Source: a virus
Length of the DNA stretch: 64,000 nucleotides
Strand: one strand, 5' to 3'
Virus record (IMG/VR): IMGVR_UViG_3300026851_000001
The translations under genes were made by a program, and so were the position numbers. This document shows positions 1-64,000 of this stretch, piece after piece; positions within the stretch are counted from its first letter, which is position 1; each line of letters opens with the position of its first letter. The notes under the pieces are model-generated. The model was not told the DNA's origin. It saw nothing but the letters and a program-made list of their open reading frames with translations, and made no database searches.

Positions 1-1
1 C

Positions 2-202
2 GACGTGACATACACACAGTGGCTGCGCAACAAGCCGGCAGCGTTCCAAGATGAAGTCCTGGGCGCCACGCGAGGCAAGCTGTTCCGTGAAGGCAAGGTG
101 GACATTGACCGCTTCACGAACGACAAGGGCAAGGTCTACACCCTTGAAGAGCTGCGCAAACGCGACGAAGCGCTGTTTGAGCGGGTGGGGATTGCGGCGT
201 AA
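2..202 (+). CDS. 3' part of MuF/SPP1 gp7-like head morphogenesis protein (complete copy 50842-51930)
   Basis: Translation equals the C-terminus of 50842-51930. Confidence 0.9.
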   Translation, partial: DVTYTQWLRNKPAAFQDEVLGATRGKLFREGKVDIDRFTNDKGKVYTLEELRKRDEALFERVGIAA

Positions 203-211
203 GATCGCCGC

Positions 212-460
212 ATGACCGACAAGCCCAAATTCACCGTAATCGACGGCACGCCCCCGCCAGACACGCCGAAACAGCGCGTTCTGGATCGGGTCAAGGCGTC
301 ACGACCGGCTGATATCGTAAGCTGCCACCGATGCGGCGGAATGGAAGTCATCGAAACCAAGACCGGTGTGACCATCAAGGCCGGCAAGAAGAGCGGCGGC
401 ACTAAGCAGTTGCTGTGCGCTTCCTGTTTCATGCGTGGGGAGAGGGTGGTGGTCGGATGA
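212..460 (+). CDS. Hypothetical protein with CxxC...CxxC zinc-finger
   Basis: CHRC and CASC motifs; follows MuF stop. Confidence 0.7.
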   Translation: MTDKPKFTVIDGTPPPDTPKQRVLDRVKASRPADIVSCHRCGGMEVIETKTGVTIKAGKKSGGTKQLLCASCFMRGERVVVG

Positions 461-675
461 AGCGAATCATTGACCTGATACGCGATGTTCTGCGAAGCGA
501 TCATGGCGTCATCAGTCTGAATAACAATGTGCCATACGACACGCCGATCCCATTCAATCCGCAAAGGTTTACTTGGCCAGGCAAAGAAAGAGGTTTGCCG
601 CCGCCACCAATTATCTGGTACGGAGACGCAAGCGATCCTCCAGAGAAAATGATTGATACCAAAGCCCGCCACTGA
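457..675 (+). CDS. Hypothetical Pro-rich protein
   Basis: ATGA overlap with upstream ORF; followed by terminator. Confidence 0.55.
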   Translation: MKRIIDLIRDVLRSDHGVISLNNNVPYDTPIPFNPQRFTWPGKERGLPPPPIIWYGDASDPPEKMIDTKARH

Positions 676-686
676 GCGGGCTTTTT
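661..686 (+). terminator. Intrinsic terminator
   Basis: AAAGCCCGC-CACTGA-GCGGGCTTTTT. Confidence 0.75.
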
Positions 687-732
687 CATGTCCGCTGTCC
701 TAGGACAAGGGACACGCAGATCACAAATTTCC

Positions 733-757
733 AGCCTCGGCAATGCCGGGGCTTTTT
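733..757 (+). terminator. Second terminator-like hairpin
   Basis: AGCCTCGGC-AAT-GCCGGGGCT-TTTT. Confidence 0.55.
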
Positions 758-766
758 ATGCCCGAG

Positions 767-826
767 TACCGGATGGGGTAGGGCGCCACGGGCCGGATGG
801 CTCAGCAGATGGGCGGATGCCCGGAG
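767..826 (+). promoter_or_regulatory. Scaffold mRNA leader with three CGGAUG hairpins abutting the SD
   Basis: TACC-GGATGG-GGTA (767-780), GGGCC-GGAT-GGCTC (790-803), GGGC-GGAT-GCCC (811-822), then GGAG at 823-826. Confidence 0.55.
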
Positions 827-832
827 AACCAG

Positions 833-1588
833 ATGAAACTGAAGCTCGACGAACAAGGTCACGCGGTACTGCAGGACGGCAAGCCGGTTTACGTGCACGA
901 CGACGGCAAAGAGGTGGCATTCGATGCGCCTGGAACCGTTGCCACGATCACCCGGCTGAACGCTGAAGCCAAGACCCATCGTGAAGGCAAGGAGGCAGCT
1001 GAGAAGCTGCTGAAAGGCTTCGAGGGGATCGAGGACGGCGCCGCCGCGCGCAAGGCTCTGGAGATCGTGGCAAATCTCGATCAGAAAAAGCTGGTGGATG
1101 CCGGCGAGATTGAGCGGGTGAAGAGTGAAATCAGCAAGGGCTATCAGTCCCAGCTCGACGAACTCGGCGCCAAGGCCAAGGCCTTCGAACAGCAGCTCTA
1201 CGAAGAGAAGATCGGCGGTGCTTTTAGCCGCTCCAAGCTCATCGCCGAGAAGCTGGCCATTCCCGCAGACATGGTGCAGGCCCGTTTCGGCCAGGCATTC
1301 AAGATCGAGGACGGCAAGACCGTCGCCTACGACCAGCACGGCAACAAGATCTACAGCCGTGAGCGTCCTGGCGAGCTGGCCAACTTCGACGAAGCCCTGG
1401 GCGCCCTCGTTGAGCAGTACCCCTACCGCGACCACATCCTGAAGGGTACCGGCGCCAATGGCGGCGGCGCACCGAACGGCGGTGGCGCTCCATCCGGCAA
1501 GAAAACCGTTAACCGCCAGTCCTTCGACACGATGGGCGCATCCGAGCGTCAGTCGTTCCTCAAGGAAGGCGGGACCGTTACTGACTGA
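833..1588 (+). CDS. Capsid scaffolding protein
   Basis: Coiled-coil with Gly-rich tail, directly upstream of the capsid gene; SD GGAG favours start 833. Confidence 0.8.
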   Translation: MKLKLDEQGHAVLQDGKPVYVHDDGKEVAFDAPGTVATITRLNAEAKTHREGKEAAEKLLKGFEGIEDGAAARKALEIVANLDQKKLVDAGEIERVKSEISKGYQSQLDELGAKAKAFEQQLYEEKIGGAFSRSKLIAEKLAIPADMVQARFGQAFKIEDGKTVAYDQHGNKIYSRERPGELANFDEALGALVEQYPYRDHILKGTGANGGGAPNGGGAPSGKKTVNRQSFDTMGASERQSFLKEGGTVTD

Positions 1589-1602
1589 TCAAGGAGTCAA
1601 TC

Positions 1603-2751
1603 ATGGCTAACACCCTCACCGGGCTCATCCCCGACATGTACGAAGCGCTCGACGTGGTGTCGCGCGAGCTGACCGGTTTCATTCCGGCAGTATCCCGCAG
1701 CTCCGAAGTTGCGCGTGCAGCACTGAACCAGCAAGTTCTGGTGCCGGTTACTACCGCTGCCAGTTCCGCTGACAACACCCCGGGCGTCACCGCGCCGAAC
1801 ACTGGCGACACCACCGTCGACAACGTAGCCGTCTCGATCACCAAGTCCAAGCACGTCCCTGTGCGCTGGAACGGTGAAGAGACTCGCGGCCTGCAGAATG
1901 CCGGCACTTTCTCGACCATCCAGGCCGACCGCTTCTATCAAGCGATGCGGACCCTGGTGAACGAGATCGAGGCGGACCTGTGGGGCGAGGCCTACAAAAA
2001 CGCCAGCCGCGCCTATGGCACTGCGGGCACCACTCCTTTCGGAACTGCCGCAGACATGAGCGATTTCGCTGGCGTCCTGCGCATCCTCGAAGAAAACGGC
2101 GCCCCGACCAACGATCTGCAGTTGGCCCTGGGTCACGCTGCAATCGGCAACCTGCGCGGCAAGCAGTCTGGCCTGTTCAAGGTCAACGAGGCAGGCTCCA
2201 GCGACATGCTGCGCAACGGCATGACTGATCGCATCATGGGCATGGCTCTGCGTCACTCCCATGCTGTCGGCGTGCACACCAAGGGCACCGGTGCAAGCTA
2301 CGTTACCAGTGGCTCGACCGCTGTCGGCGTGAGCGACATTGCCCTGGTAACCGGTACGGGTACTGTCCTGGCTGGCGACGTTGCTACCTTCGCGGCCGAT
2401 TCGGCCAACAAGTACATCGTCAACACCGGAGTGGCCGCACCGGGCACCATCAGCATCGGCAAGCCGGGCGCTCGCGTGACCATCCCGACCGCCAACGCGC
2501 TGACTGTCGGCAACAGCTACACCCCGAACGTCGCCTTTGCCCGCTCGGCCATCGTCCTCGCAACGCGCGCCCCCGCCCTTCCGGAAGGTGGTGACGCGGC
2601 CGACGACGTGATGATGATCACCGATCCGCGCACCGGCCTGTCGTTCGAAGTGGCCGTGTATCGGCAGTTCCTGCAGACCGTCTACCACGTCCGTCTGGCT
2701 TGGGGCTTCCGCGCCATCAAGCCGGAGCACATCGGCGTGCTGATCGGTTAA
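1603..2751 (+). CDS. Major capsid protein (P22 coat-like)
   Basis: MANTLTGLIP start, 382 aa, position after scaffold, coat-like C-terminus (VRLAWGFRAIKPEH). Confidence 0.9.
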   Translation: MANTLTGLIPDMYEALDVVSRELTGFIPAVSRSSEVARAALNQQVLVPVTTAASSADNTPGVTAPNTGDTTVDNVAVSITKSKHVPVRWNGEETRGLQNAGTFSTIQADRFYQAMRTLVNEIEADLWGEAYKNASRAYGTAGTTPFGTAADMSDFAGVLRILEENGAPTNDLQLALGHAAIGNLRGKQSGLFKVNEAGSSDMLRNGMTDRIMGMALRHSHAVGVHTKGTGASYVTSGSTAVGVSDIALVTGTGTVLAGDVATFAADSANKYIVNTGVAAPGTISIGKPGARVTIPTANALTVGNSYTPNVAFARSAIVLATRAPALPEGGDAADDVMMITDPRTGLSFEVAVYRQFLQTVYHVRLAWGFRAIKPEHIGVLIG

Positions 2752-2768
2752 TCCAACGCAACGACAAC

Positions 2769-2786
2769 CAGGGGCTTCGGCCCCTG
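2769..2786 (+). terminator. UUCG hairpin after capsid gene (terminator or stabiliser)
   Basis: CAGGGGC-TTCG-GCCCCTG; weak U tract. Confidence 0.5.
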
Positions 2787-2808
2787 CGTTGTTTCTGGAG
2801 AAAGCAAA

Positions 2809-3102
2809 ATGGCTGGACTTACCAAAGAGCAGAAAGCGGCCAAGGCCCTGATGGCTAAGGCTGTGGAACTGAGCGGCGTCACCGCCGAAGAATTTGCCAA
2901 GCTGTCCGAGGATGATCAGGCAGGTTTTACCGCCAAAGCGCAGGAGGCTATCGACGCCGCTGCAGCCGAGGCAAAACGCCTGGAGGACGAAAAGGCTGCT
3001 GACAACTCCCACCTGATCAAGGTCAGCAAGGACGGCGTTGAACTCGACGTGCATCCGACCGCGCTTGCAGCGCACAAGAACCTTGGCTGGAAAGAGGTGT
3101 AA
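2809..3102 (+). CDS. Hypothetical head-associated protein
   Basis: Good SD, Ala/Lys-rich, between capsid and adaptor genes. Confidence 0.7.
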   Translation: MAGLTKEQKAAKALMAKAVELSGVTAEEFAKLSEDDQAGFTAKAQEAIDAAAAEAKRLEDEKAADNSHLIKVSKDGVELDVHPTALAAHKNLGWKEV

Positions 3103-3105
3103 GTC

Positions 3106-3603
3106 ATGGCTCTGGTGATCGAAAACGGGAGCATCGTGGCCGGCGCCGAAAGCTTTGCCACGGCTGCCGAGCTGGTCACCTACGCGGCCAACTTCGGCCG
3201 CACAATTCCCAGCGACACGACTGCACAGGAAGCCCTGCTGCGCCGTGCCGCTTTGCAAATGAGCGCGATGTCGTGGAAGGGCGGCTTGGTCAACGAACTG
3301 CAAGCCCTGTCCTGGCCGCGCTACGACGTGTACCGCGACAACTGGCTGGTTCCTTCAAACTCCATTCCCCCGCAGATCAAGGCCGGCCAGATGGCGCTGG
3401 CTACCGAGATCCATGCCGACGACCTGGCACCGCCTGAGCTGAAGAAAGGCCCGGTAGTTCGTAACCGCGTAGAGGGTGCCGTCGACGTGCAGTATGGCCA
3501 GGCGGCCGGGTATGTGTCCCGCCCAGCAGCCACCCGCCAGTCCTACGCCCAGTTCGGCCCATTCCTGCAGTCTTCTATGCAAGTGGCCTTGGTGCGCGGC
3601 TGA
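3106..3603 (+). CDS. Head-tail adaptor (DnaT-like domain family)
   Basis: MALVIENG...QALSWPR motif typical of this adaptor family; synteny. Confidence 0.75.
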   Translation: MALVIENGSIVAGAESFATAAELVTYAANFGRTIPSDTTAQEALLRRAALQMSAMSWKGGLVNELQALSWPRYDVYRDNWLVPSNSIPPQIKAGQMALATEIHADDLAPPELKKGPVVRNRVEGAVDVQYGQAAGYVSRPAATRQSYAQFGPFLQSSMQVALVRG

Positions 3604-3983
3604 TGGCCTTCTATGACGACATGGCCCAGGTTGCGCTGGAGCTTATAACCGAGTTCGGCTCCGAACAAACCCTGCGCGACGTGACTGCCGGCGTGTACGA
3701 CGAAGTGGCAGGGGAATGGACGACCGAGCCAACCGACCTTGAGCAGCCCGCGCAGCTGATCTTGCTCGACTACACCCTGCAGGAATCCGGCCTGATGTAC
3801 GCCGAGGGATCGCAGATCCAGAAGGGCGACAAGAAGATCATCATCGCCGCCAAGGATCTAGCCTGGCCGCCTGCGCTCACCACGAAAGTGGATGTCGACG
3901 GCGTGCTCTGGCAGATCGTGAACATCAAGGAAGCCAACCCGGCAGGCACGCCGCTTGTGTACTTCTGCCAGGGGCGTAAGTGA
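3603..3983 (+). CDS. Head closure / head-tail joining protein
   Basis: IQKGDKKIII motif; synteny. Confidence 0.7.
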   Translation: MAFYDDMAQVALELITEFGSEQTLRDVTAGVYDEVAGEWTTEPTDLEQPAQLILLDYTLQESGLMYAEGSQIQKGDKKIIIAAKDLAWPPALTTKVDVDGVLWQIVNIKEANPAGTPLVYFCQGRK

Positions 3984-4378
3984 TGAGCTTCAAGAGCGAC
4001 ATGGCCAGGGCGACGCGCAAGATCGAGCAAGCGCATAACCAGATCGTCCGTACCGCGACTATCGACCTGTTCAGCGGCACGATCCGTGACACCCCGGTCG
4101 ACACTGGGCGCGCCCGTGGCAACTGGGTCACCCAAGTTGATACGCCTGCCCAAGGCGTGATCGAGCGCGACGACAAATCAGGCGCTGCAGCAATCGCTGA
4201 GGTCATCGCCAAGACGCCAGAGGGCGCCGGCCAGGAAACGACCATGGCAAATTCACTCCCGTACGTAGATCGTTTGGAAAATGGATACAGCCAGCAAGCT
4301 CCTGCTGGAATGGTCCGCAGAAACCTGGCCCGCGTTCAGCGCATCGTCCAAGCCGCCATATCGAAATTCAGGGTCTGA
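3980..4378 (+). CDS. HK97 gp10-like tail completion/neck protein
   Basis: TPVDTGRARGNW and PYVDRLENGYSQQAPAGMV motifs. Confidence 0.8.
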   Translation: MMSFKSDMARATRKIEQAHNQIVRTATIDLFSGTIRDTPVDTGRARGNWVTQVDTPAQGVIERDDKSGAAAIAEVIAKTPEGAGQETTMANSLPYVDRLENGYSQQAPAGMVRRNLARVQRIVQAAISKFRV

Positions 4379-4379
4379 C

Positions 4380-4799
4380 ATGTCCGAAGCCAAGATTCAG
4401 TCCGCACTTGTGCAGGGCCTGGTAGCTGCTGCGCTAGGGATTACCACCGGCGGCGAGGGCAAGAGCTTCACTCCGCCCAGTACCGCTACGCCATGGGCTG
4501 CCTGGTTCAACCTGCCGGCGTCCACTGACGTGGCATCGCTCGGCGTCGGCGGCAGCGACGAAACCACCGGCATTTTCCAGGTCGATCTGAATTACCCGCT
4601 CAACGACGGCACCGCCAACATCCTCGGCGCCGTGCAGAAGCTGCGCGACTACTTCGTTGCCGGCCGCCGCCTGGTCTATCAGGGCCAGTGCGTGAAGGTC
4701 GAGCGCGTCACCCGCAACAACCTCCGGCCCGTCGACGGCTGGCAGCAAATCAACGTCTCCATCTACTACATCGCTCAAACCGTCCGCCCGGAGGTATAA
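4380..4799 (+). CDS. Tail terminator-like protein
   Basis: GIFQVDLNYPLNDG motif; precedes tail tube gene. Confidence 0.7.
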   Translation: MSEAKIQSALVQGLVAAALGITTGGEGKSFTPPSTATPWAAWFNLPASTDVASLGVGGSDETTGIFQVDLNYPLNDGTANILGAVQKLRDYFVAGRRLVYQGQCVKVERVTRNNLRPVDGWQQINVSIYYIAQTVRPEV

Positions 4800-4802
4800 C
4801 CC

Positions 4803-5951
4803 ATGTCCTGCTTTGGCAACGGCTCTGCCGTCAAGCTCTACTACGTGCGCGAATACGGCACGATGACTGCCGACACCATCAGCGCGGCCGCTTCCGGCTC
4901 GACGTTCGCTGATTCCGGCTCTGGCTTCATCACGACCGGCAAGTTCGCGGTTGGCCACATCATCACAGTGTCTGGCTTTACCACTGCCGCGAACAACGGC
5001 CAGTTCAAGATCGCAACTGTTGCGGCCGGCGCGATCACCGTCACCGACATCTACGGCAACGCGGTAACCCTGGTGGACGAGGCGGCCGGCGATACCGTGA
5101 CGATCACCCAGGAAGGCGGAATTCCGGCCAACCCTGAGTTCAAGCCGGTGCGCTTCGTCTCCGAAGGCCTGAGCCCGAACATCAACCAGATCGAGTCCAA
5201 CGAGATTAACCAGGCCCGCCAGCGTGCGCCGAGCCGTGGCGGTACCTACAGCGTTGCCGGCGAGATCGCCGCCGAGGTCAGCTTTGCCAGCTTCGACGAC
5301 CTGATCGAGGCCGCCATGCAAGGCGTGTGGGCCGCTGATGAACTGGTCATCGGCTCTACCGAGCGCAGCTTTGCGATCCTCGAGCGCCACACCGACATCA
5401 GCGCCGACTACGTGTATCGCGGCAGCCGCGTGGCCACCATGAACATCGCCGCGCCGCTGGGCGACAAGGCCACCATCACCTTCGGCATGCTCGGCACCAA
5501 GGCCGAGGCCTACACCGTGCCAGGTGGCGCCACCTTCGCCTCAGCGACCACCAGCGACATGATGGTGACCACCAACGGTTCGTTCACTGAGGACGGCGAC
5601 GCGATCACCTACGCCACCGAGTGGAACATGACCCTCGACAACGGCATGGAAGCGGCCTTCTCCCTGTTCCAACGCGAGGCCTATTGCGTCACCAACGGCA
5701 TCGCCTCCGTCAGCGGCACCATGAGCGCCTACCTGAAGGACGGCACCCTGTGGGCCAAGGTGCTGAACGAGACCGAGACCAGCCACACCGTTGTGCTGGA
5801 AGAGGGCGCCGACAGTTACACCATCGAGCTGCCGAAGGTTCGCTACACCCAGGGCCAGAAGCAGGTCAGCGGCCCTGGCGCGGTGATCCCGCAGTACACC
5901 TACTCGGCCGGCTATGACGGCACCACCACCCTGCGCATCACCCGGAGCTAA
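4803..5951 (+). CDS. Major tail tube protein with internal extra domain
   Basis: SNEINQARQ, FDDLIEAAMQGVW and ERSFAILE motifs; synteny. Confidence 0.85.
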   Translation: MSCFGNGSAVKLYYVREYGTMTADTISAAASGSTFADSGSGFITTGKFAVGHIITVSGFTTAANNGQFKIATVAAGAITVTDIYGNAVTLVDEAAGDTVTITQEGGIPANPEFKPVRFVSEGLSPNINQIESNEINQARQRAPSRGGTYSVAGEIAAEVSFASFDDLIEAAMQGVWAADELVIGSTERSFAILERHTDISADYVYRGSRVATMNIAAPLGDKATITFGMLGTKAEAYTVPGGATFASATTSDMMVTTNGSFTEDGDAITYATEWNMTLDNGMEAAFSLFQREAYCVTNGIASVSGTMSAYLKDGTLWAKVLNETETSHTVVLEEGADSYTIELPKVRYTQGQKQVSGPGAVIPQYTYSAGYDGTTTLRITRS

Positions 5952-5953
5952 GC

Positions 5954-6385
5954 ATGACGGGAATTGACGCTTTCAAGACGCGCGGCAAGGCGAACGAAGG
6001 GATTCGTATCACCCTGTCGCAGCCGGACGGCACGCCGACCGAGCATTGGATGCAGGTCCGGTCGGTCTGGTCGGATGACTACCAGGCTGCACGCTCTGAG
6101 CTGATCCGCCAGGCCATTGAGGACGGCAAGCGCCTGGCCGAAGCCAAGCCGGAAGAAGCGGCCGAACTGAAGCATGAGGCCGACCGCCGCCGCCGCGCCA
6201 AACTGTGCGCCTCGCTGATTGCCGGATGGTCGTTCGAAGATCTGGAGTTCAGCGAAGAAGCCGCCGCCGAGTTCCTGCTTGAAGCGCCGCAGATTCTGGT
6301 GCACATCGAGAAGATTGCCGAGGACGACCGGCGTTTTTTCGCGAACGGATCAGCCAGCTTGTCGAATGGGGAAAGTCCGAGCTGA
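5954..6385 (+). CDS. Tail assembly chaperone (gpG-like)
   Basis: Between tube and tape measure genes; slippery site near the 3' end. Confidence 0.85.
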   Translation: MTGIDAFKTRGKANEGIRITLSQPDGTPTEHWMQVRSVWSDDYQAARSELIRQAIEDGKRLAEAKPEEAAELKHEADRRRRAKLCASLIAGWSFEDLEFSEEAAAEFLLEAPQILVHIEKIAEDDRRFFANGSASLSNGESPS

Positions 6386-6648
6386 TCCTGCTGCGCCCGC
6401 CTCCCGGTTCGGATGAGCCACTGCGCGAGCATCTGCAGCGAATCGAGAAAGCCACCGGGCACCAGCCAAAGGAACTGGCCGATCAGCCCGAATGCCCCGC
6501 CGAACTCTCCTACCTGTGGGAATGGTTCTGGCAACTCCCCCGCAGCTTCAACTTCACCGAAATGTTCCATTGGTCTCAGCTCACCCGCCGCAACCTGCGC
6601 GCTTGGGAGGCTGAGGTATTGGCCGATCTGCAGCGAGTCTGGATATGA
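6334..6648 (+). CDS. -1 frameshift extension of tail assembly chaperone (gpGT-like)
   Basis: T-TTT-TTC heptamer at 6334-6340. The -1 frame is open (FFRERISQLVEW...QRVWI) to a TGA overlapping the tape measure ATG. Confidence 0.8.
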   Translation, partial: FFRERISQLVEWGKSELILLRPPPGSDEPLREHLQRIEKATGHQPKELADQPECPAELSYLWEWFWQLPRSFNFTEMFHWSQLTRRNLRAWEAEVLADLQRVWI

Positions 6649-9098
6649 CCGAATACGCTAAGCTTGTCGTCAGCGTCGACAGCCGCCAGGCACGCACTGC
6701 GGATGCAGACCTTGACCGACTTGGGCGGACGGCTGGCCGTACTGAATCGGCGACCAACCAGCTTACCGGTGCGTTCCGGCGCCTGGCTGGTCCGCTTGCG
6801 GCTGTAATCAGCGCGCGGGAGATCGCCCAAGCTGCTGAGAACTACACCACCCTGACGAACCGTCTGCGCCTGGTTACCAATGGCACGGAAGAGCTGGTAG
6901 CGGCGCAGGATGCTGTTTTCAGGATCGCCCAGGAATCACGCCAGCCACTGGCCGCGACTGCTGAGCTGTACCAGCGCATTGCCGCCAACTCGCAAGAGCT
7001 TGGCTTGTCGGCCAACGAGATCGTGTCCGTCGTGGATACGGTCAACAAGACGCTCGCCATCAGCGGCAGCAGCGCGGCAGCAGCGTCCGGTGCGCTCGTC
7101 CAGTTGGGCCAGGCCTTCGCGTCCGGACAACTGCGCGGCGAAGAGCTGAACGCCGTTCTGGAGGCTGCGCCACCGCTGGCCAAGGCCATTGCTGACGGCC
7201 TCGGCGTAACCGTGGGCGAACTGCGCAAACTCGGCGCAGACGGCCAGCTCACCGCCGATGCTGTGGCCCAGGCCATCATCAAGAGTGGCGAAGCGATTGA
7301 TCAGTCCTTCGGTAACATCCAGACCACTGGTGGCCAGGCACTCACCGTACTGGGCAACAGCCTCACCAAGGTGATTGGCGAGCTTGACGGCGCAACCGGT
7401 GCCAGCGCGCTGTTTGCTGATTCCGTGGTTGGCCTGGCCAGCTATCTGGATTCAGGCCAGCTCACTGACGGCCTGATCGAGACCTTCAACATCTGGTCGG
7501 CAAGCATCGGCGCCATTGGCAACGACATCGCGTCGCTCGAGCTTGAGTTTGACGGCCTGCAGGAGAATGGCAGCAGCGTCGCGTCCTTCCTCGCTGATGC
7601 TTTCCAGCAGATGCCGGCCAACCTGCGCGCCGGGGTGCAGATCGCCACAGTAGAAGTGGCCTCCCTATTCGATAAGGCCGTTGCCTACGCCCAGTACGCT
7701 GGCAGTGCCATCAAGGCGGCATTCACCGATGCGACAGAGGCGCAAGCGGCGCAAGAGCTTGAGCAGACGCTGATCCGCATCAACGGTGTGCGTGGCGAAA
7801 GCCTGGACAGCATCCTGAGCGAGCGCGACGCGATCCTCCAGGCTGCCGAGGCAAACCGCCAGCGCGCGGCAGAAGAGCGCAAGCAGCGCGACGCCGACCG
7901 CGCCGCTCGCCAAGCGCAGATCGCAGAGCTTCGCAAGGGGCTGCAAGGACGCGATATCAGCCTTGGCGGTGCCGGTGGTGCTGACAAGGCAGCCAAGGAG
8001 GCGCAGCGCACCGCCGAGCGGTTGCAGCAGCTGTACCAGAGCACAGAGCAGGGCCTTGCGCGTCAGGTCGCACTGTTCGGCCAAACCACAGAAGCCGCCC
8101 GCGTTCGCTATGAGGTCGAGAACGGCGAACTCGCCAAGCTCAATGGCGCGCAGCAGGAAAGGCTGATCGGTCTTGCCGAGGAAATCGACAAGCTCAACCA
8201 GATCAAGAAGGACCGCGAAGAGGCTGCGGCGACTGAACAATACACCGCCGCACTACGCGACCAGATCACAGCCCGCCGCAACGCCATCGACATCGAGATT
8301 GAGGCCATTGGCGTAGGAGAGCGTCAGGCCGAGACGCTGCGTCAGTTGAACGAGCTTGAGTTTGAGTATGCCCGCCGTCTGGAAGAACTTTCCCGCGCAC
8401 AGGGCACATCTGCCGCCCTTAGCGCTGAAGCCTATCAAGCCCGAGTCCAGGCCCTGCGATCAGCAATGGAAGAAGAGGTTCGCCTGGTCGAAGAGGGCGA
8501 GCGCCGCAAGGAAGAAGCGCGCGCCAACGGCATAAATGGCGTGAACAAGGCCACGCAGGACTACATCAACAACGCCAAAGACCTCGCCTCGCAGTTTGAG
8601 GGCGTGACCAATACGACCTTGAACGGGCTCGAGGAAGGCATTGCACAGTTCGTGACAACCGGGAAACTGAGCTTTACCGACCTTGCCAACTCCATCATTG
8701 CCGACCTTGCGCGCATTGCTGCTCGCCAGTTGGTTTCGAATGCCGCCTCCGGCCTGCTTGGCGCATTTGGTGGTGGAGCCGGTGCCGCTGCAGGCGCTGG
8801 CGGCGGAGGGGCTGGGCTGGCTGGTCTGTTCGCAAGCTTCGCCGGCTTCTTTGACTCTGGCGGGCGTATCCCAACTGGCGGCTGGGGCATCGTCGGCGAG
8901 CGCGGACCTGAAATCGTGCGCGGCCCCGCCAACGTCACTGGGCGTGAGGAAACGGCGCGCCAGATGACCACGAACCGCAACATGAGCCTCACGCAGAACC
9001 TCTACCTACAGGGGCGCGCTGATAACCGCACGATGTCCCAGGCGGCAAACGCGGCCGCTCGCGAACAGCGCATCATTCAAGCCAGGTTCGGGGGCTGA
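6645..9098 (+). CDS. Tape measure protein
   Basis: 817 aa, Ala-rich; QLGQAFASGQLRGEELNAVLE motif; GERGPE C-terminus. Confidence 0.95.
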   Translation: MTEYAKLVVSVDSRQARTADADLDRLGRTAGRTESATNQLTGAFRRLAGPLAAVISAREIAQAAENYTTLTNRLRLVTNGTEELVAAQDAVFRIAQESRQPLAATAELYQRIAANSQELGLSANEIVSVVDTVNKTLAISGSSAAAASGALVQLGQAFASGQLRGEELNAVLEAAPPLAKAIADGLGVTVGELRKLGADGQLTADAVAQAIIKSGEAIDQSFGNIQTTGGQALTVLGNSLTKVIGELDGATGASALFADSVVGLASYLDSGQLTDGLIETFNIWSASIGAIGNDIASLELEFDGLQENGSSVASFLADAFQQMPANLRAGVQIATVEVASLFDKAVAYAQYAGSAIKAAFTDATEAQAAQELEQTLIRINGVRGESLDSILSERDAILQAAEANRQRAAEERKQRDADRAARQAQIAELRKGLQGRDISLGGAGGADKAAKEAQRTAERLQQLYQSTEQGLARQVALFGQTTEAARVRYEVENGELAKLNGAQQERLIGLAEEIDKLNQIKKDREEAAATEQYTAALRDQITARRNAIDIEIEAIGVGERQAETLRQLNELEFEYARRLEELSRAQGTSAALSAEAYQARVQALRSAMEEEVRLVEEGERRKEEARANGINGVNKATQDYINNAKDLASQFEGVTNTTLNGLEEGIAQFVTTGKLSFTDLANSIIADLARIAARQLVSNAASGLLGAFGGGAGAAAGAGGGGAGLAGLFASFAGFFDSGGRIPTGGWGIVGERGPEIVRGPANVTGREETARQMTTNRNMSLTQNLYLQGRADNRTMSQAANAAAREQRIIQARFGG

Positions 9099-9101
9099 AC
9101 C

Positions 9102-9695
9102 ATGTTCAATGAAGCAAGATTGCTGGACAAGGTTGCCTACGGCTCGGAGTTCGGGCAGGAGTTCAATACCCGAGTGAAGGCTCTGCGCTCTGGCGTTGAG
9201 CGCAGGAATGCTAACTGGTCTATGCCGCTGGGCAAGTACCGCGTGCTGTACGACCGCCTTAACGCGCCTGACCACCTATTGGTTGCTCGCGCCCACATGG
9301 CTTGCATGGGATCGCTGATCGCCTTCAGGTTCAAAGACTGGACAGACTTCGAAGCAAATGCAGAAAGCCTTGGCGAGGCCACTGGTGCGGAGCAGCAGGT
9401 ACAACTGGTCAAGGCCTACCCGTTCGGTTCGATAACGCTCTCGCGCGTCATCAAGAAGCCGGTGAATGGGTCGGTGACCATCTACGCCAACGGATCGCCG
9501 ATCAGCGCGACAATCGACTACACGACCGGCGTCGCGACCTTTACCGCCACAGATGGCGACGCAATCACCTGGTCTGGTCAGTTCGACATTCCCGTGCGGT
9601 TTGAGTCAGACCGCCTGGATGTCTCCGCAGATTCGCGCGGGCAGAATGGCCTGATCCTCTCGTCCGATGTTGGCTTGGTCGAGGTGCGTCTGTGA
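9102..9695 (+). CDS. Distal tail protein (DUF2460/GTA-type)
   Basis: SGVERRNANWS, FRFKDWTDF and FDIPVRFESD motifs. Confidence 0.85.
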   Translation: MFNEARLLDKVAYGSEFGQEFNTRVKALRSGVERRNANWSMPLGKYRVLYDRLNAPDHLLVARAHMACMGSLIAFRFKDWTDFEANAESLGEATGAEQQVQLVKAYPFGSITLSRVIKKPVNGSVTIYANGSPISATIDYTTGVATFTATDGDAITWSGQFDIPVRFESDRLDVSADSRGQNGLILSSDVGLVEVRL

Positions 9696-10606
9696 GGCGT
9701 ATCCCTGACGCGCTGCGCGCACACCTGCAGCAGCCTGTCACAACGACGTGTCGCCTGCTGAAAATCACGCTGGCGGACGGCCGCCAGTTCGGCATGACGA
9801 CCTTGGATCGAGCCGTGACTTACCAGGGCGTTGAGTACAGCGCAATCAACGGCATCAATACGTCGATCATCGCGACCGACACCGGGCTAAGCGTAGACAA
9901 CGCAGAGGCCACCGCTCTTCTTTCTTCCGATATTGAAGGGATCACGGTCGAGATGGCCCTGGCCGGCGATCTTGATGACGCCCAATGGGAAATGATGCTG
10001 ATCAACTGGGCCGATATCTCCATGGGCCACATGGTGATCGACGCGGGCGATATCGGCGAAGTGCGGATCGTAGACGATATGGTCTACATCCCGGAGCTGC
10101 TGAGCTTCGCAATGCGGCTGCAGCAGAGCATCGGGCATGTCTGGTCGCGCCGCTGCCGTGCGATTTTCGGGACTCCGGCGAACAGCCAGACAGGTTGCGG
10201 GGTTGATGCTGAATCCATGTGGCAGGCCGGCGAGGTAACGGGCATTGGCGATGAGCCTCAGCGGGTGTTCGCTGACTCCGGTTTATCAATGGACCCTGAG
10301 CCGGTACCTGGCCGCCTCCGCTGGCTGACTGGCCCCAACACATCCAATCGTCTGTATCAGGTCGAGGCCTACAGTGCTGTCAGCGGCACCATCGCTCTGC
10401 TTGAGCCGGTGCCGTTCCCTGTCGCCGTTGGCCACACATTCGAGATCCGCCGCGACTGTAACAAGTCGCCGAGCAACTGCATCGGCTACAGCAATCTTCT
10501 CAACTACAAGGGAGAGCCATTTATCCCGGTCGGCGATGGCCTGGAGACGATGACGCCCAGTGCGCAGGTGTTCGGGGGTCTGAGTGGATCAGCAATCGTC
10601 GATTGA
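9692..10606 (+). CDS. Baseplate hub / tail-tip protein (DUF2163, BR0599-type)
   Basis: N-terminal TTCRLLKITLADG; C-terminal DCNKS..NC..YSNLLNYKGEPFIP Cys motif. Confidence 0.85.
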   Translation: MRRIPDALRAHLQQPVTTTCRLLKITLADGRQFGMTTLDRAVTYQGVEYSAINGINTSIIATDTGLSVDNAEATALLSSDIEGITVEMALAGDLDDAQWEMMLINWADISMGHMVIDAGDIGEVRIVDDMVYIPELLSFAMRLQQSIGHVWSRRCRAIFGTPANSQTGCGVDAESMWQAGEVTGIGDEPQRVFADSGLSMDPEPVPGRLRWLTGPNTSNRLYQVEAYSAVSGTIALLEPVPFPVAVGHTFEIRRDCNKSPSNCIGYSNLLNYKGEPFIPVGDGLETMTPSAQVFGGLSGSAIVD

Positions 10607-11009
10607 TGCCTGCATTGCCGAGGCGCGCAGCTATATCGGTGTCAAGTGGCGGCACCGTGGGCGCTCAAGGTTCGGGATCGACTGCATCGGTCTGCTCGTC
10701 CGTGCGTGCGCGGCTGGTGGAATCCAGATGCGTGATCGCGTCGACTATGGCCGTGAGCCCTGGAAAGACGGCCTGGAACGCGAGATGCGAGAGCACTTTG
10801 GCGAACCAGTCAATGACCTTGCGGCCGGAGATGTGGTGCTGATGCGCTGGGACGAGCGGCCAGAGCCTTGCCACGTCGGCATCATCGGCTCAGACCAGTA
10901 CGGACTCACGCTGATTCACAGCTACAGCATGATCAGCGTGACAGAGCACGGCATTGACGACGCCTGGCGCAAACGAATCGTGATGGTGTTCAGACCATGG
11001 CACAGGTAG
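10584..11009 (+). CDS. NlpC/P60-family tail peptidase
   Basis: WRHRGRSRFGIDCIGL with HVGI and LIH catalytic motifs. Confidence 0.9.
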   Translation: MDQQSSIDACIAEARSYIGVKWRHRGRSRFGIDCIGLLVRACAAGGIQMRDRVDYGREPWKDGLEREMREHFGEPVNDLAAGDVVLMRWDERPEPCHVGIIGSDQYGLTLIHSYSMISVTEHGIDDAWRKRIVMVFRPWHR

Positions 11010-12019
11010 CGGTAGGTGTAGCCGGCGCAGTAGCCGGCTTTTTTATTGGTGGCCCTGCCGGCGCCTTCTACGGGTTCTCAGCCGGTATGGCGCTCGGAGG
11101 GATGCTGTTCTCCAAGACCAAACCGATACGCCAGACGCTCGGGCAGATCGCCAACCAGACAGCGAAGGAAGGCGACCCAAGAGTCATTGTGTGGGGCAGG
11201 GTGCGGCCCATCGGCGGGAACATCATTCACTGCCAGGCGCCGGTCAAGCGCTTTGTCACCACGTCCAGTAGCGGCGGCGGCAAGGGCGGCTCAAAGAAGA
11301 AACAGGAGACGAAGACAGAGCACGTTTATCGGACCTACGCCATTGGCGTATGCGAAGGTCCGATCACTGCATTCACGCGCATCTGGCGCAACAACAAGCT
11401 GGTCTACGACGGGCGTGGCACGTCATGGGGCGCCGCAAACAATCACGTCTTCTTGGGCAAGTTCAGGCTCTACTTGGGCGCCTGGAACCAGATGCCGGAC
11501 CCGACGCTACAGGCTATATGGGGCAGCGGTAATGTCCCGGCCTATCGCGGCACGGCATACATGGTGTCGATCGACGAAGACCTGACCGACCAGGGCGGAA
11601 TGGTGCCTCAATGGCAGTTCGAGGTAGAGCGCGCAGAGGGTAACTTTTTATCGTCGAGACCGTATTCCGCAGAACAGGAAGACTCGATGTATACGGACGG
11701 ACTTGCAATCGGAGGCGCTTACCCGCCCAGTCTCGTTGACGAAATGGTCACGGCAAGTCTTCCGCTTGATGGGGAACTCAGAAGTATTTATCAAGAATAC
11801 GCTGAATGGCAGATTGAAGAGATTAATCTATCCGGCTCGCCCTTAGACGGTATATTGACCGATGCTTTCAGGCAATATACCGACTGGCCGCTTGAGGAAA
11901 TGCAACTAGGCGGTGCCCCGCAAAATGGCAATCTCGACGTCAAGTTGATCGGATACACAGAATGGCAGATTGAAGAGATTAATCTATTCGGCTCGCCGTT
12001 AGACGGAACTTTAACTTGA
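10997..12019 (+). CDS. Tail-tip protein N-terminal part fused to 26-aa repeats
   Basis: YAIGVCEGPI and VPAYRGTAY motifs; repetitive acidic C-terminus. Confidence 0.75.
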   Translation: MAQVAVGVAGAVAGFFIGGPAGAFYGFSAGMALGGMLFSKTKPIRQTLGQIANQTAKEGDPRVIVWGRVRPIGGNIIHCQAPVKRFVTTSSSGGGKGGSKKKQETKTEHVYRTYAIGVCEGPITAFTRIWRNNKLVYDGRGTSWGAANNHVFLGKFRLYLGAWNQMPDPTLQAIWGSGNVPAYRGTAYMVSIDEDLTDQGGMVPQWQFEVERAEGNFLSSRPYSAEQEDSMYTDGLAIGGAYPPSLVDEMVTASLPLDGELRSIYQEYAEWQIEEINLSGSPLDGILTDAFRQYTDWPLEEMQLGGAPQNGNLDVKLIGYTEWQIEEINLFGSPLDGTLT

Positions 12020-12029
12020 GGTTTACATT

Positions 12030-13025
12030 ATGAATATATGGGTTCCCAAATTTAAAATTATTGAGCCGGATAGAGAGATCCCTGTTGCATCTGGCGGTTT
12101 AGCAGGTGAGTTTCAATTGACCGCCAGTGCACCAGGTAGGGCGCCGCGTAAAAGCCCATGGTTTAGTAATCTCATATTGAATAACGGTCTTGATTCTGCT
12201 GGTTCAACGCCTGCTTTACTTCAAAGGTGTGCAGTCGGCACAGGCACAACCGCGCCAAACATTGCGCAGAACTCACTGGTAAGTCAGATCGCTGTAACTT
12301 CTGACGTGCAGTCTAACGTCGTCGAAACCGAACCTACTACGCCGTATCGCATCACAAAGACTGTTAGGTACAGATTCGCTCAAGGTGCGGCAGCTGGGAA
12401 CTTGACGGAAGTAGCTGTGGGGACTAATACAGGAACCCCTATGAGCGCCTGGTCGCGCGAGCTAATCCGCGATCAGTTTGGGAACCCGATCTCATTTCCT
12501 GTTCTGGCTGACGAATTTCTAGATGTCACATATCGCATAACAGGTTATCCGCCGCTTTCTGATCTTGAGGGTACGATAAACATCAGCGGGACCCCTTACG
12601 ATTTCGTAATGCGCGCCGCACAAGTCGGTACAGTTTCGGGTAACACCGCAGGCTGGTCTTTCGCTTGGGCGACTGGTGCTCTATTTTTTGCGGGTGCCGG
12701 TCAGACTAACGCTTTTGAGTTTGTGGCCCGTGCGTCGAATATCGGGGGTATCACAGAGGCACCTATAGGAACGAGTTTTAACGCCAGTAGCTACACAAAC
12801 GGCTCATACTCGAACGGTAATTATTACCGCGACTCCGTACCGTTATGGGGTCTAAACGCAGGTAACGTGCCGGGAGGTATTCGCAGCGTCCAATGGACTA
12901 CCGGAAGGGCGTCGGCGACAAACGGGTCCAGGATGAATTTCCAGATTCAATATAATCCGCCAATTCCGAAGAACGACACGCAAATACTGACGCTCCCTAT
13001 GCGCCATACATGGGGCAGAACGTAA
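12030..13025 (+). CDS. Putative virion structural (tail) protein, AT-richer
   Basis: NLILNNGLD, AVGTGTTAP and GNLTEVAVG motifs; beta-rich. Confidence 0.7.
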   Translation: MNIWVPKFKIIEPDREIPVASGGLAGEFQLTASAPGRAPRKSPWFSNLILNNGLDSAGSTPALLQRCAVGTGTTAPNIAQNSLVSQIAVTSDVQSNVVETEPTTPYRITKTVRYRFAQGAAAGNLTEVAVGTNTGTPMSAWSRELIRDQFGNPISFPVLADEFLDVTYRITGYPPLSDLEGTINISGTPYDFVMRAAQVGTVSGNTAGWSFAWATGALFFAGAGQTNAFEFVARASNIGGITEAPIGTSFNASSYTNGSYSNGNYYRDSVPLWGLNAGNVPGGIRSVQWTTGRASATNGSRMNFQIQYNPPIPKNDTQILTLPMRHTWGRT

Positions 13026-13657
13026 TGCTACCGCAAAACGTATTATCGACTACTCCTGTTAGAGGTGTGTTTGCCGGTGCGCGTTCACTCGGTATAACGA
13101 ACACAATCGACTATCACGATGGGGGTATCGCAATCCAAGACCCGTCCAGGGGTCTATTGTATCAACGCTGGAGAGCCCGGTTGCTCGATGCCGGCGAGTC
13201 GGGCAGTAGGGTTATTCTTGATTCACCTAACACGCCAGAGTTCATGTTGTATCAGGAACCTGGAATAACTGAAATAAGTATAGCTTTTGATCAGAACATG
13301 AATCCCGCGCTTGCATATGTACAAGAGGGGGCGGCTAAGCTTTGGTGGTATGACAGTATGGTTGGTGAGATGGTGGTTTACAATTTGCCAACTTCCGCCA
13401 TCACGCCGAGGATCGCACTAGACGATCAGCGTTTATCTGGTCAGGGTCTGAACGATCTGATTGTCGCCTATAAAATAGGAAATAATCTCTACTATAGACA
13501 GCAACGTGACAGATTCCTAACGCAAATCGACCCGACCGCCGATCTACCAGAACCGAGCAGGACAAATCAAAGGGCGATCATTGCCTCTAGCGGAGGAATT
13601 ATTAAGATCGGACTCAGTCGTCGATTAAGATTTCAATTCATGTTGGATATCGTATGA
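13025..13657 (+). CDS. Putative virion structural protein, AT-richer
   Basis: TAATG coupling at 13023-13027; 210 aa. Confidence 0.65.
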   Translation: MLPQNVLSTTPVRGVFAGARSLGITNTIDYHDGGIAIQDPSRGLLYQRWRARLLDAGESGSRVILDSPNTPEFMLYQEPGITEISIAFDQNMNPALAYVQEGAAKLWWYDSMVGEMVVYNLPTSAITPRIALDDQRLSGQGLNDLIVAYKIGNNLYYRQQRDRFLTQIDPTADLPEPSRTNQRAIIASSGGIIKIGLSRRLRFQFMLDIV

Positions 13658-15243
13658 GCAGACCCGGATTATCCTACGAACCGATTTTGGCGGCTTGGGC
13701 TGTGGGTTCGGTAGTTCGTGAAATATGCGAACGGGCGGGTCTACCTTATGATGCGCTTGATGTTGACCTGGTTGAAGGCTACGTCGAGGGTTTTTCGACC
13801 ACCAGCGCCCAGTCCGCAGCAAGCGCCATTGATGCCCTGGCCGGCGTGTTCCTGTTCGATGCAGCTAATTACGGCGGCGTGTTGAACTTCATCCCGCGCG
13901 GCGGAAATCCGGTGGCCACCATTGAGCTGTCGGATCTGATCGACGATGGCGAGGAAATCGAGCGCTCTGTGCGCCGCGACAGCATTACCGTACCGCGCGT
14001 GATCAACCTGCAGTATTACGACACTGAAGGCGGTTTGACAGCGGATAAGCAGACCTCTGACAGAAGCCTTGACAGCCGCAGCGTCTCGGAGAACACCACT
14101 GAAACAACGGTAATCATGCGGGCCAATGACGCGGCTAAGGTCGCCGTCATCAGCCACAAGGTGGCCATCGAGGAACAGCGCGGGGAGGTTCAATTCTCGC
14201 TGCCTGATAGCTGGCTGGAGCTGACGACGGCTGACGTTGTGATATTTCGCGGCGAGCGCGTGCGCATCACTGAATGCCAGATCGATGACGGCCAGCAGAA
14301 TTACAAAGCCACCTACGACCGCCAGAGCGCATACGAAACAGAAATCAATGGCGTTCCAATCGAACAGCCGAGCGAGCCGCCTAGTCTGGTGATCAGCGAA
14401 AGCCGCATGGAGTTAATTGACTCACATATCCTTAGCAGTTCGGACGACACCTTGGGTTACTACGTGGCCGTCTCCAGCGTTGGCCTGAATTGGACCGGCG
14501 CTGTTGTCGAAATCAGCAAGGACGGCGGGGCGAACTGGATCGATAGCGATAGCACGACCAGCAACGCGATCATGGGCTCTCTCACCGCATCACTGCCAGC
14601 GCATACGCACTGGTATCGAGACGACGTTAACACGCTCACGGTGCAGCTGCTGCGCGATGACATGGAGCTCATCCCGGCGACGATGACCGAGATGCTGAAC
14701 CGGGCCAACCTTGCGCTGATCGGCGACGAGCTGATCAACTTCTCCGGCGTTAACCAGATCAGCGAGACTGAGTGGGAATTGACCGGCCTTCTACGAGGCA
14801 GGAAGGGCACCGCCGCTGTATCCCACTCTGCCGGCGAGCGGTTCGTTTTGCTTGATCGTCTTTCCCTGGCGTTCGTCGAGGCCGAGTTGTTCGAGCTCAA
14901 CCGCGAGCTGACATTCCGCGTAACTTCGTTCGGCCTGACAGACGGGCCGACCACCACGATTACGTTCCTGGGGCGGTCGCAGCAGGAGCGTCAGCCTGCC
15001 TACCTGCAGGCCGTTCGCGATGGCTCAGACCTTCATGTCAGCTGGCAGGGTGTTGGCCGGCTCGGTGGCGGCGCCAGTGTCGCCATGGGCGCCTACTTCA
15101 CTGGGTTCAGAATCACATTAGGAGCCACCACGGTCGGTACCACAGCGCGCACCGTCACAATCCCCTATAGCGCCGGCACTTTATCAGTGCGGCAACTCAA
15201 CTCGATTACCGGGCCTGGCCCGGCCGCAACGGTGACCGTATGA
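13654..15243 (+). CDS. Tail-tip / host specificity protein (Phage-tail_3-like C-terminal part)
   Basis: VVREICERAGL, LLRGRKGT and HSAGERFVLL motifs. Confidence 0.8.
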   Translation: MSRPGLSYEPILAAWAVGSVVREICERAGLPYDALDVDLVEGYVEGFSTTSAQSAASAIDALAGVFLFDAANYGGVLNFIPRGGNPVATIELSDLIDDGEEIERSVRRDSITVPRVINLQYYDTEGGLTADKQTSDRSLDSRSVSENTTETTVIMRANDAAKVAVISHKVAIEEQRGEVQFSLPDSWLELTTADVVIFRGERVRITECQIDDGQQNYKATYDRQSAYETEINGVPIEQPSEPPSLVISESRMELIDSHILSSSDDTLGYYVAVSSVGLNWTGAVVEISKDGGANWIDSDSTTSNAIMGSLTASLPAHTHWYRDDVNTLTVQLLRDDMELIPATMTEMLNRANLALIGDELINFSGVNQISETEWELTGLLRGRKGTAAVSHSAGERFVLLDRLSLAFVEAELFELNRELTFRVTSFGLTDGPTTTITFLGRSQQERQPAYLQAVRDGSDLHVSWQGVGRLGGGASVAMGAYFTGFRITLGATTVGTTARTVTIPYSAGTLSVRQLNSITGPGPAATVTV

Positions 15244-16040
15244 GCAGCGTAAACAACAACATCCCGTTTGTGCCAGAGAACACCATCGATCCTGCCGCTG
15301 GCCTGAATCTTTCAATCAACATCATCGACGCAATTATGCAGATCGCTGTCGTTTCGGTAGGTGCAAACACGCCACCAGGCAGCCCTGCTACCGGCGCGCG
15401 TTATATCGTCGGCACCTCGCCAACGGGCGCATGGGCAGGGCAGGCGAACAAACTGGCACGCTGGCTGGACAGCGTATGGTCATTCTTCGATGCTCGATAT
15501 GCCGTCAACCTGACAGACAGCCAGCTGTACATTCGCGGCGCTTCCGGTTGGGCGTCTGTCTCCGGCGGTAGCGGTATGACGAACCCGATGACGACCGCGG
15601 GCGACATTATCGTTGGCGGTACGTCTGGCTCCCCCGCGCGACTGGCCATCGGATCAGAGGGGCAAGTACCCGTTGTTCGAAGTGGTGCGCTGGTTTACGA
15701 AGACCAGGCAGGCGGCACGGTGCCGTACGCGCCCGTAGTTACTGAATCCACCACTGCACGAACTCTTTCGCTTGCCGACGCTGGGGACTACATACGTTTC
15801 ACGAATGCGTCAGCCTCTACCTGCACGGTGCCTCCGCAGTCCTCGGAGGCGTGGGCGGCTTACACAGAGATTCATGTTCGGCGAACCGGTGCAGGCAACC
15901 TGACTTTGACGCCGGGATCTGGCGTTACCCTCAACGCGCCTAGCGGCGGAACCCTAGTGTTGACTGCTGGCATGAGCGTAACGCTCAAACGCTCAGCTGA
16001 AAACGTATGGGACGTGATCGGTCAAACGGTGGCCGCATGA
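15240..16040 (+). CDS. DUF2793-like tail fibre protein
   Basis: TPPGSPATGARYIVGTSPTGAWAGQ motif. Confidence 0.75.
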   Translation: MSSVNNNIPFVPENTIDPAAGLNLSINIIDAIMQIAVVSVGANTPPGSPATGARYIVGTSPTGAWAGQANKLARWLDSVWSFFDARYAVNLTDSQLYIRGASGWASVSGGSGMTNPMTTAGDIIVGGTSGSPARLAIGSEGQVPVVRSGALVYEDQAGGTVPYAPVVTESTTARTLSLADAGDYIRFTNASASTCTVPPQSSEAWAAYTEIHVRRTGAGNLTLTPGSGVTLNAPSGGTLVLTAGMSVTLKRSAENVWDVIGQTVAA

Positions 16041-16738
16041 TCCCGGGAATTGTGGCAGGGCAGATGCGCGGGCCGTCTGGCGGCGCTACTGATCCTTTCT
16101 GGTCAAGTGTGGTGTCACTACTGCATTTCGATGGAGCTGATGACAGTACAACCTTCACCGACCAGCGCGGCAAGACTTGGACGCCTGCCAGTACGGCAAG
16201 ACTTGACACGGCGCAACAGAAATTCGGTACGGCCTCTCTTCTTCTAGAGAGTACAGGCCAGTACATCAGTACGCCTACTAGCTCAGATTTCGCCTATGGA
16301 ACCGGCGACTTCACTATCGAGTTCTGGATGCGCCCAACATCTGTTAGCGGTGCACAGCTGATCTACGACCAGAAGTCGACGACCAGCGAAACACAGCCCA
16401 GCATTCTGCTGAACACCTCAAATCTACAATTTGTCACAAACAACACGACGCGCATATCTATCAGCGGCGTAACGATAAATACCTGGCATCACGTCGCATT
16501 ATGTAGATCTGGTACGTCTACAAGACTGTTCCTCAACGGAAGTGCTGGCTCTGTCTTCACTGACTCTGCCAACTACCCCGCGCCTCCCACCGCTGTCTAC
16601 GTAGGCACGGCAGGCAATGCAGTCGGAAACGCCAGCTTTGACTTCGGCGGATGGATCGATGAGCTTAGAGTGACCAAGGGTGCCGCCCGGTATACCTCGA
16701 ACTTCACCCCGCCAACTGCAGCATTCCCCAGCAGCTGA
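16037..16738 (+). CDS. LamG/concanavalin-like domain tail protein (receptor-binding candidate)
   Basis: GDFTIEFW, WHHVALCR and IDELRVTKGAARY motifs. Confidence 0.8.
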   Translation: MIPGIVAGQMRGPSGGATDPFWSSVVSLLHFDGADDSTTFTDQRGKTWTPASTARLDTAQQKFGTASLLLESTGQYISTPTSSDFAYGTGDFTIEFWMRPTSVSGAQLIYDQKSTTSETQPSILLNTSNLQFVTNNTTRISISGVTINTWHHVALCRSGTSTRLFLNGSAGSVFTDSANYPAPPTAVYVGTAGNAVGNASFDFGGWIDELRVTKGAARYTSNFTPPTAAFPSS

Positions 16739-16749
16739 AGATTGATTCG

Positions 16750-16772
16750 GCCCGCTTCTGCGGGCTTTTTTT
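16750..16772 (+). terminator. Intrinsic terminator
   Basis: GCCCGC-TTCT-GCGGGC-T7. Confidence 0.8.
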
Positions 16773-16787
16773 GTGCCTGGAGAAATC

Positions 16788-17219
16788 ATGCGTACATCAC
16801 AGCAAGGACTTGACCTGATCAAGTCCTTCGAAGGACTGCGCCTGTCTGCCTACAAGTGCCCGGCTGACGTGTGGACTATCGGCTACGGCACGACTGCCGG
16901 CGTAAAGCCTGGGCAGGTGATCTCGAAGGAGCGTGCCGAAGAGCTGCTGCGCGAGGACGTAACCAAGGTTGAGGCGCAGGTCTTGCGCACCATCAAGGTT
17001 CAGCTGAAACAGGGCCAATTCGACGCCCTGGTGTCCTTCACCTACAACCTCGGCGCCGGAAACCTTGCCAACTCTACCCTGGCGCGATTGCTGAACGCAG
17101 GCGACTACATGGGCGCTGCGGCTCAGTTCGACCGCTGGAACAAGGCGGGCGGCAAGGTGATGAAGGGGCTTGTTGCTCGGCGCGCCGCTGAGCGTGCCAT
17201 GTTCGAGGACAGGTCATGA
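16788..17219 (+). CDS. Endolysin, GH24 lysozyme
   Basis: FEGLRLSAYKCPADVWTIGYGTT catalytic motif; no SAR segment. Confidence 0.95.
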   Translation: MRTSQQGLDLIKSFEGLRLSAYKCPADVWTIGYGTTAGVKPGQVISKERAEELLREDVTKVEAQVLRTIKVQLKQGQFDALVSFTYNLGAGNLANSTLARLLNAGDYMGAAAQFDRWNKAGGKVMKGLVARRAAERAMFEDRS

Positions 17220-17731
17220 CCGCCTGGCTAAAGCTGGTTCCCGCATGGGCCTGGTGGGTGCTTGCCTTGGCCGTTGTAGCCGGTGGGCAGCAGGTTAGGG
17301 TGCTTTCGGCCCAGGCTGTAGCCGCTGAGGCACAGACTGCGCTGGCCAACTACCGCACCGAGGTTGCAGAGCGCGACCGGCGAGCGGCGATGTTCCTCAT
17401 TCAGGAAAACCAGCGGCGCCAGGCCGCTACGGAGAAAGCAGATGCAGAAGCCCAGCAACAACTGGCTGCAGCGCGTGGCGATGCTGAGCGTGCTGGCAGT
17501 GCTCTTGAGCGGCTCAAGCTGCGCCTCGCAGCAGCTGAGCAGCGCAGTCGTGACGCCGGCAATTCCATCACTGCCCAGCTCGGCCAGGCAGCCGAAGACG
17601 CCGCCCGAATGCGTGCCGACATGCTCGGCCGGCTTGGAGCGGCTGCTGGATTCTATGCTGGCATCGCCGACCAACGAGGAATAGCTGGGGCGACGTGTGA
17701 GAAAGCGTATGACGGTTTGAGGGGGGAGTAA
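17216..17731 (+). CDS. Inner-membrane spanin (Rz-like)
   Basis: N-terminal TM plus coiled-coil, after endolysin. Confidence 0.8.
   Translation: MTAWLKLVPAWAWWVLALAVVAGGQQVRVLSAQAVAAEAQTALANYRTEVAERDRRAAMFLIQENQRRQAATEKADAEAQQQLAAARGDAERAGSALERLKLRLAAAEQRSRDAGNSITAQLGQAAEDAARMRADMLGRLGAAAGFYAGIADQRGIAGATCEKAYDGLRGE
17442..17684 (+). CDS. Embedded outer-membrane spanin (Rz1-like lipoprotein)
   Basis: Overlapping frame; hydrophobic LSVLAVLLSGSSC lipobox-like segment, then Pro-rich; start uncertain (17442 or 17481). Confidence 0.65.
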   Translation: MQKPSNNWLQRVAMLSVLAVLLSGSSCASQQLSSAVVTPAIPSLPSSARQPKTPPECVPTCSAGLERLLDSMLASPTNEE

Positions 17732-17755
17732 TTGCCCAGAGCGGGCGAGAAATGA

Positions 17756-17928
17756 TGTTGCTGAAAAGCTGCTGAGGCGTGGAGGAATCCACGGTAATCC
17801 ACAGCAACTTTCAACAACCTTGGCCAGTAAACATCAGTGTTTCCGGGCCTTGAATGGTGGAGCCGGGGGGATTTGAACCCCCGGTTATTCGGCAGATTTG
17901 CTGGCTTGCGCATGATTTGTTGCTGAAA
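17756..17928 (-). other. attP-like site 1: tmRNA 3' end core (17855-17883) with arm-type repeats
   Basis: Minus strand CGGGGGTTCAAATCCCCCCGGCTCCACCA matches the Pseudomonas ssrA 3' end as remembered; TGTTGCTGAAA at 17756 and 17918. Confidence 0.75.
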
Positions 17929-18028
17929 TGCCGCTGATCTGTTGATGTTTTCCGCGCTCGTAACCCCTGCCGGCGAGGAATCCAAAGTAGCAGGCCGCCA
18001 CTAGCAGCAACGCTGGTATTTCAATCAT
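17885..18028 (-). CDS. Small membrane protein, 47 aa (MIEIPALLLVAACYFGFLAGRGYERG...)
   Basis: SD GAGGAG; one TM segment; stops next to the tmRNA core. Confidence 0.5.
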   Translation of the reverse strand: MIEIPALLLVAACYFGFLAGRGYERGKHQQISGISATNHAQASKSAE

Positions 18029-18105
18029 GCTGACTCCTCATTATGGATTTGAACCGGCGTCCCGAACATCCTAGCCGCCTTGTTTCCTGCAGGTGGCTTA
18101 TTCCT

Positions 18106-18311
18106 CCCCAAAACCATGGCTACACGCCTGATTCTGTGGTTACGCCAGACGACGCTTTTTGCATGGCCGAAACTGGCTTAATGCTTTGATATTGAAGGAG
18201 AATCCGCGCATTGCTGCCGTGTCCCAGGCCTTGATGCCATACAGGACGTAACTCATTGATTCTCCTAGTGGTTTCGGATCGCTCCAAAACCTCTCCAAAA
18301 TTCCGCCAAAA
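18106..18311 (-). other. attP-like site 2 next to int: copy of a YffB/ArsC-family gene 5' end, IHF site and arm repeats
   Basis: AGGAGA-ATG at 18256 gives MSYVLYGIKAWDT; TATCAAAGCATTA (18179-18191) fits WATCAANNNNTTR; C(T/G)CCAAAA at 18282, 18293, 18304 and CCCCAAAA at 18106. Confidence 0.7.
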
Positions 18312-18320
18312 CGTCTCCCA

Positions 18321-19415
18321 TTATGCCACGTCGATCCACTCGGCGCCCCTGCTGTCCTTGTACAGGTCCGTCATCTTGGCTGACTTGTGCCCGAGCAGGG
18401 CCTGGGCATTGCGCCCCTCTGCCGCGTGCAGGCGTGCGGCCAGGGACCGCATCTCATGGAAGGTCGGCGGGTTGTCCGTCACCACGATGTCACCGGCCTT
18501 GACCGCAGCGTCTCGCGCCTCGGCAAACTTCCTGCTGATCGTATCGAGCATGATCGGGCTGCCGGCCTTGGCTTTGCTCACCGTGCGGGCGTGGTGCACC
18601 AGATGCTTCGACACCACGTTGTCACGGCACAGCTTGATCACGCCGGCCAGATCAAGGCCGATGCACTGCAGGCCTATCGACGTGCTCAGGCGCAGCCGCT
18701 GCTTGGTCTTGTGCTGGATGACAAGCAGATGCCCGTCCTGCTCATCCCTGAACAGCATGGATGCGATATCCTCCCGCCGCTGACCTGTGATCAAGGCCAG
18801 CTCCATCGCACGTTTCAGCCAGGCTGTCCCTGCCCTGGCATGAATCGCCCGCCACATCTCGAGAGTCAGGCGCTCGCGCTTGACCTTGATCCTCGCCGCC
18901 TTGGTCACTTCGACCGGGTTCGCTGCGGTCCAGCCGGCCGCTATCGCCTCCATGAACACATCGCGCAGCAGTGAGCGCATTGCGCGGCTCATCTGCGACC
19001 TGCCAGCCTTGACCATGGCGCCCAGGTAGTCGGCAACCATGATCGTGGTGACGGCGTTGATGTCGTGCTTCCCGAACTCAGCATCAAGCCGCTTTATCCG
19101 CATGCGCAGATTGCGCTTGGTGTTGTCCTCGATCTCGCGCTCTTCGATGATCCGGCCGTACTCGGCCAGCCACTTGCTGAATAGGCGCGCCGCTGGCCTC
19201 TCCATGCGCTCACGCAGGGTAGGCCCGGCCGGCAGTAGCTGGTTCTCTGCATTCGCAGTGGCCACCGCAAGGGCTTTGTCTTTGCCGAGCCCGAAAAACT
19301 GCCCTGTCACCGGATCTTTGTAGCTGTAGTAGATGACGCCGTTGCGGCTGTCCTTCTTGCGGTACAGGTTAGGCGGCAGGTCTTTCGATCCGTGATTCCT
19401 TGGTCGCGGCGCCAT
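18321..19415 (-). CDS. int: Tyrosine integrase (lambda Int type with arm-binding domain)
   Basis: TGQRREDI (R), K, HEMR (HxxR), LGH and terminal Y (DLYKD). Confidence 0.95.
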   Translation of the reverse strand: MAPRPRNHGSKDLPPNLYRKKDSRNGVIYYSYKDPVTGQFFGLGKDKALAVATANAENQLLPAGPTLRERMERPAARLFSKWLAEYGRIIEEREIEDNTKRNLRMRIKRLDAEFGKHDINAVTTIMVADYLGAMVKAGRSQMSRAMRSLLRDVFMEAIAAGWTAANPVEVTKAARIKVKRERLTLEMWRAIHARAGTAWLKRAMELALITGQRREDIASMLFRDEQDGHLLVIQHKTKQRLRLSTSIGLQCIGLDLAGVIKLCRDNVVSKHLVHHARTVSKAKAGSPIMLDTISRKFAEARDAAVKAGDIVVTDNPPTFHEMRSLAARLHAAEGRNAQALLGHKSAKMTDLYKDSRGAEWIDVA

Positions 19416-19638
19416 AGCGTGCCCTCATGATTCGACTGTGAAGCGAGCCGTCATCCGGCAGCTCTACCGGCACCTCAGGTTCGCAGTATCGGGCGTGCTC
19501 GTCCACCCGGTAGCAGCGGCCGACCTTCTGCGCGGGCGGGTCGAAGCGGTTCGTCCTGGCCCACATGCGCAGGGTTGCGGGAGACGGAACCGGGTCAAGG
19601 TGCGCCTCCGCCCACTTCTCAAGCGTGATCAGTTTCAT
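19369..19638 (-). CDS. xis: Excisionase
   Basis: MKLITLEKWA...TLRMWAR...PPAQKVGRCYRV; overlaps the int start. Confidence 0.85.
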   Translation of the reverse strand: MKLITLEKWAEAHLDPVPSPATLRMWARTNRFDPPAQKVGRCYRVDEHARYCEPEVPVELPDDGSLHSRIMRARYGAATKESRIERPAA

Positions 19639-20237
19639 GCGGCCACCTGCTCGGCTATCAGCCGATCCCATGCGGGCTTGTCTTCAGCGTTGACGTGCCA
19701 TTCGAGCTTCCCGCCTTCTTTCTCTGTCACGCCGCCACCGTACTTGGCGCCCTCAAACGAGAACTCGGCGCTGTTGTAGATCCATGGGTAGTCTGCGCGG
19801 AAGAGCGTGAACGTCAGGTAAGGGCGTTCGGTTTGCACTTTGGTCTTGAAGGCTTCGCCGCTTGCCTTGCGCTGGGCAATATCCTGTTCGCGAGCCTCCT
19901 TGCATCCAGGCCCACAGTACGCGTGCACGCCCTCGAAGATCGGCGCTTGCGGGTTGCCGTCTTCATCCTCGGCGGTGTCGCCGTAGATCACTGTTTCGCA
20001 GTAATCGCAGGTCTGCGAGTAGCCGTTATCAATCCAGGCTTGAGAAGGTATCTTGCCGGTGCTCTGGTACTGATCGGCCCATGGCGCGCGGCGGCAACTT
20101 TCGATGCATTCAAACTCGGTGTCGTGCTCGTTGGCGCCCAGGCGCCTGGCTGCGATACCGCTGCTTGCGAAGACGATCACCGTCATGGCCTCGGATCGCT
20201 CCGTGACCGCATATGCCTTCAATGGTTTATCGGACAC
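19635..20237 (-). CDS. Hypothetical protein (Cys motifs)
   Basis: 200 aa; ATGA coupling to xis. Confidence 0.7.
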   Translation of the reverse strand: MSDKPLKAYAVTERSEAMTVIVFASSGIAARRLGANEHDTEFECIESCRRAPWADQYQSTGKIPSQAWIDNGYSQTCDYCETVIYGDTAEDEDGNPQAPIFEGVHAYCGPGCKEAREQDIAQRKASGEAFKTKVQTERPYLTFTLFRADYPWIYNSAEFSFEGAKYGGGVTEKEGGKLEWHVNAEDKPAWDRLIAEQVAA

Positions 20238-20292
20238 AGCAAATCCTCCCGCCCTATGTGGGCAGATAGAAAAGGGGATGGGGTGGGGTAGA

Positions 20293-21123
20293 TCAGGACT
20301 GGCGTTGCGCCTGGCGGTGGGCGGCGAGGGCTGGGGTCAGTCGGTAGCACTCAGCCGGGAAACCGTACTCTGCGCATGAACAGTGCTCGCCGCACGATTC
20401 CTCGCGCCGCTCCACTACCAGTAGCCCGTGACGAACGCCGGCTTCCTGAATGTCTCCACCGTCGAAGCTGCCGCCTTCCAAGGCGCCGTCGATCAGCTCC
20501 AGAGCGAAGGACGCCATCCCCCGCACGTCAGGGCCTGGCTGAGGGGTTGAGAACGCAAGTTCAACTCGCACATCCTTCATCGCTTGGCCGCACAGATCAA
20601 CGAAGTTTTCTGGTGGCGGCCCGTCATGCCAATCGGTCATGACTTCGCCAATGCCATTGATCAGCCGATGCGCCACCGCCTCCTGCCGCTCTCCCTGCTC
20701 GAACATTTTCTCGGAGTCACGCAAATGGCCTTGCACTTCCGGCGCCGGGGTGGCGGTGAACACGCGCTGATTCGGCGCAACGTCCTCGCGCAACTTCATG
20801 CTGGCCAGCACTGTGCTCAGCGGGCATCCGCGCTTGATGGTCGTTGCGGGAGGAAGCATCACATCGCACGGAATGCGCTGCTCCAGCAATCCCCGCGCCG
20901 CCTCCAGCTCCGAAACTACCATCTTTACACGTAATGGAATGTCGGCATGGTTGTACCGAGTTAGGGCTGGTTCAGGCCCTCGCAATGCGATAGCCGCCTG
21001 ACTGAGAAGGTCAGACTGCCGATTGCACAGGGCGTCAAGTTCTTCGATCTCAGCCCGCAACGCCTCGGCCTCTGCGCGCAGGGCGTCGTATTCTTCGCCG
21101 GTCATCGTGATAGTTCCGCTCAT
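20293..21123 (-). CDS. Hypothetical mosaic early protein (Ead/Ea22-like)
   Basis: 276 aa; N-terminal coiled-coil; in operon. Confidence 0.65.
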   Translation of the reverse strand: MSGTITMTGEEYDALRAEAEALRAEIEELDALCNRQSDLLSQAAIALRGPEPALTRYNHADIPLRVKMVVSELEAARGLLEQRIPCDVMLPPATTIKRGCPLSTVLASMKLREDVAPNQRVFTATPAPEVQGHLRDSEKMFEQGERQEAVAHRLINGIGEVMTDWHDGPPPENFVDLCGQAMKDVRVELAFSTPQPGPDVRGMASFALELIDGALEGGSFDGGDIQEAGVRHGLLVVERREESCGEHCSCAEYGFPAECYRLTPALAAHRQAQRQS

Positions 21124-21464
21124 AGCGCTACTCTCGCAATATCCGCGTCATCGCGCGGCTCGTATTTGTCCTCAAGCTCAGTCACACGCGCCCATGCGCG
21201 CGCTTCTGATGCCAAGGCATCACGGAGCTTCTGATCAAGCTCAGCGACTTTTCTGCTTTCTTCAGTGCTACGAAACGCACACTCAACGCAGCGGCCTGTT
21301 GCGGTGTATCGGACACTTTCGCCGCACGTCTCGCACTCTTTCCCCGTGAACTTTTTGGCCCCGTTAATCCGGGCGAGTTCTTGCTCAAGGATTGCGATAG
21401 CTTGCGATAAGCGGTCTGCAGTCGACCTCACTTGCTCACTCATCTTGACCTCCTTCGCGCTCAA
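21120..21464 (-). CDS. Hypothetical protein with CxxC...CxxC
   Basis: GKECETCG...RCVEC; coupled to neighbours. Confidence 0.65.
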   Translation of the reverse strand: MSAKEVKMSEQVRSTADRLSQAIAILEQELARINGAKKFTGKECETCGESVRYTATGRCVECAFRSTEESRKVAELDQKLRDALASEARAWARVTELEDKYEPRDDADIARVAL

Positions 21465-21709
21465 TAAATGAAGTCGTATTCATCAAAACATGGCCCGCAA
21501 AGCGGTCGCTGCTGGTGCTGAATAGCGTTGTGCGTGTCCTTCTTGACCCAGCGCGACTTCTTCACGAACACACCGCAATCCCGGCAGCGCGTGTGGTAGT
21601 CGTCGGCCTTACGCGACGCAAAGCTGGCGTCAAAGCGGGCCTCTTCAGCCGCCCACTCTGCATGGCGCTGGGCGTCCGTCTTTCCGTCCGGTCCGATCTG
21701 TTCAGCCAT
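21461..21709 (-). CDS. Hypothetical zinc-binding protein
   Basis: CRDCG...CGPC. Confidence 0.6.
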   Translation of the reverse strand: MAEQIGPDGKTDAQRHAEWAAEEARFDASFASRKADDYHTRCRDCGVFVKKSRWVKKDTHNAIQHQQRPLCGPCFDEYDFIY

Positions 21710-21936
21710 CACACCTCTCCTTCTTCGGTGGCAGCGGTGGGGCTGTGCCACTTGGCCTTGTATTCGGCGATGAAATCGGCGGGGAACTCAGAAACCCATC
21801 CGCACTCAGGGCATTTGAATTGATCGCCTGTCCAGCGCGTGCGCGGCATGCTGCATGCAGATGTCGCTGCCATTGCGCCTCCGCAGTACGGCGAGTAGCC
21901 AGCGCGCGTCATCAGGTTATTACGGACGATGCTCAT
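21709..21936 (-). CDS. Hypothetical protein
   Basis: YSPYCG...FKCPECGW; coupled. Confidence 0.6.
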   Translation of the reverse strand: MSIVRNNLMTRAGYSPYCGGAMAATSACSMPRTRWTGDQFKCPECGWVSEFPADFIAEYKAKWHSPTAATEEGEV

Positions 21937-22313
21937 ACCTTCCCACCCTCCGCATGGCTGGCTTTCGTGCGCTCGTAGTCGGCGGCCAACATCAGCAGGT
22001 TTCGAGTGGTCGCTTTGAATGAGCTGGTGTCCGGGTATCCATGAAACTCGTGACCCTCCGGGTAGTCTGGGAAGTCGCCGTGCCATTCCCAGGCCCAGTA
22101 GCTATGGCCAGTCCATGCAGCCCATACCGTGTAGGCGTCCTGCCCTTCACCCCAGTAATCAACGCCACCACCTACGCAGAGGCAGTGTGAGACGCTGACG
22201 CCCTGATCCCATGCAGAATCCATCTTGTCGCGGTCAACCCATGCGTCGCCGAACAATGATGGAGCGATCTCGGTCAGCCGCTTGCTCAACTTCTTCTCGA
22301 TGCGTGGCTTCAT
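21933..22313 (-). CDS. Hypothetical protein
   Basis: 126 aa; coupled. Confidence 0.65.
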   Translation of the reverse strand: MKPRIEKKLSKRLTEIAPSLFGDAWVDRDKMDSAWDQGVSVSHCLCVGGGVDYWGEGQDAYTVWAAWTGHSYWAWEWHGDFPDYPEGHEFHGYPDTSSFKATTRNLLMLAADYERTKASHAEGGKV

Positions 22314-23524
22314 GCTTCACCCCGCCCATGGCTTGCGAGAAGGGCGCGGTCGATAGCCTCACGTTTGATCTCCAGCGCCTCGTGTGAGCCATTCTCCCAC
22401 TTGCCGCTGTAGCGAACGCAGGGATGGCGTTTTTCACCCATGAATCCTTCTTCGACATAGACTTCGAAGTTGTCATGAGGCAAACGCTCGCAGATGACCT
22501 TGCGGTTCTTTTGCAGCATGAAGTTGAGACGCGCAGTGTCAGGCACGCTCACCTGATCGGACGCGGACTGCTGGGCGGAAAGGGCGGCGACGATTCGCTC
22601 GTGCTGGGCGACGGTCATTAGGCTGTGCGCCTCAAGGCTCGGATTCCCCTCGTAAATATGCGTGCGCCGGAAAATGTACCCGTGGTCTACGTGGAAGAAT
22701 CTGTAACCAACAACCTCCACCTCTTCCACAGCCGATCCAGCAGTCAGCAGGGAGGGGGCTTGTGCGTACAGAAGCGTCCCTGGCTGCATGTACTGCAGCC
22801 CCTTGTTCAGCCACTTAATCGAATTTGCAGGGTCATAGCCGGCGTATTCGATCACGGCCACCGGTTGAGCGGACGGCATTGATGGTTCGCCGAATCGAGT
22901 TTCGCCCTGCGCCTCAAGCGTCAGATGGTCGATGATCTGTTCTTGACGCCGAGCCTTCTGCTCAGCTTCCAGCGCGCGACGCTTCCAGATGGCCAGATCC
23001 TCGCGGGCGCCAACGTAGGCGTCGGCCATGTCCACCCGCTCAGCCTTGACGGTTGGGGCGGAGGCGAGCGCTCCTTGATACGCCAATTGCATGTAGGTTG
23101 GCACCACATCAGCGTCGTACCCATGAGCCGATTTGATCATCGAAGCCAGCATCTGCGGCGTAGGCTCAACCGGCACCAGCGCATACCCATCCGGCACACC
23201 CACCTGCAGGCTGGCGCCGTTCATGCGCGCTTCGATCATCTGCCAAACGATGGGATGCTCAGGCCAATCGCTCTCAACCACCACGCATTCCATGGTTGGC
23301 ATCAGCTGTGCGACTTCGTCCAGTGCCGGCTTCAGCCTGTACTGCAAGTCGTTCGGTAGGTTTGCCAGGTGCTTCCGCTTAAGGACTATGTACCGGTCTT
23401 CGCGGACGAACGCCGCCCGCTCCGCATCAATCTTGCTCTGCTCGCCCATAGCCGCGTTCTCCTGCTCCAGTTCGTCGTCTTCGAGGATTTCGATAGCGCG
23501 CCCTGCGTCCAATTCGTTGGTCAT
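22310..23524 (-). CDS. Hypothetical mosaic early protein
   Basis: 404 aa with EDRYIVLKRK...CVVVESDWPE and YALVPVEPT segments common in lambdoid early genes. Confidence 0.7.
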   Translation of the reverse strand: MTNELDAGRAIEILEDDELEQENAAMGEQSKIDAERAAFVREDRYIVLKRKHLANLPNDLQYRLKPALDEVAQLMPTMECVVVESDWPEHPIVWQMIEARMNGASLQVGVPDGYALVPVEPTPQMLASMIKSAHGYDADVVPTYMQLAYQGALASAPTVKAERVDMADAYVGAREDLAIWKRRALEAEQKARRQEQIIDHLTLEAQGETRFGEPSMPSAQPVAVIEYAGYDPANSIKWLNKGLQYMQPGTLLYAQAPSLLTAGSAVEEVEVVGYRFFHVDHGYIFRRTHIYEGNPSLEAHSLMTVAQHERIVAALSAQQSASDQVSVPDTARLNFMLQKNRKVICERLPHDNFEVYVEEGFMGEKRHPCVRYSGKWENGSHEALEIKREAIDRALLASHGRGEA

Positions 23525-23748
23525 GGCTGCTTACTCCTGTTATTCGCCAGAAACTTGGTGATGGTCTGGCTCAGCTGTTGGGCGCCGATGCTGTTGCAGC
23601 GGCTGACGTAGGGTTTGGCCTGTTCAAGCAGGGCCATGGCTTCGGCGTAGAACCGCGCAGCGTTTGCTTGGGCTTGGTAGTGGGATAGGGTGTCTGGCAC
23701 CTGAGCATTGATCCTGCGCACCGTGGCGCTCTGTTCCATGCCGTTCAT
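23521..23748 (-). CDS. Hypothetical protein
   Basis: ATGA overlaps at both ends. Confidence 0.55.
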   Translation of the reverse strand: MNGMEQSATVRRINAQVPDTLSHYQAQANAARFYAEAMALLEQAKPYVSRCNSIGAQQLSQTITKFLANNRSKQP

Positions 23749-23921
23749 GGCAGTAGCTCCATATCCCTGTCGTTGAAACCTGCGCACCACAGGCAGCGCT
23801 CGAACAGTCGAGCAATTCCAAATGGGCACGATGAATACGGCGCGCCGGCTTCCCGCGCCTTTCTGCCGGCGCGGTAATGCGCCGAGTTCTCCGGAAATCC
23901 GGGATCGGTGTAGTTGGTCAC
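23745..23921 (-). CDS. Rmf/CrpP-fold-like small protein, 58 aa (absent from ORF track)
   Basis: GGAG SD with GTG start; MTNYTDPGFPENSAHYRAGRKAREAGAPYSSCPFGIARLFERCLWCAGFNDRDMELLP. Confidence 0.6.
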   Translation of the reverse strand: MTNYTDPGFPENSAHYRAGRKAREAGAPYSSCPFGIARLFERCLWCAGFNDRDMELLP

Positions 23922-24024
23922 GGGAAACTCCAGGCGGCGGGCGCCGCTGGTTAGCTAGAGGGCGGTTTGCAGCGCAGACACCCACACGGCACGGGCGCCC
24001 AGGATGTGCGGCAGTAGATGGTCA

Positions 24025-24213
24025 TTACGCAGCCCCGGCCATGGCCAGGTCGTCGTCGATATCGCTGATGTGCTGCCGCAGGTTGGCGATGGTGTTCTCT
24101 GCGCGCTTGCGGGTTACGGCGTCCATCTTGTTCAGCTTCATCTTGAGAATGCGGATGCTGTTGGTCAGGTGGGTGCGCTCGCTGCGCAGTTCTTCAGTGG
24201 TCATGAAGGCCAT
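24025..24213 (-). CDS. Hypothetical helical protein
   Basis: 62 aa amphipathic helices, downstream of ssb. Confidence 0.6.
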   Translation of the reverse strand: MAFMTTEELRSERTHLTNSIRILKMKLNKMDAVTRKRAENTIANLRQHISDIDDDLAMAGAA

Positions 24214-24223
24214 TGCTGAGTCC

Positions 24224-24688
24224 TCAGAACGGGATATCGTCATCAAAGCTGTCGTAGTCAGGCGCAGGTTGCTGGCTCTGTTGTGGCTGCGGCGTCTGGG
24301 CAGGCCGGCTCTGCTGTGAGTTACGCGCCGCCTGTTGCTGGCCTTCTGGCTTGCCGCCCAGCAGCTGCATGGTGCCGCGCATGTCCACGATGATTTCCGT
24401 GGTGTAGCGCTTGATGCCATCCTTCTCCCATTCGCGGGTCTGGAGCTTGCCTTCGATGTAGACCTGAGATCCTTTGCGCAGGTACTCGCCGGCTATTTCG
24501 GCGACCTTGCCGAACAGGCAGACGCGGTGCCATTCGGTCTTCTCGACCTTCTGGCCGGACTGCTTATCGGTCCAGTTCTCACTGGTGGCCACGCTGATGT
24601 TGGTGACTGCGTTGCCGTTCGGCAGGTGGCGCGTTTCCGGGTCCTGTCCGCAGGTACCTACGATGATGACCTTGTTAATGCCTTTCAT
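24224..24688 (-). CDS. ssb: Single-stranded DNA-binding protein
   Basis: [19 protein letters not shown] and acidic DDDIPF tail. Confidence 0.97.
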
Positions 24689-24801
24689 GCTGTTCTCTCC
24701 GAATTAGTAGGCCCTGATCGCCGCGGCGGGCCAGTCCAGCTCGTTATCCGGCGCGGCTCCAAGCTTTGCCGGTGGCGCCCCGTGTCGTGGTGGCGGGGTT
24801 C

Positions 24802-25419
24802 TTAGGCGGCGAGCACCTTTTCCATGCGCGCCTCCATGATTTCGTGGAAGGTCTTGACCTTGGTTGCCAGCTTGCGGATATACGGCTCGTCCCTGTATTC
24901 GCGGACAAGGCAAAGCGGCATGCCTGGCCAGTGGGCGAGAAAGTCGATCCACTCCAGCTCGCCGACCCATAGGCCGCCCTGGCATTGCGCCTTGTGCTCC
25001 TTGGGCACTGAGTTATCCAGAATCGCCTGTATCAGCTTCTCCGGGATCTTGGTCTTGACCTCAATCGCGCCGCCATCCGGCAGGCCGTCTGGGGAATAGC
25101 CAATGCCGTGGTTCAGGATGATTCCGACCTGCTCGATAGATTCGGGGGCGATATCTCGGCGCAGGCAGTACAGCTGTCGCACCTTTGGCTCCAAGGCGTG
25201 GCCGCGCTCGCTTGACTTGTTGCCGCGCCATGGCTCGGCCTCAGCGCCGGTGATGCGCTCGCCTATCAGGCGGTCCATGTAGGTGAACGCGCCGACTCCA
25301 AAGCCGCCTTCGCCCTTGCCGTCGACCATTAGCACGTCCAGCTCGGAACAGGTCACGATTCCGAGTCTCAATTTCAGCCATGCTTCGGACCCTTGTTCGA
25401 TTTCCCGAATGATCTGCAT
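24802..25419 (-). CDS. YqaJ/lambda-type exonuclease
   Basis: QGSEAWLKLRLG, SPDGL, IEVK and QCQGGLW motifs. Confidence 0.9.
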   Translation of the reverse strand: MQIIREIEQGSEAWLKLRLGIVTCSELDVLMVDGKGEGGFGVGAFTYMDRLIGERITGAEAEPWRGNKSSERGHALEPKVRQLYCLRRDIAPESIEQVGIILNHGIGYSPDGLPDGGAIEVKTKIPEKLIQAILDNSVPKEHKAQCQGGLWVGELEWIDFLAHWPGMPLCLVREYRDEPYIRKLATKVKTFHEIMEARMEKVLAA

Positions 25420-25422
25420 GGG

Positions 25423-26151
25423 TCACCCCGCTTGGTTCTGGTCTGCAGACTTCTTGAGCATCGCCAGCACGCGGTCGAAGTCATCCTTGGTTACCTGCTC
25501 GGGCGTGCCGTGGATGGAAGCGAAAGCCGTTTGCGCCTTCTCGCTGCACTTTTCCAGCAACGACTTCAGCTGCTTGGCCTGGGCGTCAGTGATCGGGGAA
25601 GGAGCTACTGCGGCGAACGCATCGTCATCTTCGCCGTGGGTAGTGAAGTTGAGCAGTGCGCCCGCCGTGTAGCGCTTGCCGTAGCTGACAGAGCTGGCAA
25701 CGGCCTGGACGGCGTTCTTGTTGCCGCTGGTATCTGCTGGAAGCAGGATCGATGTGCGCTCACTGTGGCCGGCGCGGTGGCTCAGGACGCCTTCTACCTC
25801 GACGCCTTTGTCGTTGCGGGGGATGCGGAAGGACAGGGCAAACCCATGCTTGGCCAGGATCGGTTTCAGCGCCTCGTTGATGTCTTCCCACAGCGCGTAG
25901 GTGTATCGGTTGGCGGCGTCGCCACGCTCGGCGATGGAGGGCAATTCCTGCTGCATGGCGGCCAGTGCTTCGGCGTACTGCTGCTCAGCCTGGCGCGACT
26001 GGAAGCGCTCATGCATCTGCATCAGGCGCTCCATCTTCTCGATGTCGCACTGCGGGTCAGCCGCTGCGCGCTGGATGACCTGCAGGATGGTTGCCGATTC
26101 GGCTTGGGCGACTACCGCCGATTCTTGGCGTTCTGCGATTGCTGTGCTCAT
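25423..26151 (-). CDS. erf: ERF-family ssDNA annealing protein
   Basis: QAVASSVSYGKRYTAGALLNFTTHGEDDDA. Confidence 0.9.
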   Translation of the reverse strand: MSTAIAERQESAVVAQAESATILQVIQRAAADPQCDIEKMERLMQMHERFQSRQAEQQYAEALAAMQQELPSIAERGDAANRYTYALWEDINEALKPILAKHGFALSFRIPRNDKGVEVEGVLSHRAGHSERTSILLPADTSGNKNAVQAVASSVSYGKRYTAGALLNFTTHGEDDDAFAAVAPSPITDAQAKQLKSLLEKCSEKAQTAFASIHGTPEQVTKDDFDRVLAMLKKSADQNQAG

Positions 26152-26158
26152 GCGAACC

Positions 26159-27223
26159 TCAGTAGCTGATGTGGATGTGCGGAATGCAGCGCTTGGCGAT
26201 CAGGGTGATTGCCTGCTTGGCGCATTCCTCGGGCATGCCACCGGCAATGAGCGCTGCCAGGGCTTCGTTGTTGATGGCTTTCTGGTGGGCCTTGTTGGCT
26301 TCGCGGGCGGCGGCTTCACGCTCAATGCGGGCTTGCTCGTCGGCTTGGCGCTGACGTTCGGCTGCTGCGGCTGCATCGGCTCGGGCCTGGGCGTCACGCT
26401 CTGCCTGCTCGGCGCGCTGCTTGGCTTCCACGGCTTCGCGTTCGGCACGCTCGGCGGCCAGCTTCAGCTCCAGTTCACGGCGCTCGGCTGCGGCCTTGGC
26501 CTCTGCTTCACGGCGGGCGGCTGCGTCGCGTTCTTCCTGGGCGCGGCGTTCGGCTGCCAGGCGCTCGGCCTCGGCTGCTTCGCGGGCAATGCGCTCCTCG
26601 CGCTCTTTCTGCTCGCGTGCTGCGGCCTCAGCGCGCAGGCGCTCCAGTTCGGCCTGCTCGGCTTCGTACTGCTGACGCTTGGCCAGAGCTTCGCGCAGGG
26701 TTGCCAGCGATGCAGACTTGATGCGGTGCGCCTCGGCTTCGAACTCTTCCCAGGCCTCGCCGATAGTGATTTCCTCCAGATTGTCGATCTGCACCTGAAT
26801 GCCAGCGGCGGTCAGGCCGTCTACCACCACGAAGTCGCGCAGTTGTTGAACGCGTGACTCCAGCATTTCGACCCGCGCCTTCTCAGCCTCTTCCCACTCC
26901 GTCAGCGGCCGGCGAACTTCGTCCTGCCAGGAATCAAGCAGATCGCGCATGCGCTTGCGCTCGGCGTCGATCTTCTTCGGGACTTCCTTCAGCTCGGCGA
27001 CCAGTTCCTTGCCTACGTTGTCCAGGGCCGTCTTGGAGCGGGCGACCTTGTAGGCGATGGAAGCGATTGCCTCGCGCCCCTTGCGGGTGCTCACGTCAGG
27101 CGTGAAGCCGTCGATCTCTTCGCGGATCTTGGCCAGGAACGGGTCAAGGCCATTGGCAGCCGAGTAGACCTGCAGGGCGGTTTCTTTCGGCGGCAGTGCG
27201 ACGATTTGGTTATCTGCGGACAT
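26159..27223 (-). CDS. Long coiled-coil protein of the recombination module
   Basis: KGREAIASIAYKVARSKT; Ala/Glu/Arg-rich C-terminal half. Confidence 0.8.
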   Translation of the reverse strand: MSADNQIVALPPKETALQVYSAANGLDPFLAKIREEIDGFTPDVSTRKGREAIASIAYKVARSKTALDNVGKELVAELKEVPKKIDAERKRMRDLLDSWQDEVRRPLTEWEEAEKARVEMLESRVQQLRDFVVVDGLTAAGIQVQIDNLEEITIGEAWEEFEAEAHRIKSASLATLREALAKRQQYEAEQAELERLRAEAAAREQKEREERIAREAAEAERLAAERRAQEERDAAARREAEAKAAAERRELELKLAAERAEREAVEAKQRAEQAERDAQARADAAAAAERQRQADEQARIEREAAAREANKAHQKAINNEALAALIAGGMPEECAKQAITLIAKRCIPHIHISY

Positions 27224-27274
27224 AGCTTCGCCCTCCAGGGCGCTGGTGATGTTGGGGGAGAGGGTGGTGCTGGC

Positions 27275-27520
27275 TTACTTGCGGTTGGCTTCTTTCGAGA
27301 AGTACCGGTGCCAGATATCGGGATGATCGGCGCGCATCATGTCTACGCGCCGTTGCAGGACGCTCAATGCCGTGCGCTGGGCGTCACGGATAAGCGGCTT
27401 GCTCTCATGCATCAGTCGCTGACTGATCCACTGTTCTTGAGTTGCGCACTTGATGCGCAGCTTTCGGAGTTCTTCGCGCTCGTCGGCTGACAGCGGAAGA
27501 AGGTTTGATAGGAATCCCAT
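27275..27520 (-). CDS. Hypothetical protein
   Basis: GGAG SD; 81 aa. Confidence 0.6.
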   Translation of the reverse strand: MGFLSNLLPLSADEREELRKLRIKCATQEQWISQRLMHESKPLIRDAQRTALSVLQRRVDMMRADHPDIWHRYFSKEANRK

Positions 27521-27667
27521 TGGCGACTCCAGTGTTGTGATGTGAATAGGGTGGCGATGGCAGCTCGCTACGCTGCGTGGTCGGAAAACGGCCTACTGAG
27601 GTGTCAATCAGACCAGCTTCAGCCGCCCGCTTCGCTAGAAGCCCTGCATCCCCGTAAACGGCGCCGG

Positions 27668-27925
27668 CTAGTCTTGCGGGGGAGTGATTGGCTTCCAGTG
27701 AGTGGTTACCGGGCGCTCTACGTGGCCAGGGCCGTCAGCGCACGTCTCAATGTGCTGGCAGGAGTCTTCGGCGATGATCCAAAATCCGCCGTCTTCGTTT
27801 CCTTCGTCTTGCTCCCATCTGTCGAAGTCGGCTGCGAACTGATCCCAGCCGTTCCACTTTCGCCAGACCAGCACTTCCGCATTGGTTTCGGGCATCCGCT
27901 CGCTACATTTGATCCAGTTATCCAT
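27668..27925 (-). CDS. DUF551-like protein
   Basis: WIKCSERMPE...VTTHWKPI. Confidence 0.75.
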   Translation of the reverse strand: MDNWIKCSERMPETNAEVLVWRKWNGWDQFAADFDRWEQDEGNEDGGFWIIAEDSCQHIETCADGPGHVERPVTTHWKPITPPQD

Positions 27926-27928
27926 GAT

Positions 27929-28045
27929 CTACCCCGCAATCCGATCAACAGCGCTCAATGCGCCGATGAGTACAGTGAAGAAACAGATACCGGAGAATGC
28001 GCCGCGATAGATTGCGCAGCGTAGGGCGCGTTGGCGGCGGGTCAT
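27929..28045 (-). CDS. Small membrane protein, 38 aa (MTRRQRALRCAIYRG...)
   Basis: ATGA coupling; basic N-terminus plus TM. Confidence 0.5.
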   Translation of the reverse strand: MTRRQRALRCAIYRGAFSGICFFTVLIGALSAVDRIAG

Positions 28046-28371
28046 GGCATGGACTCCCCGATAGCCGCTGCGTCGCGAACAATGGCGCGGCGCGTTGCTG
28101 CCATCATGTCGTCGCCGTGACGTTCGACAGTTGTCACTCGATTGTCGTTAACCCACGAGCTGACATAGGTAGACTTGGCTTGGCCGTGCAATATTCCTAC
28201 CTTCAATCCAAGTACTGCCGCCAGCCGCAGCGCGTCACCATCATCAGCGAGAGGATTCCAAACGCGCTGGCCCACTCCACGCTCCGAGCGCAGCGCATTG
28301 CCGCTAGGGCTCCATTTGATGGCGTAGCCAGCCGCCTTAGCCGCCAGCTCCAGCAATTCACGGTCGTTCAT
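28042..28371 (-). CDS. Hypothetical protein
   Basis: MNDRELLELAAKAAG...WNPLADDGDALRLA. Confidence 0.7.
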   Translation of the reverse strand: MNDRELLELAAKAAGYAIKWSPSGNALRSERGVGQRVWNPLADDGDALRLAAVLGLKVGILHGQAKSTYVSSWVNDNRVTTVERHGDDMMAATRRAIVRDAAAIGESMP

Positions 28372-28490
28372 CAGCTCACCACCTCGGCCACAGCCGACGC
28401 AAATACATAGATAGACCCAAGGAAGCAGGCCACAAAAAAGCCCGCTTTGATCATCTCGGCGGGCTTCGGTAAGCGGGGGGTTATGGTCAT
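28371..28490 (-). CDS. Small membrane protein, 39 aa
   Basis: Fills the gap between coupled genes; one TM. Confidence 0.45.
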   Translation of the reverse strand: MTITPRLPKPAEMIKAGFFVACFLGSIYVFASAVAEVVS

Positions 28491-28879
28491 GGCTTGCGCT
28501 CCATGGCGGCACGAATATCTTCCAGCGTCCATGGGCCAAGTTTATCGGCATCGAATGCATGTCCTGCCGCCCATCGATCTAGACAAGCATTAGCCTGCGA
28601 GCAGAGATTATGCAGAGCCTCAACCGACAGTAGCGCCTCCCGCGTCAAGTCGCTGCCAGCAGGCAGGCCCAGCGCGTGGCCGATCTGGTGAAGGGCTTCG
28701 CCCTGGGCGCACAGCTGGTCGCGCTCGGTTTCAGCAGCGCGCAGGCGGGCGATAAGGCCACGCAGTTCTCCCATGGTCTGCGGTGAGTTGGCGTCATCCT
28801 TGAACATCGGCATGCGGAAGAACTCTTCCAGCTCCGCCAACTGCTCATCACTGATGCTGGGTACGATTGGGGTGGTCAT
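28487..28879 (-). CDS. Ead/Ea22-like protein
   Basis: ISDEQLAELE...LIARLRAAE. Confidence 0.65.
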   Translation of the reverse strand: MTTPIVPSISDEQLAELEEFFRMPMFKDDANSPQTMGELRGLIARLRAAETERDQLCAQGEALHQIGHALGLPAGSDLTREALLSVEALHNLCSQANACLDRWAAGHAFDADKLGPWTLEDIRAAMERKP

Positions 28880-28888
28880 GGCGTCACC

Positions 28889-29095
28889 TCACATACGATG
28901 CCAGGTTTGATAATCAGCCTCTGTCATTCGTCCAGAGTCTTGCATGCTAGATTCGTATTGCATCAGCTCATCTTTGTGCGCCGCGCATGCGTGCTTTGTG
29001 ATTACCGTATGCTGGCTTTGCCATTCAGCCTTTACTGTTCTTTCCGGGCAGAATTTGCACCACGGCTGGTGGTGTTTTTTGTTTATGCGCTTCAT
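28889..29095 (-). CDS. Hypothetical protein
   Basis: WCKFC...HAC; coupled. Confidence 0.55.
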   Translation of the reverse strand: MKRINKKHHQPWCKFCPERTVKAEWQSQHTVITKHACAAHKDELMQYESSMQDSGRMTEADYQTWHRM

Positions 29096-29319
29096 CCCGC
29101 CATCCTCCCAATCCGCTGCGCATCCAGTTGGCGCTGGCGTTGTTTATTTGCGCAGTGTCGAGCCAGGCTGACCAACGAATCACGCACACCTTCGCAATAC
29201 TGCCGCTGTCGGTGACCATCGTTGATGTAGCTGATCACTGCGCCTAGTTCGATCATCGGCGCGGGGCTAAATCGTAGCTGGCGTATCGCCTCGCGCGCCT
29301 GGCGTTCGTGGGCGGTCAT
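29092..29319 (-). CDS. Hypothetical protein
   Basis: Coupled in operon. Confidence 0.55.
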   Translation of the reverse strand: MTAHERQAREAIRQLRFSPAPMIELGAVISYINDGHRQRQYCEGVRDSLVSLARHCANKQRQRQLDAQRIGRMAG

Positions 29320-29567
29320 TTATCTCTGGCCTCAAGCATGGCGTCGGCCATTTGGTAAGATGTTTTTGCCAGCCCATCTAGCGAATCCCAATAAGATGGA
29401 TGCATACCAGAAAATCCCAGGCCGTTCCCTGCGATAATTCCCTGCATTGCCTTCGCTGCGAAGTAGTCGCGCAGGGTCATTCCATCAAACTCTGCGTGAT
29501 GCTTGTACATCTCGCCGGGCTGAAGAGTTACCGGAAACGCCGGCCCGCCAGTTTTCTTGTCAGTCAT
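29316..29567 (-). CDS. Conserved phage protein (GGPAFP...GMTLRDYFAAKAMQ family)
   Basis: Characteristic motif. Confidence 0.8.
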   Translation of the reverse strand: MTDKKTGGPAFPVTLQPGEMYKHHAEFDGMTLRDYFAAKAMQGIIAGNGLGFSGMHPSYWDSLDGLAKTSYQMADAMLEARDK

Positions 29568-29908
29568 GCTTGGCTCCTTGCCTTGGCGATGGCTGCGCGG
29601 GCTTTCTTCATGCAGGCTCCATCGTGGAACTCGCCAGCATCAGACTTTTCTACCATCCATTCCAGCGCCTCCAGCAGCTCGGCATTGAGGGCCTTCATGC
29701 TTATCATCTGATACCCGACGGCACTAACCAGTCCTGTTTGCTCAAGGTCTTCGGTTGACAGCCCTTGACACGCATTAACGCAAGCAGCAATGCGTCTGGC
29801 GTTAGCTTCAGGATTCGGGCAGCCACTAAGATCAAATCCCCCGAGTACTCTTGGAAAATAGACAGCCGATCCGCGCGCAGCCCATCCTTCTTTCGTGTGC
29901 TCACTCAT
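29564..29908 (-). CDS. Hypothetical protein
   Basis: ANARRIAACVNACQG motif. Confidence 0.7.
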   Translation of the reverse strand: MSEHTKEGWAARGSAVYFPRVLGGFDLSGCPNPEANARRIAACVNACQGLSTEDLEQTGLVSAVGYQMISMKALNAELLEALEWMVEKSDAGEFHDGACMKKARAAIAKARSQA

Positions 29909-30287
29909 AGTCATCCTCTCCCCGCGATTCCGCATACGCCTGAGCCAGCGGCCTAACCAGGCCCTCAGCCATCTTGCGAGCGTCGTCTTTACTGACCAGC
30001 AGCCGAAGGGCGCCGGATGCTTTGTCGATATCGCCGGCCAGTACGTTGCGCAGAACTTGGCCAAGCGCGCCGTCGTAGTCGTGGCCGTCGTTGTATTTGG
30101 CTGCTACGTGCTCGGCCATGGCGTCTTCAAGCTGCTTGACCTGTTCCTCAACGCGCTTGCCTGCGACATACAGCGTGTCTTCGATCAGGTCATCTACTGC
30201 GCCGGCAAGCCAGTTTTTGCCCTCGGCGGTATCAAGGAACTGGTCAGGCTGGAGGTGGAACATGGGTTGGCGTAGGGCTGCGCTCAT
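29901..30287 (-). CDS. Hypothetical protein
   Basis: 128 aa; coupled. Confidence 0.65.
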   Translation of the reverse strand: MSAALRQPMFHLQPDQFLDTAEGKNWLAGAVDDLIEDTLYVAGKRVEEQVKQLEDAMAEHVAAKYNDGHDYDGALGQVLRNVLAGDIDKASGALRLLVSKDDARKMAEGLVRPLAQAYAESRGEDDYE

Positions 30288-30571
30288 GAGGCACCTCGGG
30301 CTTTGGCGATGGCGGCGCGGGCGCCTTCCAAGTAGTGACGCGCAGGCTTGTTTTCTTTTGCGGTGAGCACGATCAATTCCAGCATTTCAAGAAGATCGGG
30401 CGCGGCCGCAATAAGAGCCATGTTTGCTGCGTCTTTCTCGTCGCAGTAGCGAGCTGGCCACATACCTTCAAATTGCGCGTAATCCAAAACAGCGCCTGTT
30501 GCCGAGTTCAGGCATGAGCGCCCAGGCTCTCCAAGCCAGACCCATGGGCCTGGCGTATGTTTTTCGGACAT
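30284..30571 (-). CDS. Conserved phage protein (HTPGPW...ANMALIAAAPDLLE)
   Basis: Characteristic motif. Confidence 0.75.
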   Translation of the reverse strand: MSEKHTPGPWVWLGEPGRSCLNSATGAVLDYAQFEGMWPARYCDEKDAANMALIAAAPDLLEMLELIVLTAKENKPARHYLEGARAAIAKARGAS

Positions 30572-30607
30572 GATCAATCCTCGCTATGTGTGCGTGGAGA
30601 GGGGGAA

Positions 30608-30683
30608 TGGGGCAACGAACGGGACTCGAACCCGTGACCTATCGGTTATGAGCCGACTGCTCTACCTGCTGAGCTACCGTTGC
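30608..30683 (-). tRNA. tRNA with CAT anticodon (Met or Ile2), 76 nt
   Basis: GCAACGG/TCGTTGC acceptor, GCTC/GAGC D-stem, CTCATAA loop, TTCGAGT T-loop, encoded CCA. Confidence 0.85.
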
Positions 30684-30742
30684 AAAAAGGCCGCGGGGAG
30701 CGGCAATAGGGTGGTGCGGTAGAGGGTATTGGTGGTGCGACC

Positions 30743-30815
30743 TGGGAGCCTGGCGGGACTCGAACCCGCTATTCCTCCCTCTCGGGTAGACGCTCATCCA
30801 TTGGCGTTCAGGCTT
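30743..30815 (-). ncRNA. Degenerate tRNA-like element
   Basis: Perfect T-arm GCGGG-TTCGAGT-CCCGC and AGCCTG/CAGGCT acceptor, but the anticodon arm is broken. Confidence 0.55.
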
Positions 30816-30855
30816 TTCACTGCGTCCAGTGCAGGACGCACCCCAATACCCTCTT

Positions 30856-30991
30856 CAGATGACATCGGTTGATGGATGGCCGGTGCTAAGTCTCTTGGCT
30901 AGGCCATGGGTCAGGCGGCAGACATGCTGCGCACTCGCTACCCTTTGCGATGGATTGCTCCACGGTCAGCATCCATCACCGATGCCATCTG
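30856..30991 (-). ncRNA. Candidate multi-branch structured RNA
   Basis: About 22-bp closing stem with one G-U and one bulge; internal TGGA-GCAA-TCCA hairpin. Confidence 0.45.
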
Positions 30992-31013
30992 CCCTGCTAG
31001 GCAGGGCGGCGGG

Positions 31014-31397
31014 TTATGTGCCGTAGTCGATTGCAACAATTTTTTCGCTGTACCAGCCGAACGAATTTGCTTTGTGCTCTGCGGGGATCGAGTAATCAGG
31101 GCGTTCGCAAAAGGCCTCGACGTCAAACGCAAGAAACTCGTCGTCTGTAAGTACTCTTGCCCGTCGCATAACAACCATCCAGCCGCCAGGAATCGACCAA
31201 ACAACAGGGCAAAGCCCAGGGAGATTCGCGGCTGAAAGACTCGCCTCCTGCATGTTGGCGAGAAGACCGCACAGGAATAGCTTCCAACTCCAAAGCGCCG
31301 GAACCTTTATGGCGAATCTGCCAGCGAGGATTACATGTCTTGTCGCGCCTTCATTGTTGATGCTTATCCTGCGCAATGCGGCTGCAGCCGTGCTCAT
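31014..31397 (-). CDS. Minimal protein-kinase-like fold protein (putative)
   Basis: GATRHV..FAIKVP, VVMRRA, EHKANSFG and IVAIDYG in kinase motif order. Confidence 0.6.
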   Translation of the reverse strand: MSTAAAALRRISINNEGATRHVILAGRFAIKVPALWSWKLFLCGLLANMQEASLSAANLPGLCPVVWSIPGGWMVVMRRARVLTDDEFLAFDVEAFCERPDYSIPAEHKANSFGWYSEKIVAIDYGT

Positions 31398-31454
31398 CTC
31401 TATCTCCTATTGCCCTACGGCGTTAGATGGTTGTTTCCATTTTGGAAATAACCA

Positions 31455-31694
31455 CTAACGCCTTGGATTTATTACTGCTGCAGGGTGAGCCATAAGGCGA
31501 TCCAGCGTTACGCCGTTCAGCAACCTATCGAGCCCAGCTAGCCTCCCCTGCAATGTTGATTTGTGGTCAATTTTCAGCATTGAAGGGCCAGCATCTATGC
31601 GAGCCGAGTAGTCGCCATCCACAAAAAATAGAGCGCAATACTCGGTAGATTTTGTTAGCCCCTTGTAAATTTCGATTCGCGTAATTTGCGGCAT
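31455..31694 (-). CDS. Hypothetical protein, AT-richer, flanked by a 14-bp direct repeat
   Basis: SD AGGAGG; 79 aa. Confidence 0.6.
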   Translation of the reverse strand: MPQITRIEIYKGLTKSTEYCALFFVDGDYSARIDAGPSMLKIDHKSTLQGRLAGLDRLLNGVTLDRLMAHPAAVINPRR

Positions 31695-31761
31695 CCCTAC
31701 CTCCTATTGCCCTAAGTCGTTAATCACCGATGCGAACCCTAAGCGCGCATGGGTGAAAGTG

Positions 31762-32304
31762 TCAGTAAGGTTTCTCAACCTTGCCCTGGTCTTGCAGGCT
31801 TTTGACGTTGAACAAGCCAGCTAGCATCTGATCCATCTGCTGCGCCAGCTGATTGCGCAGTCCATCTTTCAGGGCGCCGGTAACGTTCGCGGTGTGTTGC
31901 AGCATCTGTTTGCTAAAGTCTTCTGCGCAGATTTTTGTCATCAGCCACTGCGCACGGGTTACGGCGTTGTAATCGCTCGTCGCTTTTTCGCCGTTGGAAG
32001 GGTTTACCTTCGCTGTCCAGTAGGCGGATACGGTTTTTTCCAGCTCTTTACGAAGGGTGGTAGACGGCCCTTCTTGATCGCCCCACTGATTCACTCGGCG
32101 ATATTCGCGCTCGAACGATCCGTTAATGGTCTCGTCGATGGCTTTCTGAATCTGGCTGGTGACGCGCTCGTCAAAGATCTTGTCAATGCGCTTCTTTACC
32201 TCGCTGTTAACCAGGCTCGACAGGTCGGCGTCTTCGCTCAGCAACTGGTCTGCAACCTGGGCTACGATTGCGGTTTTCAGCGATTCTTCATTGATGTTCA
32301 GCAT
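31762..32304 (-). CDS. Hypothetical helical protein, first gene of the pL operon
   Basis: 180 aa; AGGA SD. Confidence 0.75.
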   Translation of the reverse strand: MLNINEESLKTAIVAQVADQLLSEDADLSSLVNSEVKKRIDKIFDERVTSQIQKAIDETINGSFEREYRRVNQWGDQEGPSTTLRKELEKTVSAYWTAKVNPSNGEKATSDYNAVTRAQWLMTKICAEDFSKQMLQHTANVTGALKDGLRNQLAQQMDQMLAGLFNVKSLQDQGKVEKPY

Positions 32305-32626
32305 TTCCTAACACTCCTGGGTTTGTTTGACTTCCCTGATGCCACTCTTGCGAATGGCATCGAGGAAATCTGTCTTGCTCGCCCCGCGCAGCTACTGGCT
32401 TCTTGCGGGGCTCTATCGATGTCTCACAGTCCACGGCTCTGCCCGACTGCACTCTTGTTCATCCAGGCTCTACGCTGCGCCTGGCCGGGCGAGGCAGGAT
32501 CTCTGATCCATTTTCCCGGTGGGTCGATTTGGGCTCGACCTCGCTAAACCCCTTCTTGCTCTGGCCGGTATCGATCCGGCAGTTCGAGCTGGCTTTCGCC
32601 GGGCCAGTTGTGGCTGGCTTGGGTTC

Positions 32627-32668
32627 AATATAGGCATGCCTGTTTTTATCGTCAACAGGAAATCCTAT
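32627..32668 (-). promoter_or_regulatory. pL promoter with OL operators
   Basis: TTGACG-17-TATATT (32655 to 32627); ATAGGCATGCCTGT at 32630 and ACAGGAAATCCTAT at 32655. Confidence 0.75.
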
Positions 32669-32717
32669 ATTTCGATTTGTGCAAATTAATTTGGTGTGCA
32701 AATTTTCAGTCGAGCAC

Positions 32718-32741
32718 AAGAAAGCCCGCGCTAGGCGGGCT
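32718..32741 (-). terminator. Terminator of the cI operon
   Basis: GCCCGC-CTAGC-GCGGGC-TTTCTT. Confidence 0.7.
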
Positions 32742-32762
32742 CTGTTTGCGTAATGGGTGAGG

Positions 32763-33350
32763 CTATTGGCTCATGATCTGCCGGTAGCGTCGCTGGTACT
32801 CTTCGTAGGAAAGGCCGGCTTCGGATTGAAGCTGCTTGATCTGATGCGCGCGCCACTGCTCGCGCGTCATCTCTCTATTGGCGACGGGTTGATGAACTGG
32901 CTCTGATTCAGACGTTTGCTTGGTGTAACGGAAAGGTGGTCGACCTGTGGCGCTTATACCAGGATCGCCGCTTGCGTTGCGAAAACCGCGAAACTGGTAA
33001 GCCATGCCAGGCTCTAGAGTCACCGACAGTTCCTGCAGGCTTCCCGAGCAAATAGACCCCATCTGAACGCCAATGATTGCGGGACCAGGACGCACATAGA
33101 AGGTGGCCGTTTCTGATATTCCAACAGAAGCAGCCTTTGTGCCGTTGATCATGAATCCGAAGTCACAAGCAGCCCCGGAGAAACCAGCGTCACGCGTAAA
33201 AGTCACCCTGGCGTCATCTGAACTACTTTGTTTCTGAAATGCATAGACTGATGATGCTGGGACTGCATTCGCTTGCTCAGGCGTGATAGCAGATGTAGAG
33301 CAGGCAGAAAGCATTGCGGCAGATAGTAGGGCCAACGAAATCTTGGTCAT
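32763..33350 (-). CDS. Lipoprotein moron in the cI operon
   Basis: MTKISLALLSAAMLSAC lipobox. Confidence 0.8.
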   Translation of the reverse strand: MTKISLALLSAAMLSACSTSAITPEQANAVPASSVYAFQKQSSSDDARVTFTRDAGFSGAACDFGFMINGTKAASVGISETATFYVRPGPAIIGVQMGSICSGSLQELSVTLEPGMAYQFRGFRNASGDPGISATGRPPFRYTKQTSESEPVHQPVANREMTREQWRAHQIKQLQSEAGLSYEEYQRRYRQIMSQ

Positions 33351-33358
33351 TTTCTTGC

Positions 33359-33859
33359 TCACTTTGTCGCGCACTCCTGATTCCAGGTGCTTTCGAAGTC
33401 GGCTGTTTCGCCTTCTAGCCAAGTCAGGTCGGCGCTGAGCGAGATGAACGCCTTTTCACCGGTATAGCCGCCAAACGAGTTTTTGGCATTCACGTACCCG
33501 CACACCATTCCAGAGTCTTTGGCGACGACCTGGCCGAACCTTGCCGATTCTGGATCTTTGAGCTTGGCCTTTACGAAGTCTTTTGCGCGAGCGACTGCGA
33601 TGACTTTCCGTTGTTCGGCTTCCCTGGCTTTTCTGGAAGCCTCTTCTGCAGCTCGCTTTTCGACCGCGACTTCAGGGCTTACTGGCTGCGTGCCAGTCCT
33701 GGGCGCAGTCATTGAGCCGATTACGCCTAGACCGATGATTATCAGGACACCCCAAGTAACGACGCTGGTTTTCTTTGGCGGTTTAGCTCCGCAGTTCGGG
33801 CACGCTTTGGCGGTCGCAGCAATCCTGCTCCCGCATTCCTTGCACTTAACCAGAGCCAT
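33359..33859 (-). CDS. Zinc-ribbon membrane protein moron in the cI operon
   Basis: CKECG...CPNCG, one TM, and a KDPESA...VCGYVNAKNSFGGYTG domain. Confidence 0.8.
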   Translation of the reverse strand: MALVKCKECGSRIAATAKACPNCGAKPPKKTSVVTWGVLIIIGLGVIGSMTAPRTGTQPVSPEVAVEKRAAEEASRKAREAEQRKVIAVARAKDFVKAKLKDPESARFGQVVAKDSGMVCGYVNAKNSFGGYTGEKAFISLSADLTWLEGETADFESTWNQECATK

Positions 33860-33874
33860 GGTCTCTCCCTCTTT

Positions 33875-34621
33875 TCAGAGGCCGCCTTTCCCGCTCTTGT
33901 CCCGCACGCGGCCGATTATGGTGATGTGTTCCTGAGCGACATCGGCGGCGATGTCTTCAATGGGGTAGGCCTGGTTATCGCTGACCAGGCGAAGGCTGCC
34001 GTCCAGCTTCTTGAACAGCCGCTTGATGCGTAGATCGTTGCCGTAGCGCAGAGCGTAGACCTTGCCGTCGATGATCTTGGCCGGCTCGTTTTCTTCCATG
34101 TTGACCAGCACAGAATCGCCGTCGAATAGCGTCGTCTCCATGCTGTCGCCCTTAACCCTGAAGCGCTTGCACTTCTCGGGCTTAATGCGCTCGGCACGGA
34201 ACCACGAAAGCTTGTAAATCGCCGGGTCCGATTCCTCAATGATCTCGTACAGCGCCTGGTGTCCATTTCCGGCTGAGAAGTTCACTTGATACTCGCTTAT
34301 GGCAACGGCATCTTCTGGCAGTTGGTCTTCTGGGTCGTAGGCCTGGACGTTTCCAGAGCCTGCCGGCTCGAAGCCCTTCATTTCTTTGTTATGAACGGCC
34401 AGCTCAAGGCGAACCGGAATCATGGGGCCGGTGCCGTTCTCCAGCCATATAGCGCTCACGCCGCAGTTCTTGGCGATGCTGGCGTTGTATGAGGAGGAGG
34501 CAGATTTTCCCCTCTCCAGATCGGAGATTGAGGTCTGAGTTATCCCCACGCGCTGAGCCAGCTCTAGCTGGGAAAGCTTGGCGTGCTTGCGTGCTTGCTT
34601 CAATCGGTCTTTGTATTCCAT
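33875..34621 (-). CDS. cI: CI-like repressor (HTH plus S24 peptidase)
   Basis: LSQLELAQRVGITQTSISDLERG HTH; VKGDSM and IKRL catalytic motifs. Confidence 0.95.
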   Translation of the reverse strand: MEYKDRLKQARKHAKLSQLELAQRVGITQTSISDLERGKSASSSYNASIAKNCGVSAIWLENGTGPMIPVRLELAVHNKEMKGFEPAGSGNVQAYDPEDQLPEDAVAISEYQVNFSAGNGHQALYEIIEESDPAIYKLSWFRAERIKPEKCKRFRVKGDSMETTLFDGDSVLVNMEENEPAKIIDGKVYALRYGNDLRIKRLFKKLDGSLRLVSDNQAYPIEDIAADVAQEHITIIGRVRDKSGKGGL

Positions 34622-34633
34622 CCCCCGATTCTC

Positions 34634-34695
34634 AAAGGTTTCCCTATGTGCTTGCAAACAGGATTCCCTATGTCTAAGATCATAGGAAATCCTAT
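34634..34695. promoter_or_regulatory. OR operators (three at 24-bp period) and pR
   Basis: AAAGGTTTCCCTAT at 34634, ACAGGATTCCCTAT at 34658, ATAGGAAATCCTAT at 34682; pR TTGCAA-17-TAAGAT. Confidence 0.8.
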
Positions 34696-34708
34696 GGAGG
34701 ATTGAGGA

Positions 34709-34912
34709 ATGACGACTTACGAGCGCCTTGTCGCGCACTTCAAAAGCCAAGAGAACACCGCCACGGCCCTTGGCGTTAAGCAGGGGACCGTCTCCGGCTG
34801 GATCACTGGCAAGCATGGCATGAGCGCCGTCACGGCACTTCGAGCCGAGCGCGTCACAGGCGGCGCCTTCAAGGCACATGAACTGTGCCCTGCGCTGCTT
34901 GCTGTCGCTTAG
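34709..34912 (+). CDS. cro: Cro-like repressor
   Basis: 67-aa HTH (QENTATALGVKQGTVSGW), divergent from cI. Confidence 0.9.
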   Translation: MTTYERLVAHFKSQENTATALGVKQGTVSGWITGKHGMSAVTALRAERVTGGAFKAHELCPALLAVA

Positions 34913-35108
34913 CAGCCAGCGACGTTACCACCTGATCAAACCCGTCCTGCCTAGCGCCACGCTGGCACGGGCGGACGAGTAAGCAGGCGGATTCCAGCTT
35001 AGCCCGGAACCGCAACTGAGATTGAAGAGGCTGCAGCTCCATGAGCGCAGCGATGTGGCAGCGAAGGGCAAGCAGTTCGCCCTGGAGAGTTTCGATGGTC
35101 GGTTGCAT
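34869..35108 (-). CDS. Counter-oriented hypothetical protein
   Basis: Amphipathic helices (LQGELLALRCHIAAL); overlaps the cro 3' end. Confidence 0.4.
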   Translation of the reverse strand: MQPTIETLQGELLALRCHIAALMELQPLQSQLRFRAKLESACLLVRPCQRGARQDGFDQVVTSLAAKRQQAAQGTVHVP

Positions 35109-35169
35109 GGGTTTTCACCTGTCGGCTGATCGGGTGATTACAGGTTATGGCCGGGGAGGCCAACGAGAA

Positions 35170-44661: not shown

Positions 44662-44909
44662 CCCGCCGACCAGCCGAATTCATCGAAAGGTTGAGCCAAC
44701 TGGCGGGCTTCCTATTCGGCACTTTGATGCCTGAAATGCTCGGATACCGGTGAAAGACCGGCAATCTGATGCCGATTACCCGCCAAGCCTAGAACGCTGG
44801 GACTTCCCGGTAGTGCTGGCCCGAAAGGGCGATGCTCAAATCGTGCGGGTGCTTATTGCTCCAGCGCCTCCCCGCGCTCTTTGCCGGCTTCGGTCGGCGT
44901 TTTATTCAT

Positions 44910-44985
44910 GCCGCTATAGCTCAGCCGGTAGAGCGCCTGCCTTGTAAGCAGGATGTCCTGGGTTCGAAGCCTGGTGGCGGCACCA
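44910..44985 (+). tRNA. tRNA-Thr (TGT)
   Basis: Full cloverleaf, CCTGC-CTTGTAA-GCAGG, A73 and CCA. Confidence 0.93.
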
Positions 44986-44988
44986 TTT

Positions 44989-45063
44989 TGGCGAGTAGCA
45001 CAGTGGTAGTGCTCCCGGCTGTTAACCGGGCGGTCGCAGGTTCGAATCCTGCCTTGCCAGCCA
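44989..45063 (+). tRNA. tRNA-Asn (GTT)
   Basis: Full cloverleaf, CCCGG-CTGTTAA-CCGGG, G73 and CCA. Confidence 0.93.
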
Positions 45064-45120
45064 TTTACCAAGCAGCACCGGCCCGGCGAAGGGCCAGGAA
45101 TGCCTATGAGATTGCCGACC

Positions 45121-45501
45121 ATGACCGAGCCAGCATCGACAACCGCAGGAGGGTTCCTTCTGTGGAAGCTGGCCACTTGCCTTATCGTCCTGGCAGTAGT
45201 GCTTGCAACCATCGTCGTGATGGCTATGACCCTGCCGAAGACGATCAAGGAGTTCGTGGTCGCGCTGATCAGCACCGTTGTCTCAAGCCTGGGTGGCGGC
45301 GCCTTCGTGGTGATGAAGCTCGGACTGATCGGTTGGGCGCATGACTACGTTGGCCTTGTCGCCCTGGCCGGCGTGGTATTCGCCTGTGGTCTTCCCGCCT
45401 GGATCATGGTTCGCGCCTTCTACGCATACGCCGATGCGCGCAGCCAGGGTACTGGGTTCATCGACATGATTCGCGAGATTAAGCAGGCGGTGTGGAAATG
45501 A
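45121..45501 (+). CDS. Holin (three TM segments, putative)
   Basis: Three hydrophobic helices and a charged C-terminus; first protein gene after the late tRNAs. Confidence 0.7.
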   Translation: MTEPASTTAGGFLLWKLATCLIVLAVVLATIVVMAMTLPKTIKEFVVALISTVVSSLGGGAFVVMKLGLIGWAHDYVGLVALAGVVFACGLPAWIMVRAFYAYADARSQGTGFIDMIREIKQAVWK

Positions 45502-45620
45502 ACTTCTACCCGAAAGGCATGTTCACCTTCCTCTTCTGTCTGAGCGCAGTAGTTGGCTGGGCGGTGATTGAAAGCGTGCTCTGGGTTCTCTCTCACGTGA
45601 CCATCGGCTGGTCTTGGTAG
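45498..45620 (+). CDS. Small membrane protein, 40 aa
   Basis: ATGA overlap; one TM. Confidence 0.5.
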   Translation: MNFYPKGMFTFLFCLSAVVGWAVIESVLWVLSHVTIGWSW

Positions 45621-45626
45621 CGAGTT

Positions 45627-45800
45627 ATGGCCTGGCTAATCCCCGCACTCCTGTTCCTGGCTGCGGTAGTGTTCTGGCGCCTGTCTTTCCGTACTGACGA
45701 CTATCTCGTCGCCTGGGTGCGCTTCATGGCCGCCATGTTCCTGATCTGCGTCGCGCTGATCTACAGCCTTGGGCTACTGGCGGGATGGATGCTGGCGTGA
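45627..45800 (+). CDS. Small membrane protein, 57 aa
   Basis: Two TM segments; GTGA overlap with the next gene. Confidence 0.5.
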   Translation: MAWLIPALLFLAAVVFWRLSFRTDDYLVAWVRFMAAMFLICVALIYSLGLLAGWMLA

Positions 45801-46237
45801 CCACTATTGCCTACTGCAACGGCGTTATCGCTTACGACTCCCGCAGCTGCCGTGGCACGACCATCATTGATGATGACTTCGACAAGCGCATGGAGCATGA
45901 AGGAGTGTCGTTCTTCATCACTGGCGCCATCTGCGATGCATCGAAGCTAATCGCTGCCTACTTCGTCGGCGAGAGTCCGGCGGGCAGTCAGATCGAGTGC
46001 TCTGCGCTGGTGGTCGCTGATGGACAGCTCAAGCTGATCGGCGTCGATAGCGACACAGGCCTCTGGATCGAAAACCTGCAGCTCAACAAGCCTTACTGCA
46101 TTGGCAGTGGTTCGCACCACGCCTGGACTGCGCTCGACATGGGTTGCAGCGCATACAAGGCAGTTGAGCTGGCTTCTCGGCGTGATGTTGGGACTGGCGG
46201 AAGGATTCGCACCTATCAGGTGGCCAAGCCTGAATGA
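45797..46237 (+). CDS. Ntn-hydrolase (HslV/proteasome beta-like) protein
   Basis: (M)TTIAY..GVIAYDSR, IGSGS..A..ALD.G, A...DVGTGG.I. Confidence 0.75.
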   Translation: MTTIAYCNGVIAYDSRSCRGTTIIDDDFDKRMEHEGVSFFITGAICDASKLIAAYFVGESPAGSQIECSALVVADGQLKLIGVDSDTGLWIENLQLNKPYCIGSGSHHAWTALDMGCSAYKAVELASRRDVGTGGRIRTYQVAKPE

Positions 46238-46857
46238 CTCGACCCATCCCGCCCGAGACTATCGGCCAGTTCGCCGATGGCAAGGACTGGGCAGACGCCT
46301 ACATACCAGCACCCGAAGTTCTGCAGTGGGCTATGGACACCTTTGTGATCGAGGGTGCGCATCTATTCAACGAAGACCACGCACACCTGAAGGATGCGCC
46401 AATCGCGTTCCTGTGGGCTGCTGGTGGATTCGAGAAGCAAGGCCGCTGGGTGCTGGGTCAGTGCGAAGACGTGACCTTTCGCTGTGGCGCCTGGCAGAAG
46501 GGCAGACAGGAACAGCAGATGCTGCAGTGGTTCGGCTATGTGCCGAGCTTCCTGATCACCCTGGCCGCCGATTACTGCGCAGAGTGCTCTGATGCTGAGT
46601 TCTGCGCCCTGGTAGAGCATGAGCTGTACCACATGGAACAGAAGACCAACGCCGAAGGTGAGCCGCAGTTCACTGACGAAGGCCAGCCCAAGCTGAAGCT
46701 GCGCGGCCATGACGTCGAAGAGTTCGTTGGTGTCGTTCGCCGGTACGGTGCGAACGAAGTCGTGAAGGCCATGGTTGAGGCAGCCAACAAGGCGCCCGAG
46801 GTGGCCAAGATCAATATTGCGAGGGCCTGCGGAACCTGTCTGCTGAAGTCGGCATGA
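46234..46857 (+). CDS. Putative phage metallopeptidase
   Basis: ALVEHELYH (HExxH) and HDVEEF motifs. Confidence 0.8.
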   Translation: MTRPIPPETIGQFADGKDWADAYIPAPEVLQWAMDTFVIEGAHLFNEDHAHLKDAPIAFLWAAGGFEKQGRWVLGQCEDVTFRCGAWQKGRQEQQMLQWFGYVPSFLITLAADYCAECSDAEFCALVEHELYHMEQKTNAEGEPQFTDEGQPKLKLRGHDVEEFVGVVRRYGANEVVKAMVEAANKAPEVAKINIARACGTCLLKSA

Positions 46858-46888
46858 CCTCTGACAGACCCGAGACGGACGTGAACCT

Positions 46889-47350
46889 ATGGCAGCTCTG
46901 AATAATGAGGTGAAGAGCTTCATAGTTCAGGCCCTGGCCTGCTTTGACACGCCGTCGCAAGTTGCCGCCTCGGTAAAGGAAGAGTTCGGCATCGAGGTCA
47001 GTCGCCAGCAGTGTGAGCAGCACGACCCGACCAAGCGAGCCGGAAAGGATCTTGCCAAGCGTTGGGTGACACTGTTCCACGACACCCGCAAGCGATTTCG
47101 GGAAGACACTGCCGAGATCCCAATCGCCAATCGATCCTACCGGCTCCGCATGCTGGGCCGCCTGGTCGAGAAGGCCGAGAGCAGCCGCAACGCTCGCCTT
47201 GCCCTGCAGGTGCTCGAGCAGGCTGCGAAGGAATGCGGCGACGTTTACGTGAATCGGCAGACCAAGGCCGAGGCTGACCAGGGCGACACAACGCCGACCC
47301 GGGTAGAAGTCGAGATTGTCGACGCCAGGAAGCGCGATGCCGACGCTTAA
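46889..47350 (+). CDS. Terminase small subunit (DUF2280-like)
   Basis: QALACFDTPSQVA motif; overlaps the large subunit start. Confidence 0.75.
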   Translation: MAALNNEVKSFIVQALACFDTPSQVAASVKEEFGIEVSRQQCEQHDPTKRAGKDLAKRWVTLFHDTRKRFREDTAEIPIANRSYRLRMLGRLVEKAESSRNARLALQVLEQAAKECGDVYVNRQTKAEADQGDTTPTRVEVEIVDARKRDADA

Positions 47351-48632
47351 CGTGCCGCAGGGTCAGTTCATTGGCCTGCCGCACAAGTTCCGGGCATTCG
47401 TTGCTGGGTTCGGCTCGGGCAAGACCTGGGTAGGTTCGGCTGGCATATGCAAACACGTTTGGGAGTGGCCAGGGATCAACTCCGGCTACTTCGCCCCGAC
47501 CTATCCGCAGATCCGCGACATCTTCTTTCCGACCATCGAGGAAGTGGCCTTCGACTGGGGCCTGAAGGTCAAGACGAAGGAAGGCGACAAAGAGGTCGAG
47601 TTTTACTCTGGCGGCCGGTGGCGCAGCACGACTATCTGCCGTTCGATGGAGAAGCCGCAGACTATCGTGGGTTTCAAGATCGGGCACGCCTTGGTCGATG
47701 AGCTTGATGTTCTGCCGGTGCTCAAGGCGCAGCATGCCTGGCGCAAGATCATTGCCCGGATGCGCTACAACGTGGACGGCCTGAAGAATGGCGTCGACGT
47801 GACTACCACGCCCGAGGGCTTCAAGTTCGTCTACCAGCAGTTCGTGAAGCAGTTGCGCGAGAAGCCGCACCTTCAGGCACTGTACGGGTTGATCCAGGCG
47901 TCGACCTACGACAACGAGCTGAACCTGCCGGGTGACTACATCGACTCCCTCAAAGAGTCCTACCCGCCGCAGCTGATCCAGGCCTATCTGGATGGCCAGT
48001 TCGTCAACCTGCTGTCTGGCACGGTCTACCACGCCTACGACCGCAAGCTGAACGGATGCAAGGAAGTGCACCAGCCTGGCGAGGCGCTGCACATCGGGAT
48101 GGACTTCAACGTCGGCAAGATGAGCGCGATCACCCACGTGAAGCGCGACGGCCTGCCCTGTGCCGTGGATGAACTGGTCGACGGCTACGACACGCCAGAC
48201 ATGATCAAGCGCATCAAGGAGCGCTACTGGCGCTACGAGAACGGCGCGTACCACAAGACGTGCGAGATCCTGATCTACCCGGACGCATCGGGCGATTCCC
48301 GCAAGTCGGTGAACGCCAGCGCGACCGATATCGACCTGCTCAAGCAGGCAGGCTTCAAGGTGAAGGCCCCGGCCGCTAACCCGCCCATCAAGGATCGGGT
48401 CAACGCCATGAACGCCATGTTTCACAACGCAGCAGGCGAGCGCCGGTACAAGGTCAACGCCGACAAGTGCCCCATGTACGCCGACGACCTCGAACAGCAG
48501 GTATGGGCAGCCAATGGCGAACCCGACAAGTCGCAGGGCAACGACCACCGGCCTGACGCCGGGGGCTACTTCATACACCACGAATACCCGATTGTGCGCC
48601 GCACTGCAGTGGCAAAGACCCTGAGAATCTGA
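47337..48632 (+). CDS. terL: Terminase large subunit
   Basis: AGFGSGKT Walker A, VDE Walker B, GMDFN nuclease motif and DHRPDA. Confidence 0.95.
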   Translation: MPTLNVPQGQFIGLPHKFRAFVAGFGSGKTWVGSAGICKHVWEWPGINSGYFAPTYPQIRDIFFPTIEEVAFDWGLKVKTKEGDKEVEFYSGGRWRSTTICRSMEKPQTIVGFKIGHALVDELDVLPVLKAQHAWRKIIARMRYNVDGLKNGVDVTTTPEGFKFVYQQFVKQLREKPHLQALYGLIQASTYDNELNLPGDYIDSLKESYPPQLIQAYLDGQFVNLLSGTVYHAYDRKLNGCKEVHQPGEALHIGMDFNVGKMSAITHVKRDGLPCAVDELVDGYDTPDMIKRIKERYWRYENGAYHKTCEILIYPDASGDSRKSVNASATDIDLLKQAGFKVKAPAANPPIKDRVNAMNAMFHNAAGERRYKVNADKCPMYADDLEQQVWAANGEPDKSQGNDHRPDAGGYFIHHEYPIVRRTAVAKTLRI

Positions 48633-48634
48633 GA

Positions 48635-50053
48635 ATGGCCAACGACCCGAGCACAGTAAGTCCTGCCGTCAAAGCGATGCGCGAGGACTTGGCTGTGGTT
48701 GCGCCTCTGATGGGTGGAACCAAGGCCATGCGCGATGCTGGCGAAGCTCTTCTGCCCAAGTTCCCGAAGGAAGAGGCGGCGGAATACAAGTGCCGGCTGG
48801 CGCGCTCGACGCTGCTGCCGGCATACAGCGAGACCGTGCAGAACATGACCGGTCGCGTATTTGCCGAGCCAATCACCTTGGGCGACGACACGTCCGACAC
48901 AATCAAGGCCTATGCCGATAACATCGACCAGCAGGGCAACAACCTGCAGGTCTGGTCGCAGGTCTACTTCGCTGAGGCGCTGGCGAACGGGTTGTGCCAT
49001 GCCCTCGTTGACTACCCGTCGACCACGGATGAGGAAGGCCGCAAGCTCTACCCGACACGCGCTGCCGAAATGTCTGCCGGAGTTCGCCCCTACACGGTGA
49101 TCATCAAGCCTGGCCAGGTGCTGGGCTGGAAGTCAGAGACCCGCAACGGCGCCGAGTTCCTGACCCAGTTCCGCTACATGGAAGTGATCGAGGAAGAGGA
49201 CGCAGAGAACGAATTCGGGACGAAGCAGGTCCAGCAGATTCGAGTGCTGGAGCCTGGCCTGTGGCGCACGTTCCGCAAGCAGAAAGGGCAAGGCGGCAAG
49301 GATGAGTGGGTGCAGTTCGGCACCGGCACAACGTCGCTCGACGTGATCCCCTTGGTCGCCTACTACACCAAGCGCACCGGTTTCATGACCGCCACGCCGC
49401 CGCTGATGGAAGTGGCGCACCTGAACGTGAAGCACTGGCAGTCGCAGAGCGATCAGGACAACATCCTGCACGTCGCCCGGGTGCCGATGCTGGCGATCAT
49501 TGGCGTGGACGCCCCTGGCCAGGATGCAGCGCCAGGCAGCGCAATCACTGTCGGCACGTCGCAGGCGACCTACTTGCCGCCATCCGGTGACATGAAATTC
49601 GTTGAGCACACCGGTAAAGCCATCGAGGCCGGCCGCCAATCGCTGCTGGATCTGGAAGACCAAATGCGCATGGCCGGCGCCAAGCTGCTCCAGAAAGAAA
49701 AGCAGGCCACCAAGACTGCCGCCCAGACCGAGGAAGAGGCCGCGCAGGAGCTGAGCCCGCTGGAAACTATGGCCGGCACTCTGGAAGATGCCATCGACCA
49801 GATCCTGCAGTTCTTCGCGCTGTGGATCGGTGAGGCTGAAGGCGGTCACGTGCAGGTAAACGGGAATTTCGACGTGGATTACGACATGGCCAACACGCTG
49901 CCATTCCTGCAAACCATGAATGATCGCGGGCGCCTTTCTGACCAAAGCTTCTATCAGGAAGTCCAGCGTCGCGGGGTTCTGCTGGGAGACAGGGACTGGG
50001 AGACCGAGAAAGAACTTATTGAGGCGCAAGGCCCGAGACTAGGGATGGTGTAG
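48635..50053 (+). CDS. Portal protein (DUF4055-like)
   Basis: 472 aa after terL; NVKHWQSQSDQDNILH motif. Confidence 0.9.
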   Translation: MANDPSTVSPAVKAMREDLAVVAPLMGGTKAMRDAGEALLPKFPKEEAAEYKCRLARSTLLPAYSETVQNMTGRVFAEPITLGDDTSDTIKAYADNIDQQGNNLQVWSQVYFAEALANGLCHALVDYPSTTDEEGRKLYPTRAAEMSAGVRPYTVIIKPGQVLGWKSETRNGAEFLTQFRYMEVIEEEDAENEFGTKQVQQIRVLEPGLWRTFRKQKGQGGKDEWVQFGTGTTSLDVIPLVAYYTKRTGFMTATPPLMEVAHLNVKHWQSQSDQDNILHVARVPMLAIIGVDAPGQDAAPGSAITVGTSQATYLPPSGDMKFVEHTGKAIEAGRQSLLDLEDQMRMAGAKLLQKEKQATKTAAQTEEEAAQELSPLETMAGTLEDAIDQILQFFALWIGEAEGGHVQVNGNFDVDYDMANTLPFLQTMNDRGRLSDQSFYQEVQRRGVLLGDRDWETEKELIEAQGPRLGMV

Positions 50054-50119
50054 AATAGCGGGGCGGCCAGGTATCTCACCACCTGACCACCCCTAACCAG
50101 ATGACTGTCAGGAGTCACC

Positions 50120-50842
50120 ATGGCTGATCCGATTATATTCGGCTGCGGGGTTTATGCCATCCGCTGCCTTGAAAATGACCATATCTATGTCGGCAGTTCA
50201 GTCGACTTAGAGCGTCGCCTTAAAGATCACAAGCGTCTTCTAAATCGCGGAAAGCATCACAGCATCAGGCTTCAAAGGGCATGGTCTCAACTGGGAGAGC
50301 ATGCATTCTCTTTTGAACTGCTAGAGAGGGTTGATGATGCTTCATCCCTGCTAACCAGGGAGCAGCATTACATTGATCTGCTGGGTGCATTTGGAAAGCA
50401 TGGATACAACATGCTGCCGATGGCAGGATCAACGCGAGGCTATCGCCGACAGCCGCCCAGTGAGCAAGCGCGAGAGAACATGCGTAAAGCTCAGATAGGG
50501 CGCAAACACAGCGAAGATTCCAAGCGGAAGATATCTGCCGCAAACAAAGGCAAGAAACGCTCTCCAGAGCATTGTGCTCACATGGCCGCTATCAGGATTG
50601 GCACCAAGCTTAGCCCTGAGACCATAGCCAAGCGATCAGCCAAGATTCGCGGAATGAAGCACCCGCCATATTCGGCTGAGCGTTGCAGAAACATTTCCGA
50701 GGCATTGAAAGGTAGGCAGTCTGAGAAGGCAATTGCCGTCGTCGTTGATGGCGTAACTTACCGCTCTAAGACCGAGGCAATGCAAATGCTCAAGTGCAGT
50801 TTCAGAACGCTCAAAAAGCGCATGAGTGAGAGCGCTGCATAA
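50120..50842 (+). CDS. Free-standing GIY-YIG homing endonuclease with NUMOD3-like repeats
   Basis: GVYAIR...IYVGSS, R...H, REQHYID, YN; repeated HSEDSKRKISAANKG units. Confidence 0.9.
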   Translation: MADPIIFGCGVYAIRCLENDHIYVGSSVDLERRLKDHKRLLNRGKHHSIRLQRAWSQLGEHAFSFELLERVDDASSLLTREQHYIDLLGAFGKHGYNMLPMAGSTRGYRRQPPSEQARENMRKAQIGRKHSEDSKRKISAANKGKKRSPEHCAHMAAIRIGTKLSPETIAKRSAKIRGMKHPPYSAERCRNISEALKGRQSEKAIAVVVDGVTYRSKTEAMQMLKCSFRTLKKRMSESAA

Positions 50843-51930
50843 TGGCCACCGTCAACAATCGCTTGGCGGACGCTGAGATCGCCCATGCCGTGAGCATGCA
50901 GCGATTCAGCAACGGCGTTGTCCGGCGCATGATCGAGCTACTGAACCGGGTGGATGCTGACCTGTTTGCTCGCCTTATGGCTGCAATCGAGCAGATGCCG
51001 CCTGGCAGCTTCACCGTTGAACGATTGGATCAGCTGCTACTGTCGGTCCAGTCGCTGAATTCGCAGGCCTACGCAGCGCTGCGGCGCGATCTGGATGGAG
51101 AGCTACTGGCCTACGCCGACTACGAGGCCAATTTTCAGCAGAACCTGCTCACCGCGACCATCCCGCAGGCTGTGCAAGTGGTGGTGCCGATCAACTCGGT
51201 AAACGCCCAGCAGGTCTACACCGCTGCGATGGCCAGGCCGTTCCAGGGTAAGCTGCTACGCGAGTACACGCAGAACATCGAAGCCAGCCGCATGACGCGG
51301 ATCCGCGATGCCATCCGCATCGGGTTTGTGGAAGGCGAGACGATTGACCAGATGGTGCGCCGCATTCGTGGTACGCGCGCCAATGGGTACGCAGACGGGC
51401 TGCTTGAGATCGACCGGCGCGATGCTGAGTCTATCGTCAGGACGGCGGTTAACCACCTGAGCAATTACACGCGGCAGGCGTTCTACGCTGCGAATGACGA
51501 GCTGATCGATGAATGGCAGTTTCTGGCCACTCTCGACGGGCGCACCACAATTACGTGCGCAAGCCTGTCGGGCAAGACCTTCCCGATTGGAGAGGGCCCG
51601 CAGCCGCCGCGCCACATCAACTGCCGCAGCACGTCGGTTCCGGTGATCAAGGGCTGGAAAGAGCTTGGCCTGTCCGCCGAAGAGATCGGCAAGGGTACGC
51701 AGGCGAGCATGGACGGCTACGTGGCGGACGACGTGACATACACACAGTGGCTGCGCAACAAGCCGGCAGCGTTCCAAGATGAAGTCCTGGGCGCCACGCG
51801 AGGCAAGCTGTTCCGTGAAGGCAAGGTGGACATTGACCGCTTCACGAACGACAAGGGCAAGGTCTACACCCTTGAAGAGCTGCGCAAACGCGACGAAGCG
51901 CTGTTTGAGCGGGTGGGGATTGCGGCGTAA
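50842..51930 (+). CDS. MuF/SPP1 gp7-like head morphogenesis protein
   Basis: VRTAVNH, ATLDGRTT..C..L and PPRHINCRS motifs. Confidence 0.92.
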   Translation: MATVNNRLADAEIAHAVSMQRFSNGVVRRMIELLNRVDADLFARLMAAIEQMPPGSFTVERLDQLLLSVQSLNSQAYAALRRDLDGELLAYADYEANFQQNLLTATIPQAVQVVVPINSVNAQQVYTAAMARPFQGKLLREYTQNIEASRMTRIRDAIRIGFVEGETIDQMVRRIRGTRANGYADGLLEIDRRDAESIVRTAVNHLSNYTRQAFYAANDELIDEWQFLATLDGRTTITCASLSGKTFPIGEGPQPPRHINCRSTSVPVIKGWKELGLSAEEIGKGTQASMDGYVADDVTYTQWLRNKPAAFQDEVLGATRGKLFREGKVDIDRFTNDKGKVYTLEELRKRDEALFERVGIAA

Positions 51931-51939
51931 GATCGCCGC

Positions 51940-52188
51940 ATGACCGACAAGCCCAAATTCACCGTAATCGACGGCACGCCCCCGCCAGACACGCCGAAAC
52001 AGCGCGTTCTGGATCGGGTCAAGGCGTCACGACCGGCTGATATCGTAAGCTGCCACCGATGCGGCGGAATGGAAGTCATCGAAACCAAGACCGGTGTGAC
52101 CATCAAGGCCGGCAAGAAGAGCGGCGGCACTAAGCAGTTGCTGTGCGCTTCCTGTTTCATGCGTGGGGAGAGGGTGGTGGTCGGATGA
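51940..52188 (+). CDS. Zinc-finger hypothetical protein (copy of 212-460)
   Basis: Duplicate. Confidence 0.7.
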   Translation: MTDKPKFTVIDGTPPPDTPKQRVLDRVKASRPADIVSCHRCGGMEVIETKTGVTIKAGKKSGGTKQLLCASCFMRGERVVVG

Positions 52189-52403
52189 AGCGAATCATTG
52201 ACCTGATACGCGATGTTCTGCGAAGCGATCATGGCGTCATCAGTCTGAATAACAATGTGCCATACGACACGCCGATCCCATTCAATCCGCAAAGGTTTAC
52301 TTGGCCAGGCAAAGAAAGAGGTTTGCCGCCGCCACCAATTATCTGGTACGGAGACGCAAGCGATCCTCCAGAGAAAATGATTGATACCAAAGCCCGCCAC
52401 TGA
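52185..52403 (+). CDS. Hypothetical protein (copy of 457-675)
   Basis: Duplicate. Confidence 0.55.
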   Translation: MKRIIDLIRDVLRSDHGVISLNNNVPYDTPIPFNPQRFTWPGKERGLPPPPIIWYGDASDPPEKMIDTKARH

Positions 52404-52560
52404 GCGGGCTTTTTCATGTCCGCTGTCCTAGGACAAGGGACACGCAGATCACAAATTTCCAGCCTCGGCAATGCCGGGGCTTTTTATGCCCGAGTACCGG
52501 ATGGGGTAGGGCGCCACGGGCCGGATGGCTCAGCAGATGGGCGGATGCCCGGAGAACCAG

Positions 52561-53316
52561 ATGAAACTGAAGCTCGACGAACAAGGTCACGCGGTACTGC
52601 AGGACGGCAAGCCGGTTTACGTGCACGACGACGGCAAAGAGGTGGCATTCGATGCGCCTGGAACCGTTGCCACGATCACCCGGCTGAACGCTGAAGCCAA
52701 GACCCATCGTGAAGGCAAGGAGGCAGCTGAGAAGCTGCTGAAAGGCTTCGAGGGGATCGAGGACGGCGCCGCCGCGCGCAAGGCTCTGGAGATCGTGGCA
52801 AATCTCGATCAGAAAAAGCTGGTGGATGCCGGCGAGATTGAGCGGGTGAAGAGTGAAATCAGCAAGGGCTATCAGTCCCAGCTCGACGAACTCGGCGCCA
52901 AGGCCAAGGCCTTCGAACAGCAGCTCTACGAAGAGAAGATCGGCGGTGCTTTTAGCCGCTCCAAGCTCATCGCCGAGAAGCTGGCCATTCCCGCAGACAT
53001 GGTGCAGGCCCGTTTCGGCCAGGCATTCAAGATCGAGGACGGCAAGACCGTCGCCTACGACCAGCACGGCAACAAGATCTACAGCCGTGAGCGTCCTGGC
53101 GAGCTGGCCAACTTCGACGAAGCCCTGGGCGCCCTCGTTGAGCAGTACCCCTACCGCGACCACATCCTGAAGGGTACCGGCGCCAATGGCGGCGGCGCAC
53201 CGAACGGCGGTGGCGCTCCATCCGGCAAGAAAACCGTTAACCGCCAGTCCTTCGACACGATGGGCGCATCCGAGCGTCAGTCGTTCCTCAAGGAAGGCGG
53301 GACCGTTACTGACTGA
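52561..53316 (+). CDS. Capsid scaffolding protein (copy)
   Basis: Duplicate of 833-1588. Confidence 0.8.
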   Translation: MKLKLDEQGHAVLQDGKPVYVHDDGKEVAFDAPGTVATITRLNAEAKTHREGKEAAEKLLKGFEGIEDGAAARKALEIVANLDQKKLVDAGEIERVKSEISKGYQSQLDELGAKAKAFEQQLYEEKIGGAFSRSKLIAEKLAIPADMVQARFGQAFKIEDGKTVAYDQHGNKIYSRERPGELANFDEALGALVEQYPYRDHILKGTGANGGGAPNGGGAPSGKKTVNRQSFDTMGASERQSFLKEGGTVTD

Positions 53317-53330
53317 TCAAGGAGTCAATC

Positions 53331-54479
53331 ATGGCTAACACCCTCACCGGGCTCATCCCCGACATGTACGAAGCGCTCGACGTGGTGTCGCGCGAGCTGA
53401 CCGGTTTCATTCCGGCAGTATCCCGCAGCTCCGAAGTTGCGCGTGCAGCACTGAACCAGCAAGTTCTGGTGCCGGTTACTACCGCTGCCAGTTCCGCTGA
53501 CAACACCCCGGGCGTCACCGCGCCGAACACTGGCGACACCACCGTCGACAACGTAGCCGTCTCGATCACCAAGTCCAAGCACGTCCCTGTGCGCTGGAAC
53601 GGTGAAGAGACTCGCGGCCTGCAGAATGCCGGCACTTTCTCGACCATCCAGGCCGACCGCTTCTATCAAGCGATGCGGACCCTGGTGAACGAGATCGAGG
53701 CGGACCTGTGGGGCGAGGCCTACAAAAACGCCAGCCGCGCCTATGGCACTGCGGGCACCACTCCTTTCGGAACTGCCGCAGACATGAGCGATTTCGCTGG
53801 CGTCCTGCGCATCCTCGAAGAAAACGGCGCCCCGACCAACGATCTGCAGTTGGCCCTGGGTCACGCTGCAATCGGCAACCTGCGCGGCAAGCAGTCTGGC
53901 CTGTTCAAGGTCAACGAGGCAGGCTCCAGCGACATGCTGCGCAACGGCATGACTGATCGCATCATGGGCATGGCTCTGCGTCACTCCCATGCTGTCGGCG
54001 TGCACACCAAGGGCACCGGTGCAAGCTACGTTACCAGTGGCTCGACCGCTGTCGGCGTGAGCGACATTGCCCTGGTAACCGGTACGGGTACTGTCCTGGC
54101 TGGCGACGTTGCTACCTTCGCGGCCGATTCGGCCAACAAGTACATCGTCAACACCGGAGTGGCCGCACCGGGCACCATCAGCATCGGCAAGCCGGGCGCT
54201 CGCGTGACCATCCCGACCGCCAACGCGCTGACTGTCGGCAACAGCTACACCCCGAACGTCGCCTTTGCCCGCTCGGCCATCGTCCTCGCAACGCGCGCCC
54301 CCGCCCTTCCGGAAGGTGGTGACGCGGCCGACGACGTGATGATGATCACCGATCCGCGCACCGGCCTGTCGTTCGAAGTGGCCGTGTATCGGCAGTTCCT
54401 GCAGACCGTCTACCACGTCCGTCTGGCTTGGGGCTTCCGCGCCATCAAGCCGGAGCACATCGGCGTGCTGATCGGTTAA
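53331..54479 (+). CDS. Major capsid protein (copy)
   Basis: Duplicate of 1603-2751. Confidence 0.9.
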   Translation: MANTLTGLIPDMYEALDVVSRELTGFIPAVSRSSEVARAALNQQVLVPVTTAASSADNTPGVTAPNTGDTTVDNVAVSITKSKHVPVRWNGEETRGLQNAGTFSTIQADRFYQAMRTLVNEIEADLWGEAYKNASRAYGTAGTTPFGTAADMSDFAGVLRILEENGAPTNDLQLALGHAAIGNLRGKQSGLFKVNEAGSSDMLRNGMTDRIMGMALRHSHAVGVHTKGTGASYVTSGSTAVGVSDIALVTGTGTVLAGDVATFAADSANKYIVNTGVAAPGTISIGKPGARVTIPTANALTVGNSYTPNVAFARSAIVLATRAPALPEGGDAADDVMMITDPRTGLSFEVAVYRQFLQTVYHVRLAWGFRAIKPEHIGVLIG

Positions 54480-54536
54480 TCCAACGCAACGACAACCAGG
54501 GGCTTCGGCCCCTGCGTTGTTTCTGGAGAAAGCAAA

Positions 54537-54830
54537 ATGGCTGGACTTACCAAAGAGCAGAAAGCGGCCAAGGCCCTGATGGCTAAGGCTGTGGAACTGA
54601 GCGGCGTCACCGCCGAAGAATTTGCCAAGCTGTCCGAGGATGATCAGGCAGGTTTTACCGCCAAAGCGCAGGAGGCTATCGACGCCGCTGCAGCCGAGGC
54701 AAAACGCCTGGAGGACGAAAAGGCTGCTGACAACTCCCACCTGATCAAGGTCAGCAAGGACGGCGTTGAACTCGACGTGCATCCGACCGCGCTTGCAGCG
54801 CACAAGAACCTTGGCTGGAAAGAGGTGTAA
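54537..54830 (+). CDS. Hypothetical head-associated protein (copy)
   Basis: Duplicate of 2809-3102. Confidence 0.7.
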   Translation: MAGLTKEQKAAKALMAKAVELSGVTAEEFAKLSEDDQAGFTAKAQEAIDAAAAEAKRLEDEKAADNSHLIKVSKDGVELDVHPTALAAHKNLGWKEV

Positions 54831-54833
54831 GTC

Positions 54834-55331
54834 ATGGCTCTGGTGATCGAAAACGGGAGCATCGTGGCCGGCGCCGAAAGCTTTGCCACGGCTGCCGAGC
54901 TGGTCACCTACGCGGCCAACTTCGGCCGCACAATTCCCAGCGACACGACTGCACAGGAAGCCCTGCTGCGCCGTGCCGCTTTGCAAATGAGCGCGATGTC
55001 GTGGAAGGGCGGCTTGGTCAACGAACTGCAAGCCCTGTCCTGGCCGCGCTACGACGTGTACCGCGACAACTGGCTGGTTCCTTCAAACTCCATTCCCCCG
55101 CAGATCAAGGCCGGCCAGATGGCGCTGGCTACCGAGATCCATGCCGACGACCTGGCACCGCCTGAGCTGAAGAAAGGCCCGGTAGTTCGTAACCGCGTAG
55201 AGGGTGCCGTCGACGTGCAGTATGGCCAGGCGGCCGGGTATGTGTCCCGCCCAGCAGCCACCCGCCAGTCCTACGCCCAGTTCGGCCCATTCCTGCAGTC
55301 TTCTATGCAAGTGGCCTTGGTGCGCGGCTGA
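54834..55331 (+). CDS. Head-tail adaptor (copy)
   Basis: Duplicate of 3106-3603. Confidence 0.75.
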   Translation: MALVIENGSIVAGAESFATAAELVTYAANFGRTIPSDTTAQEALLRRAALQMSAMSWKGGLVNELQALSWPRYDVYRDNWLVPSNSIPPQIKAGQMALATEIHADDLAPPELKKGPVVRNRVEGAVDVQYGQAAGYVSRPAATRQSYAQFGPFLQSSMQVALVRG

Positions 55332-55711
55332 TGGCCTTCTATGACGACATGGCCCAGGTTGCGCTGGAGCTTATAACCGAGTTCGGCTCCGAACAAACCC
55401 TGCGCGACGTGACTGCCGGCGTGTACGACGAAGTGGCAGGGGAATGGACGACCGAGCCAACCGACCTTGAGCAGCCCGCGCAGCTGATCTTGCTCGACTA
55501 CACCCTGCAGGAATCCGGCCTGATGTACGCCGAGGGATCGCAGATCCAGAAGGGCGACAAGAAGATCATCATCGCCGCCAAGGATCTAGCCTGGCCGCCT
55601 GCGCTCACCACGAAAGTGGATGTCGACGGCGTGCTCTGGCAGATCGTGAACATCAAGGAAGCCAACCCGGCAGGCACGCCGCTTGTGTACTTCTGCCAGG
55701 GGCGTAAGTGA
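55331..55711 (+). CDS. Head closure protein (copy)
   Basis: Duplicate of 3603-3983. Confidence 0.7.
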   Translation: MAFYDDMAQVALELITEFGSEQTLRDVTAGVYDEVAGEWTTEPTDLEQPAQLILLDYTLQESGLMYAEGSQIQKGDKKIIIAAKDLAWPPALTTKVDVDGVLWQIVNIKEANPAGTPLVYFCQGRK

Positions 55712-56106
55712 TGAGCTTCAAGAGCGACATGGCCAGGGCGACGCGCAAGATCGAGCAAGCGCATAACCAGATCGTCCGTACCGCGACTATCGACCTGTTC
55801 AGCGGCACGATCCGTGACACCCCGGTCGACACTGGGCGCGCCCGTGGCAACTGGGTCACCCAAGTTGATACGCCTGCCCAAGGCGTGATCGAGCGCGACG
55901 ACAAATCAGGCGCTGCAGCAATCGCTGAGGTCATCGCCAAGACGCCAGAGGGCGCCGGCCAGGAAACGACCATGGCAAATTCACTCCCGTACGTAGATCG
56001 TTTGGAAAATGGATACAGCCAGCAAGCTCCTGCTGGAATGGTCCGCAGAAACCTGGCCCGCGTTCAGCGCATCGTCCAAGCCGCCATATCGAAATTCAGG
56101 GTCTGA
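55708..56106 (+). CDS. HK97 gp10-like protein (copy)
   Basis: Duplicate of 3980-4378. Confidence 0.8.
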   Translation: MMSFKSDMARATRKIEQAHNQIVRTATIDLFSGTIRDTPVDTGRARGNWVTQVDTPAQGVIERDDKSGAAAIAEVIAKTPEGAGQETTMANSLPYVDRLENGYSQQAPAGMVRRNLARVQRIVQAAISKFRV

Positions 56107-56107
56107 C

Positions 56108-56527
56108 ATGTCCGAAGCCAAGATTCAGTCCGCACTTGTGCAGGGCCTGGTAGCTGCTGCGCTAGGGATTACCACCGGCGGCGAGGGCAAGAGCTTCACT
56201 CCGCCCAGTACCGCTACGCCATGGGCTGCCTGGTTCAACCTGCCGGCGTCCACTGACGTGGCATCGCTCGGCGTCGGCGGCAGCGACGAAACCACCGGCA
56301 TTTTCCAGGTCGATCTGAATTACCCGCTCAACGACGGCACCGCCAACATCCTCGGCGCCGTGCAGAAGCTGCGCGACTACTTCGTTGCCGGCCGCCGCCT
56401 GGTCTATCAGGGCCAGTGCGTGAAGGTCGAGCGCGTCACCCGCAACAACCTCCGGCCCGTCGACGGCTGGCAGCAAATCAACGTCTCCATCTACTACATC
56501 GCTCAAACCGTCCGCCCGGAGGTATAA
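56108..56527 (+). CDS. Tail terminator-like protein (copy)
   Basis: Duplicate of 4380-4799. Confidence 0.7.
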   Translation: MSEAKIQSALVQGLVAAALGITTGGEGKSFTPPSTATPWAAWFNLPASTDVASLGVGGSDETTGIFQVDLNYPLNDGTANILGAVQKLRDYFVAGRRLVYQGQCVKVERVTRNNLRPVDGWQQINVSIYYIAQTVRPEV

Positions 56528-56530
56528 CCC

Positions 56531-57679
56531 ATGTCCTGCTTTGGCAACGGCTCTGCCGTCAAGCTCTACTACGTGCGCGAATACGGCACGATGACTGCCG
56601 ACACCATCAGCGCGGCCGCTTCCGGCTCGACGTTCGCTGATTCCGGCTCTGGCTTCATCACGACCGGCAAGTTCGCGGTTGGCCACATCATCACAGTGTC
56701 TGGCTTTACCACTGCCGCGAACAACGGCCAGTTCAAGATCGCAACTGTTGCGGCCGGCGCGATCACCGTCACCGACATCTACGGCAACGCGGTAACCCTG
56801 GTGGACGAGGCGGCCGGCGATACCGTGACGATCACCCAGGAAGGCGGAATTCCGGCCAACCCTGAGTTCAAGCCGGTGCGCTTCGTCTCCGAAGGCCTGA
56901 GCCCGAACATCAACCAGATCGAGTCCAACGAGATTAACCAGGCCCGCCAGCGTGCGCCGAGCCGTGGCGGTACCTACAGCGTTGCCGGCGAGATCGCCGC
57001 CGAGGTCAGCTTTGCCAGCTTCGACGACCTGATCGAGGCCGCCATGCAAGGCGTGTGGGCCGCTGATGAACTGGTCATCGGCTCTACCGAGCGCAGCTTT
57101 GCGATCCTCGAGCGCCACACCGACATCAGCGCCGACTACGTGTATCGCGGCAGCCGCGTGGCCACCATGAACATCGCCGCGCCGCTGGGCGACAAGGCCA
57201 CCATCACCTTCGGCATGCTCGGCACCAAGGCCGAGGCCTACACCGTGCCAGGTGGCGCCACCTTCGCCTCAGCGACCACCAGCGACATGATGGTGACCAC
57301 CAACGGTTCGTTCACTGAGGACGGCGACGCGATCACCTACGCCACCGAGTGGAACATGACCCTCGACAACGGCATGGAAGCGGCCTTCTCCCTGTTCCAA
57401 CGCGAGGCCTATTGCGTCACCAACGGCATCGCCTCCGTCAGCGGCACCATGAGCGCCTACCTGAAGGACGGCACCCTGTGGGCCAAGGTGCTGAACGAGA
57501 CCGAGACCAGCCACACCGTTGTGCTGGAAGAGGGCGCCGACAGTTACACCATCGAGCTGCCGAAGGTTCGCTACACCCAGGGCCAGAAGCAGGTCAGCGG
57601 CCCTGGCGCGGTGATCCCGCAGTACACCTACTCGGCCGGCTATGACGGCACCACCACCCTGCGCATCACCCGGAGCTAA
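56531..57679 (+). CDS. Major tail tube protein (copy)
   Basis: Duplicate of 4803-5951. Confidence 0.85.
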   Translation: MSCFGNGSAVKLYYVREYGTMTADTISAAASGSTFADSGSGFITTGKFAVGHIITVSGFTTAANNGQFKIATVAAGAITVTDIYGNAVTLVDEAAGDTVTITQEGGIPANPEFKPVRFVSEGLSPNINQIESNEINQARQRAPSRGGTYSVAGEIAAEVSFASFDDLIEAAMQGVWAADELVIGSTERSFAILERHTDISADYVYRGSRVATMNIAAPLGDKATITFGMLGTKAEAYTVPGGATFASATTSDMMVTTNGSFTEDGDAITYATEWNMTLDNGMEAAFSLFQREAYCVTNGIASVSGTMSAYLKDGTLWAKVLNETETSHTVVLEEGADSYTIELPKVRYTQGQKQVSGPGAVIPQYTYSAGYDGTTTLRITRS

Positions 57680-57681
57680 GC

Positions 57682-58113
57682 ATGACGGGAATTGACGCTT
57701 TCAAGACGCGCGGCAAGGCGAACGAAGGGATTCGTATCACCCTGTCGCAGCCGGACGGCACGCCGACCGAGCATTGGATGCAGGTCCGGTCGGTCTGGTC
57801 GGATGACTACCAGGCTGCACGCTCTGAGCTGATCCGCCAGGCCATTGAGGACGGCAAGCGCCTGGCCGAAGCCAAGCCGGAAGAAGCGGCCGAACTGAAG
57901 CATGAGGCCGACCGCCGCCGCCGCGCCAAACTGTGCGCCTCGCTGATTGCCGGATGGTCGTTCGAAGATCTGGAGTTCAGCGAAGAAGCCGCCGCCGAGT
58001 TCCTGCTTGAAGCGCCGCAGATTCTGGTGCACATCGAGAAGATTGCCGAGGACGACCGGCGTTTTTTCGCGAACGGATCAGCCAGCTTGTCGAATGGGGA
58101 AAGTCCGAGCTGA
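57682..58113 (+). CDS. Tail assembly chaperone (copy)
   Basis: Duplicate of 5954-6385. Confidence 0.85.
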   Translation: MTGIDAFKTRGKANEGIRITLSQPDGTPTEHWMQVRSVWSDDYQAARSELIRQAIEDGKRLAEAKPEEAAELKHEADRRRRAKLCASLIAGWSFEDLEFSEEAAAEFLLEAPQILVHIEKIAEDDRRFFANGSASLSNGESPS

Positions 58114-58376
58114 TCCTGCTGCGCCCGCCTCCCGGTTCGGATGAGCCACTGCGCGAGCATCTGCAGCGAATCGAGAAAGCCACCGGGCACCAGCCAAAGG
58201 AACTGGCCGATCAGCCCGAATGCCCCGCCGAACTCTCCTACCTGTGGGAATGGTTCTGGCAACTCCCCCGCAGCTTCAACTTCACCGAAATGTTCCATTG
58301 GTCTCAGCTCACCCGCCGCAACCTGCGCGCTTGGGAGGCTGAGGTATTGGCCGATCTGCAGCGAGTCTGGATATGA
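58062..58376 (+). CDS. -1 frameshift extension (copy)
   Basis: Duplicate of 6334-6648. Confidence 0.8.
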   Translation, partial: FFRERISQLVEWGKSELILLRPPPGSDEPLREHLQRIEKATGHQPKELADQPECPAELSYLWEWFWQLPRSFNFTEMFHWSQLTRRNLRAWEAEVLADLQRVWI

Positions 58377-60826
58377 CCGAATACGCTAAGCTTGTCGTCA
58401 GCGTCGACAGCCGCCAGGCACGCACTGCGGATGCAGACCTTGACCGACTTGGGCGGACGGCTGGCCGTACTGAATCGGCGACCAACCAGCTTACCGGTGC
58501 GTTCCGGCGCCTGGCTGGTCCGCTTGCGGCTGTAATCAGCGCGCGGGAGATCGCCCAAGCTGCTGAGAACTACACCACCCTGACGAACCGTCTGCGCCTG
58601 GTTACCAATGGCACGGAAGAGCTGGTAGCGGCGCAGGATGCTGTTTTCAGGATCGCCCAGGAATCACGCCAGCCACTGGCCGCGACTGCTGAGCTGTACC
58701 AGCGCATTGCCGCCAACTCGCAAGAGCTTGGCTTGTCGGCCAACGAGATCGTGTCCGTCGTGGATACGGTCAACAAGACGCTCGCCATCAGCGGCAGCAG
58801 CGCGGCAGCAGCGTCCGGTGCGCTCGTCCAGTTGGGCCAGGCCTTCGCGTCCGGACAACTGCGCGGCGAAGAGCTGAACGCCGTTCTGGAGGCTGCGCCA
58901 CCGCTGGCCAAGGCCATTGCTGACGGCCTCGGCGTAACCGTGGGCGAACTGCGCAAACTCGGCGCAGACGGCCAGCTCACCGCCGATGCTGTGGCCCAGG
59001 CCATCATCAAGAGTGGCGAAGCGATTGATCAGTCCTTCGGTAACATCCAGACCACTGGTGGCCAGGCACTCACCGTACTGGGCAACAGCCTCACCAAGGT
59101 GATTGGCGAGCTTGACGGCGCAACCGGTGCCAGCGCGCTGTTTGCTGATTCCGTGGTTGGCCTGGCCAGCTATCTGGATTCAGGCCAGCTCACTGACGGC
59201 CTGATCGAGACCTTCAACATCTGGTCGGCAAGCATCGGCGCCATTGGCAACGACATCGCGTCGCTCGAGCTTGAGTTTGACGGCCTGCAGGAGAATGGCA
59301 GCAGCGTCGCGTCCTTCCTCGCTGATGCTTTCCAGCAGATGCCGGCCAACCTGCGCGCCGGGGTGCAGATCGCCACAGTAGAAGTGGCCTCCCTATTCGA
59401 TAAGGCCGTTGCCTACGCCCAGTACGCTGGCAGTGCCATCAAGGCGGCATTCACCGATGCGACAGAGGCGCAAGCGGCGCAAGAGCTTGAGCAGACGCTG
59501 ATCCGCATCAACGGTGTGCGTGGCGAAAGCCTGGACAGCATCCTGAGCGAGCGCGACGCGATCCTCCAGGCTGCCGAGGCAAACCGCCAGCGCGCGGCAG
59601 AAGAGCGCAAGCAGCGCGACGCCGACCGCGCCGCTCGCCAAGCGCAGATCGCAGAGCTTCGCAAGGGGCTGCAAGGACGCGATATCAGCCTTGGCGGTGC
59701 CGGTGGTGCTGACAAGGCAGCCAAGGAGGCGCAGCGCACCGCCGAGCGGTTGCAGCAGCTGTACCAGAGCACAGAGCAGGGCCTTGCGCGTCAGGTCGCA
59801 CTGTTCGGCCAAACCACAGAAGCCGCCCGCGTTCGCTATGAGGTCGAGAACGGCGAACTCGCCAAGCTCAATGGCGCGCAGCAGGAAAGGCTGATCGGTC
59901 TTGCCGAGGAAATCGACAAGCTCAACCAGATCAAGAAGGACCGCGAAGAGGCTGCGGCGACTGAACAATACACCGCCGCACTACGCGACCAGATCACAGC
60001 CCGCCGCAACGCCATCGACATCGAGATTGAGGCCATTGGCGTAGGAGAGCGTCAGGCCGAGACGCTGCGTCAGTTGAACGAGCTTGAGTTTGAGTATGCC
60101 CGCCGTCTGGAAGAACTTTCCCGCGCACAGGGCACATCTGCCGCCCTTAGCGCTGAAGCCTATCAAGCCCGAGTCCAGGCCCTGCGATCAGCAATGGAAG
60201 AAGAGGTTCGCCTGGTCGAAGAGGGCGAGCGCCGCAAGGAAGAAGCGCGCGCCAACGGCATAAATGGCGTGAACAAGGCCACGCAGGACTACATCAACAA
60301 CGCCAAAGACCTCGCCTCGCAGTTTGAGGGCGTGACCAATACGACCTTGAACGGGCTCGAGGAAGGCATTGCACAGTTCGTGACAACCGGGAAACTGAGC
60401 TTTACCGACCTTGCCAACTCCATCATTGCCGACCTTGCGCGCATTGCTGCTCGCCAGTTGGTTTCGAATGCCGCCTCCGGCCTGCTTGGCGCATTTGGTG
60501 GTGGAGCCGGTGCCGCTGCAGGCGCTGGCGGCGGAGGGGCTGGGCTGGCTGGTCTGTTCGCAAGCTTCGCCGGCTTCTTTGACTCTGGCGGGCGTATCCC
60601 AACTGGCGGCTGGGGCATCGTCGGCGAGCGCGGACCTGAAATCGTGCGCGGCCCCGCCAACGTCACTGGGCGTGAGGAAACGGCGCGCCAGATGACCACG
60701 AACCGCAACATGAGCCTCACGCAGAACCTCTACCTACAGGGGCGCGCTGATAACCGCACGATGTCCCAGGCGGCAAACGCGGCCGCTCGCGAACAGCGCA
60801 TCATTCAAGCCAGGTTCGGGGGCTGA
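58373..60826 (+). CDS. Tape measure protein (copy)
   Basis: Duplicate of 6645-9098. Confidence 0.95.
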   Translation: MTEYAKLVVSVDSRQARTADADLDRLGRTAGRTESATNQLTGAFRRLAGPLAAVISAREIAQAAENYTTLTNRLRLVTNGTEELVAAQDAVFRIAQESRQPLAATAELYQRIAANSQELGLSANEIVSVVDTVNKTLAISGSSAAAASGALVQLGQAFASGQLRGEELNAVLEAAPPLAKAIADGLGVTVGELRKLGADGQLTADAVAQAIIKSGEAIDQSFGNIQTTGGQALTVLGNSLTKVIGELDGATGASALFADSVVGLASYLDSGQLTDGLIETFNIWSASIGAIGNDIASLELEFDGLQENGSSVASFLADAFQQMPANLRAGVQIATVEVASLFDKAVAYAQYAGSAIKAAFTDATEAQAAQELEQTLIRINGVRGESLDSILSERDAILQAAEANRQRAAEERKQRDADRAARQAQIAELRKGLQGRDISLGGAGGADKAAKEAQRTAERLQQLYQSTEQGLARQVALFGQTTEAARVRYEVENGELAKLNGAQQERLIGLAEEIDKLNQIKKDREEAAATEQYTAALRDQITARRNAIDIEIEAIGVGERQAETLRQLNELEFEYARRLEELSRAQGTSAALSAEAYQARVQALRSAMEEEVRLVEEGERRKEEARANGINGVNKATQDYINNAKDLASQFEGVTNTTLNGLEEGIAQFVTTGKLSFTDLANSIIADLARIAARQLVSNAASGLLGAFGGGAGAAAGAGGGGAGLAGLFASFAGFFDSGGRIPTGGWGIVGERGPEIVRGPANVTGREETARQMTTNRNMSLTQNLYLQGRADNRTMSQAANAAAREQRIIQARFGG

Positions 60827-60829
60827 ACC

Positions 60830-61423
60830 ATGTTCAATGAAGCAAGATTGCTGGACAAGGTTGCCTACGGCTCGGAGTTCGGGCAGGAGTTCAATACCCG
60901 AGTGAAGGCTCTGCGCTCTGGCGTTGAGCGCAGGAATGCTAACTGGTCTATGCCGCTGGGCAAGTACCGCGTGCTGTACGACCGCCTTAACGCGCCTGAC
61001 CACCTATTGGTTGCTCGCGCCCACATGGCTTGCATGGGATCGCTGATCGCCTTCAGGTTCAAAGACTGGACAGACTTCGAAGCAAATGCAGAAAGCCTTG
61101 GCGAGGCCACTGGTGCGGAGCAGCAGGTACAACTGGTCAAGGCCTACCCGTTCGGTTCGATAACGCTCTCGCGCGTCATCAAGAAGCCGGTGAATGGGTC
61201 GGTGACCATCTACGCCAACGGATCGCCGATCAGCGCGACAATCGACTACACGACCGGCGTCGCGACCTTTACCGCCACAGATGGCGACGCAATCACCTGG
61301 TCTGGTCAGTTCGACATTCCCGTGCGGTTTGAGTCAGACCGCCTGGATGTCTCCGCAGATTCGCGCGGGCAGAATGGCCTGATCCTCTCGTCCGATGTTG
61401 GCTTGGTCGAGGTGCGTCTGTGA
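60830..61423 (+). CDS. Distal tail protein (copy)
   Basis: Duplicate of 9102-9695. Confidence 0.85.
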   Translation: MFNEARLLDKVAYGSEFGQEFNTRVKALRSGVERRNANWSMPLGKYRVLYDRLNAPDHLLVARAHMACMGSLIAFRFKDWTDFEANAESLGEATGAEQQVQLVKAYPFGSITLSRVIKKPVNGSVTIYANGSPISATIDYTTGVATFTATDGDAITWSGQFDIPVRFESDRLDVSADSRGQNGLILSSDVGLVEVRL

Positions 61424-62334
61424 GGCGTATCCCTGACGCGCTGCGCGCACACCTGCAGCAGCCTGTCACAACGACGTGTCGCCTGCTGAAAATCACGCTG
61501 GCGGACGGCCGCCAGTTCGGCATGACGACCTTGGATCGAGCCGTGACTTACCAGGGCGTTGAGTACAGCGCAATCAACGGCATCAATACGTCGATCATCG
61601 CGACCGACACCGGGCTAAGCGTAGACAACGCAGAGGCCACCGCTCTTCTTTCTTCCGATATTGAAGGGATCACGGTCGAGATGGCCCTGGCCGGCGATCT
61701 TGATGACGCCCAATGGGAAATGATGCTGATCAACTGGGCCGATATCTCCATGGGCCACATGGTGATCGACGCGGGCGATATCGGCGAAGTGCGGATCGTA
61801 GACGATATGGTCTACATCCCGGAGCTGCTGAGCTTCGCAATGCGGCTGCAGCAGAGCATCGGGCATGTCTGGTCGCGCCGCTGCCGTGCGATTTTCGGGA
61901 CTCCGGCGAACAGCCAGACAGGTTGCGGGGTTGATGCTGAATCCATGTGGCAGGCCGGCGAGGTAACGGGCATTGGCGATGAGCCTCAGCGGGTGTTCGC
62001 TGACTCCGGTTTATCAATGGACCCTGAGCCGGTACCTGGCCGCCTCCGCTGGCTGACTGGCCCCAACACATCCAATCGTCTGTATCAGGTCGAGGCCTAC
62101 AGTGCTGTCAGCGGCACCATCGCTCTGCTTGAGCCGGTGCCGTTCCCTGTCGCCGTTGGCCACACATTCGAGATCCGCCGCGACTGTAACAAGTCGCCGA
62201 GCAACTGCATCGGCTACAGCAATCTTCTCAACTACAAGGGAGAGCCATTTATCCCGGTCGGCGATGGCCTGGAGACGATGACGCCCAGTGCGCAGGTGTT
62301 CGGGGGTCTGAGTGGATCAGCAATCGTCGATTGA
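61420..62334 (+). CDS. Baseplate hub / tail-tip protein (copy)
   Basis: Duplicate of 9692-10606. Confidence 0.85.
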   Translation: MRRIPDALRAHLQQPVTTTCRLLKITLADGRQFGMTTLDRAVTYQGVEYSAINGINTSIIATDTGLSVDNAEATALLSSDIEGITVEMALAGDLDDAQWEMMLINWADISMGHMVIDAGDIGEVRIVDDMVYIPELLSFAMRLQQSIGHVWSRRCRAIFGTPANSQTGCGVDAESMWQAGEVTGIGDEPQRVFADSGLSMDPEPVPGRLRWLTGPNTSNRLYQVEAYSAVSGTIALLEPVPFPVAVGHTFEIRRDCNKSPSNCIGYSNLLNYKGEPFIPVGDGLETMTPSAQVFGGLSGSAIVD

Positions 62335-62737
62335 TGCCTGCATTGCCGAGGCGCGCAGCTATATCGGTGTCAAGTGGCGGCACCGTGGGCGCTCAAGGTT
62401 CGGGATCGACTGCATCGGTCTGCTCGTCCGTGCGTGCGCGGCTGGTGGAATCCAGATGCGTGATCGCGTCGACTATGGCCGTGAGCCCTGGAAAGACGGC
62501 CTGGAACGCGAGATGCGAGAGCACTTTGGCGAACCAGTCAATGACCTTGCGGCCGGAGATGTGGTGCTGATGCGCTGGGACGAGCGGCCAGAGCCTTGCC
62601 ACGTCGGCATCATCGGCTCAGACCAGTACGGACTCACGCTGATTCACAGCTACAGCATGATCAGCGTGACAGAGCACGGCATTGACGACGCCTGGCGCAA
62701 ACGAATCGTGATGGTGTTCAGACCATGGCACAGGTAG
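62312..62737 (+). CDS. NlpC/P60 peptidase (copy)
   Basis: Duplicate of 10584-11009. Confidence 0.9.
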   Translation: MDQQSSIDACIAEARSYIGVKWRHRGRSRFGIDCIGLLVRACAAGGIQMRDRVDYGREPWKDGLEREMREHFGEPVNDLAAGDVVLMRWDERPEPCHVGIIGSDQYGLTLIHSYSMISVTEHGIDDAWRKRIVMVFRPWHR

Positions 62738-63747
62738 CGGTAGGTGTAGCCGGCGCAGTAGCCGGCTTTTTTATTGGTGGCCCTGCCGGCGCCTTCTACG
62801 GGTTCTCAGCCGGTATGGCGCTCGGAGGGATGCTGTTCTCCAAGACCAAACCGATACGCCAGACGCTCGGGCAGATCGCCAACCAGACAGCGAAGGAAGG
62901 CGACCCAAGAGTCATTGTGTGGGGCAGGGTGCGGCCCATCGGCGGGAACATCATTCACTGCCAGGCGCCGGTCAAGCGCTTTGTCACCACGTCCAGTAGC
63001 GGCGGCGGCAAGGGCGGCTCAAAGAAGAAACAGGAGACGAAGACAGAGCACGTTTATCGGACCTACGCCATTGGCGTATGCGAAGGTCCGATCACTGCAT
63101 TCACGCGCATCTGGCGCAACAACAAGCTGGTCTACGACGGGCGTGGCACGTCATGGGGCGCCGCAAACAATCACGTCTTCTTGGGCAAGTTCAGGCTCTA
63201 CTTGGGCGCCTGGAACCAGATGCCGGACCCGACGCTACAGGCTATATGGGGCAGCGGTAATGTCCCGGCCTATCGCGGCACGGCATACATGGTGTCGATC
63301 GACGAAGACCTGACCGACCAGGGCGGAATGGTGCCTCAATGGCAGTTCGAGGTAGAGCGCGCAGAGGGTAACTTTTTATCGTCGAGACCGTATTCCGCAG
63401 AACAGGAAGACTCGATGTATACGGACGGACTTGCAATCGGAGGCGCTTACCCGCCCAGTCTCGTTGACGAAATGGTCACGGCAAGTCTTCCGCTTGATGG
63501 GGAACTCAGAAGTATTTATCAAGAATACGCTGAATGGCAGATTGAAGAGATTAATCTATCCGGCTCGCCCTTAGACGGTATATTGACCGATGCTTTCAGG
63601 CAATATACCGACTGGCCGCTTGAGGAAATGCAACTAGGCGGTGCCCCGCAAAATGGCAATCTCGACGTCAAGTTGATCGGATACACAGAATGGCAGATTG
63701 AAGAGATTAATCTATTCGGCTCGCCGTTAGACGGAACTTTAACTTGA
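62725..63747 (+). CDS. Tail-tip N-terminal part with repeats (copy)
   Basis: Duplicate of 10997-12019. Confidence 0.75.
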   Translation: MAQVAVGVAGAVAGFFIGGPAGAFYGFSAGMALGGMLFSKTKPIRQTLGQIANQTAKEGDPRVIVWGRVRPIGGNIIHCQAPVKRFVTTSSSGGGKGGSKKKQETKTEHVYRTYAIGVCEGPITAFTRIWRNNKLVYDGRGTSWGAANNHVFLGKFRLYLGAWNQMPDPTLQAIWGSGNVPAYRGTAYMVSIDEDLTDQGGMVPQWQFEVERAEGNFLSSRPYSAEQEDSMYTDGLAIGGAYPPSLVDEMVTASLPLDGELRSIYQEYAEWQIEEINLSGSPLDGILTDAFRQYTDWPLEEMQLGGAPQNGNLDVKLIGYTEWQIEEINLFGSPLDGTLT

Positions 63748-63757
63748 GGTTTACATT

Positions 63758-64000
63758 ATGAATATATGGGTTCCCAAATTTAAAATTATTGAGCCGGATA
63801 GAGAGATCCCTGTTGCATCTGGCGGTTTAGCAGGTGAGTTTCAATTGACCGCCAGTGCACCAGGTAGGGCGCCGCGTAAAAGCCCATGGTTTAGTAATCT
63901 CATATTGAATAACGGTCTTGATTCTGCTGGTTCAACGCCTGCTTTACTTCAAAGGTGTGCAGTCGGCACAGGCACAACCGCGCCAAACATTGCGCAGAAC
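63758..64000 (+). CDS. 5' part of virion structural protein (copy, truncated by window end)
   Basis: Duplicate of the start of 12030-13025. Confidence 0.7.
   Translation, partial: MNIWVPKFKIIEPDREIPVASGGLAGEFQLTASAPGRAPRKSPWFSNLILNNGLDSAGSTPALLQRCAVGTGTTAPNIAQN

Follow-up and report, generated by a model that had tools for sequence, protein, structure and literature searches.

A complete, orphaned ssrA-type attP beside the working attP of a Pseudomonas phage: probable scar of an integration-module swap

Introduction

The ssrA (tmRNA) gene is a well-known integration target, and it is textbook mosaicism for related temperate phages to exchange their integration modules. Also known are phages whose insertion site is the end of a protein gene, which they supply with a replacement copy of that end; phage 21 and e14, both at icd, are examples. 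Some elements encode no integrase: integrase-less, cis-mobilizable elements borrow the integrase of a relative. Integrases and islands that use the 5' end of dusA have been described (PMC4482086).

The locus analysed here lies in a window of 64,000 nt, which is the whole stretch of DNA that was studied (IMG/VR virus record IMGVR_UViG_3300026851_000001). It holds two attP sites in tandem, referred to as site 1 (attP1) and site 2 (attP2). Site 2 is like lambda-type modules at protein-gene ends, with an Arm-DNA-bind_1 Int (gene int2), a neighbouring xis gene, a core flanked on either side by arm repeats, and an IHF-consensus site. Unlike phage 21 and e14 at icd and the elements at dusA, it targets an ArsC/YffB-family gene, at the 5' end. 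Site 1 is like the module of phages MR15 and MR13 (NC_074660 and MT104473) and of prophages in the Pseudomonadaceae genomes G134 and G273. It shares with them the same 29-bp ssrA core, three arm units in equal order and orientation, a hairpin after the CCA, and a position between late genes and a leftward-reading integrase gene (int1). Unlike those modules, which have an intact integrase, the window keeps only about 21 codons of int1. Also unlike MR15, it has an extra stretch of approximately 65 bp with a 47-codon open reading frame (ORF), followed by the second, unrelated attP.

A literature search for natural tandem attP sites of different specificity found no description and returned engineering papers only. 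The tandem arrangement is a new instance of a known process; it is not a new system and reveals no new mechanism. A complete orphan attP with an integrase stump, in tandem with a working attP, is nevertheless a neat and rarely documented by-product of that process. New here are the 3' remnant of int1 behind site 1, and the single 355-bp block that contains site 1, the ORF and the remnant.

Results

Phage genome and gene order

Positions 1–12272 of the window recur exactly at 51729–64000; the window is therefore a genome of 51,728 bp written with wrap-around. Features in the first 12.3 kb are counted twice owing to this wrap-around. The closest nucleotide matches of the window are Pseudomonas phages and prophages, and the GC content of the phage genome is approximately 60%. 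The window is the genome of a temperate Pseudomonas phage. Around the locus, tail genes are followed by an endolysin gene, a DUF2514 gene, the att region, int2 (leftward) and xis. This order of late genes, attP, int and xis is the lambda layout. Genes outside the att region that are referred to here are as follows.

16773–17219: endolysin gene, after the tail genes
17216–17731, plus strand: DUF2514 (Rz-like) gene, end of the lysis cassette (Pfam PF10721, E=6.6e-15)
30608–30683, 44910–44985 and 44989–45063: three tRNA genes (Met, Thr, Asn)

Site 2, int2 and xis

The site next to the integrase gene has the parts of a lambda-type attP.

18104–18224: attP2 P arm, 91% identical to the far junction of a prophage in Ectopseudomonas composti and kept in the Ga0070752 prophage
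18225–18260, minus strand: attP2 core of 36 bp, from empty yffB sites in the related genomes G418 and G291 and from prophage junctions
18261–18320: attP2 P' arm, kept in E. composti, Ga0208645 and LESphi3
18321–19415, minus strand: int2, a lambda-type tyrosine integrase gene (Arm-DNA-bind_1, PF09003, E=6.3e-22; Phage_integrase, PF00589, E=4.8e-12; SAM-like domains)
19369–19671, minus strand: excisionase gene (xis; Pfam PF07825 Exc, E=1.2e-13), overlapping the int2 start

The core comprises the ribosome-binding-site-proximal bases and the first 12 codons of unoccupied yffB/arsC-family genes. Identity of 18225–18260 to the unoccupied yffB genes in G418 and G291 is 36/36 bp, followed by one mismatch and five more matches, and the ATG at 18256–18254 with the next codons copies the start of the ArsC/YffB-family gene. 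An earlier note on this DNA had read a yffB-like gene start at this place, and it is present together with the other two elements described there. The IHF consensus WATCAANNNNTTR is matched at 18179–18191 (minus strand), and two relatives have retained this match. The three CCAAAA repeats, located by pattern scan at 18284, 18295 and 18306, have an 11-bp period and lie in the P' arm. The outermost site of the P arm, CCCCAAAA, is at 18106–18113. Putative arm-type sites are found on both arms, three CCAAAA in P' and one in P, and these are kept in relatives.

The earlier note had counted a single integrase, and the search agrees. No second integrase was found in the phage genome by tblastn with three integrase queries; the matches are 18321–19415 and the short remnant described below. 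Its sequence and the junctions of related prophages (below) indicate that site 2 (18104–18320) is the attP at which the lambda-type Int and Xis of this phage work. The phage would integrate through attP2, by means of its own Int and Xis, into a chromosomal ArsC/YffB-family gene at its 5' end. Integration would provide yffB with a phage-supplied ribosome-binding site and first codons, and yffB would then lie just downstream of int on the same strand. Because the phage carries a 36-bp copy of the start of the target gene, yffB should stay intact after insertion.

Two minor features of the yffB copy may be mentioned. The phage copy has a Trp codon (TGG, minus strand, 18222–18224) in place of a Cys that is conserved in the bacterial genes; lysogens keep the Cys, because the Trp codon is just beyond the 36 bp of identity. 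At the far junction, a 38-codon fusion ORF (18256 down to 18140) would come under the control of the native promoter.

Prophages of the int2 type

Prophages with the closest integrases occupy the predicted target. The prophage in E. composti LY1 encodes an Int with 92% amino acid identity to int2. At its int-side junction, the P' arm and its CCAAAA repeats are joined to the start of an ArsC/YffB-family gene, and identity to the window breaks off after GGCATCAAGGCCTG. At the far end, approximately 48 kb away, 91% identity to window positions 18105–18266 runs into bacterial DNA just past the ATG. A second, metagenomic prophage (Int 88%) shows the same two yffB junctions (Ga0208645, int side; Ga0070752). 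The P and P' arms of these relatives match window positions 18105–18266 and 18219–18330, respectively, and every prophage junction found for the int2 family is at yffB.

The junctions also locate the attP2 crossover, which falls in GGCATCAAGGCCTG (18225–18238). It is placed within this shared string because the P'-side copy in E. composti differs in its first codons. A crossover at ATCAATG was also considered for site 2 and rejected, since unoccupied yffB genes share their first codons with the attP of the window. The record of phage vB_Pae_LESphi3 (OQ594956) starts at the equivalent of 18225, which fits a prophage end at the attP2 core. Like the phage studied here, LESphi3 has the same type of P' arm repeat, and its int is 73% identical to int2 at the nucleotide level and 64% at the amino acid level. 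Nothing similar to site 1 turned up in the LESphi3 record. A 2688-bp contig assigned to Bowmanella yangjiangensis encodes an Int 92% identical to int2; either contamination or a broader host range of the module is possible.

Site 1: core, arm units and hairpin

Site 1 lies between the lysis cassette and site 2 and has the following parts.

17755–17775, plus strand: attP1 arm unit L1 (GTTGCTGAAAAGCTGCTGA type), kept in the MR15 attP and in four ssrA-side prophage junctions
17801–17820, minus strand: attP1 arm unit L2, an inverted copy of the L1 motif, kept in the MR15 attP and in four ssrA-side prophage junctions
17825–17852, minus strand: hairpin directly past the CCA end, from folding; it would follow ssrA after integration
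17855–17883, minus strand: attP1 core of 29 bp, the ssrA (tmRNA) 3' end including CCA, from Rfam tmRNA and identity to ssrA
17917–17935, plus strand: attP1 arm unit R1 (TTGTTGCTGAAATGCCGCTGA), kept beside an intact int1 in MR15, G134 and G273

The earlier note had identified a 29-bp tmRNA 3' end at 17855–17883, and this is borne out. On the minus strand the core reads the T-arm, the acceptor 3' strand and the CCA of tmRNA. The Rfam tmRNA match has E=2.8e-8 and scores under the gathering threshold because only the 3' end of the tmRNA is present. The core is identical (29/29 bp, 100%) to the ssrA 3' end of E. composti, and 100% matches to ssrA also occur in many of the 401 Pseudomonadaceae genomes searched. 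Matches to the query were obtained in 387/401 of these genomes, mostly to the core alone, and among the matches listed all end sharply at 17883. A chance resemblance to tmRNA is ruled out by the 29/29 bp identity to real ssrA genes together with homology to working attP sites.

The arm repeats reported for site 1 are likewise as described. Exact copies of TGTTGCTGAAA occur at 17756 and 17918 only, in a scan of the whole window, and the inverted CAGCAAC/TCAACAA copy is at 17803–17819. Units L1, L2 and R1 are conserved with MR15, G134, G273, G332 and G092. The hairpin folds at -11.0 kcal/mol, and the hairpins of five relatives span -11.9 to -21.3; the window copy is counted within the range of the family. 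It is interrupted in comparison with that of G332, and decay of the hairpin was considered on this account, yet a value of -11.0 in the family range provides no evidence of decay. A T-run terminator was looked for at the hairpin and none was found.

The MR15-type module and prophages at ssrA

Phages MR13 and MR15 match window positions 17757–17937 at approximately 78% identity. In MR15 the attP lies 72 bp from the stop codon of a 392-amino-acid integrase with an Arm-DNA-bind_2 domain. In the alignment of MR15 with the window, the core and the three repeat units are conserved; the spacers are divergent, with a 22-bp indel. This pattern shows past constraint on the arms and core and gives no date for its end.

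Bacterial genomes show where sites of this kind are used. In G134, G332, G092 and G273, the hairpin known from site 1 comes after ssrA, as do the L2 and L1 units. G134 and G273 also show the other junction, where an int1-type integrase gene comes after the core and the R1 unit. The integrases of these two prophages are 78% identical to each other. With both junctions at ssrA, the G134 and G273 prophages indicate that this type of attP is used in nature at ssrA. The integrases of MR15 and the ssrA prophages are intact, have 384–392 amino acids and an Arm-DNA-bind_2 domain, and lie 69–72 bp from the core. In the 401 Pseudomonadaceae species genomes, int1-type integrases (at least 55% identity) are encoded in 14, and in a fifteenth the gene is interrupted by a stop codon. 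Prophage junctions at ssrA are seen in several Pseudomonadaceae genomes. By homology to these modules, site 1 is the complete attP of another family, MR15-type and specific for ssrA.

The two sites belong to integrases with different arm-binding domains, PF09003 (Arm-DNA-bind_1) in int2 and PF12167 (Arm-DNA-bind_2) in int1, and this difference matches the two unrelated sets of arm motifs. The lack of relation between the arm motifs, which the earlier note had asserted, is upheld: the two sites have one 8-mer in common, against 2.1 expected by chance. Junction mapping in relatives, the check suggested there, separates the families in the same way, with int2 prophages at yffB and int1-type prophages at ssrA.

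A remnant of int1 behind site 1

The MR15-type module in the window is incomplete: its attP is a member of the family, and the cognate Arm-DNA-bind_2 integrase is reduced to a remnant of 45 nt. Two short reading frames follow the attP1 core.

17885–18028, minus strand: 47-codon ORF over the right arm of attP1, from the ORF list and frame reading; status as a gene uncertain
18025–18089, minus strand: 3' remnant of int1, an integrase gene of the MR15 type, approximately 21 codons and a stop, from tblastn, HMM and nucleotide alignment

The best tblastn match of the MR15 Int in the whole phage genome is at 18123–18046 on the minus strand (E=0.025), between sites 1 and 2. An HMM built from the C-terminal 45 residues of the four closest int1 proteins and run against six-frame translations recovered AGNKAARMFGTPVQI at E=4.6e-4; the next match had E=1.8. 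The remnant encodes AGNKAARMFGTPVQI, then six codons and TGA, and this six-codon run to the stop resembles that of MR15. Positions 18045–18089 align ungapped with the 3' end of the MR15 int (36/45 nt) and with that of G273 (34/43), a nucleotide identity at the level of attP1 itself. The remnant is short, with 15 conserved residues at E=4.6e-4, and its strand and its place directly behind site 1 are those expected. A search of the 401 genomes with the 33-amino-acid remnant peptide gave three weak matches (E 0.02–0.04), none in an integrase; the peptide is too short for a search at genome scale, and it was the HMM run on the phage genome that proved informative. A T-loop-like string at 18050–18070 was considered as a further tRNA fragment and rejected, as it is coding sequence of the int1 remnant.

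The 47-codon ORF has a strong ribosome-binding site (GAGGAG) and a hydrophobic N-terminus, and its start codon shares bases with the stop of the int1 remnant (ATGA), such that the two are translationally coupled. Among 5.8 billion proteins no homologue other than itself was found, and there was no Pfam match. A search of the viral contig set (viral_contigs) with an exact 30-mer from the ORF gave no match. The ORF could be a small moron gene from the donor phage, or no gene.

The 355-bp block and its joints

Pairwise and multiple alignments with the two prophages that have the same Int delimit one segment.

17749–18103: 355-bp block containing attP1, the 47-codon ORF and the int1 3' remnant

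Among this phage and the two int2 relatives examined, only this phage has the block. Both relatives have the end of DUF2514 (17720–17748), approximately 17 bp of filler, and then the P arm from the equivalent of 18104. The conserved left flank of the block, 17720–17748, comprises the DUF2514 3' end and 17 bp, and is present in the E. composti and Ga0070752 prophages. The fillers of the two relatives are homologous to each other. The int2 gene of the window is 91% identical to that of E. composti, and these two are 85.7% and 87.6% identical to the third. As the window and E. composti are thus the closest pair and both relatives are without the block, the block is, with respect to the int2 module, a gain in the lineage of the window. 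The left joint lies 6 bp before the outermost attP1 arm unit. The right joint can be placed at 18090–18103, next to the outermost CCCCAAAA arm site of attP2 and outside it. For the tandem arrangement itself, there is one genome to compare.

Discussion

The results are best explained by a swap of integration modules. The orphan attP1 is read as a recent recombination scar in which an ssrA-specific module was joined to a yffB-specific module, and the phage carries out its own integration through attP2; this reading is given a probability of roughly 0.8. The earlier note had proposed replacement of the integrase with retention of the old attP, a proposal directly supported by the int1 remnant, by the 355-bp block and by the intact int1 genes beside homologous attP sites.

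From the joints and flanks we infer the following history. The parents would have been temperate phages of equal gene order, one with lysis genes, attP1, a small ORF and int1, and the other with lysis genes, attP2, int2 and xis. The right-hand crossover would have been illegitimate, approximately 65 bp inside the 3' end of int1 on one side and immediately outside the outermost arm site of attP2 on the other. The left crossover could have been homologous and could lie anywhere leftward, for example in the shared DUF2514 gene. The product would be the present order of lysis cassette, attP1, 47-codon ORF, last ~21 codons of int1, attP2, int2 and xis. The attP2-int2-xis module would be intact because survivors needed a working module, and attP1 would have been carried along without its enzyme.

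As no cognate integrase is encoded in the genome, site 1 has no part in the integration of the phage itself, and we infer that it is inactive at present. By default, site 1 is a plain relic. The earlier note had named decay of the arm repeats as the sign of a plain relic; that sign is absent, since the core is perfect and the three arm units and the hairpin are intact. A long-abandoned site should have drifted. The swap is therefore recent, or the site is maintained. Given an MR15-type integrase in trans, site 1 could accordingly still serve as a substrate; no such use is seen in the results.

Such use in trans would resemble that of the integrase-less cis-mobilizable elements. An MR15-type integrase from a resident prophage or a co-infecting phage would insert the phage at ssrA, and the phage would have a second route into the chromosome. 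Every recognisable part of attP1 is intact, the host ssrA has the identical 29-bp core, and helpers exist, as shown by the 14 of 401 species genomes with an int1-type integrase. However, those same figures make helpers uncommon, and two close int2 relatives manage without site 1. Moreover, no chromosome junction with the 47-codon ORF or the right arm was found in the 401 genomes, and neither this phage nor close kin was found at ssrA in them, both close int2 relatives being at yffB. As the phage already encodes a complete integration module, there would be little selection for a second route. Insertion at ssrA in trans is thus quite unlikely. Alternatively, the 29-bp core in the prophage could serve as a second attB, into which phages, satellites or islands that target ssrA insert. 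The core is identical to the natural target, and ssrA is a busy integration site in the Pseudomonadaceae, with prophage junctions in several genomes. Yet no relative was found with an element inserted at site 1, and there is no evidence of selection for such a role. Insertion between the lysis genes and attP2 would in addition carry a cost, because the genome would exceed the packaging size upon excision. A landing pad of this kind is very unlikely. Taken together, one or other of these two uses is unlikely. It is quite unlikely that the orphan attP1 is kept because it functions, whether by giving the phage two addresses, one self-encoded and one helper-dependent, or by letting the prophage capture ssrA-targeting elements.

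It could also be supposed that int2 recombines both sites through a shared core or arm feature. The 8-mer GGCCTTGA does occur at 17847–17854, beside the site 1 core, and at 18228–18235, inside the site 2 core. However, a single common 8-mer is below chance expectation, and the copy at site 1 is outside the identity to ssrA. Site 1 contains no CCAAAA and site 2 contains no TTGCTGAAA units, and the int2-family junctions all being at yffB also argues against a shared enzyme. This possibility is close to negligible.

One sequencing run bears on the host. Look-ups with Int and DUF2514, aimed at the phage in an integrated state, returned only short Logan contigs of SRR5581474, which are identical to the window and end at 18231 and 17882. 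For an assumed k of 31, these ends fall one base short of the 31-mers that the phage would have in common with host yffB and ssrA, and an assembly graph would be expected to branch there. With k=31 assumed, a suitable host with both targets would co-occur in the sample; the contig ends show use of neither site.

The locus is a clear natural example of temperate phages changing their chromosomal address, with the swap joint preserved to within approximately 14 bp. The joint keeps the whole of the old attP and a stump of the old integrase beside the new attP-int-xis, and it provides a concrete substrate for testing the use of orphan attP sites in trans. Two Pseudomonas att-site families are also defined, one at the 5' end of yffB with CCAAAA arms and one at the 3' end of ssrA with TTGCTGAAA arms. 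For annotators, the locus is a warning that a tRNA- or tmRNA-like fragment near an integrase gene is not necessarily the site of that integrase.

Finally, a separate point concerns the MR15 record in GenBank (NC_074660). The real integrase, at 4218–5396 (392 amino acids, Arm-DNA-bind_2 and catalytic domain), is labelled 'hypothetical protein', and a 64-codon ORF over the attP, at 3998–4192, is labelled 'putative site-specific integrase'.

Follow-up and report, generated by a model that had tools for sequence, protein, structure and literature searches.

The 58-residue open reading frame at 23745..23921 on the minus strand of the window (the whole 64,000-nt stretch of DNA analysed here) is a real, translated gene of a phage early-left operon, and its product is genuinely, if distantly, related to ribosome modulation factor (RMF). 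The protein stands alone as a hairpin of two helices and belongs to the Rmf/CrpP-fold superfamily; compared residue by residue, it has lost the rRNA-binding signature of RMF: the basic N-terminal extension and all five contacting Arg/Lys residues are gone. Its most fitting place is among the catalogued, functionally uncharacterised phage "Rmf/CrpP fold" proteins, of which it is a divergent example, and on balance we favor for it the role of an adaptor whose partner is probably non-ribosomal.

Genome and Operon Context

The window holds a single genome of 51,728 bp written past its end: bases 1-12272 are identical to 51729-64000 and, since the genome wraps in this manner, window features above 51728 are duplicates. 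Its GC content is 59.4% and its mosaic matches are lambdoid temperate Pseudomonas phages, e.g., D3, JBD44, and Ab31; it is the genome of a lambdoid Pseudomonas temperate phage of about 51.7 kb.

The ORF list and the sequence place the GTG start of the 58-residue frame at 23921-23919 and its TGA stop at 23747-23745 (minus strand). No start codon stands between the upstream stop and this GTG, and the frame offers no alternative to it. A Shine-Dalgarno-like GGAG (23928..23931, minus strand) is read in the sequence 6 nt 5' of the GTG, and the stop overlaps the ATG (23748-23746) of a downstream 75-residue ORF (23521..23748, minus strand) in an ATGA (23745..23748, minus strand) of the type associated with translational coupling. 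The frame, its GTG start, the Shine-Dalgarno site, and the ATGA coupling had all been pointed out in an earlier reading made without database searches (the sequence-only reading), and each of them is confirmed here. The 75-residue ORF, a weak match to PHROG 16171 (E 1.8e-5), is in turn joined by a second ATGA (23524-23521) to a 404-residue ORF (22310..23524, minus strand) that matches only PHROGs of unknown function.

Upstream of the gene, beyond a spacer of about 100 nt in which a search found no promoter-like or terminator-like site, lies a 62-residue ORF (24025..24213), followed by a recombination module (24224..26151) that encodes SSB (24224-24688; PHROG 44, E 5e-59), a YqaJ-type exonuclease (24802-25419; PHROG 149, E 8e-32), and an Erf-like annealing protein (25423-26151; PHROG 155, E 3e-54), all on the minus strand and in the same leftward operon. 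With SSB, the exonuclease, and the Erf-like protein upstream on the same strand, the Rmf-like gene is assigned to the distal part of the early-left (recombination) operon, which bears out the earlier suggestion of an early phage protein. Phages BUCT566 and Ab31 display the order seen in the window, namely recombinase, exonuclease, SSB, a hypothetical protein, and then the Rmf-like gene. A conserved gene pair, formed by the Rmf-like gene and the coupled 75-residue ORF, was considered and rejected: the 75-residue ORF shows no similarity to the ORF found at the same position in BUCT566. Since phages differ in the ORF that is coupled downstream, the Rmf-like gene moves as a single cassette. PADLOC, applied to the gene and three neighbors (the 404-residue ORF included), gave no defence-system match.

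Conservation of the Gene

Pseudomonas phage records, 23 in all, contain homologues with 46-50% identity, and the operon position matches in both of those inspected (BUCT566 and Ab31). In most of the 23 the homologue bears the annotation "hypothetical protein"; three leave it without any feature. PHROG 10492 matches the protein with E 7.1e-14 and 52.7 bits, residues 9-57 aligning with profile positions 8-56 of 61. An exhaustive HMMER search yielded 25 representatives and a profile search 115 proteins, the clade amounting to 128 in total. A scan for related loci with the single protein returned one locus, a prophage of Pseudomonas sp. P818, whose copy is 93% identical. Six synonymous codon changes (positions 33, 35, 38, 39, 47, and 56) and five non-synonymous ones (2, 25, 30, 57, and 58) separate the window from this copy, none of the latter at clade-signature positions. 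When profile A1, built from a 26-sequence alignment, was run against 61 genomes of the genus of P818, two were matched; we read the gene as sporadic in the genus, with the caution that a count of 2/61 does not prove absence.

It is scarcely credible that the 58-residue frame arose by chance in GC-rich DNA and that the true coding sequence is instead the overlapping 154-residue ORF listed at 23521..23985. This longer ORF does exist and corresponds to the frame of the 75-residue ORF extended upstream from the first GTG, but its upstream part has no family match and its downstream 75 residues begin at the ATGA-coupled ATG, while the 58-residue frame has a conserved family and a confident fold. 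Conservation at the family level effectively refutes the chance-ORF reading.

Sequence Relationship to RMF

The pattern in which the sequence-only reading had recognized a likeness to Rmf, AHYRAGRKAREAG....CPF.....ER..W..GF, is present exactly, and the resemblance goes beyond chance. Taken alone, the protein matches Pfam RMF (PF04957) with E 0.0022 and a score of 18.4 bits, which is below the gathering score of 27.9. The homologue profile A1, run against 177,635 PDB sequences, retrieves the RMF entries 2jrm (E 1.4e-8), 4v8g (4.8e-8), and 6h4n (7.2e-8), and apart from RMF chains it finds no PDB sequence below E 0.9; phmmer with the single window sequence gives no match in the PDB. The comparison with the RMF family HMM that had been proposed as a check gives a divided answer: the single sequence stays below the curated cut-off, and 25 of the 26 homologues match at E<=0.01. 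At the same threshold, 22 homologues match Rmf_CrpP_fam, 20 match PRK14563 RMF, and 18 match Rmf_like_phage. For the window protein itself the best-scoring NCBIfam model is NF041887 Rmf_like_phage (22.1 bits vs a cut-off of 40), and NF041886 Rmf_CrpP_fam is likewise sub-threshold (16.6 bits vs 28). Its nearest neighbors in the protein Atlas are RMF and CrpP clusters.

The core common with RMF comprises an aromatic-xx-G-xx-A motif in helix 1, a C-P-aromatic linker, and R-xx-W-L-A-G-W in helix 2. Residues C32, P33, F34, W45, G48, and F49 are present in the window protein, which deviates from the clade consensus at Y29 (for K/R), C46 (for L), F49 (for W), and N50 (for H). A zinc site formed by C32, C43, and C46 was also considered and rejected, Cys occurring at C43 in 25 of 128 members and at C46 in one of 128, and the match to a dCMP-deaminase zinc region having E 0.12.

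A second RMF-family paralogue, of 63 residues, was observed on the P818 chromosome (L005:1474-1665, minus strand), between argA-like and gshA-like genes. It scores 53 bits, above the Pfam cut-off, has a net charge of -5, and lacks the linker Cys.

Predicted Fold

The AlphaFold2 model of the protein (pLDDT 87.7) is a hairpin with helices at residues 14-24 and 36-56. Among 48,161 representative PDB chains, the top structural match is ribosome-bound RMF, chain 4v8g_AV, with Z 6.2 and an rmsd of 2.3 Å over 49/53 residues, against Z 4.9 for the runner-up; for a helical hairpin a Z of about 6 is a modest value, to be given weight only alongside the sequence evidence. Structure prediction, the other computational check that had been suggested, also leads to RMF. 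Foldseek against the PDB gives weak rows only, with RMF at E 8.7, and it took the wide VIA search to rank RMF first; BFVD contains many phage look-alikes, several of them automatically named "Ribosome modulation factor".

rRNA-Binding Residues and Charge

Helix 1 of RMF is inserted between h28 and h37/h40 in the 100S structure from E. coli, where Arg3, Lys5, Arg8, Arg11, and Arg15 are hydrogen-bonded to the 16S rRNA backbone (Beckert et al., bioRxiv 10.1101/382572). The N-terminal extension of RMF is intertwined with S7, Arg37 contacts domain 4 of S1, and elements of the linker and helix 2 hold the 16S 3' end (bioRxiv 10.1101/382572). Equivalent positions were counted from the invariant Gly, which is G16 in RMF and G19 in the window protein.

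At the positions of R3, K5, R8, R11, and R15 the window protein carries D, G, E, A, and A, so that none of the five is basic, vs four of five in two genuine chromosomal RMFs (L004, the P818 rmf that adjoins pyrD, and L011). Among 127 clade members, 75 have no basic residue at these positions, 41 have one, and 11 have two, the number never exceeding two; the Arg8 equivalent is Glu in 59 members. The net charge of the window protein is 0 (pI 6.5) vs +5/+6 for the genuine RMFs, and that of the N-terminal 13 residues is -2 vs +3, with a core charge of +3 in both cases. The clade (n = 128) has in turn its own conserved residues that are absent from RMF, namely R23 (108 members), H50 (104), D51 (126), D53 (116), E55 (85), and E11 (59), with M54 likewise conserved, and thus its own acidic D-x-D-x-E tail. 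Because the hairpin puts the N-terminal segment beside the end of helix 2, E11, D51, D53, and E55 would, in the model, form an acidic patch where RMF is basic. R42 of the window protein aligns with RMF R37, in a column occupied by R in 92 and by K in 12 of the 128 members, and helix 1 bears other basic residues (R17, R20, K21, and R23).

Since basic rRNA-binding residues and a curated family score were both looked for, and the contact positions proved non-basic and the score below the cut-off, the window protein is not RMF proper. Its residues further suggest that it does not bind ribosomes, although RNA or ribosomes might conceivably be bound in some other way, because helix 1 has those other basic residues and the core charge equals that of RMF.

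Compared with the RMF of Gammaproteobacteria (PF04957; NF011162; PDB 4V8G, 6H4N/6H58, 2JRM), the window protein is alike in size, in its two-helix hairpin, in the shared core motifs (aromatic-xx-G, the C-P-aromatic linker, and R-xx-W-L-x-G-W), and in an acidic residue after the GW. It differs in its score below the Pfam cut-off, in its missing basic extension, contact residues, and net positive charge, in the R23 and D-x-D-x-E tail of its clade, and in its location in a phage early operon, rmf being chromosomal and adjoining pyrD.

Phage Proteins of the Same Fold

Closer counterparts are the phage "Rmf/CrpP fold protein" families (NF041887, NF041886, and PHROG 10492; "Ribosome modulation factor" in UniProt), which are likewise short proteins with this fold, encoded on their own by phages or prophages. 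The window protein departs from them in lying under both NCBIfam cut-offs and off the consensus at Y29, C46, F49, and N50. The literature searched contains no functional work on Rmf-like proteins of phages. Rmf-fold phage proteins are common and are often automatically labeled "ribosome modulation factor"; for the clade of Pseudomonas temperate phages considered here, the residue-level evidence indicates that this label over-reaches. Finding the true partner would account for an early accessory gene that is widespread, and could be relevant to how phages deal with stationary-phase or biofilm hosts.

Possible Functions

The loss of the basic extension and of the five Arg/Lys residues, together with the acidic patch, most likely means that the protein does not serve in ribosome hibernation as RMF does, by binding 30S and driving 90S/100S dimer formation. 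The explanation towards which we lean, with somewhat more than even confidence in it as a whole, is that of an Rmf/CrpP-fold adaptor with a partner that is probably non-ribosomal: a small accessory protein that would bind a host or phage protein through the acidic, aromatic-rich end of its hairpin, during early infection or induction. The analysis shows that the gene is real, that it is homologous to RMF and has its fold, and that the rRNA-binding signature is lost; the adaptor function and the class of target are inferred. Three clade members are fused to an N-terminal HTH, P0007 to HTH_38, P0103 to HTH_11, and P0126 to a GcrA N-terminal domain (below cut-off), with the motif WWLAGWHDxD kept in each. 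These apparent fusions, which amount to 3 of 128 clade members and derive from short metagenome contigs, point towards partners in the DNA-binding or transcription machinery. A search for fused forms of 280-2000 residues found none, which is weak evidence.

A precedent for action through a protein partner is available in Pseudomonas itself. Published work on P. aeruginosa reports that ribosome hibernation does not depend on its Rmf (PA3049/BatR) and that this protein acts via the kinase SrkA (PMC13411936, PMC13503843); neither deletion nor overexpression of rmf reproduces any of the E. coli phenotypes, and ribosomes are preserved by HPF rather than RMF (PMC13503843). PA3049 has been renamed BatR, with reported binding to SrkA, a kinase that controls pyocin-mediated lysis and Pf4 activation (PMC13411936). 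The reported binding shows that Pseudomonas has an Rmf-fold protein able to work by way of another protein.

The sequence-only reading had proposed that the protein mimics or competes with host Rmf. Such a protein would dock on the RMF site of the 30S subunit or close to it, either blocking Shine-Dalgarno pairing and thereby silencing host translation, or filling the site without silencing, so that ribosomes stay awake in stationary-phase hosts. True homology and a common fold with RMF speak for this proposal, as do the retention of R42 (the equivalent of RMF R37, the contact to S1 domain 4), of the C-P-aromatic linker, and of W-L-A-G-W, the RMF-like core charge, and the early-operon position. 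The residues and the charge of the protein nevertheless do not support it: the five rRNA-contacting basic residues are all replaced, one of them by Glu, and their loss is clade-wide; the extension that intertwines with S7 in RMF is neutral or acidic here; and the end that in RMF is pushed in towards the rRNA carries a conserved acidic D-x-D-x-E here. The idea of a competitor is weakened further by reports that P. aeruginosa can do without Rmf in ribosome hibernation: with no hibernation phenotype reported for the host protein, there would be little to compete with. We therefore regard docking at the RMF site as unlikely, though it keeps a real share of the probability.

A small chance is given to the idea that the phage clade is a functional Rmf derivative that acts in a new way, on the translation apparatus or on the BatR/SrkA stress pathway. 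In an anti-hibernation variant, the retained helix-2/linker surface would bind S1/S7 or the 16S 3' end, with the acidic end repelling rRNA; in the alternative variant, SrkA-controlled lysis would be hijacked. If either were true, the clade would give phages a widely distributed means of infecting Pseudomonas cells that lie dormant.

Direct mimicry of BatR, in which the phage protein would bind SrkA or another Ser/Thr kinase and tune SrkA-controlled lysis, pyocin, or prophage activation for the benefit of the phage, is quite improbable. The two proteins have the core fold and the likely host genus in common, and the reported role of BatR is non-ribosomal and protein-binding. However, BatR is basic, keeps the RMF N-terminus (4/5 basic in the P818 orthologue), and is distinguished by an extra C-terminal helix (PMC13411936), which according to the alignment is absent from the phage protein. 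In addition, the interface confidence of the published AlphaFold3 model is low, 0.27 (PMC13411936), and no sequence feature ties the window protein to SrkA.

A small-molecule (fluoroquinolone) modifying enzyme of the CrpP type has next to no probability. No such enzyme activity was reportedly found by Zubyk and Wright in 2021. The CrpP family (NCBIfam NF033696) resembles the window protein in superfamily label, small size, and carriage on mobile elements; the protein gives weak matches to Rmf_CrpP_fam and to CrpP_rel_fam (14.1 bits), and one Atlas neighbor cluster is named "CrpP family protein". Both matches nonetheless fall far under their cut-offs (35 bits for CrpP_rel_fam), the CrpP_fam model has no match to the window protein even at E<=10 (4 of 26 relatives do match it), the gene resides in a phage and not in an ICE, tblastn of the protein against plasmids gives no match, and a 58-residue helical hairpin has no plausible kinase site. 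The link of crpP-like genes to resistance is itself disputed (PMC7918633).

Other Features of the Genome

The PHROGs of unknown function that match the 404-residue ORF (22310-23524, minus strand) are scattered across several families, which suggests a mosaic protein. Patches of about 90% identity with Leptolyngbya phage Lbo-JY16 and Plectonema phage Lbo240-yong2 were observed against 27000-39886 of the window; the patches include the replicative helicase and NinB, among others. Such likeness to a Pseudomonas-type phage is odd for cyanophages, whose true host may be a different one. ARAGORN detects three phage tRNA genes in the window: tRNA-Met(CAT) in the early-left region (30608-30683, minus strand), and a pair formed by tRNA-Thr(TGT) and tRNA-Asn(GTT) at 44910-44985 and 44989-45063 (plus strand).

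Follow-up and report, generated by a model that had tools for sequence, protein, structure and literature searches.

The 136-nt RNA encoded on the minus strand at 30991-30856 of a 64,000-nt stretch of viral DNA (IMGVR_UViG_3300026851_000001, hereafter the window) is a genuine non-coding RNA module. Sequence comparison shows the element to be a composite and not one family: its stem is reused around other contents, and its insert can be exchanged. Wrapper and cargo move independently, in both directions. We lean slightly towards the view that the insert is functional cargo, predicted to be released by RNase III.

A stem-bracketed RNA in a leftward early operon

The phage genome is circular and comprises 51,728 bp, which the window reads 1.24 times (exact repeat at that period). 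Its best DNA relatives are D3-like temperate phages of Pseudomonas. The element is part of the leftward early operon, where it is flanked by a gene of 127 codons that ends at 31014 and by another that ends at 30284, and a cI-like repressor gene (33875-34624) is located upstream of the promoter of this operon. A candidate promoter at the head of the operon (Table 1) presumably supplies the transcript that carries the element. The element sequence is identical in two independent assemblies, JGI and Logan (L002, L003), which rules out an assembly artefact.

Table 1. Positions of the element, its parts and neighbouring features in the window
Feature	Position	Strand	Basis or remark
Sigma-70-like promoter, head of leftward early operon	32627..32655	-	consensus match only
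7-bp junction hairpin after upstream gene	30991..31007	-	widespread in Pseudomonas temperate phages
Closing stem, 5' arm; carries 5' half of RNase III consensus	30970..30991	-	folding, homologous loci
Insert (cargo), 91 nt; 30958-30879 homologous to P. aeruginosa phage inserts	30879..30969	-	sequence/model comparison
GNRA-capped hairpin, P 0.84; missing from all homologous inserts	30951..30962	-	folding
Hairpin whose GGGUA loop is conserved; a single compensatory change vs homologues	30935..30950	-	homologue alignment
4-bp hairpin; A-U here vs G-C in homologues (compensatory); loop 5 to 28 nt	30918..30930	-	
Invariant strand UGACCCA; able to pair with GGGUA loop	30907..30913	-	homologue comparison, folding
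Conserved 17-nt 3' block; remnant of T-arm-like hairpin of wider frame family	30879..30895	-	homologues
Closing stem, 3' arm, one bulged A	30856..30878	-	folding, homologous loci
Second cassette, 18-bp stem around tRNA-like unit	30721..30854	-	RNase III register same as unit 1
Intrinsic-terminator-like hairpin and U-run after cassettes	30684..30704	-	same in L184
tRNA, CAT anticodon, third slot	30608..30683	-	ARAGORN/Rfam; different tRNA in L177

The stems, GNRA loop and hairpin described in the original prediction are all present on the minus strand. The bracketing stem of about 22 bp proposed there, with a G-U pair on this strand only, comprises 22 pairs, of which one is a G-U that would be an A-C mismatch on the opposite strand. 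A single A is bulged, and the stem encloses 91 nt. No long-range stem of the phage is longer than this closing stem, and the neighbouring cassette (30854-30721) has the second longest. In 12 shuffled genomes, the longest stem reached 17 bp and none had at least 19 bp. The whole element folds with a z-score of -4.6 (0/200 shuffles as stable) and its reverse complement folds equally well (z -5.2), while the insert alone is no more stable than its shuffles (z +1.6). Hence, folding energy supports the closing stem only. Because both strands fold equally well, assignment to the minus strand is based on operon direction, G-U pairs and homologues.

The original prediction also held that no credible ORF crosses the region, and this agrees with the comparison of related loci. 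A 28-codon ATG ORF (30972-30886, minus strand) starts inside the closing stem and is kept in no relative: slot-mates show a stop after 4 codons or a different reading, and homologous inserts lack an ORF start and differ by non-triplet indels. A small protein gene was rejected, given the start buried in the stem and the non-conserved reading frame.

The perfect 7-bp hairpin noted ahead of the element is real, but it is a common junction in early operons of Pseudomonas phages and no conserved part of the RNA. It was found in 49 viral contigs, where it is followed by protein genes in most cases and by RNA cassettes in some. It is thus a marker of an exchange junction that lies outside the RNA proper. 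A BLAST search with the element against 50,697 phage records matched this hairpin and nothing else, and a scan of genome contigs with it returned mostly chance matches and one Pseudomonas sequence.

Downstream, the second cassette contains a tRNA-like unit (about 30814-30743) with a T-arm, CCA and an irregular anticodon arm, for which ARAGORN makes no call. The 3' 27-mer of this unit has no viral match. In the contigs L177 and L188, the stem of the second cassette encloses another T-arm-bearing insert. After the terminator, the window and L177 carry a full tRNA. In L184, L153, L123 and L183, its place is taken by no more than a mini-helix of 5 bp that closes a loop of 4 nt; in L184, CCA follows the mini-helix. 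The mini-helix is a collapsed tRNA gene.

Some further observations concern the surrounding genome. A tRNA-Thr and tRNA-Asn pair is encoded at 44910-45063 on the rightward (plus) strand, and other D3-like phages have this pair as well. Two 31-nt copies that are 87% identical (31395-31425 and 31692-31722) span the ribosome-binding sites of successive early genes and also occur in L153; these repeats are likely exchange points for gene cassettes. Furthermore, two records deposited as Leptolyngbya phages (PP438408, OP828577; L026) contain DNA 85% identical to this Pseudomonas-type early operon, and their host assignment may be doubtful.

Constant arms and exchangeable inserts

The same arms occur, letter for letter, in L123 and L153, both of them Pseudomonadaceae genomes, and in the six viral contigs L177, L182, L183, L184, L185 and L188. 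Within these identical arms, the inserts measure 73, 92 and about 203 nt and are unrelated to the 91-nt insert of the window or to one another, with pairwise z-scores of 3 or less between types and 11 or more within a type. The slot itself is equal across the stem-sharing loci, with the hairpin before and a terminator-like site after it, and several of them share the same ribosome-binding site and the same downstream genes. The original prediction had placed the element as a second stem-bracketed module in an array of RNA units at 30.6-31.0 kb. This arrangement recurs in L177, which repeats the order of stem 1, stem 2, terminator and tRNA with different content in each, and L177 and L188 both have the three-slot array with contents unlike those of the window in all slots. 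Stem 2 of L177 differs from its counterpart in the window by G-U and compensatory changes, and L184 combines stem 1 with a third stem type. Five stem types align on one RNase III anchor with paired changes.

The insert is likewise found in another wrapper. A search with only the hairpin retrieved L062 and L066, in which a stem of 20 bp, unlike that of the window, encloses an insert of 92 nt; about 75 nt of this insert align colinearly with the insert of the window at roughly 70% identity. The homology persists without the 3' 17-mer search word (local score 39 vs 17 +/- 3; reached by 0/3000 shuffles). A profile built only from homologous inserts ranks the window locus first in the phage (E 0.008), and a covariance model from the same inserts scores it with 24.2 bits on the minus strand, the next hit scoring 10.8. 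Two subtypes (L062 and L106 types) are distributed over 24 viral loci. Named P. aeruginosa phages carry the insert too, LESphi3, MD8, TC7 and Ab31 among them (12 records with at least 80% coverage), and the LESphi3 copy is unannotated and lies in the same operon. The window insert joins this family by colinear motifs and helices; a GGGUA-loop hairpin, GUGC, a 4-bp hairpin, UGACCCA and the 17-nt 3' block are kept in all inserts. The insert pattern has no match in 401 Pseudomonadaceae genomes, the insert model yields coding-sequence noise only in 151 genomes, and five related proviruses gave no match. Phage FBPa47 (L162:601-636) has lost the 5' half by deletion and retains only the 3' stem arm with the 3' portion of the homologous insert. 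A 17-nt stretch of the window insert (30890-30906, minus strand) is similar (z about 3) to a segment of the L184 insert, to which the window insert is otherwise unrelated; this is possibly a recombination patch.

Regarding the inner fold, the predicted interior stems are present, but the TCGC/GCGA stem is backed by homologues only. When the window sequence is folded by itself, this stem gives way to a GGGU/ACCC pairing (P 0.71) as the preferred nested helix; in the consensus fold of the insert family, the same pairing would be a pseudoknot. UGACCCA and the GGGUA loop might form a pseudoknot or an alternative fold. Natural variants L107 and L151 each lose one GGGU/ACCC pair without compensation. 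Covariation among the collected homologues gives the proposed structure little support: there are two clear compensatory changes, but the homologues represent three lineages only and the GNRA hairpin, which is private to the window copy, is not conserved. The two changes fall in one insert helix each, alongside several G-U changes, and both are contributed by the window sequence, so that with three lineages the shuffle count of 1/500 overstates the support. MAFFT misaligned the insert types, and the model-based alignment used here is biased towards its own structure. The idea of a repeated CUGACC hairpin was rejected, as patterns built on that repeat and the GNRA hairpin matched at chance level only.

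Most other inserts in these stems have a D-arm-like hairpin at the start and a T-arm-like hairpin at the end. The loops of the two hairpins are complementary over 5-6 nt and co-vary (L043, L046, L123, L184), apparently a kissing interaction that replaces the tRNA elbow. More than 200 records of phages from Pseudomonas, Klebsiella, Escherichia and other genera contain this frame, which frequently lies close to tRNA genes. The 5' D-arm-like hairpin starting with AAUGCG is present in five other inserts of the same stem and absent from that of the window. From the 3' T-arm-like hairpin ending in CACCGGC, the window insert retains the 3' strand and the loop only; the 5' stem strand is eroded here and the hairpin is intact in the P. 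aeruginosa homologues. As only the 3' part of the frame is kept, the window insert is a derived relative of the frame family, no typical member and not tRNA-shaped. In Klebsiella phage Magnus (L159, about 1050-2700), an ORF-poor stretch contains a frame RNA and several further structured units, and is annotated only with very short hypothetical proteins.

Predicted RNase III release and competing readings

A weak consensus for RNase III has been published (PMC4357697). In vivo, sites with G-C pairs separating the two cuts and with A-U in the fourth (D) position are preferred (PMC6212723); these rules were derived for the E. coli enzyme. With 22 bp and one bulge, the closing stem has the length of about 20 bp or more that is required. 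The consensus is matched at 6/7 positions on each arm in units 1 and 2, and at 6 and 7 positions in stem 2 of L177. By chance, 3.6% of random 22-nt arms attain 6/7; the arms of a stem depend on each other, and the stems themselves are possibly paralogues. In all three stems, the cut offsets fit the geometry of a 2-nt 3' overhang. In agreement with the in vivo preferences, both pairs that separate the predicted cuts are G-C, and A-U occupies the fourth position. Cuts are predicted between 30979 and 30978 on the 5' arm and between 30867 and 30866 on the 3' arm, which would yield a product of 112 nt (30978-30867) closed by 9 bp; the predicted product of the second cassette also measures 112 nt. 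The P. aeruginosa stems fit the consensus less well in the homologous register. The match is therefore good but not conclusive evidence that the stem would be cut.

Based on these data, we slightly favour the following mechanism. The early leftward transcript would carry a row of RNA cassettes, and host RNase III would cut both arms of the 22-bp stem. The released RNA of about 112 nt would be kept closed, and thus protected, by its 9-bp helix. We infer that the array units are transcribed, cleaved and stable. The stem would then serve as a reusable wrapper and the insert as functional cargo, which phages would exchange via recombination in the constant arms. The cargo of the window is a form without the D-arm-like hairpin and with little left of the T-arm-like stem, but it has kept several invariant single-stranded motifs. 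It would probably act in trans, early in infection or upon induction, and might do so by folding and binding a protein of host or phage as a decoy or aptamer, although we propose protein binding only tentatively.

Alternatively, the stem itself could be what matters, as a signal for RNase III that works in cis: cleavage would open up the early message, stabilise upstream cistrons and free tRNA precursors, and the insert would be a decaying passenger with no task of its own. The invariant arms around wholesale-swapped inserts, the frame features missing from the window copy and kept by five slot-mates, the broken copy without its 5' half in phage FBPa47 and the lack of stability of the insert alone agree with such a signal. 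However, a simple hairpin would suffice for this purpose, two insert helices show compensatory changes, and short insert motifs are kept over diverged phages and two wrappers while linker lengths vary. We thus regard a pure cis signal as unlikely. A small self-cleaving ribozyme that aids processing of the array would account for the invariant unpaired motifs and the possible pseudoknot, and phage tRNA arrays do host ribozymes, as exemplified by theta ribozymes. Yet no Rfam ribozyme model matches the element at E up to 10, the cores of hammerhead, HDV-like, twister, pistol and hairpin ribozymes are not recognisable by inspection, and the wrapper already provides a processing route, which together leave self-cleavage with hardly any probability.

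The released RNA might also be an antisense regulator like DicF, P1 C4 or P4 CI. P1 C4 and P4 CI are tRNA-like, processed phage RNAs, DicF offers a precedent in an equivalent operon, and variable cargo would fit variable targets. The searches, which covered the own phage and, for the conserved 3' block, 41 Pseudomonadaceae genomes and whose reach ended above short seed pairing, argue against this: the longest complement in the own phage is 15 nt (shuffles 12-17), and a complement of the block occurs in 2/41 genomes as in the control (2/41). Moreover, the element has no terminator or U-tail of its own and no Rfam C4 match. Antisense regulation is thus distinctly improbable. An antitermination or attenuation element in the nascent transcript, like HK022 put, would act on the terminator 150 nt downstream, and a terminator-like site indeed follows the cassette or cassettes in the window, L123, L153, L177 and L184. 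In P. aeruginosa phages, however, the insert copies directly precede a ribosome-binding site and gene, and unrelated inserts share the slot, which a polymerase-binding RNA would not tolerate. This makes antitermination very unlikely. Release of a functional cargo by RNase III remains our preferred reading, and a protein-binding shape is favoured over antisense pairing because of the conserved unpaired motifs, the length-variable linkers and the lack of an antisense target above chance.

More speculatively, the cassettes could constitute a modular RNA 'moron' system in which RNase III wrappers deliver exchangeable aptamers or decoys against host proteins, the insert family being one effector. 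Candidate host proteins would be tRNA-targeting or RNA-sensing defence enzymes. Accessory functions of phages are catalogued almost wholly as proteins; if the cassettes are processed in the predicted way, lambdoid phages carry swappable small RNA effectors that annotation has missed. The locus offers exact predicted cut sites and a defined cargo family in two wrappers, and the cultured phages LESphi3, MD8, TC7 and Ab31 hold the same cargo.

Relation to known RNAs

The family was not recognised in the original prediction, and in line with this Rfam 15 contains no family that matches 30856-30991, even at E 10. Across the window and 19 homologous or related loci, Rfam detects tRNAs only, at gathering as well as E-value level. 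The element itself is negative with ARAGORN and RF00005, and its insert has no T-loop consensus. Visual inspection also suggested motifs of group I introns, hairpin ribozymes, ToxI and TPP, but these were rejected because the likeness covered too few nucleotides or the motif order was wrong. A literature search, with most subscription papers outside it, found no description of the element or its arrangement.

DicF is a small RNA from the dicBF operon of the Qin prophage that is released by RNase III with RNase E (10.1101/2023.04.14.536235). The element resembles it as a small RNA within a repressor-controlled prophage early operon with release by RNase III, which is predicted for the element. 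In DicF, RNase III cuts once, on the upstream side, and the RNA has a terminator of its own and works through antisense pairing, whereas the stem of the element brackets both sides and its content is exchangeable; the two share no sequence likeness, and no target above chance was found for the element. YrlA (RF02553) is similar in having a long closing stem and tRNA-derived features and in occurring in phages. The element is not a Y RNA, however. Y RNAs of this kind combine a T and a D module, in permuted order, with a Ro-binding stem, whereas the insert contains no T/D module, and YrlA has no match over the element; a weak match of the YrlA model (20.7 bits, gathering 69) lies further downstream, on the tRNA and the T-arm of unit 2. 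RNase III stems of pre-rRNA, the T7 early sites and the lambda N leader comprise about two helix turns and bracket structured RNA, as does the stem of the element. Compared to these, the element encloses a short, swappable cargo, and its cleavage is predicted from sequence.

The T4 species 1 and 2 RNAs (rnaC and rnaD; NC_000866), the function of which is unknown (PMC12685909), share no sequence with the element, and the insert covariance model has no match at the T4 locus. The closing stem of rnaC is short and its T-loop canonical; the element shows neither feature. Nonetheless, rnaC and rnaD are likewise structured phage RNAs, of 120-140 nt, encoded beside tRNA genes, and the cassettes described here may bear on the function of such stable phage RNAs.
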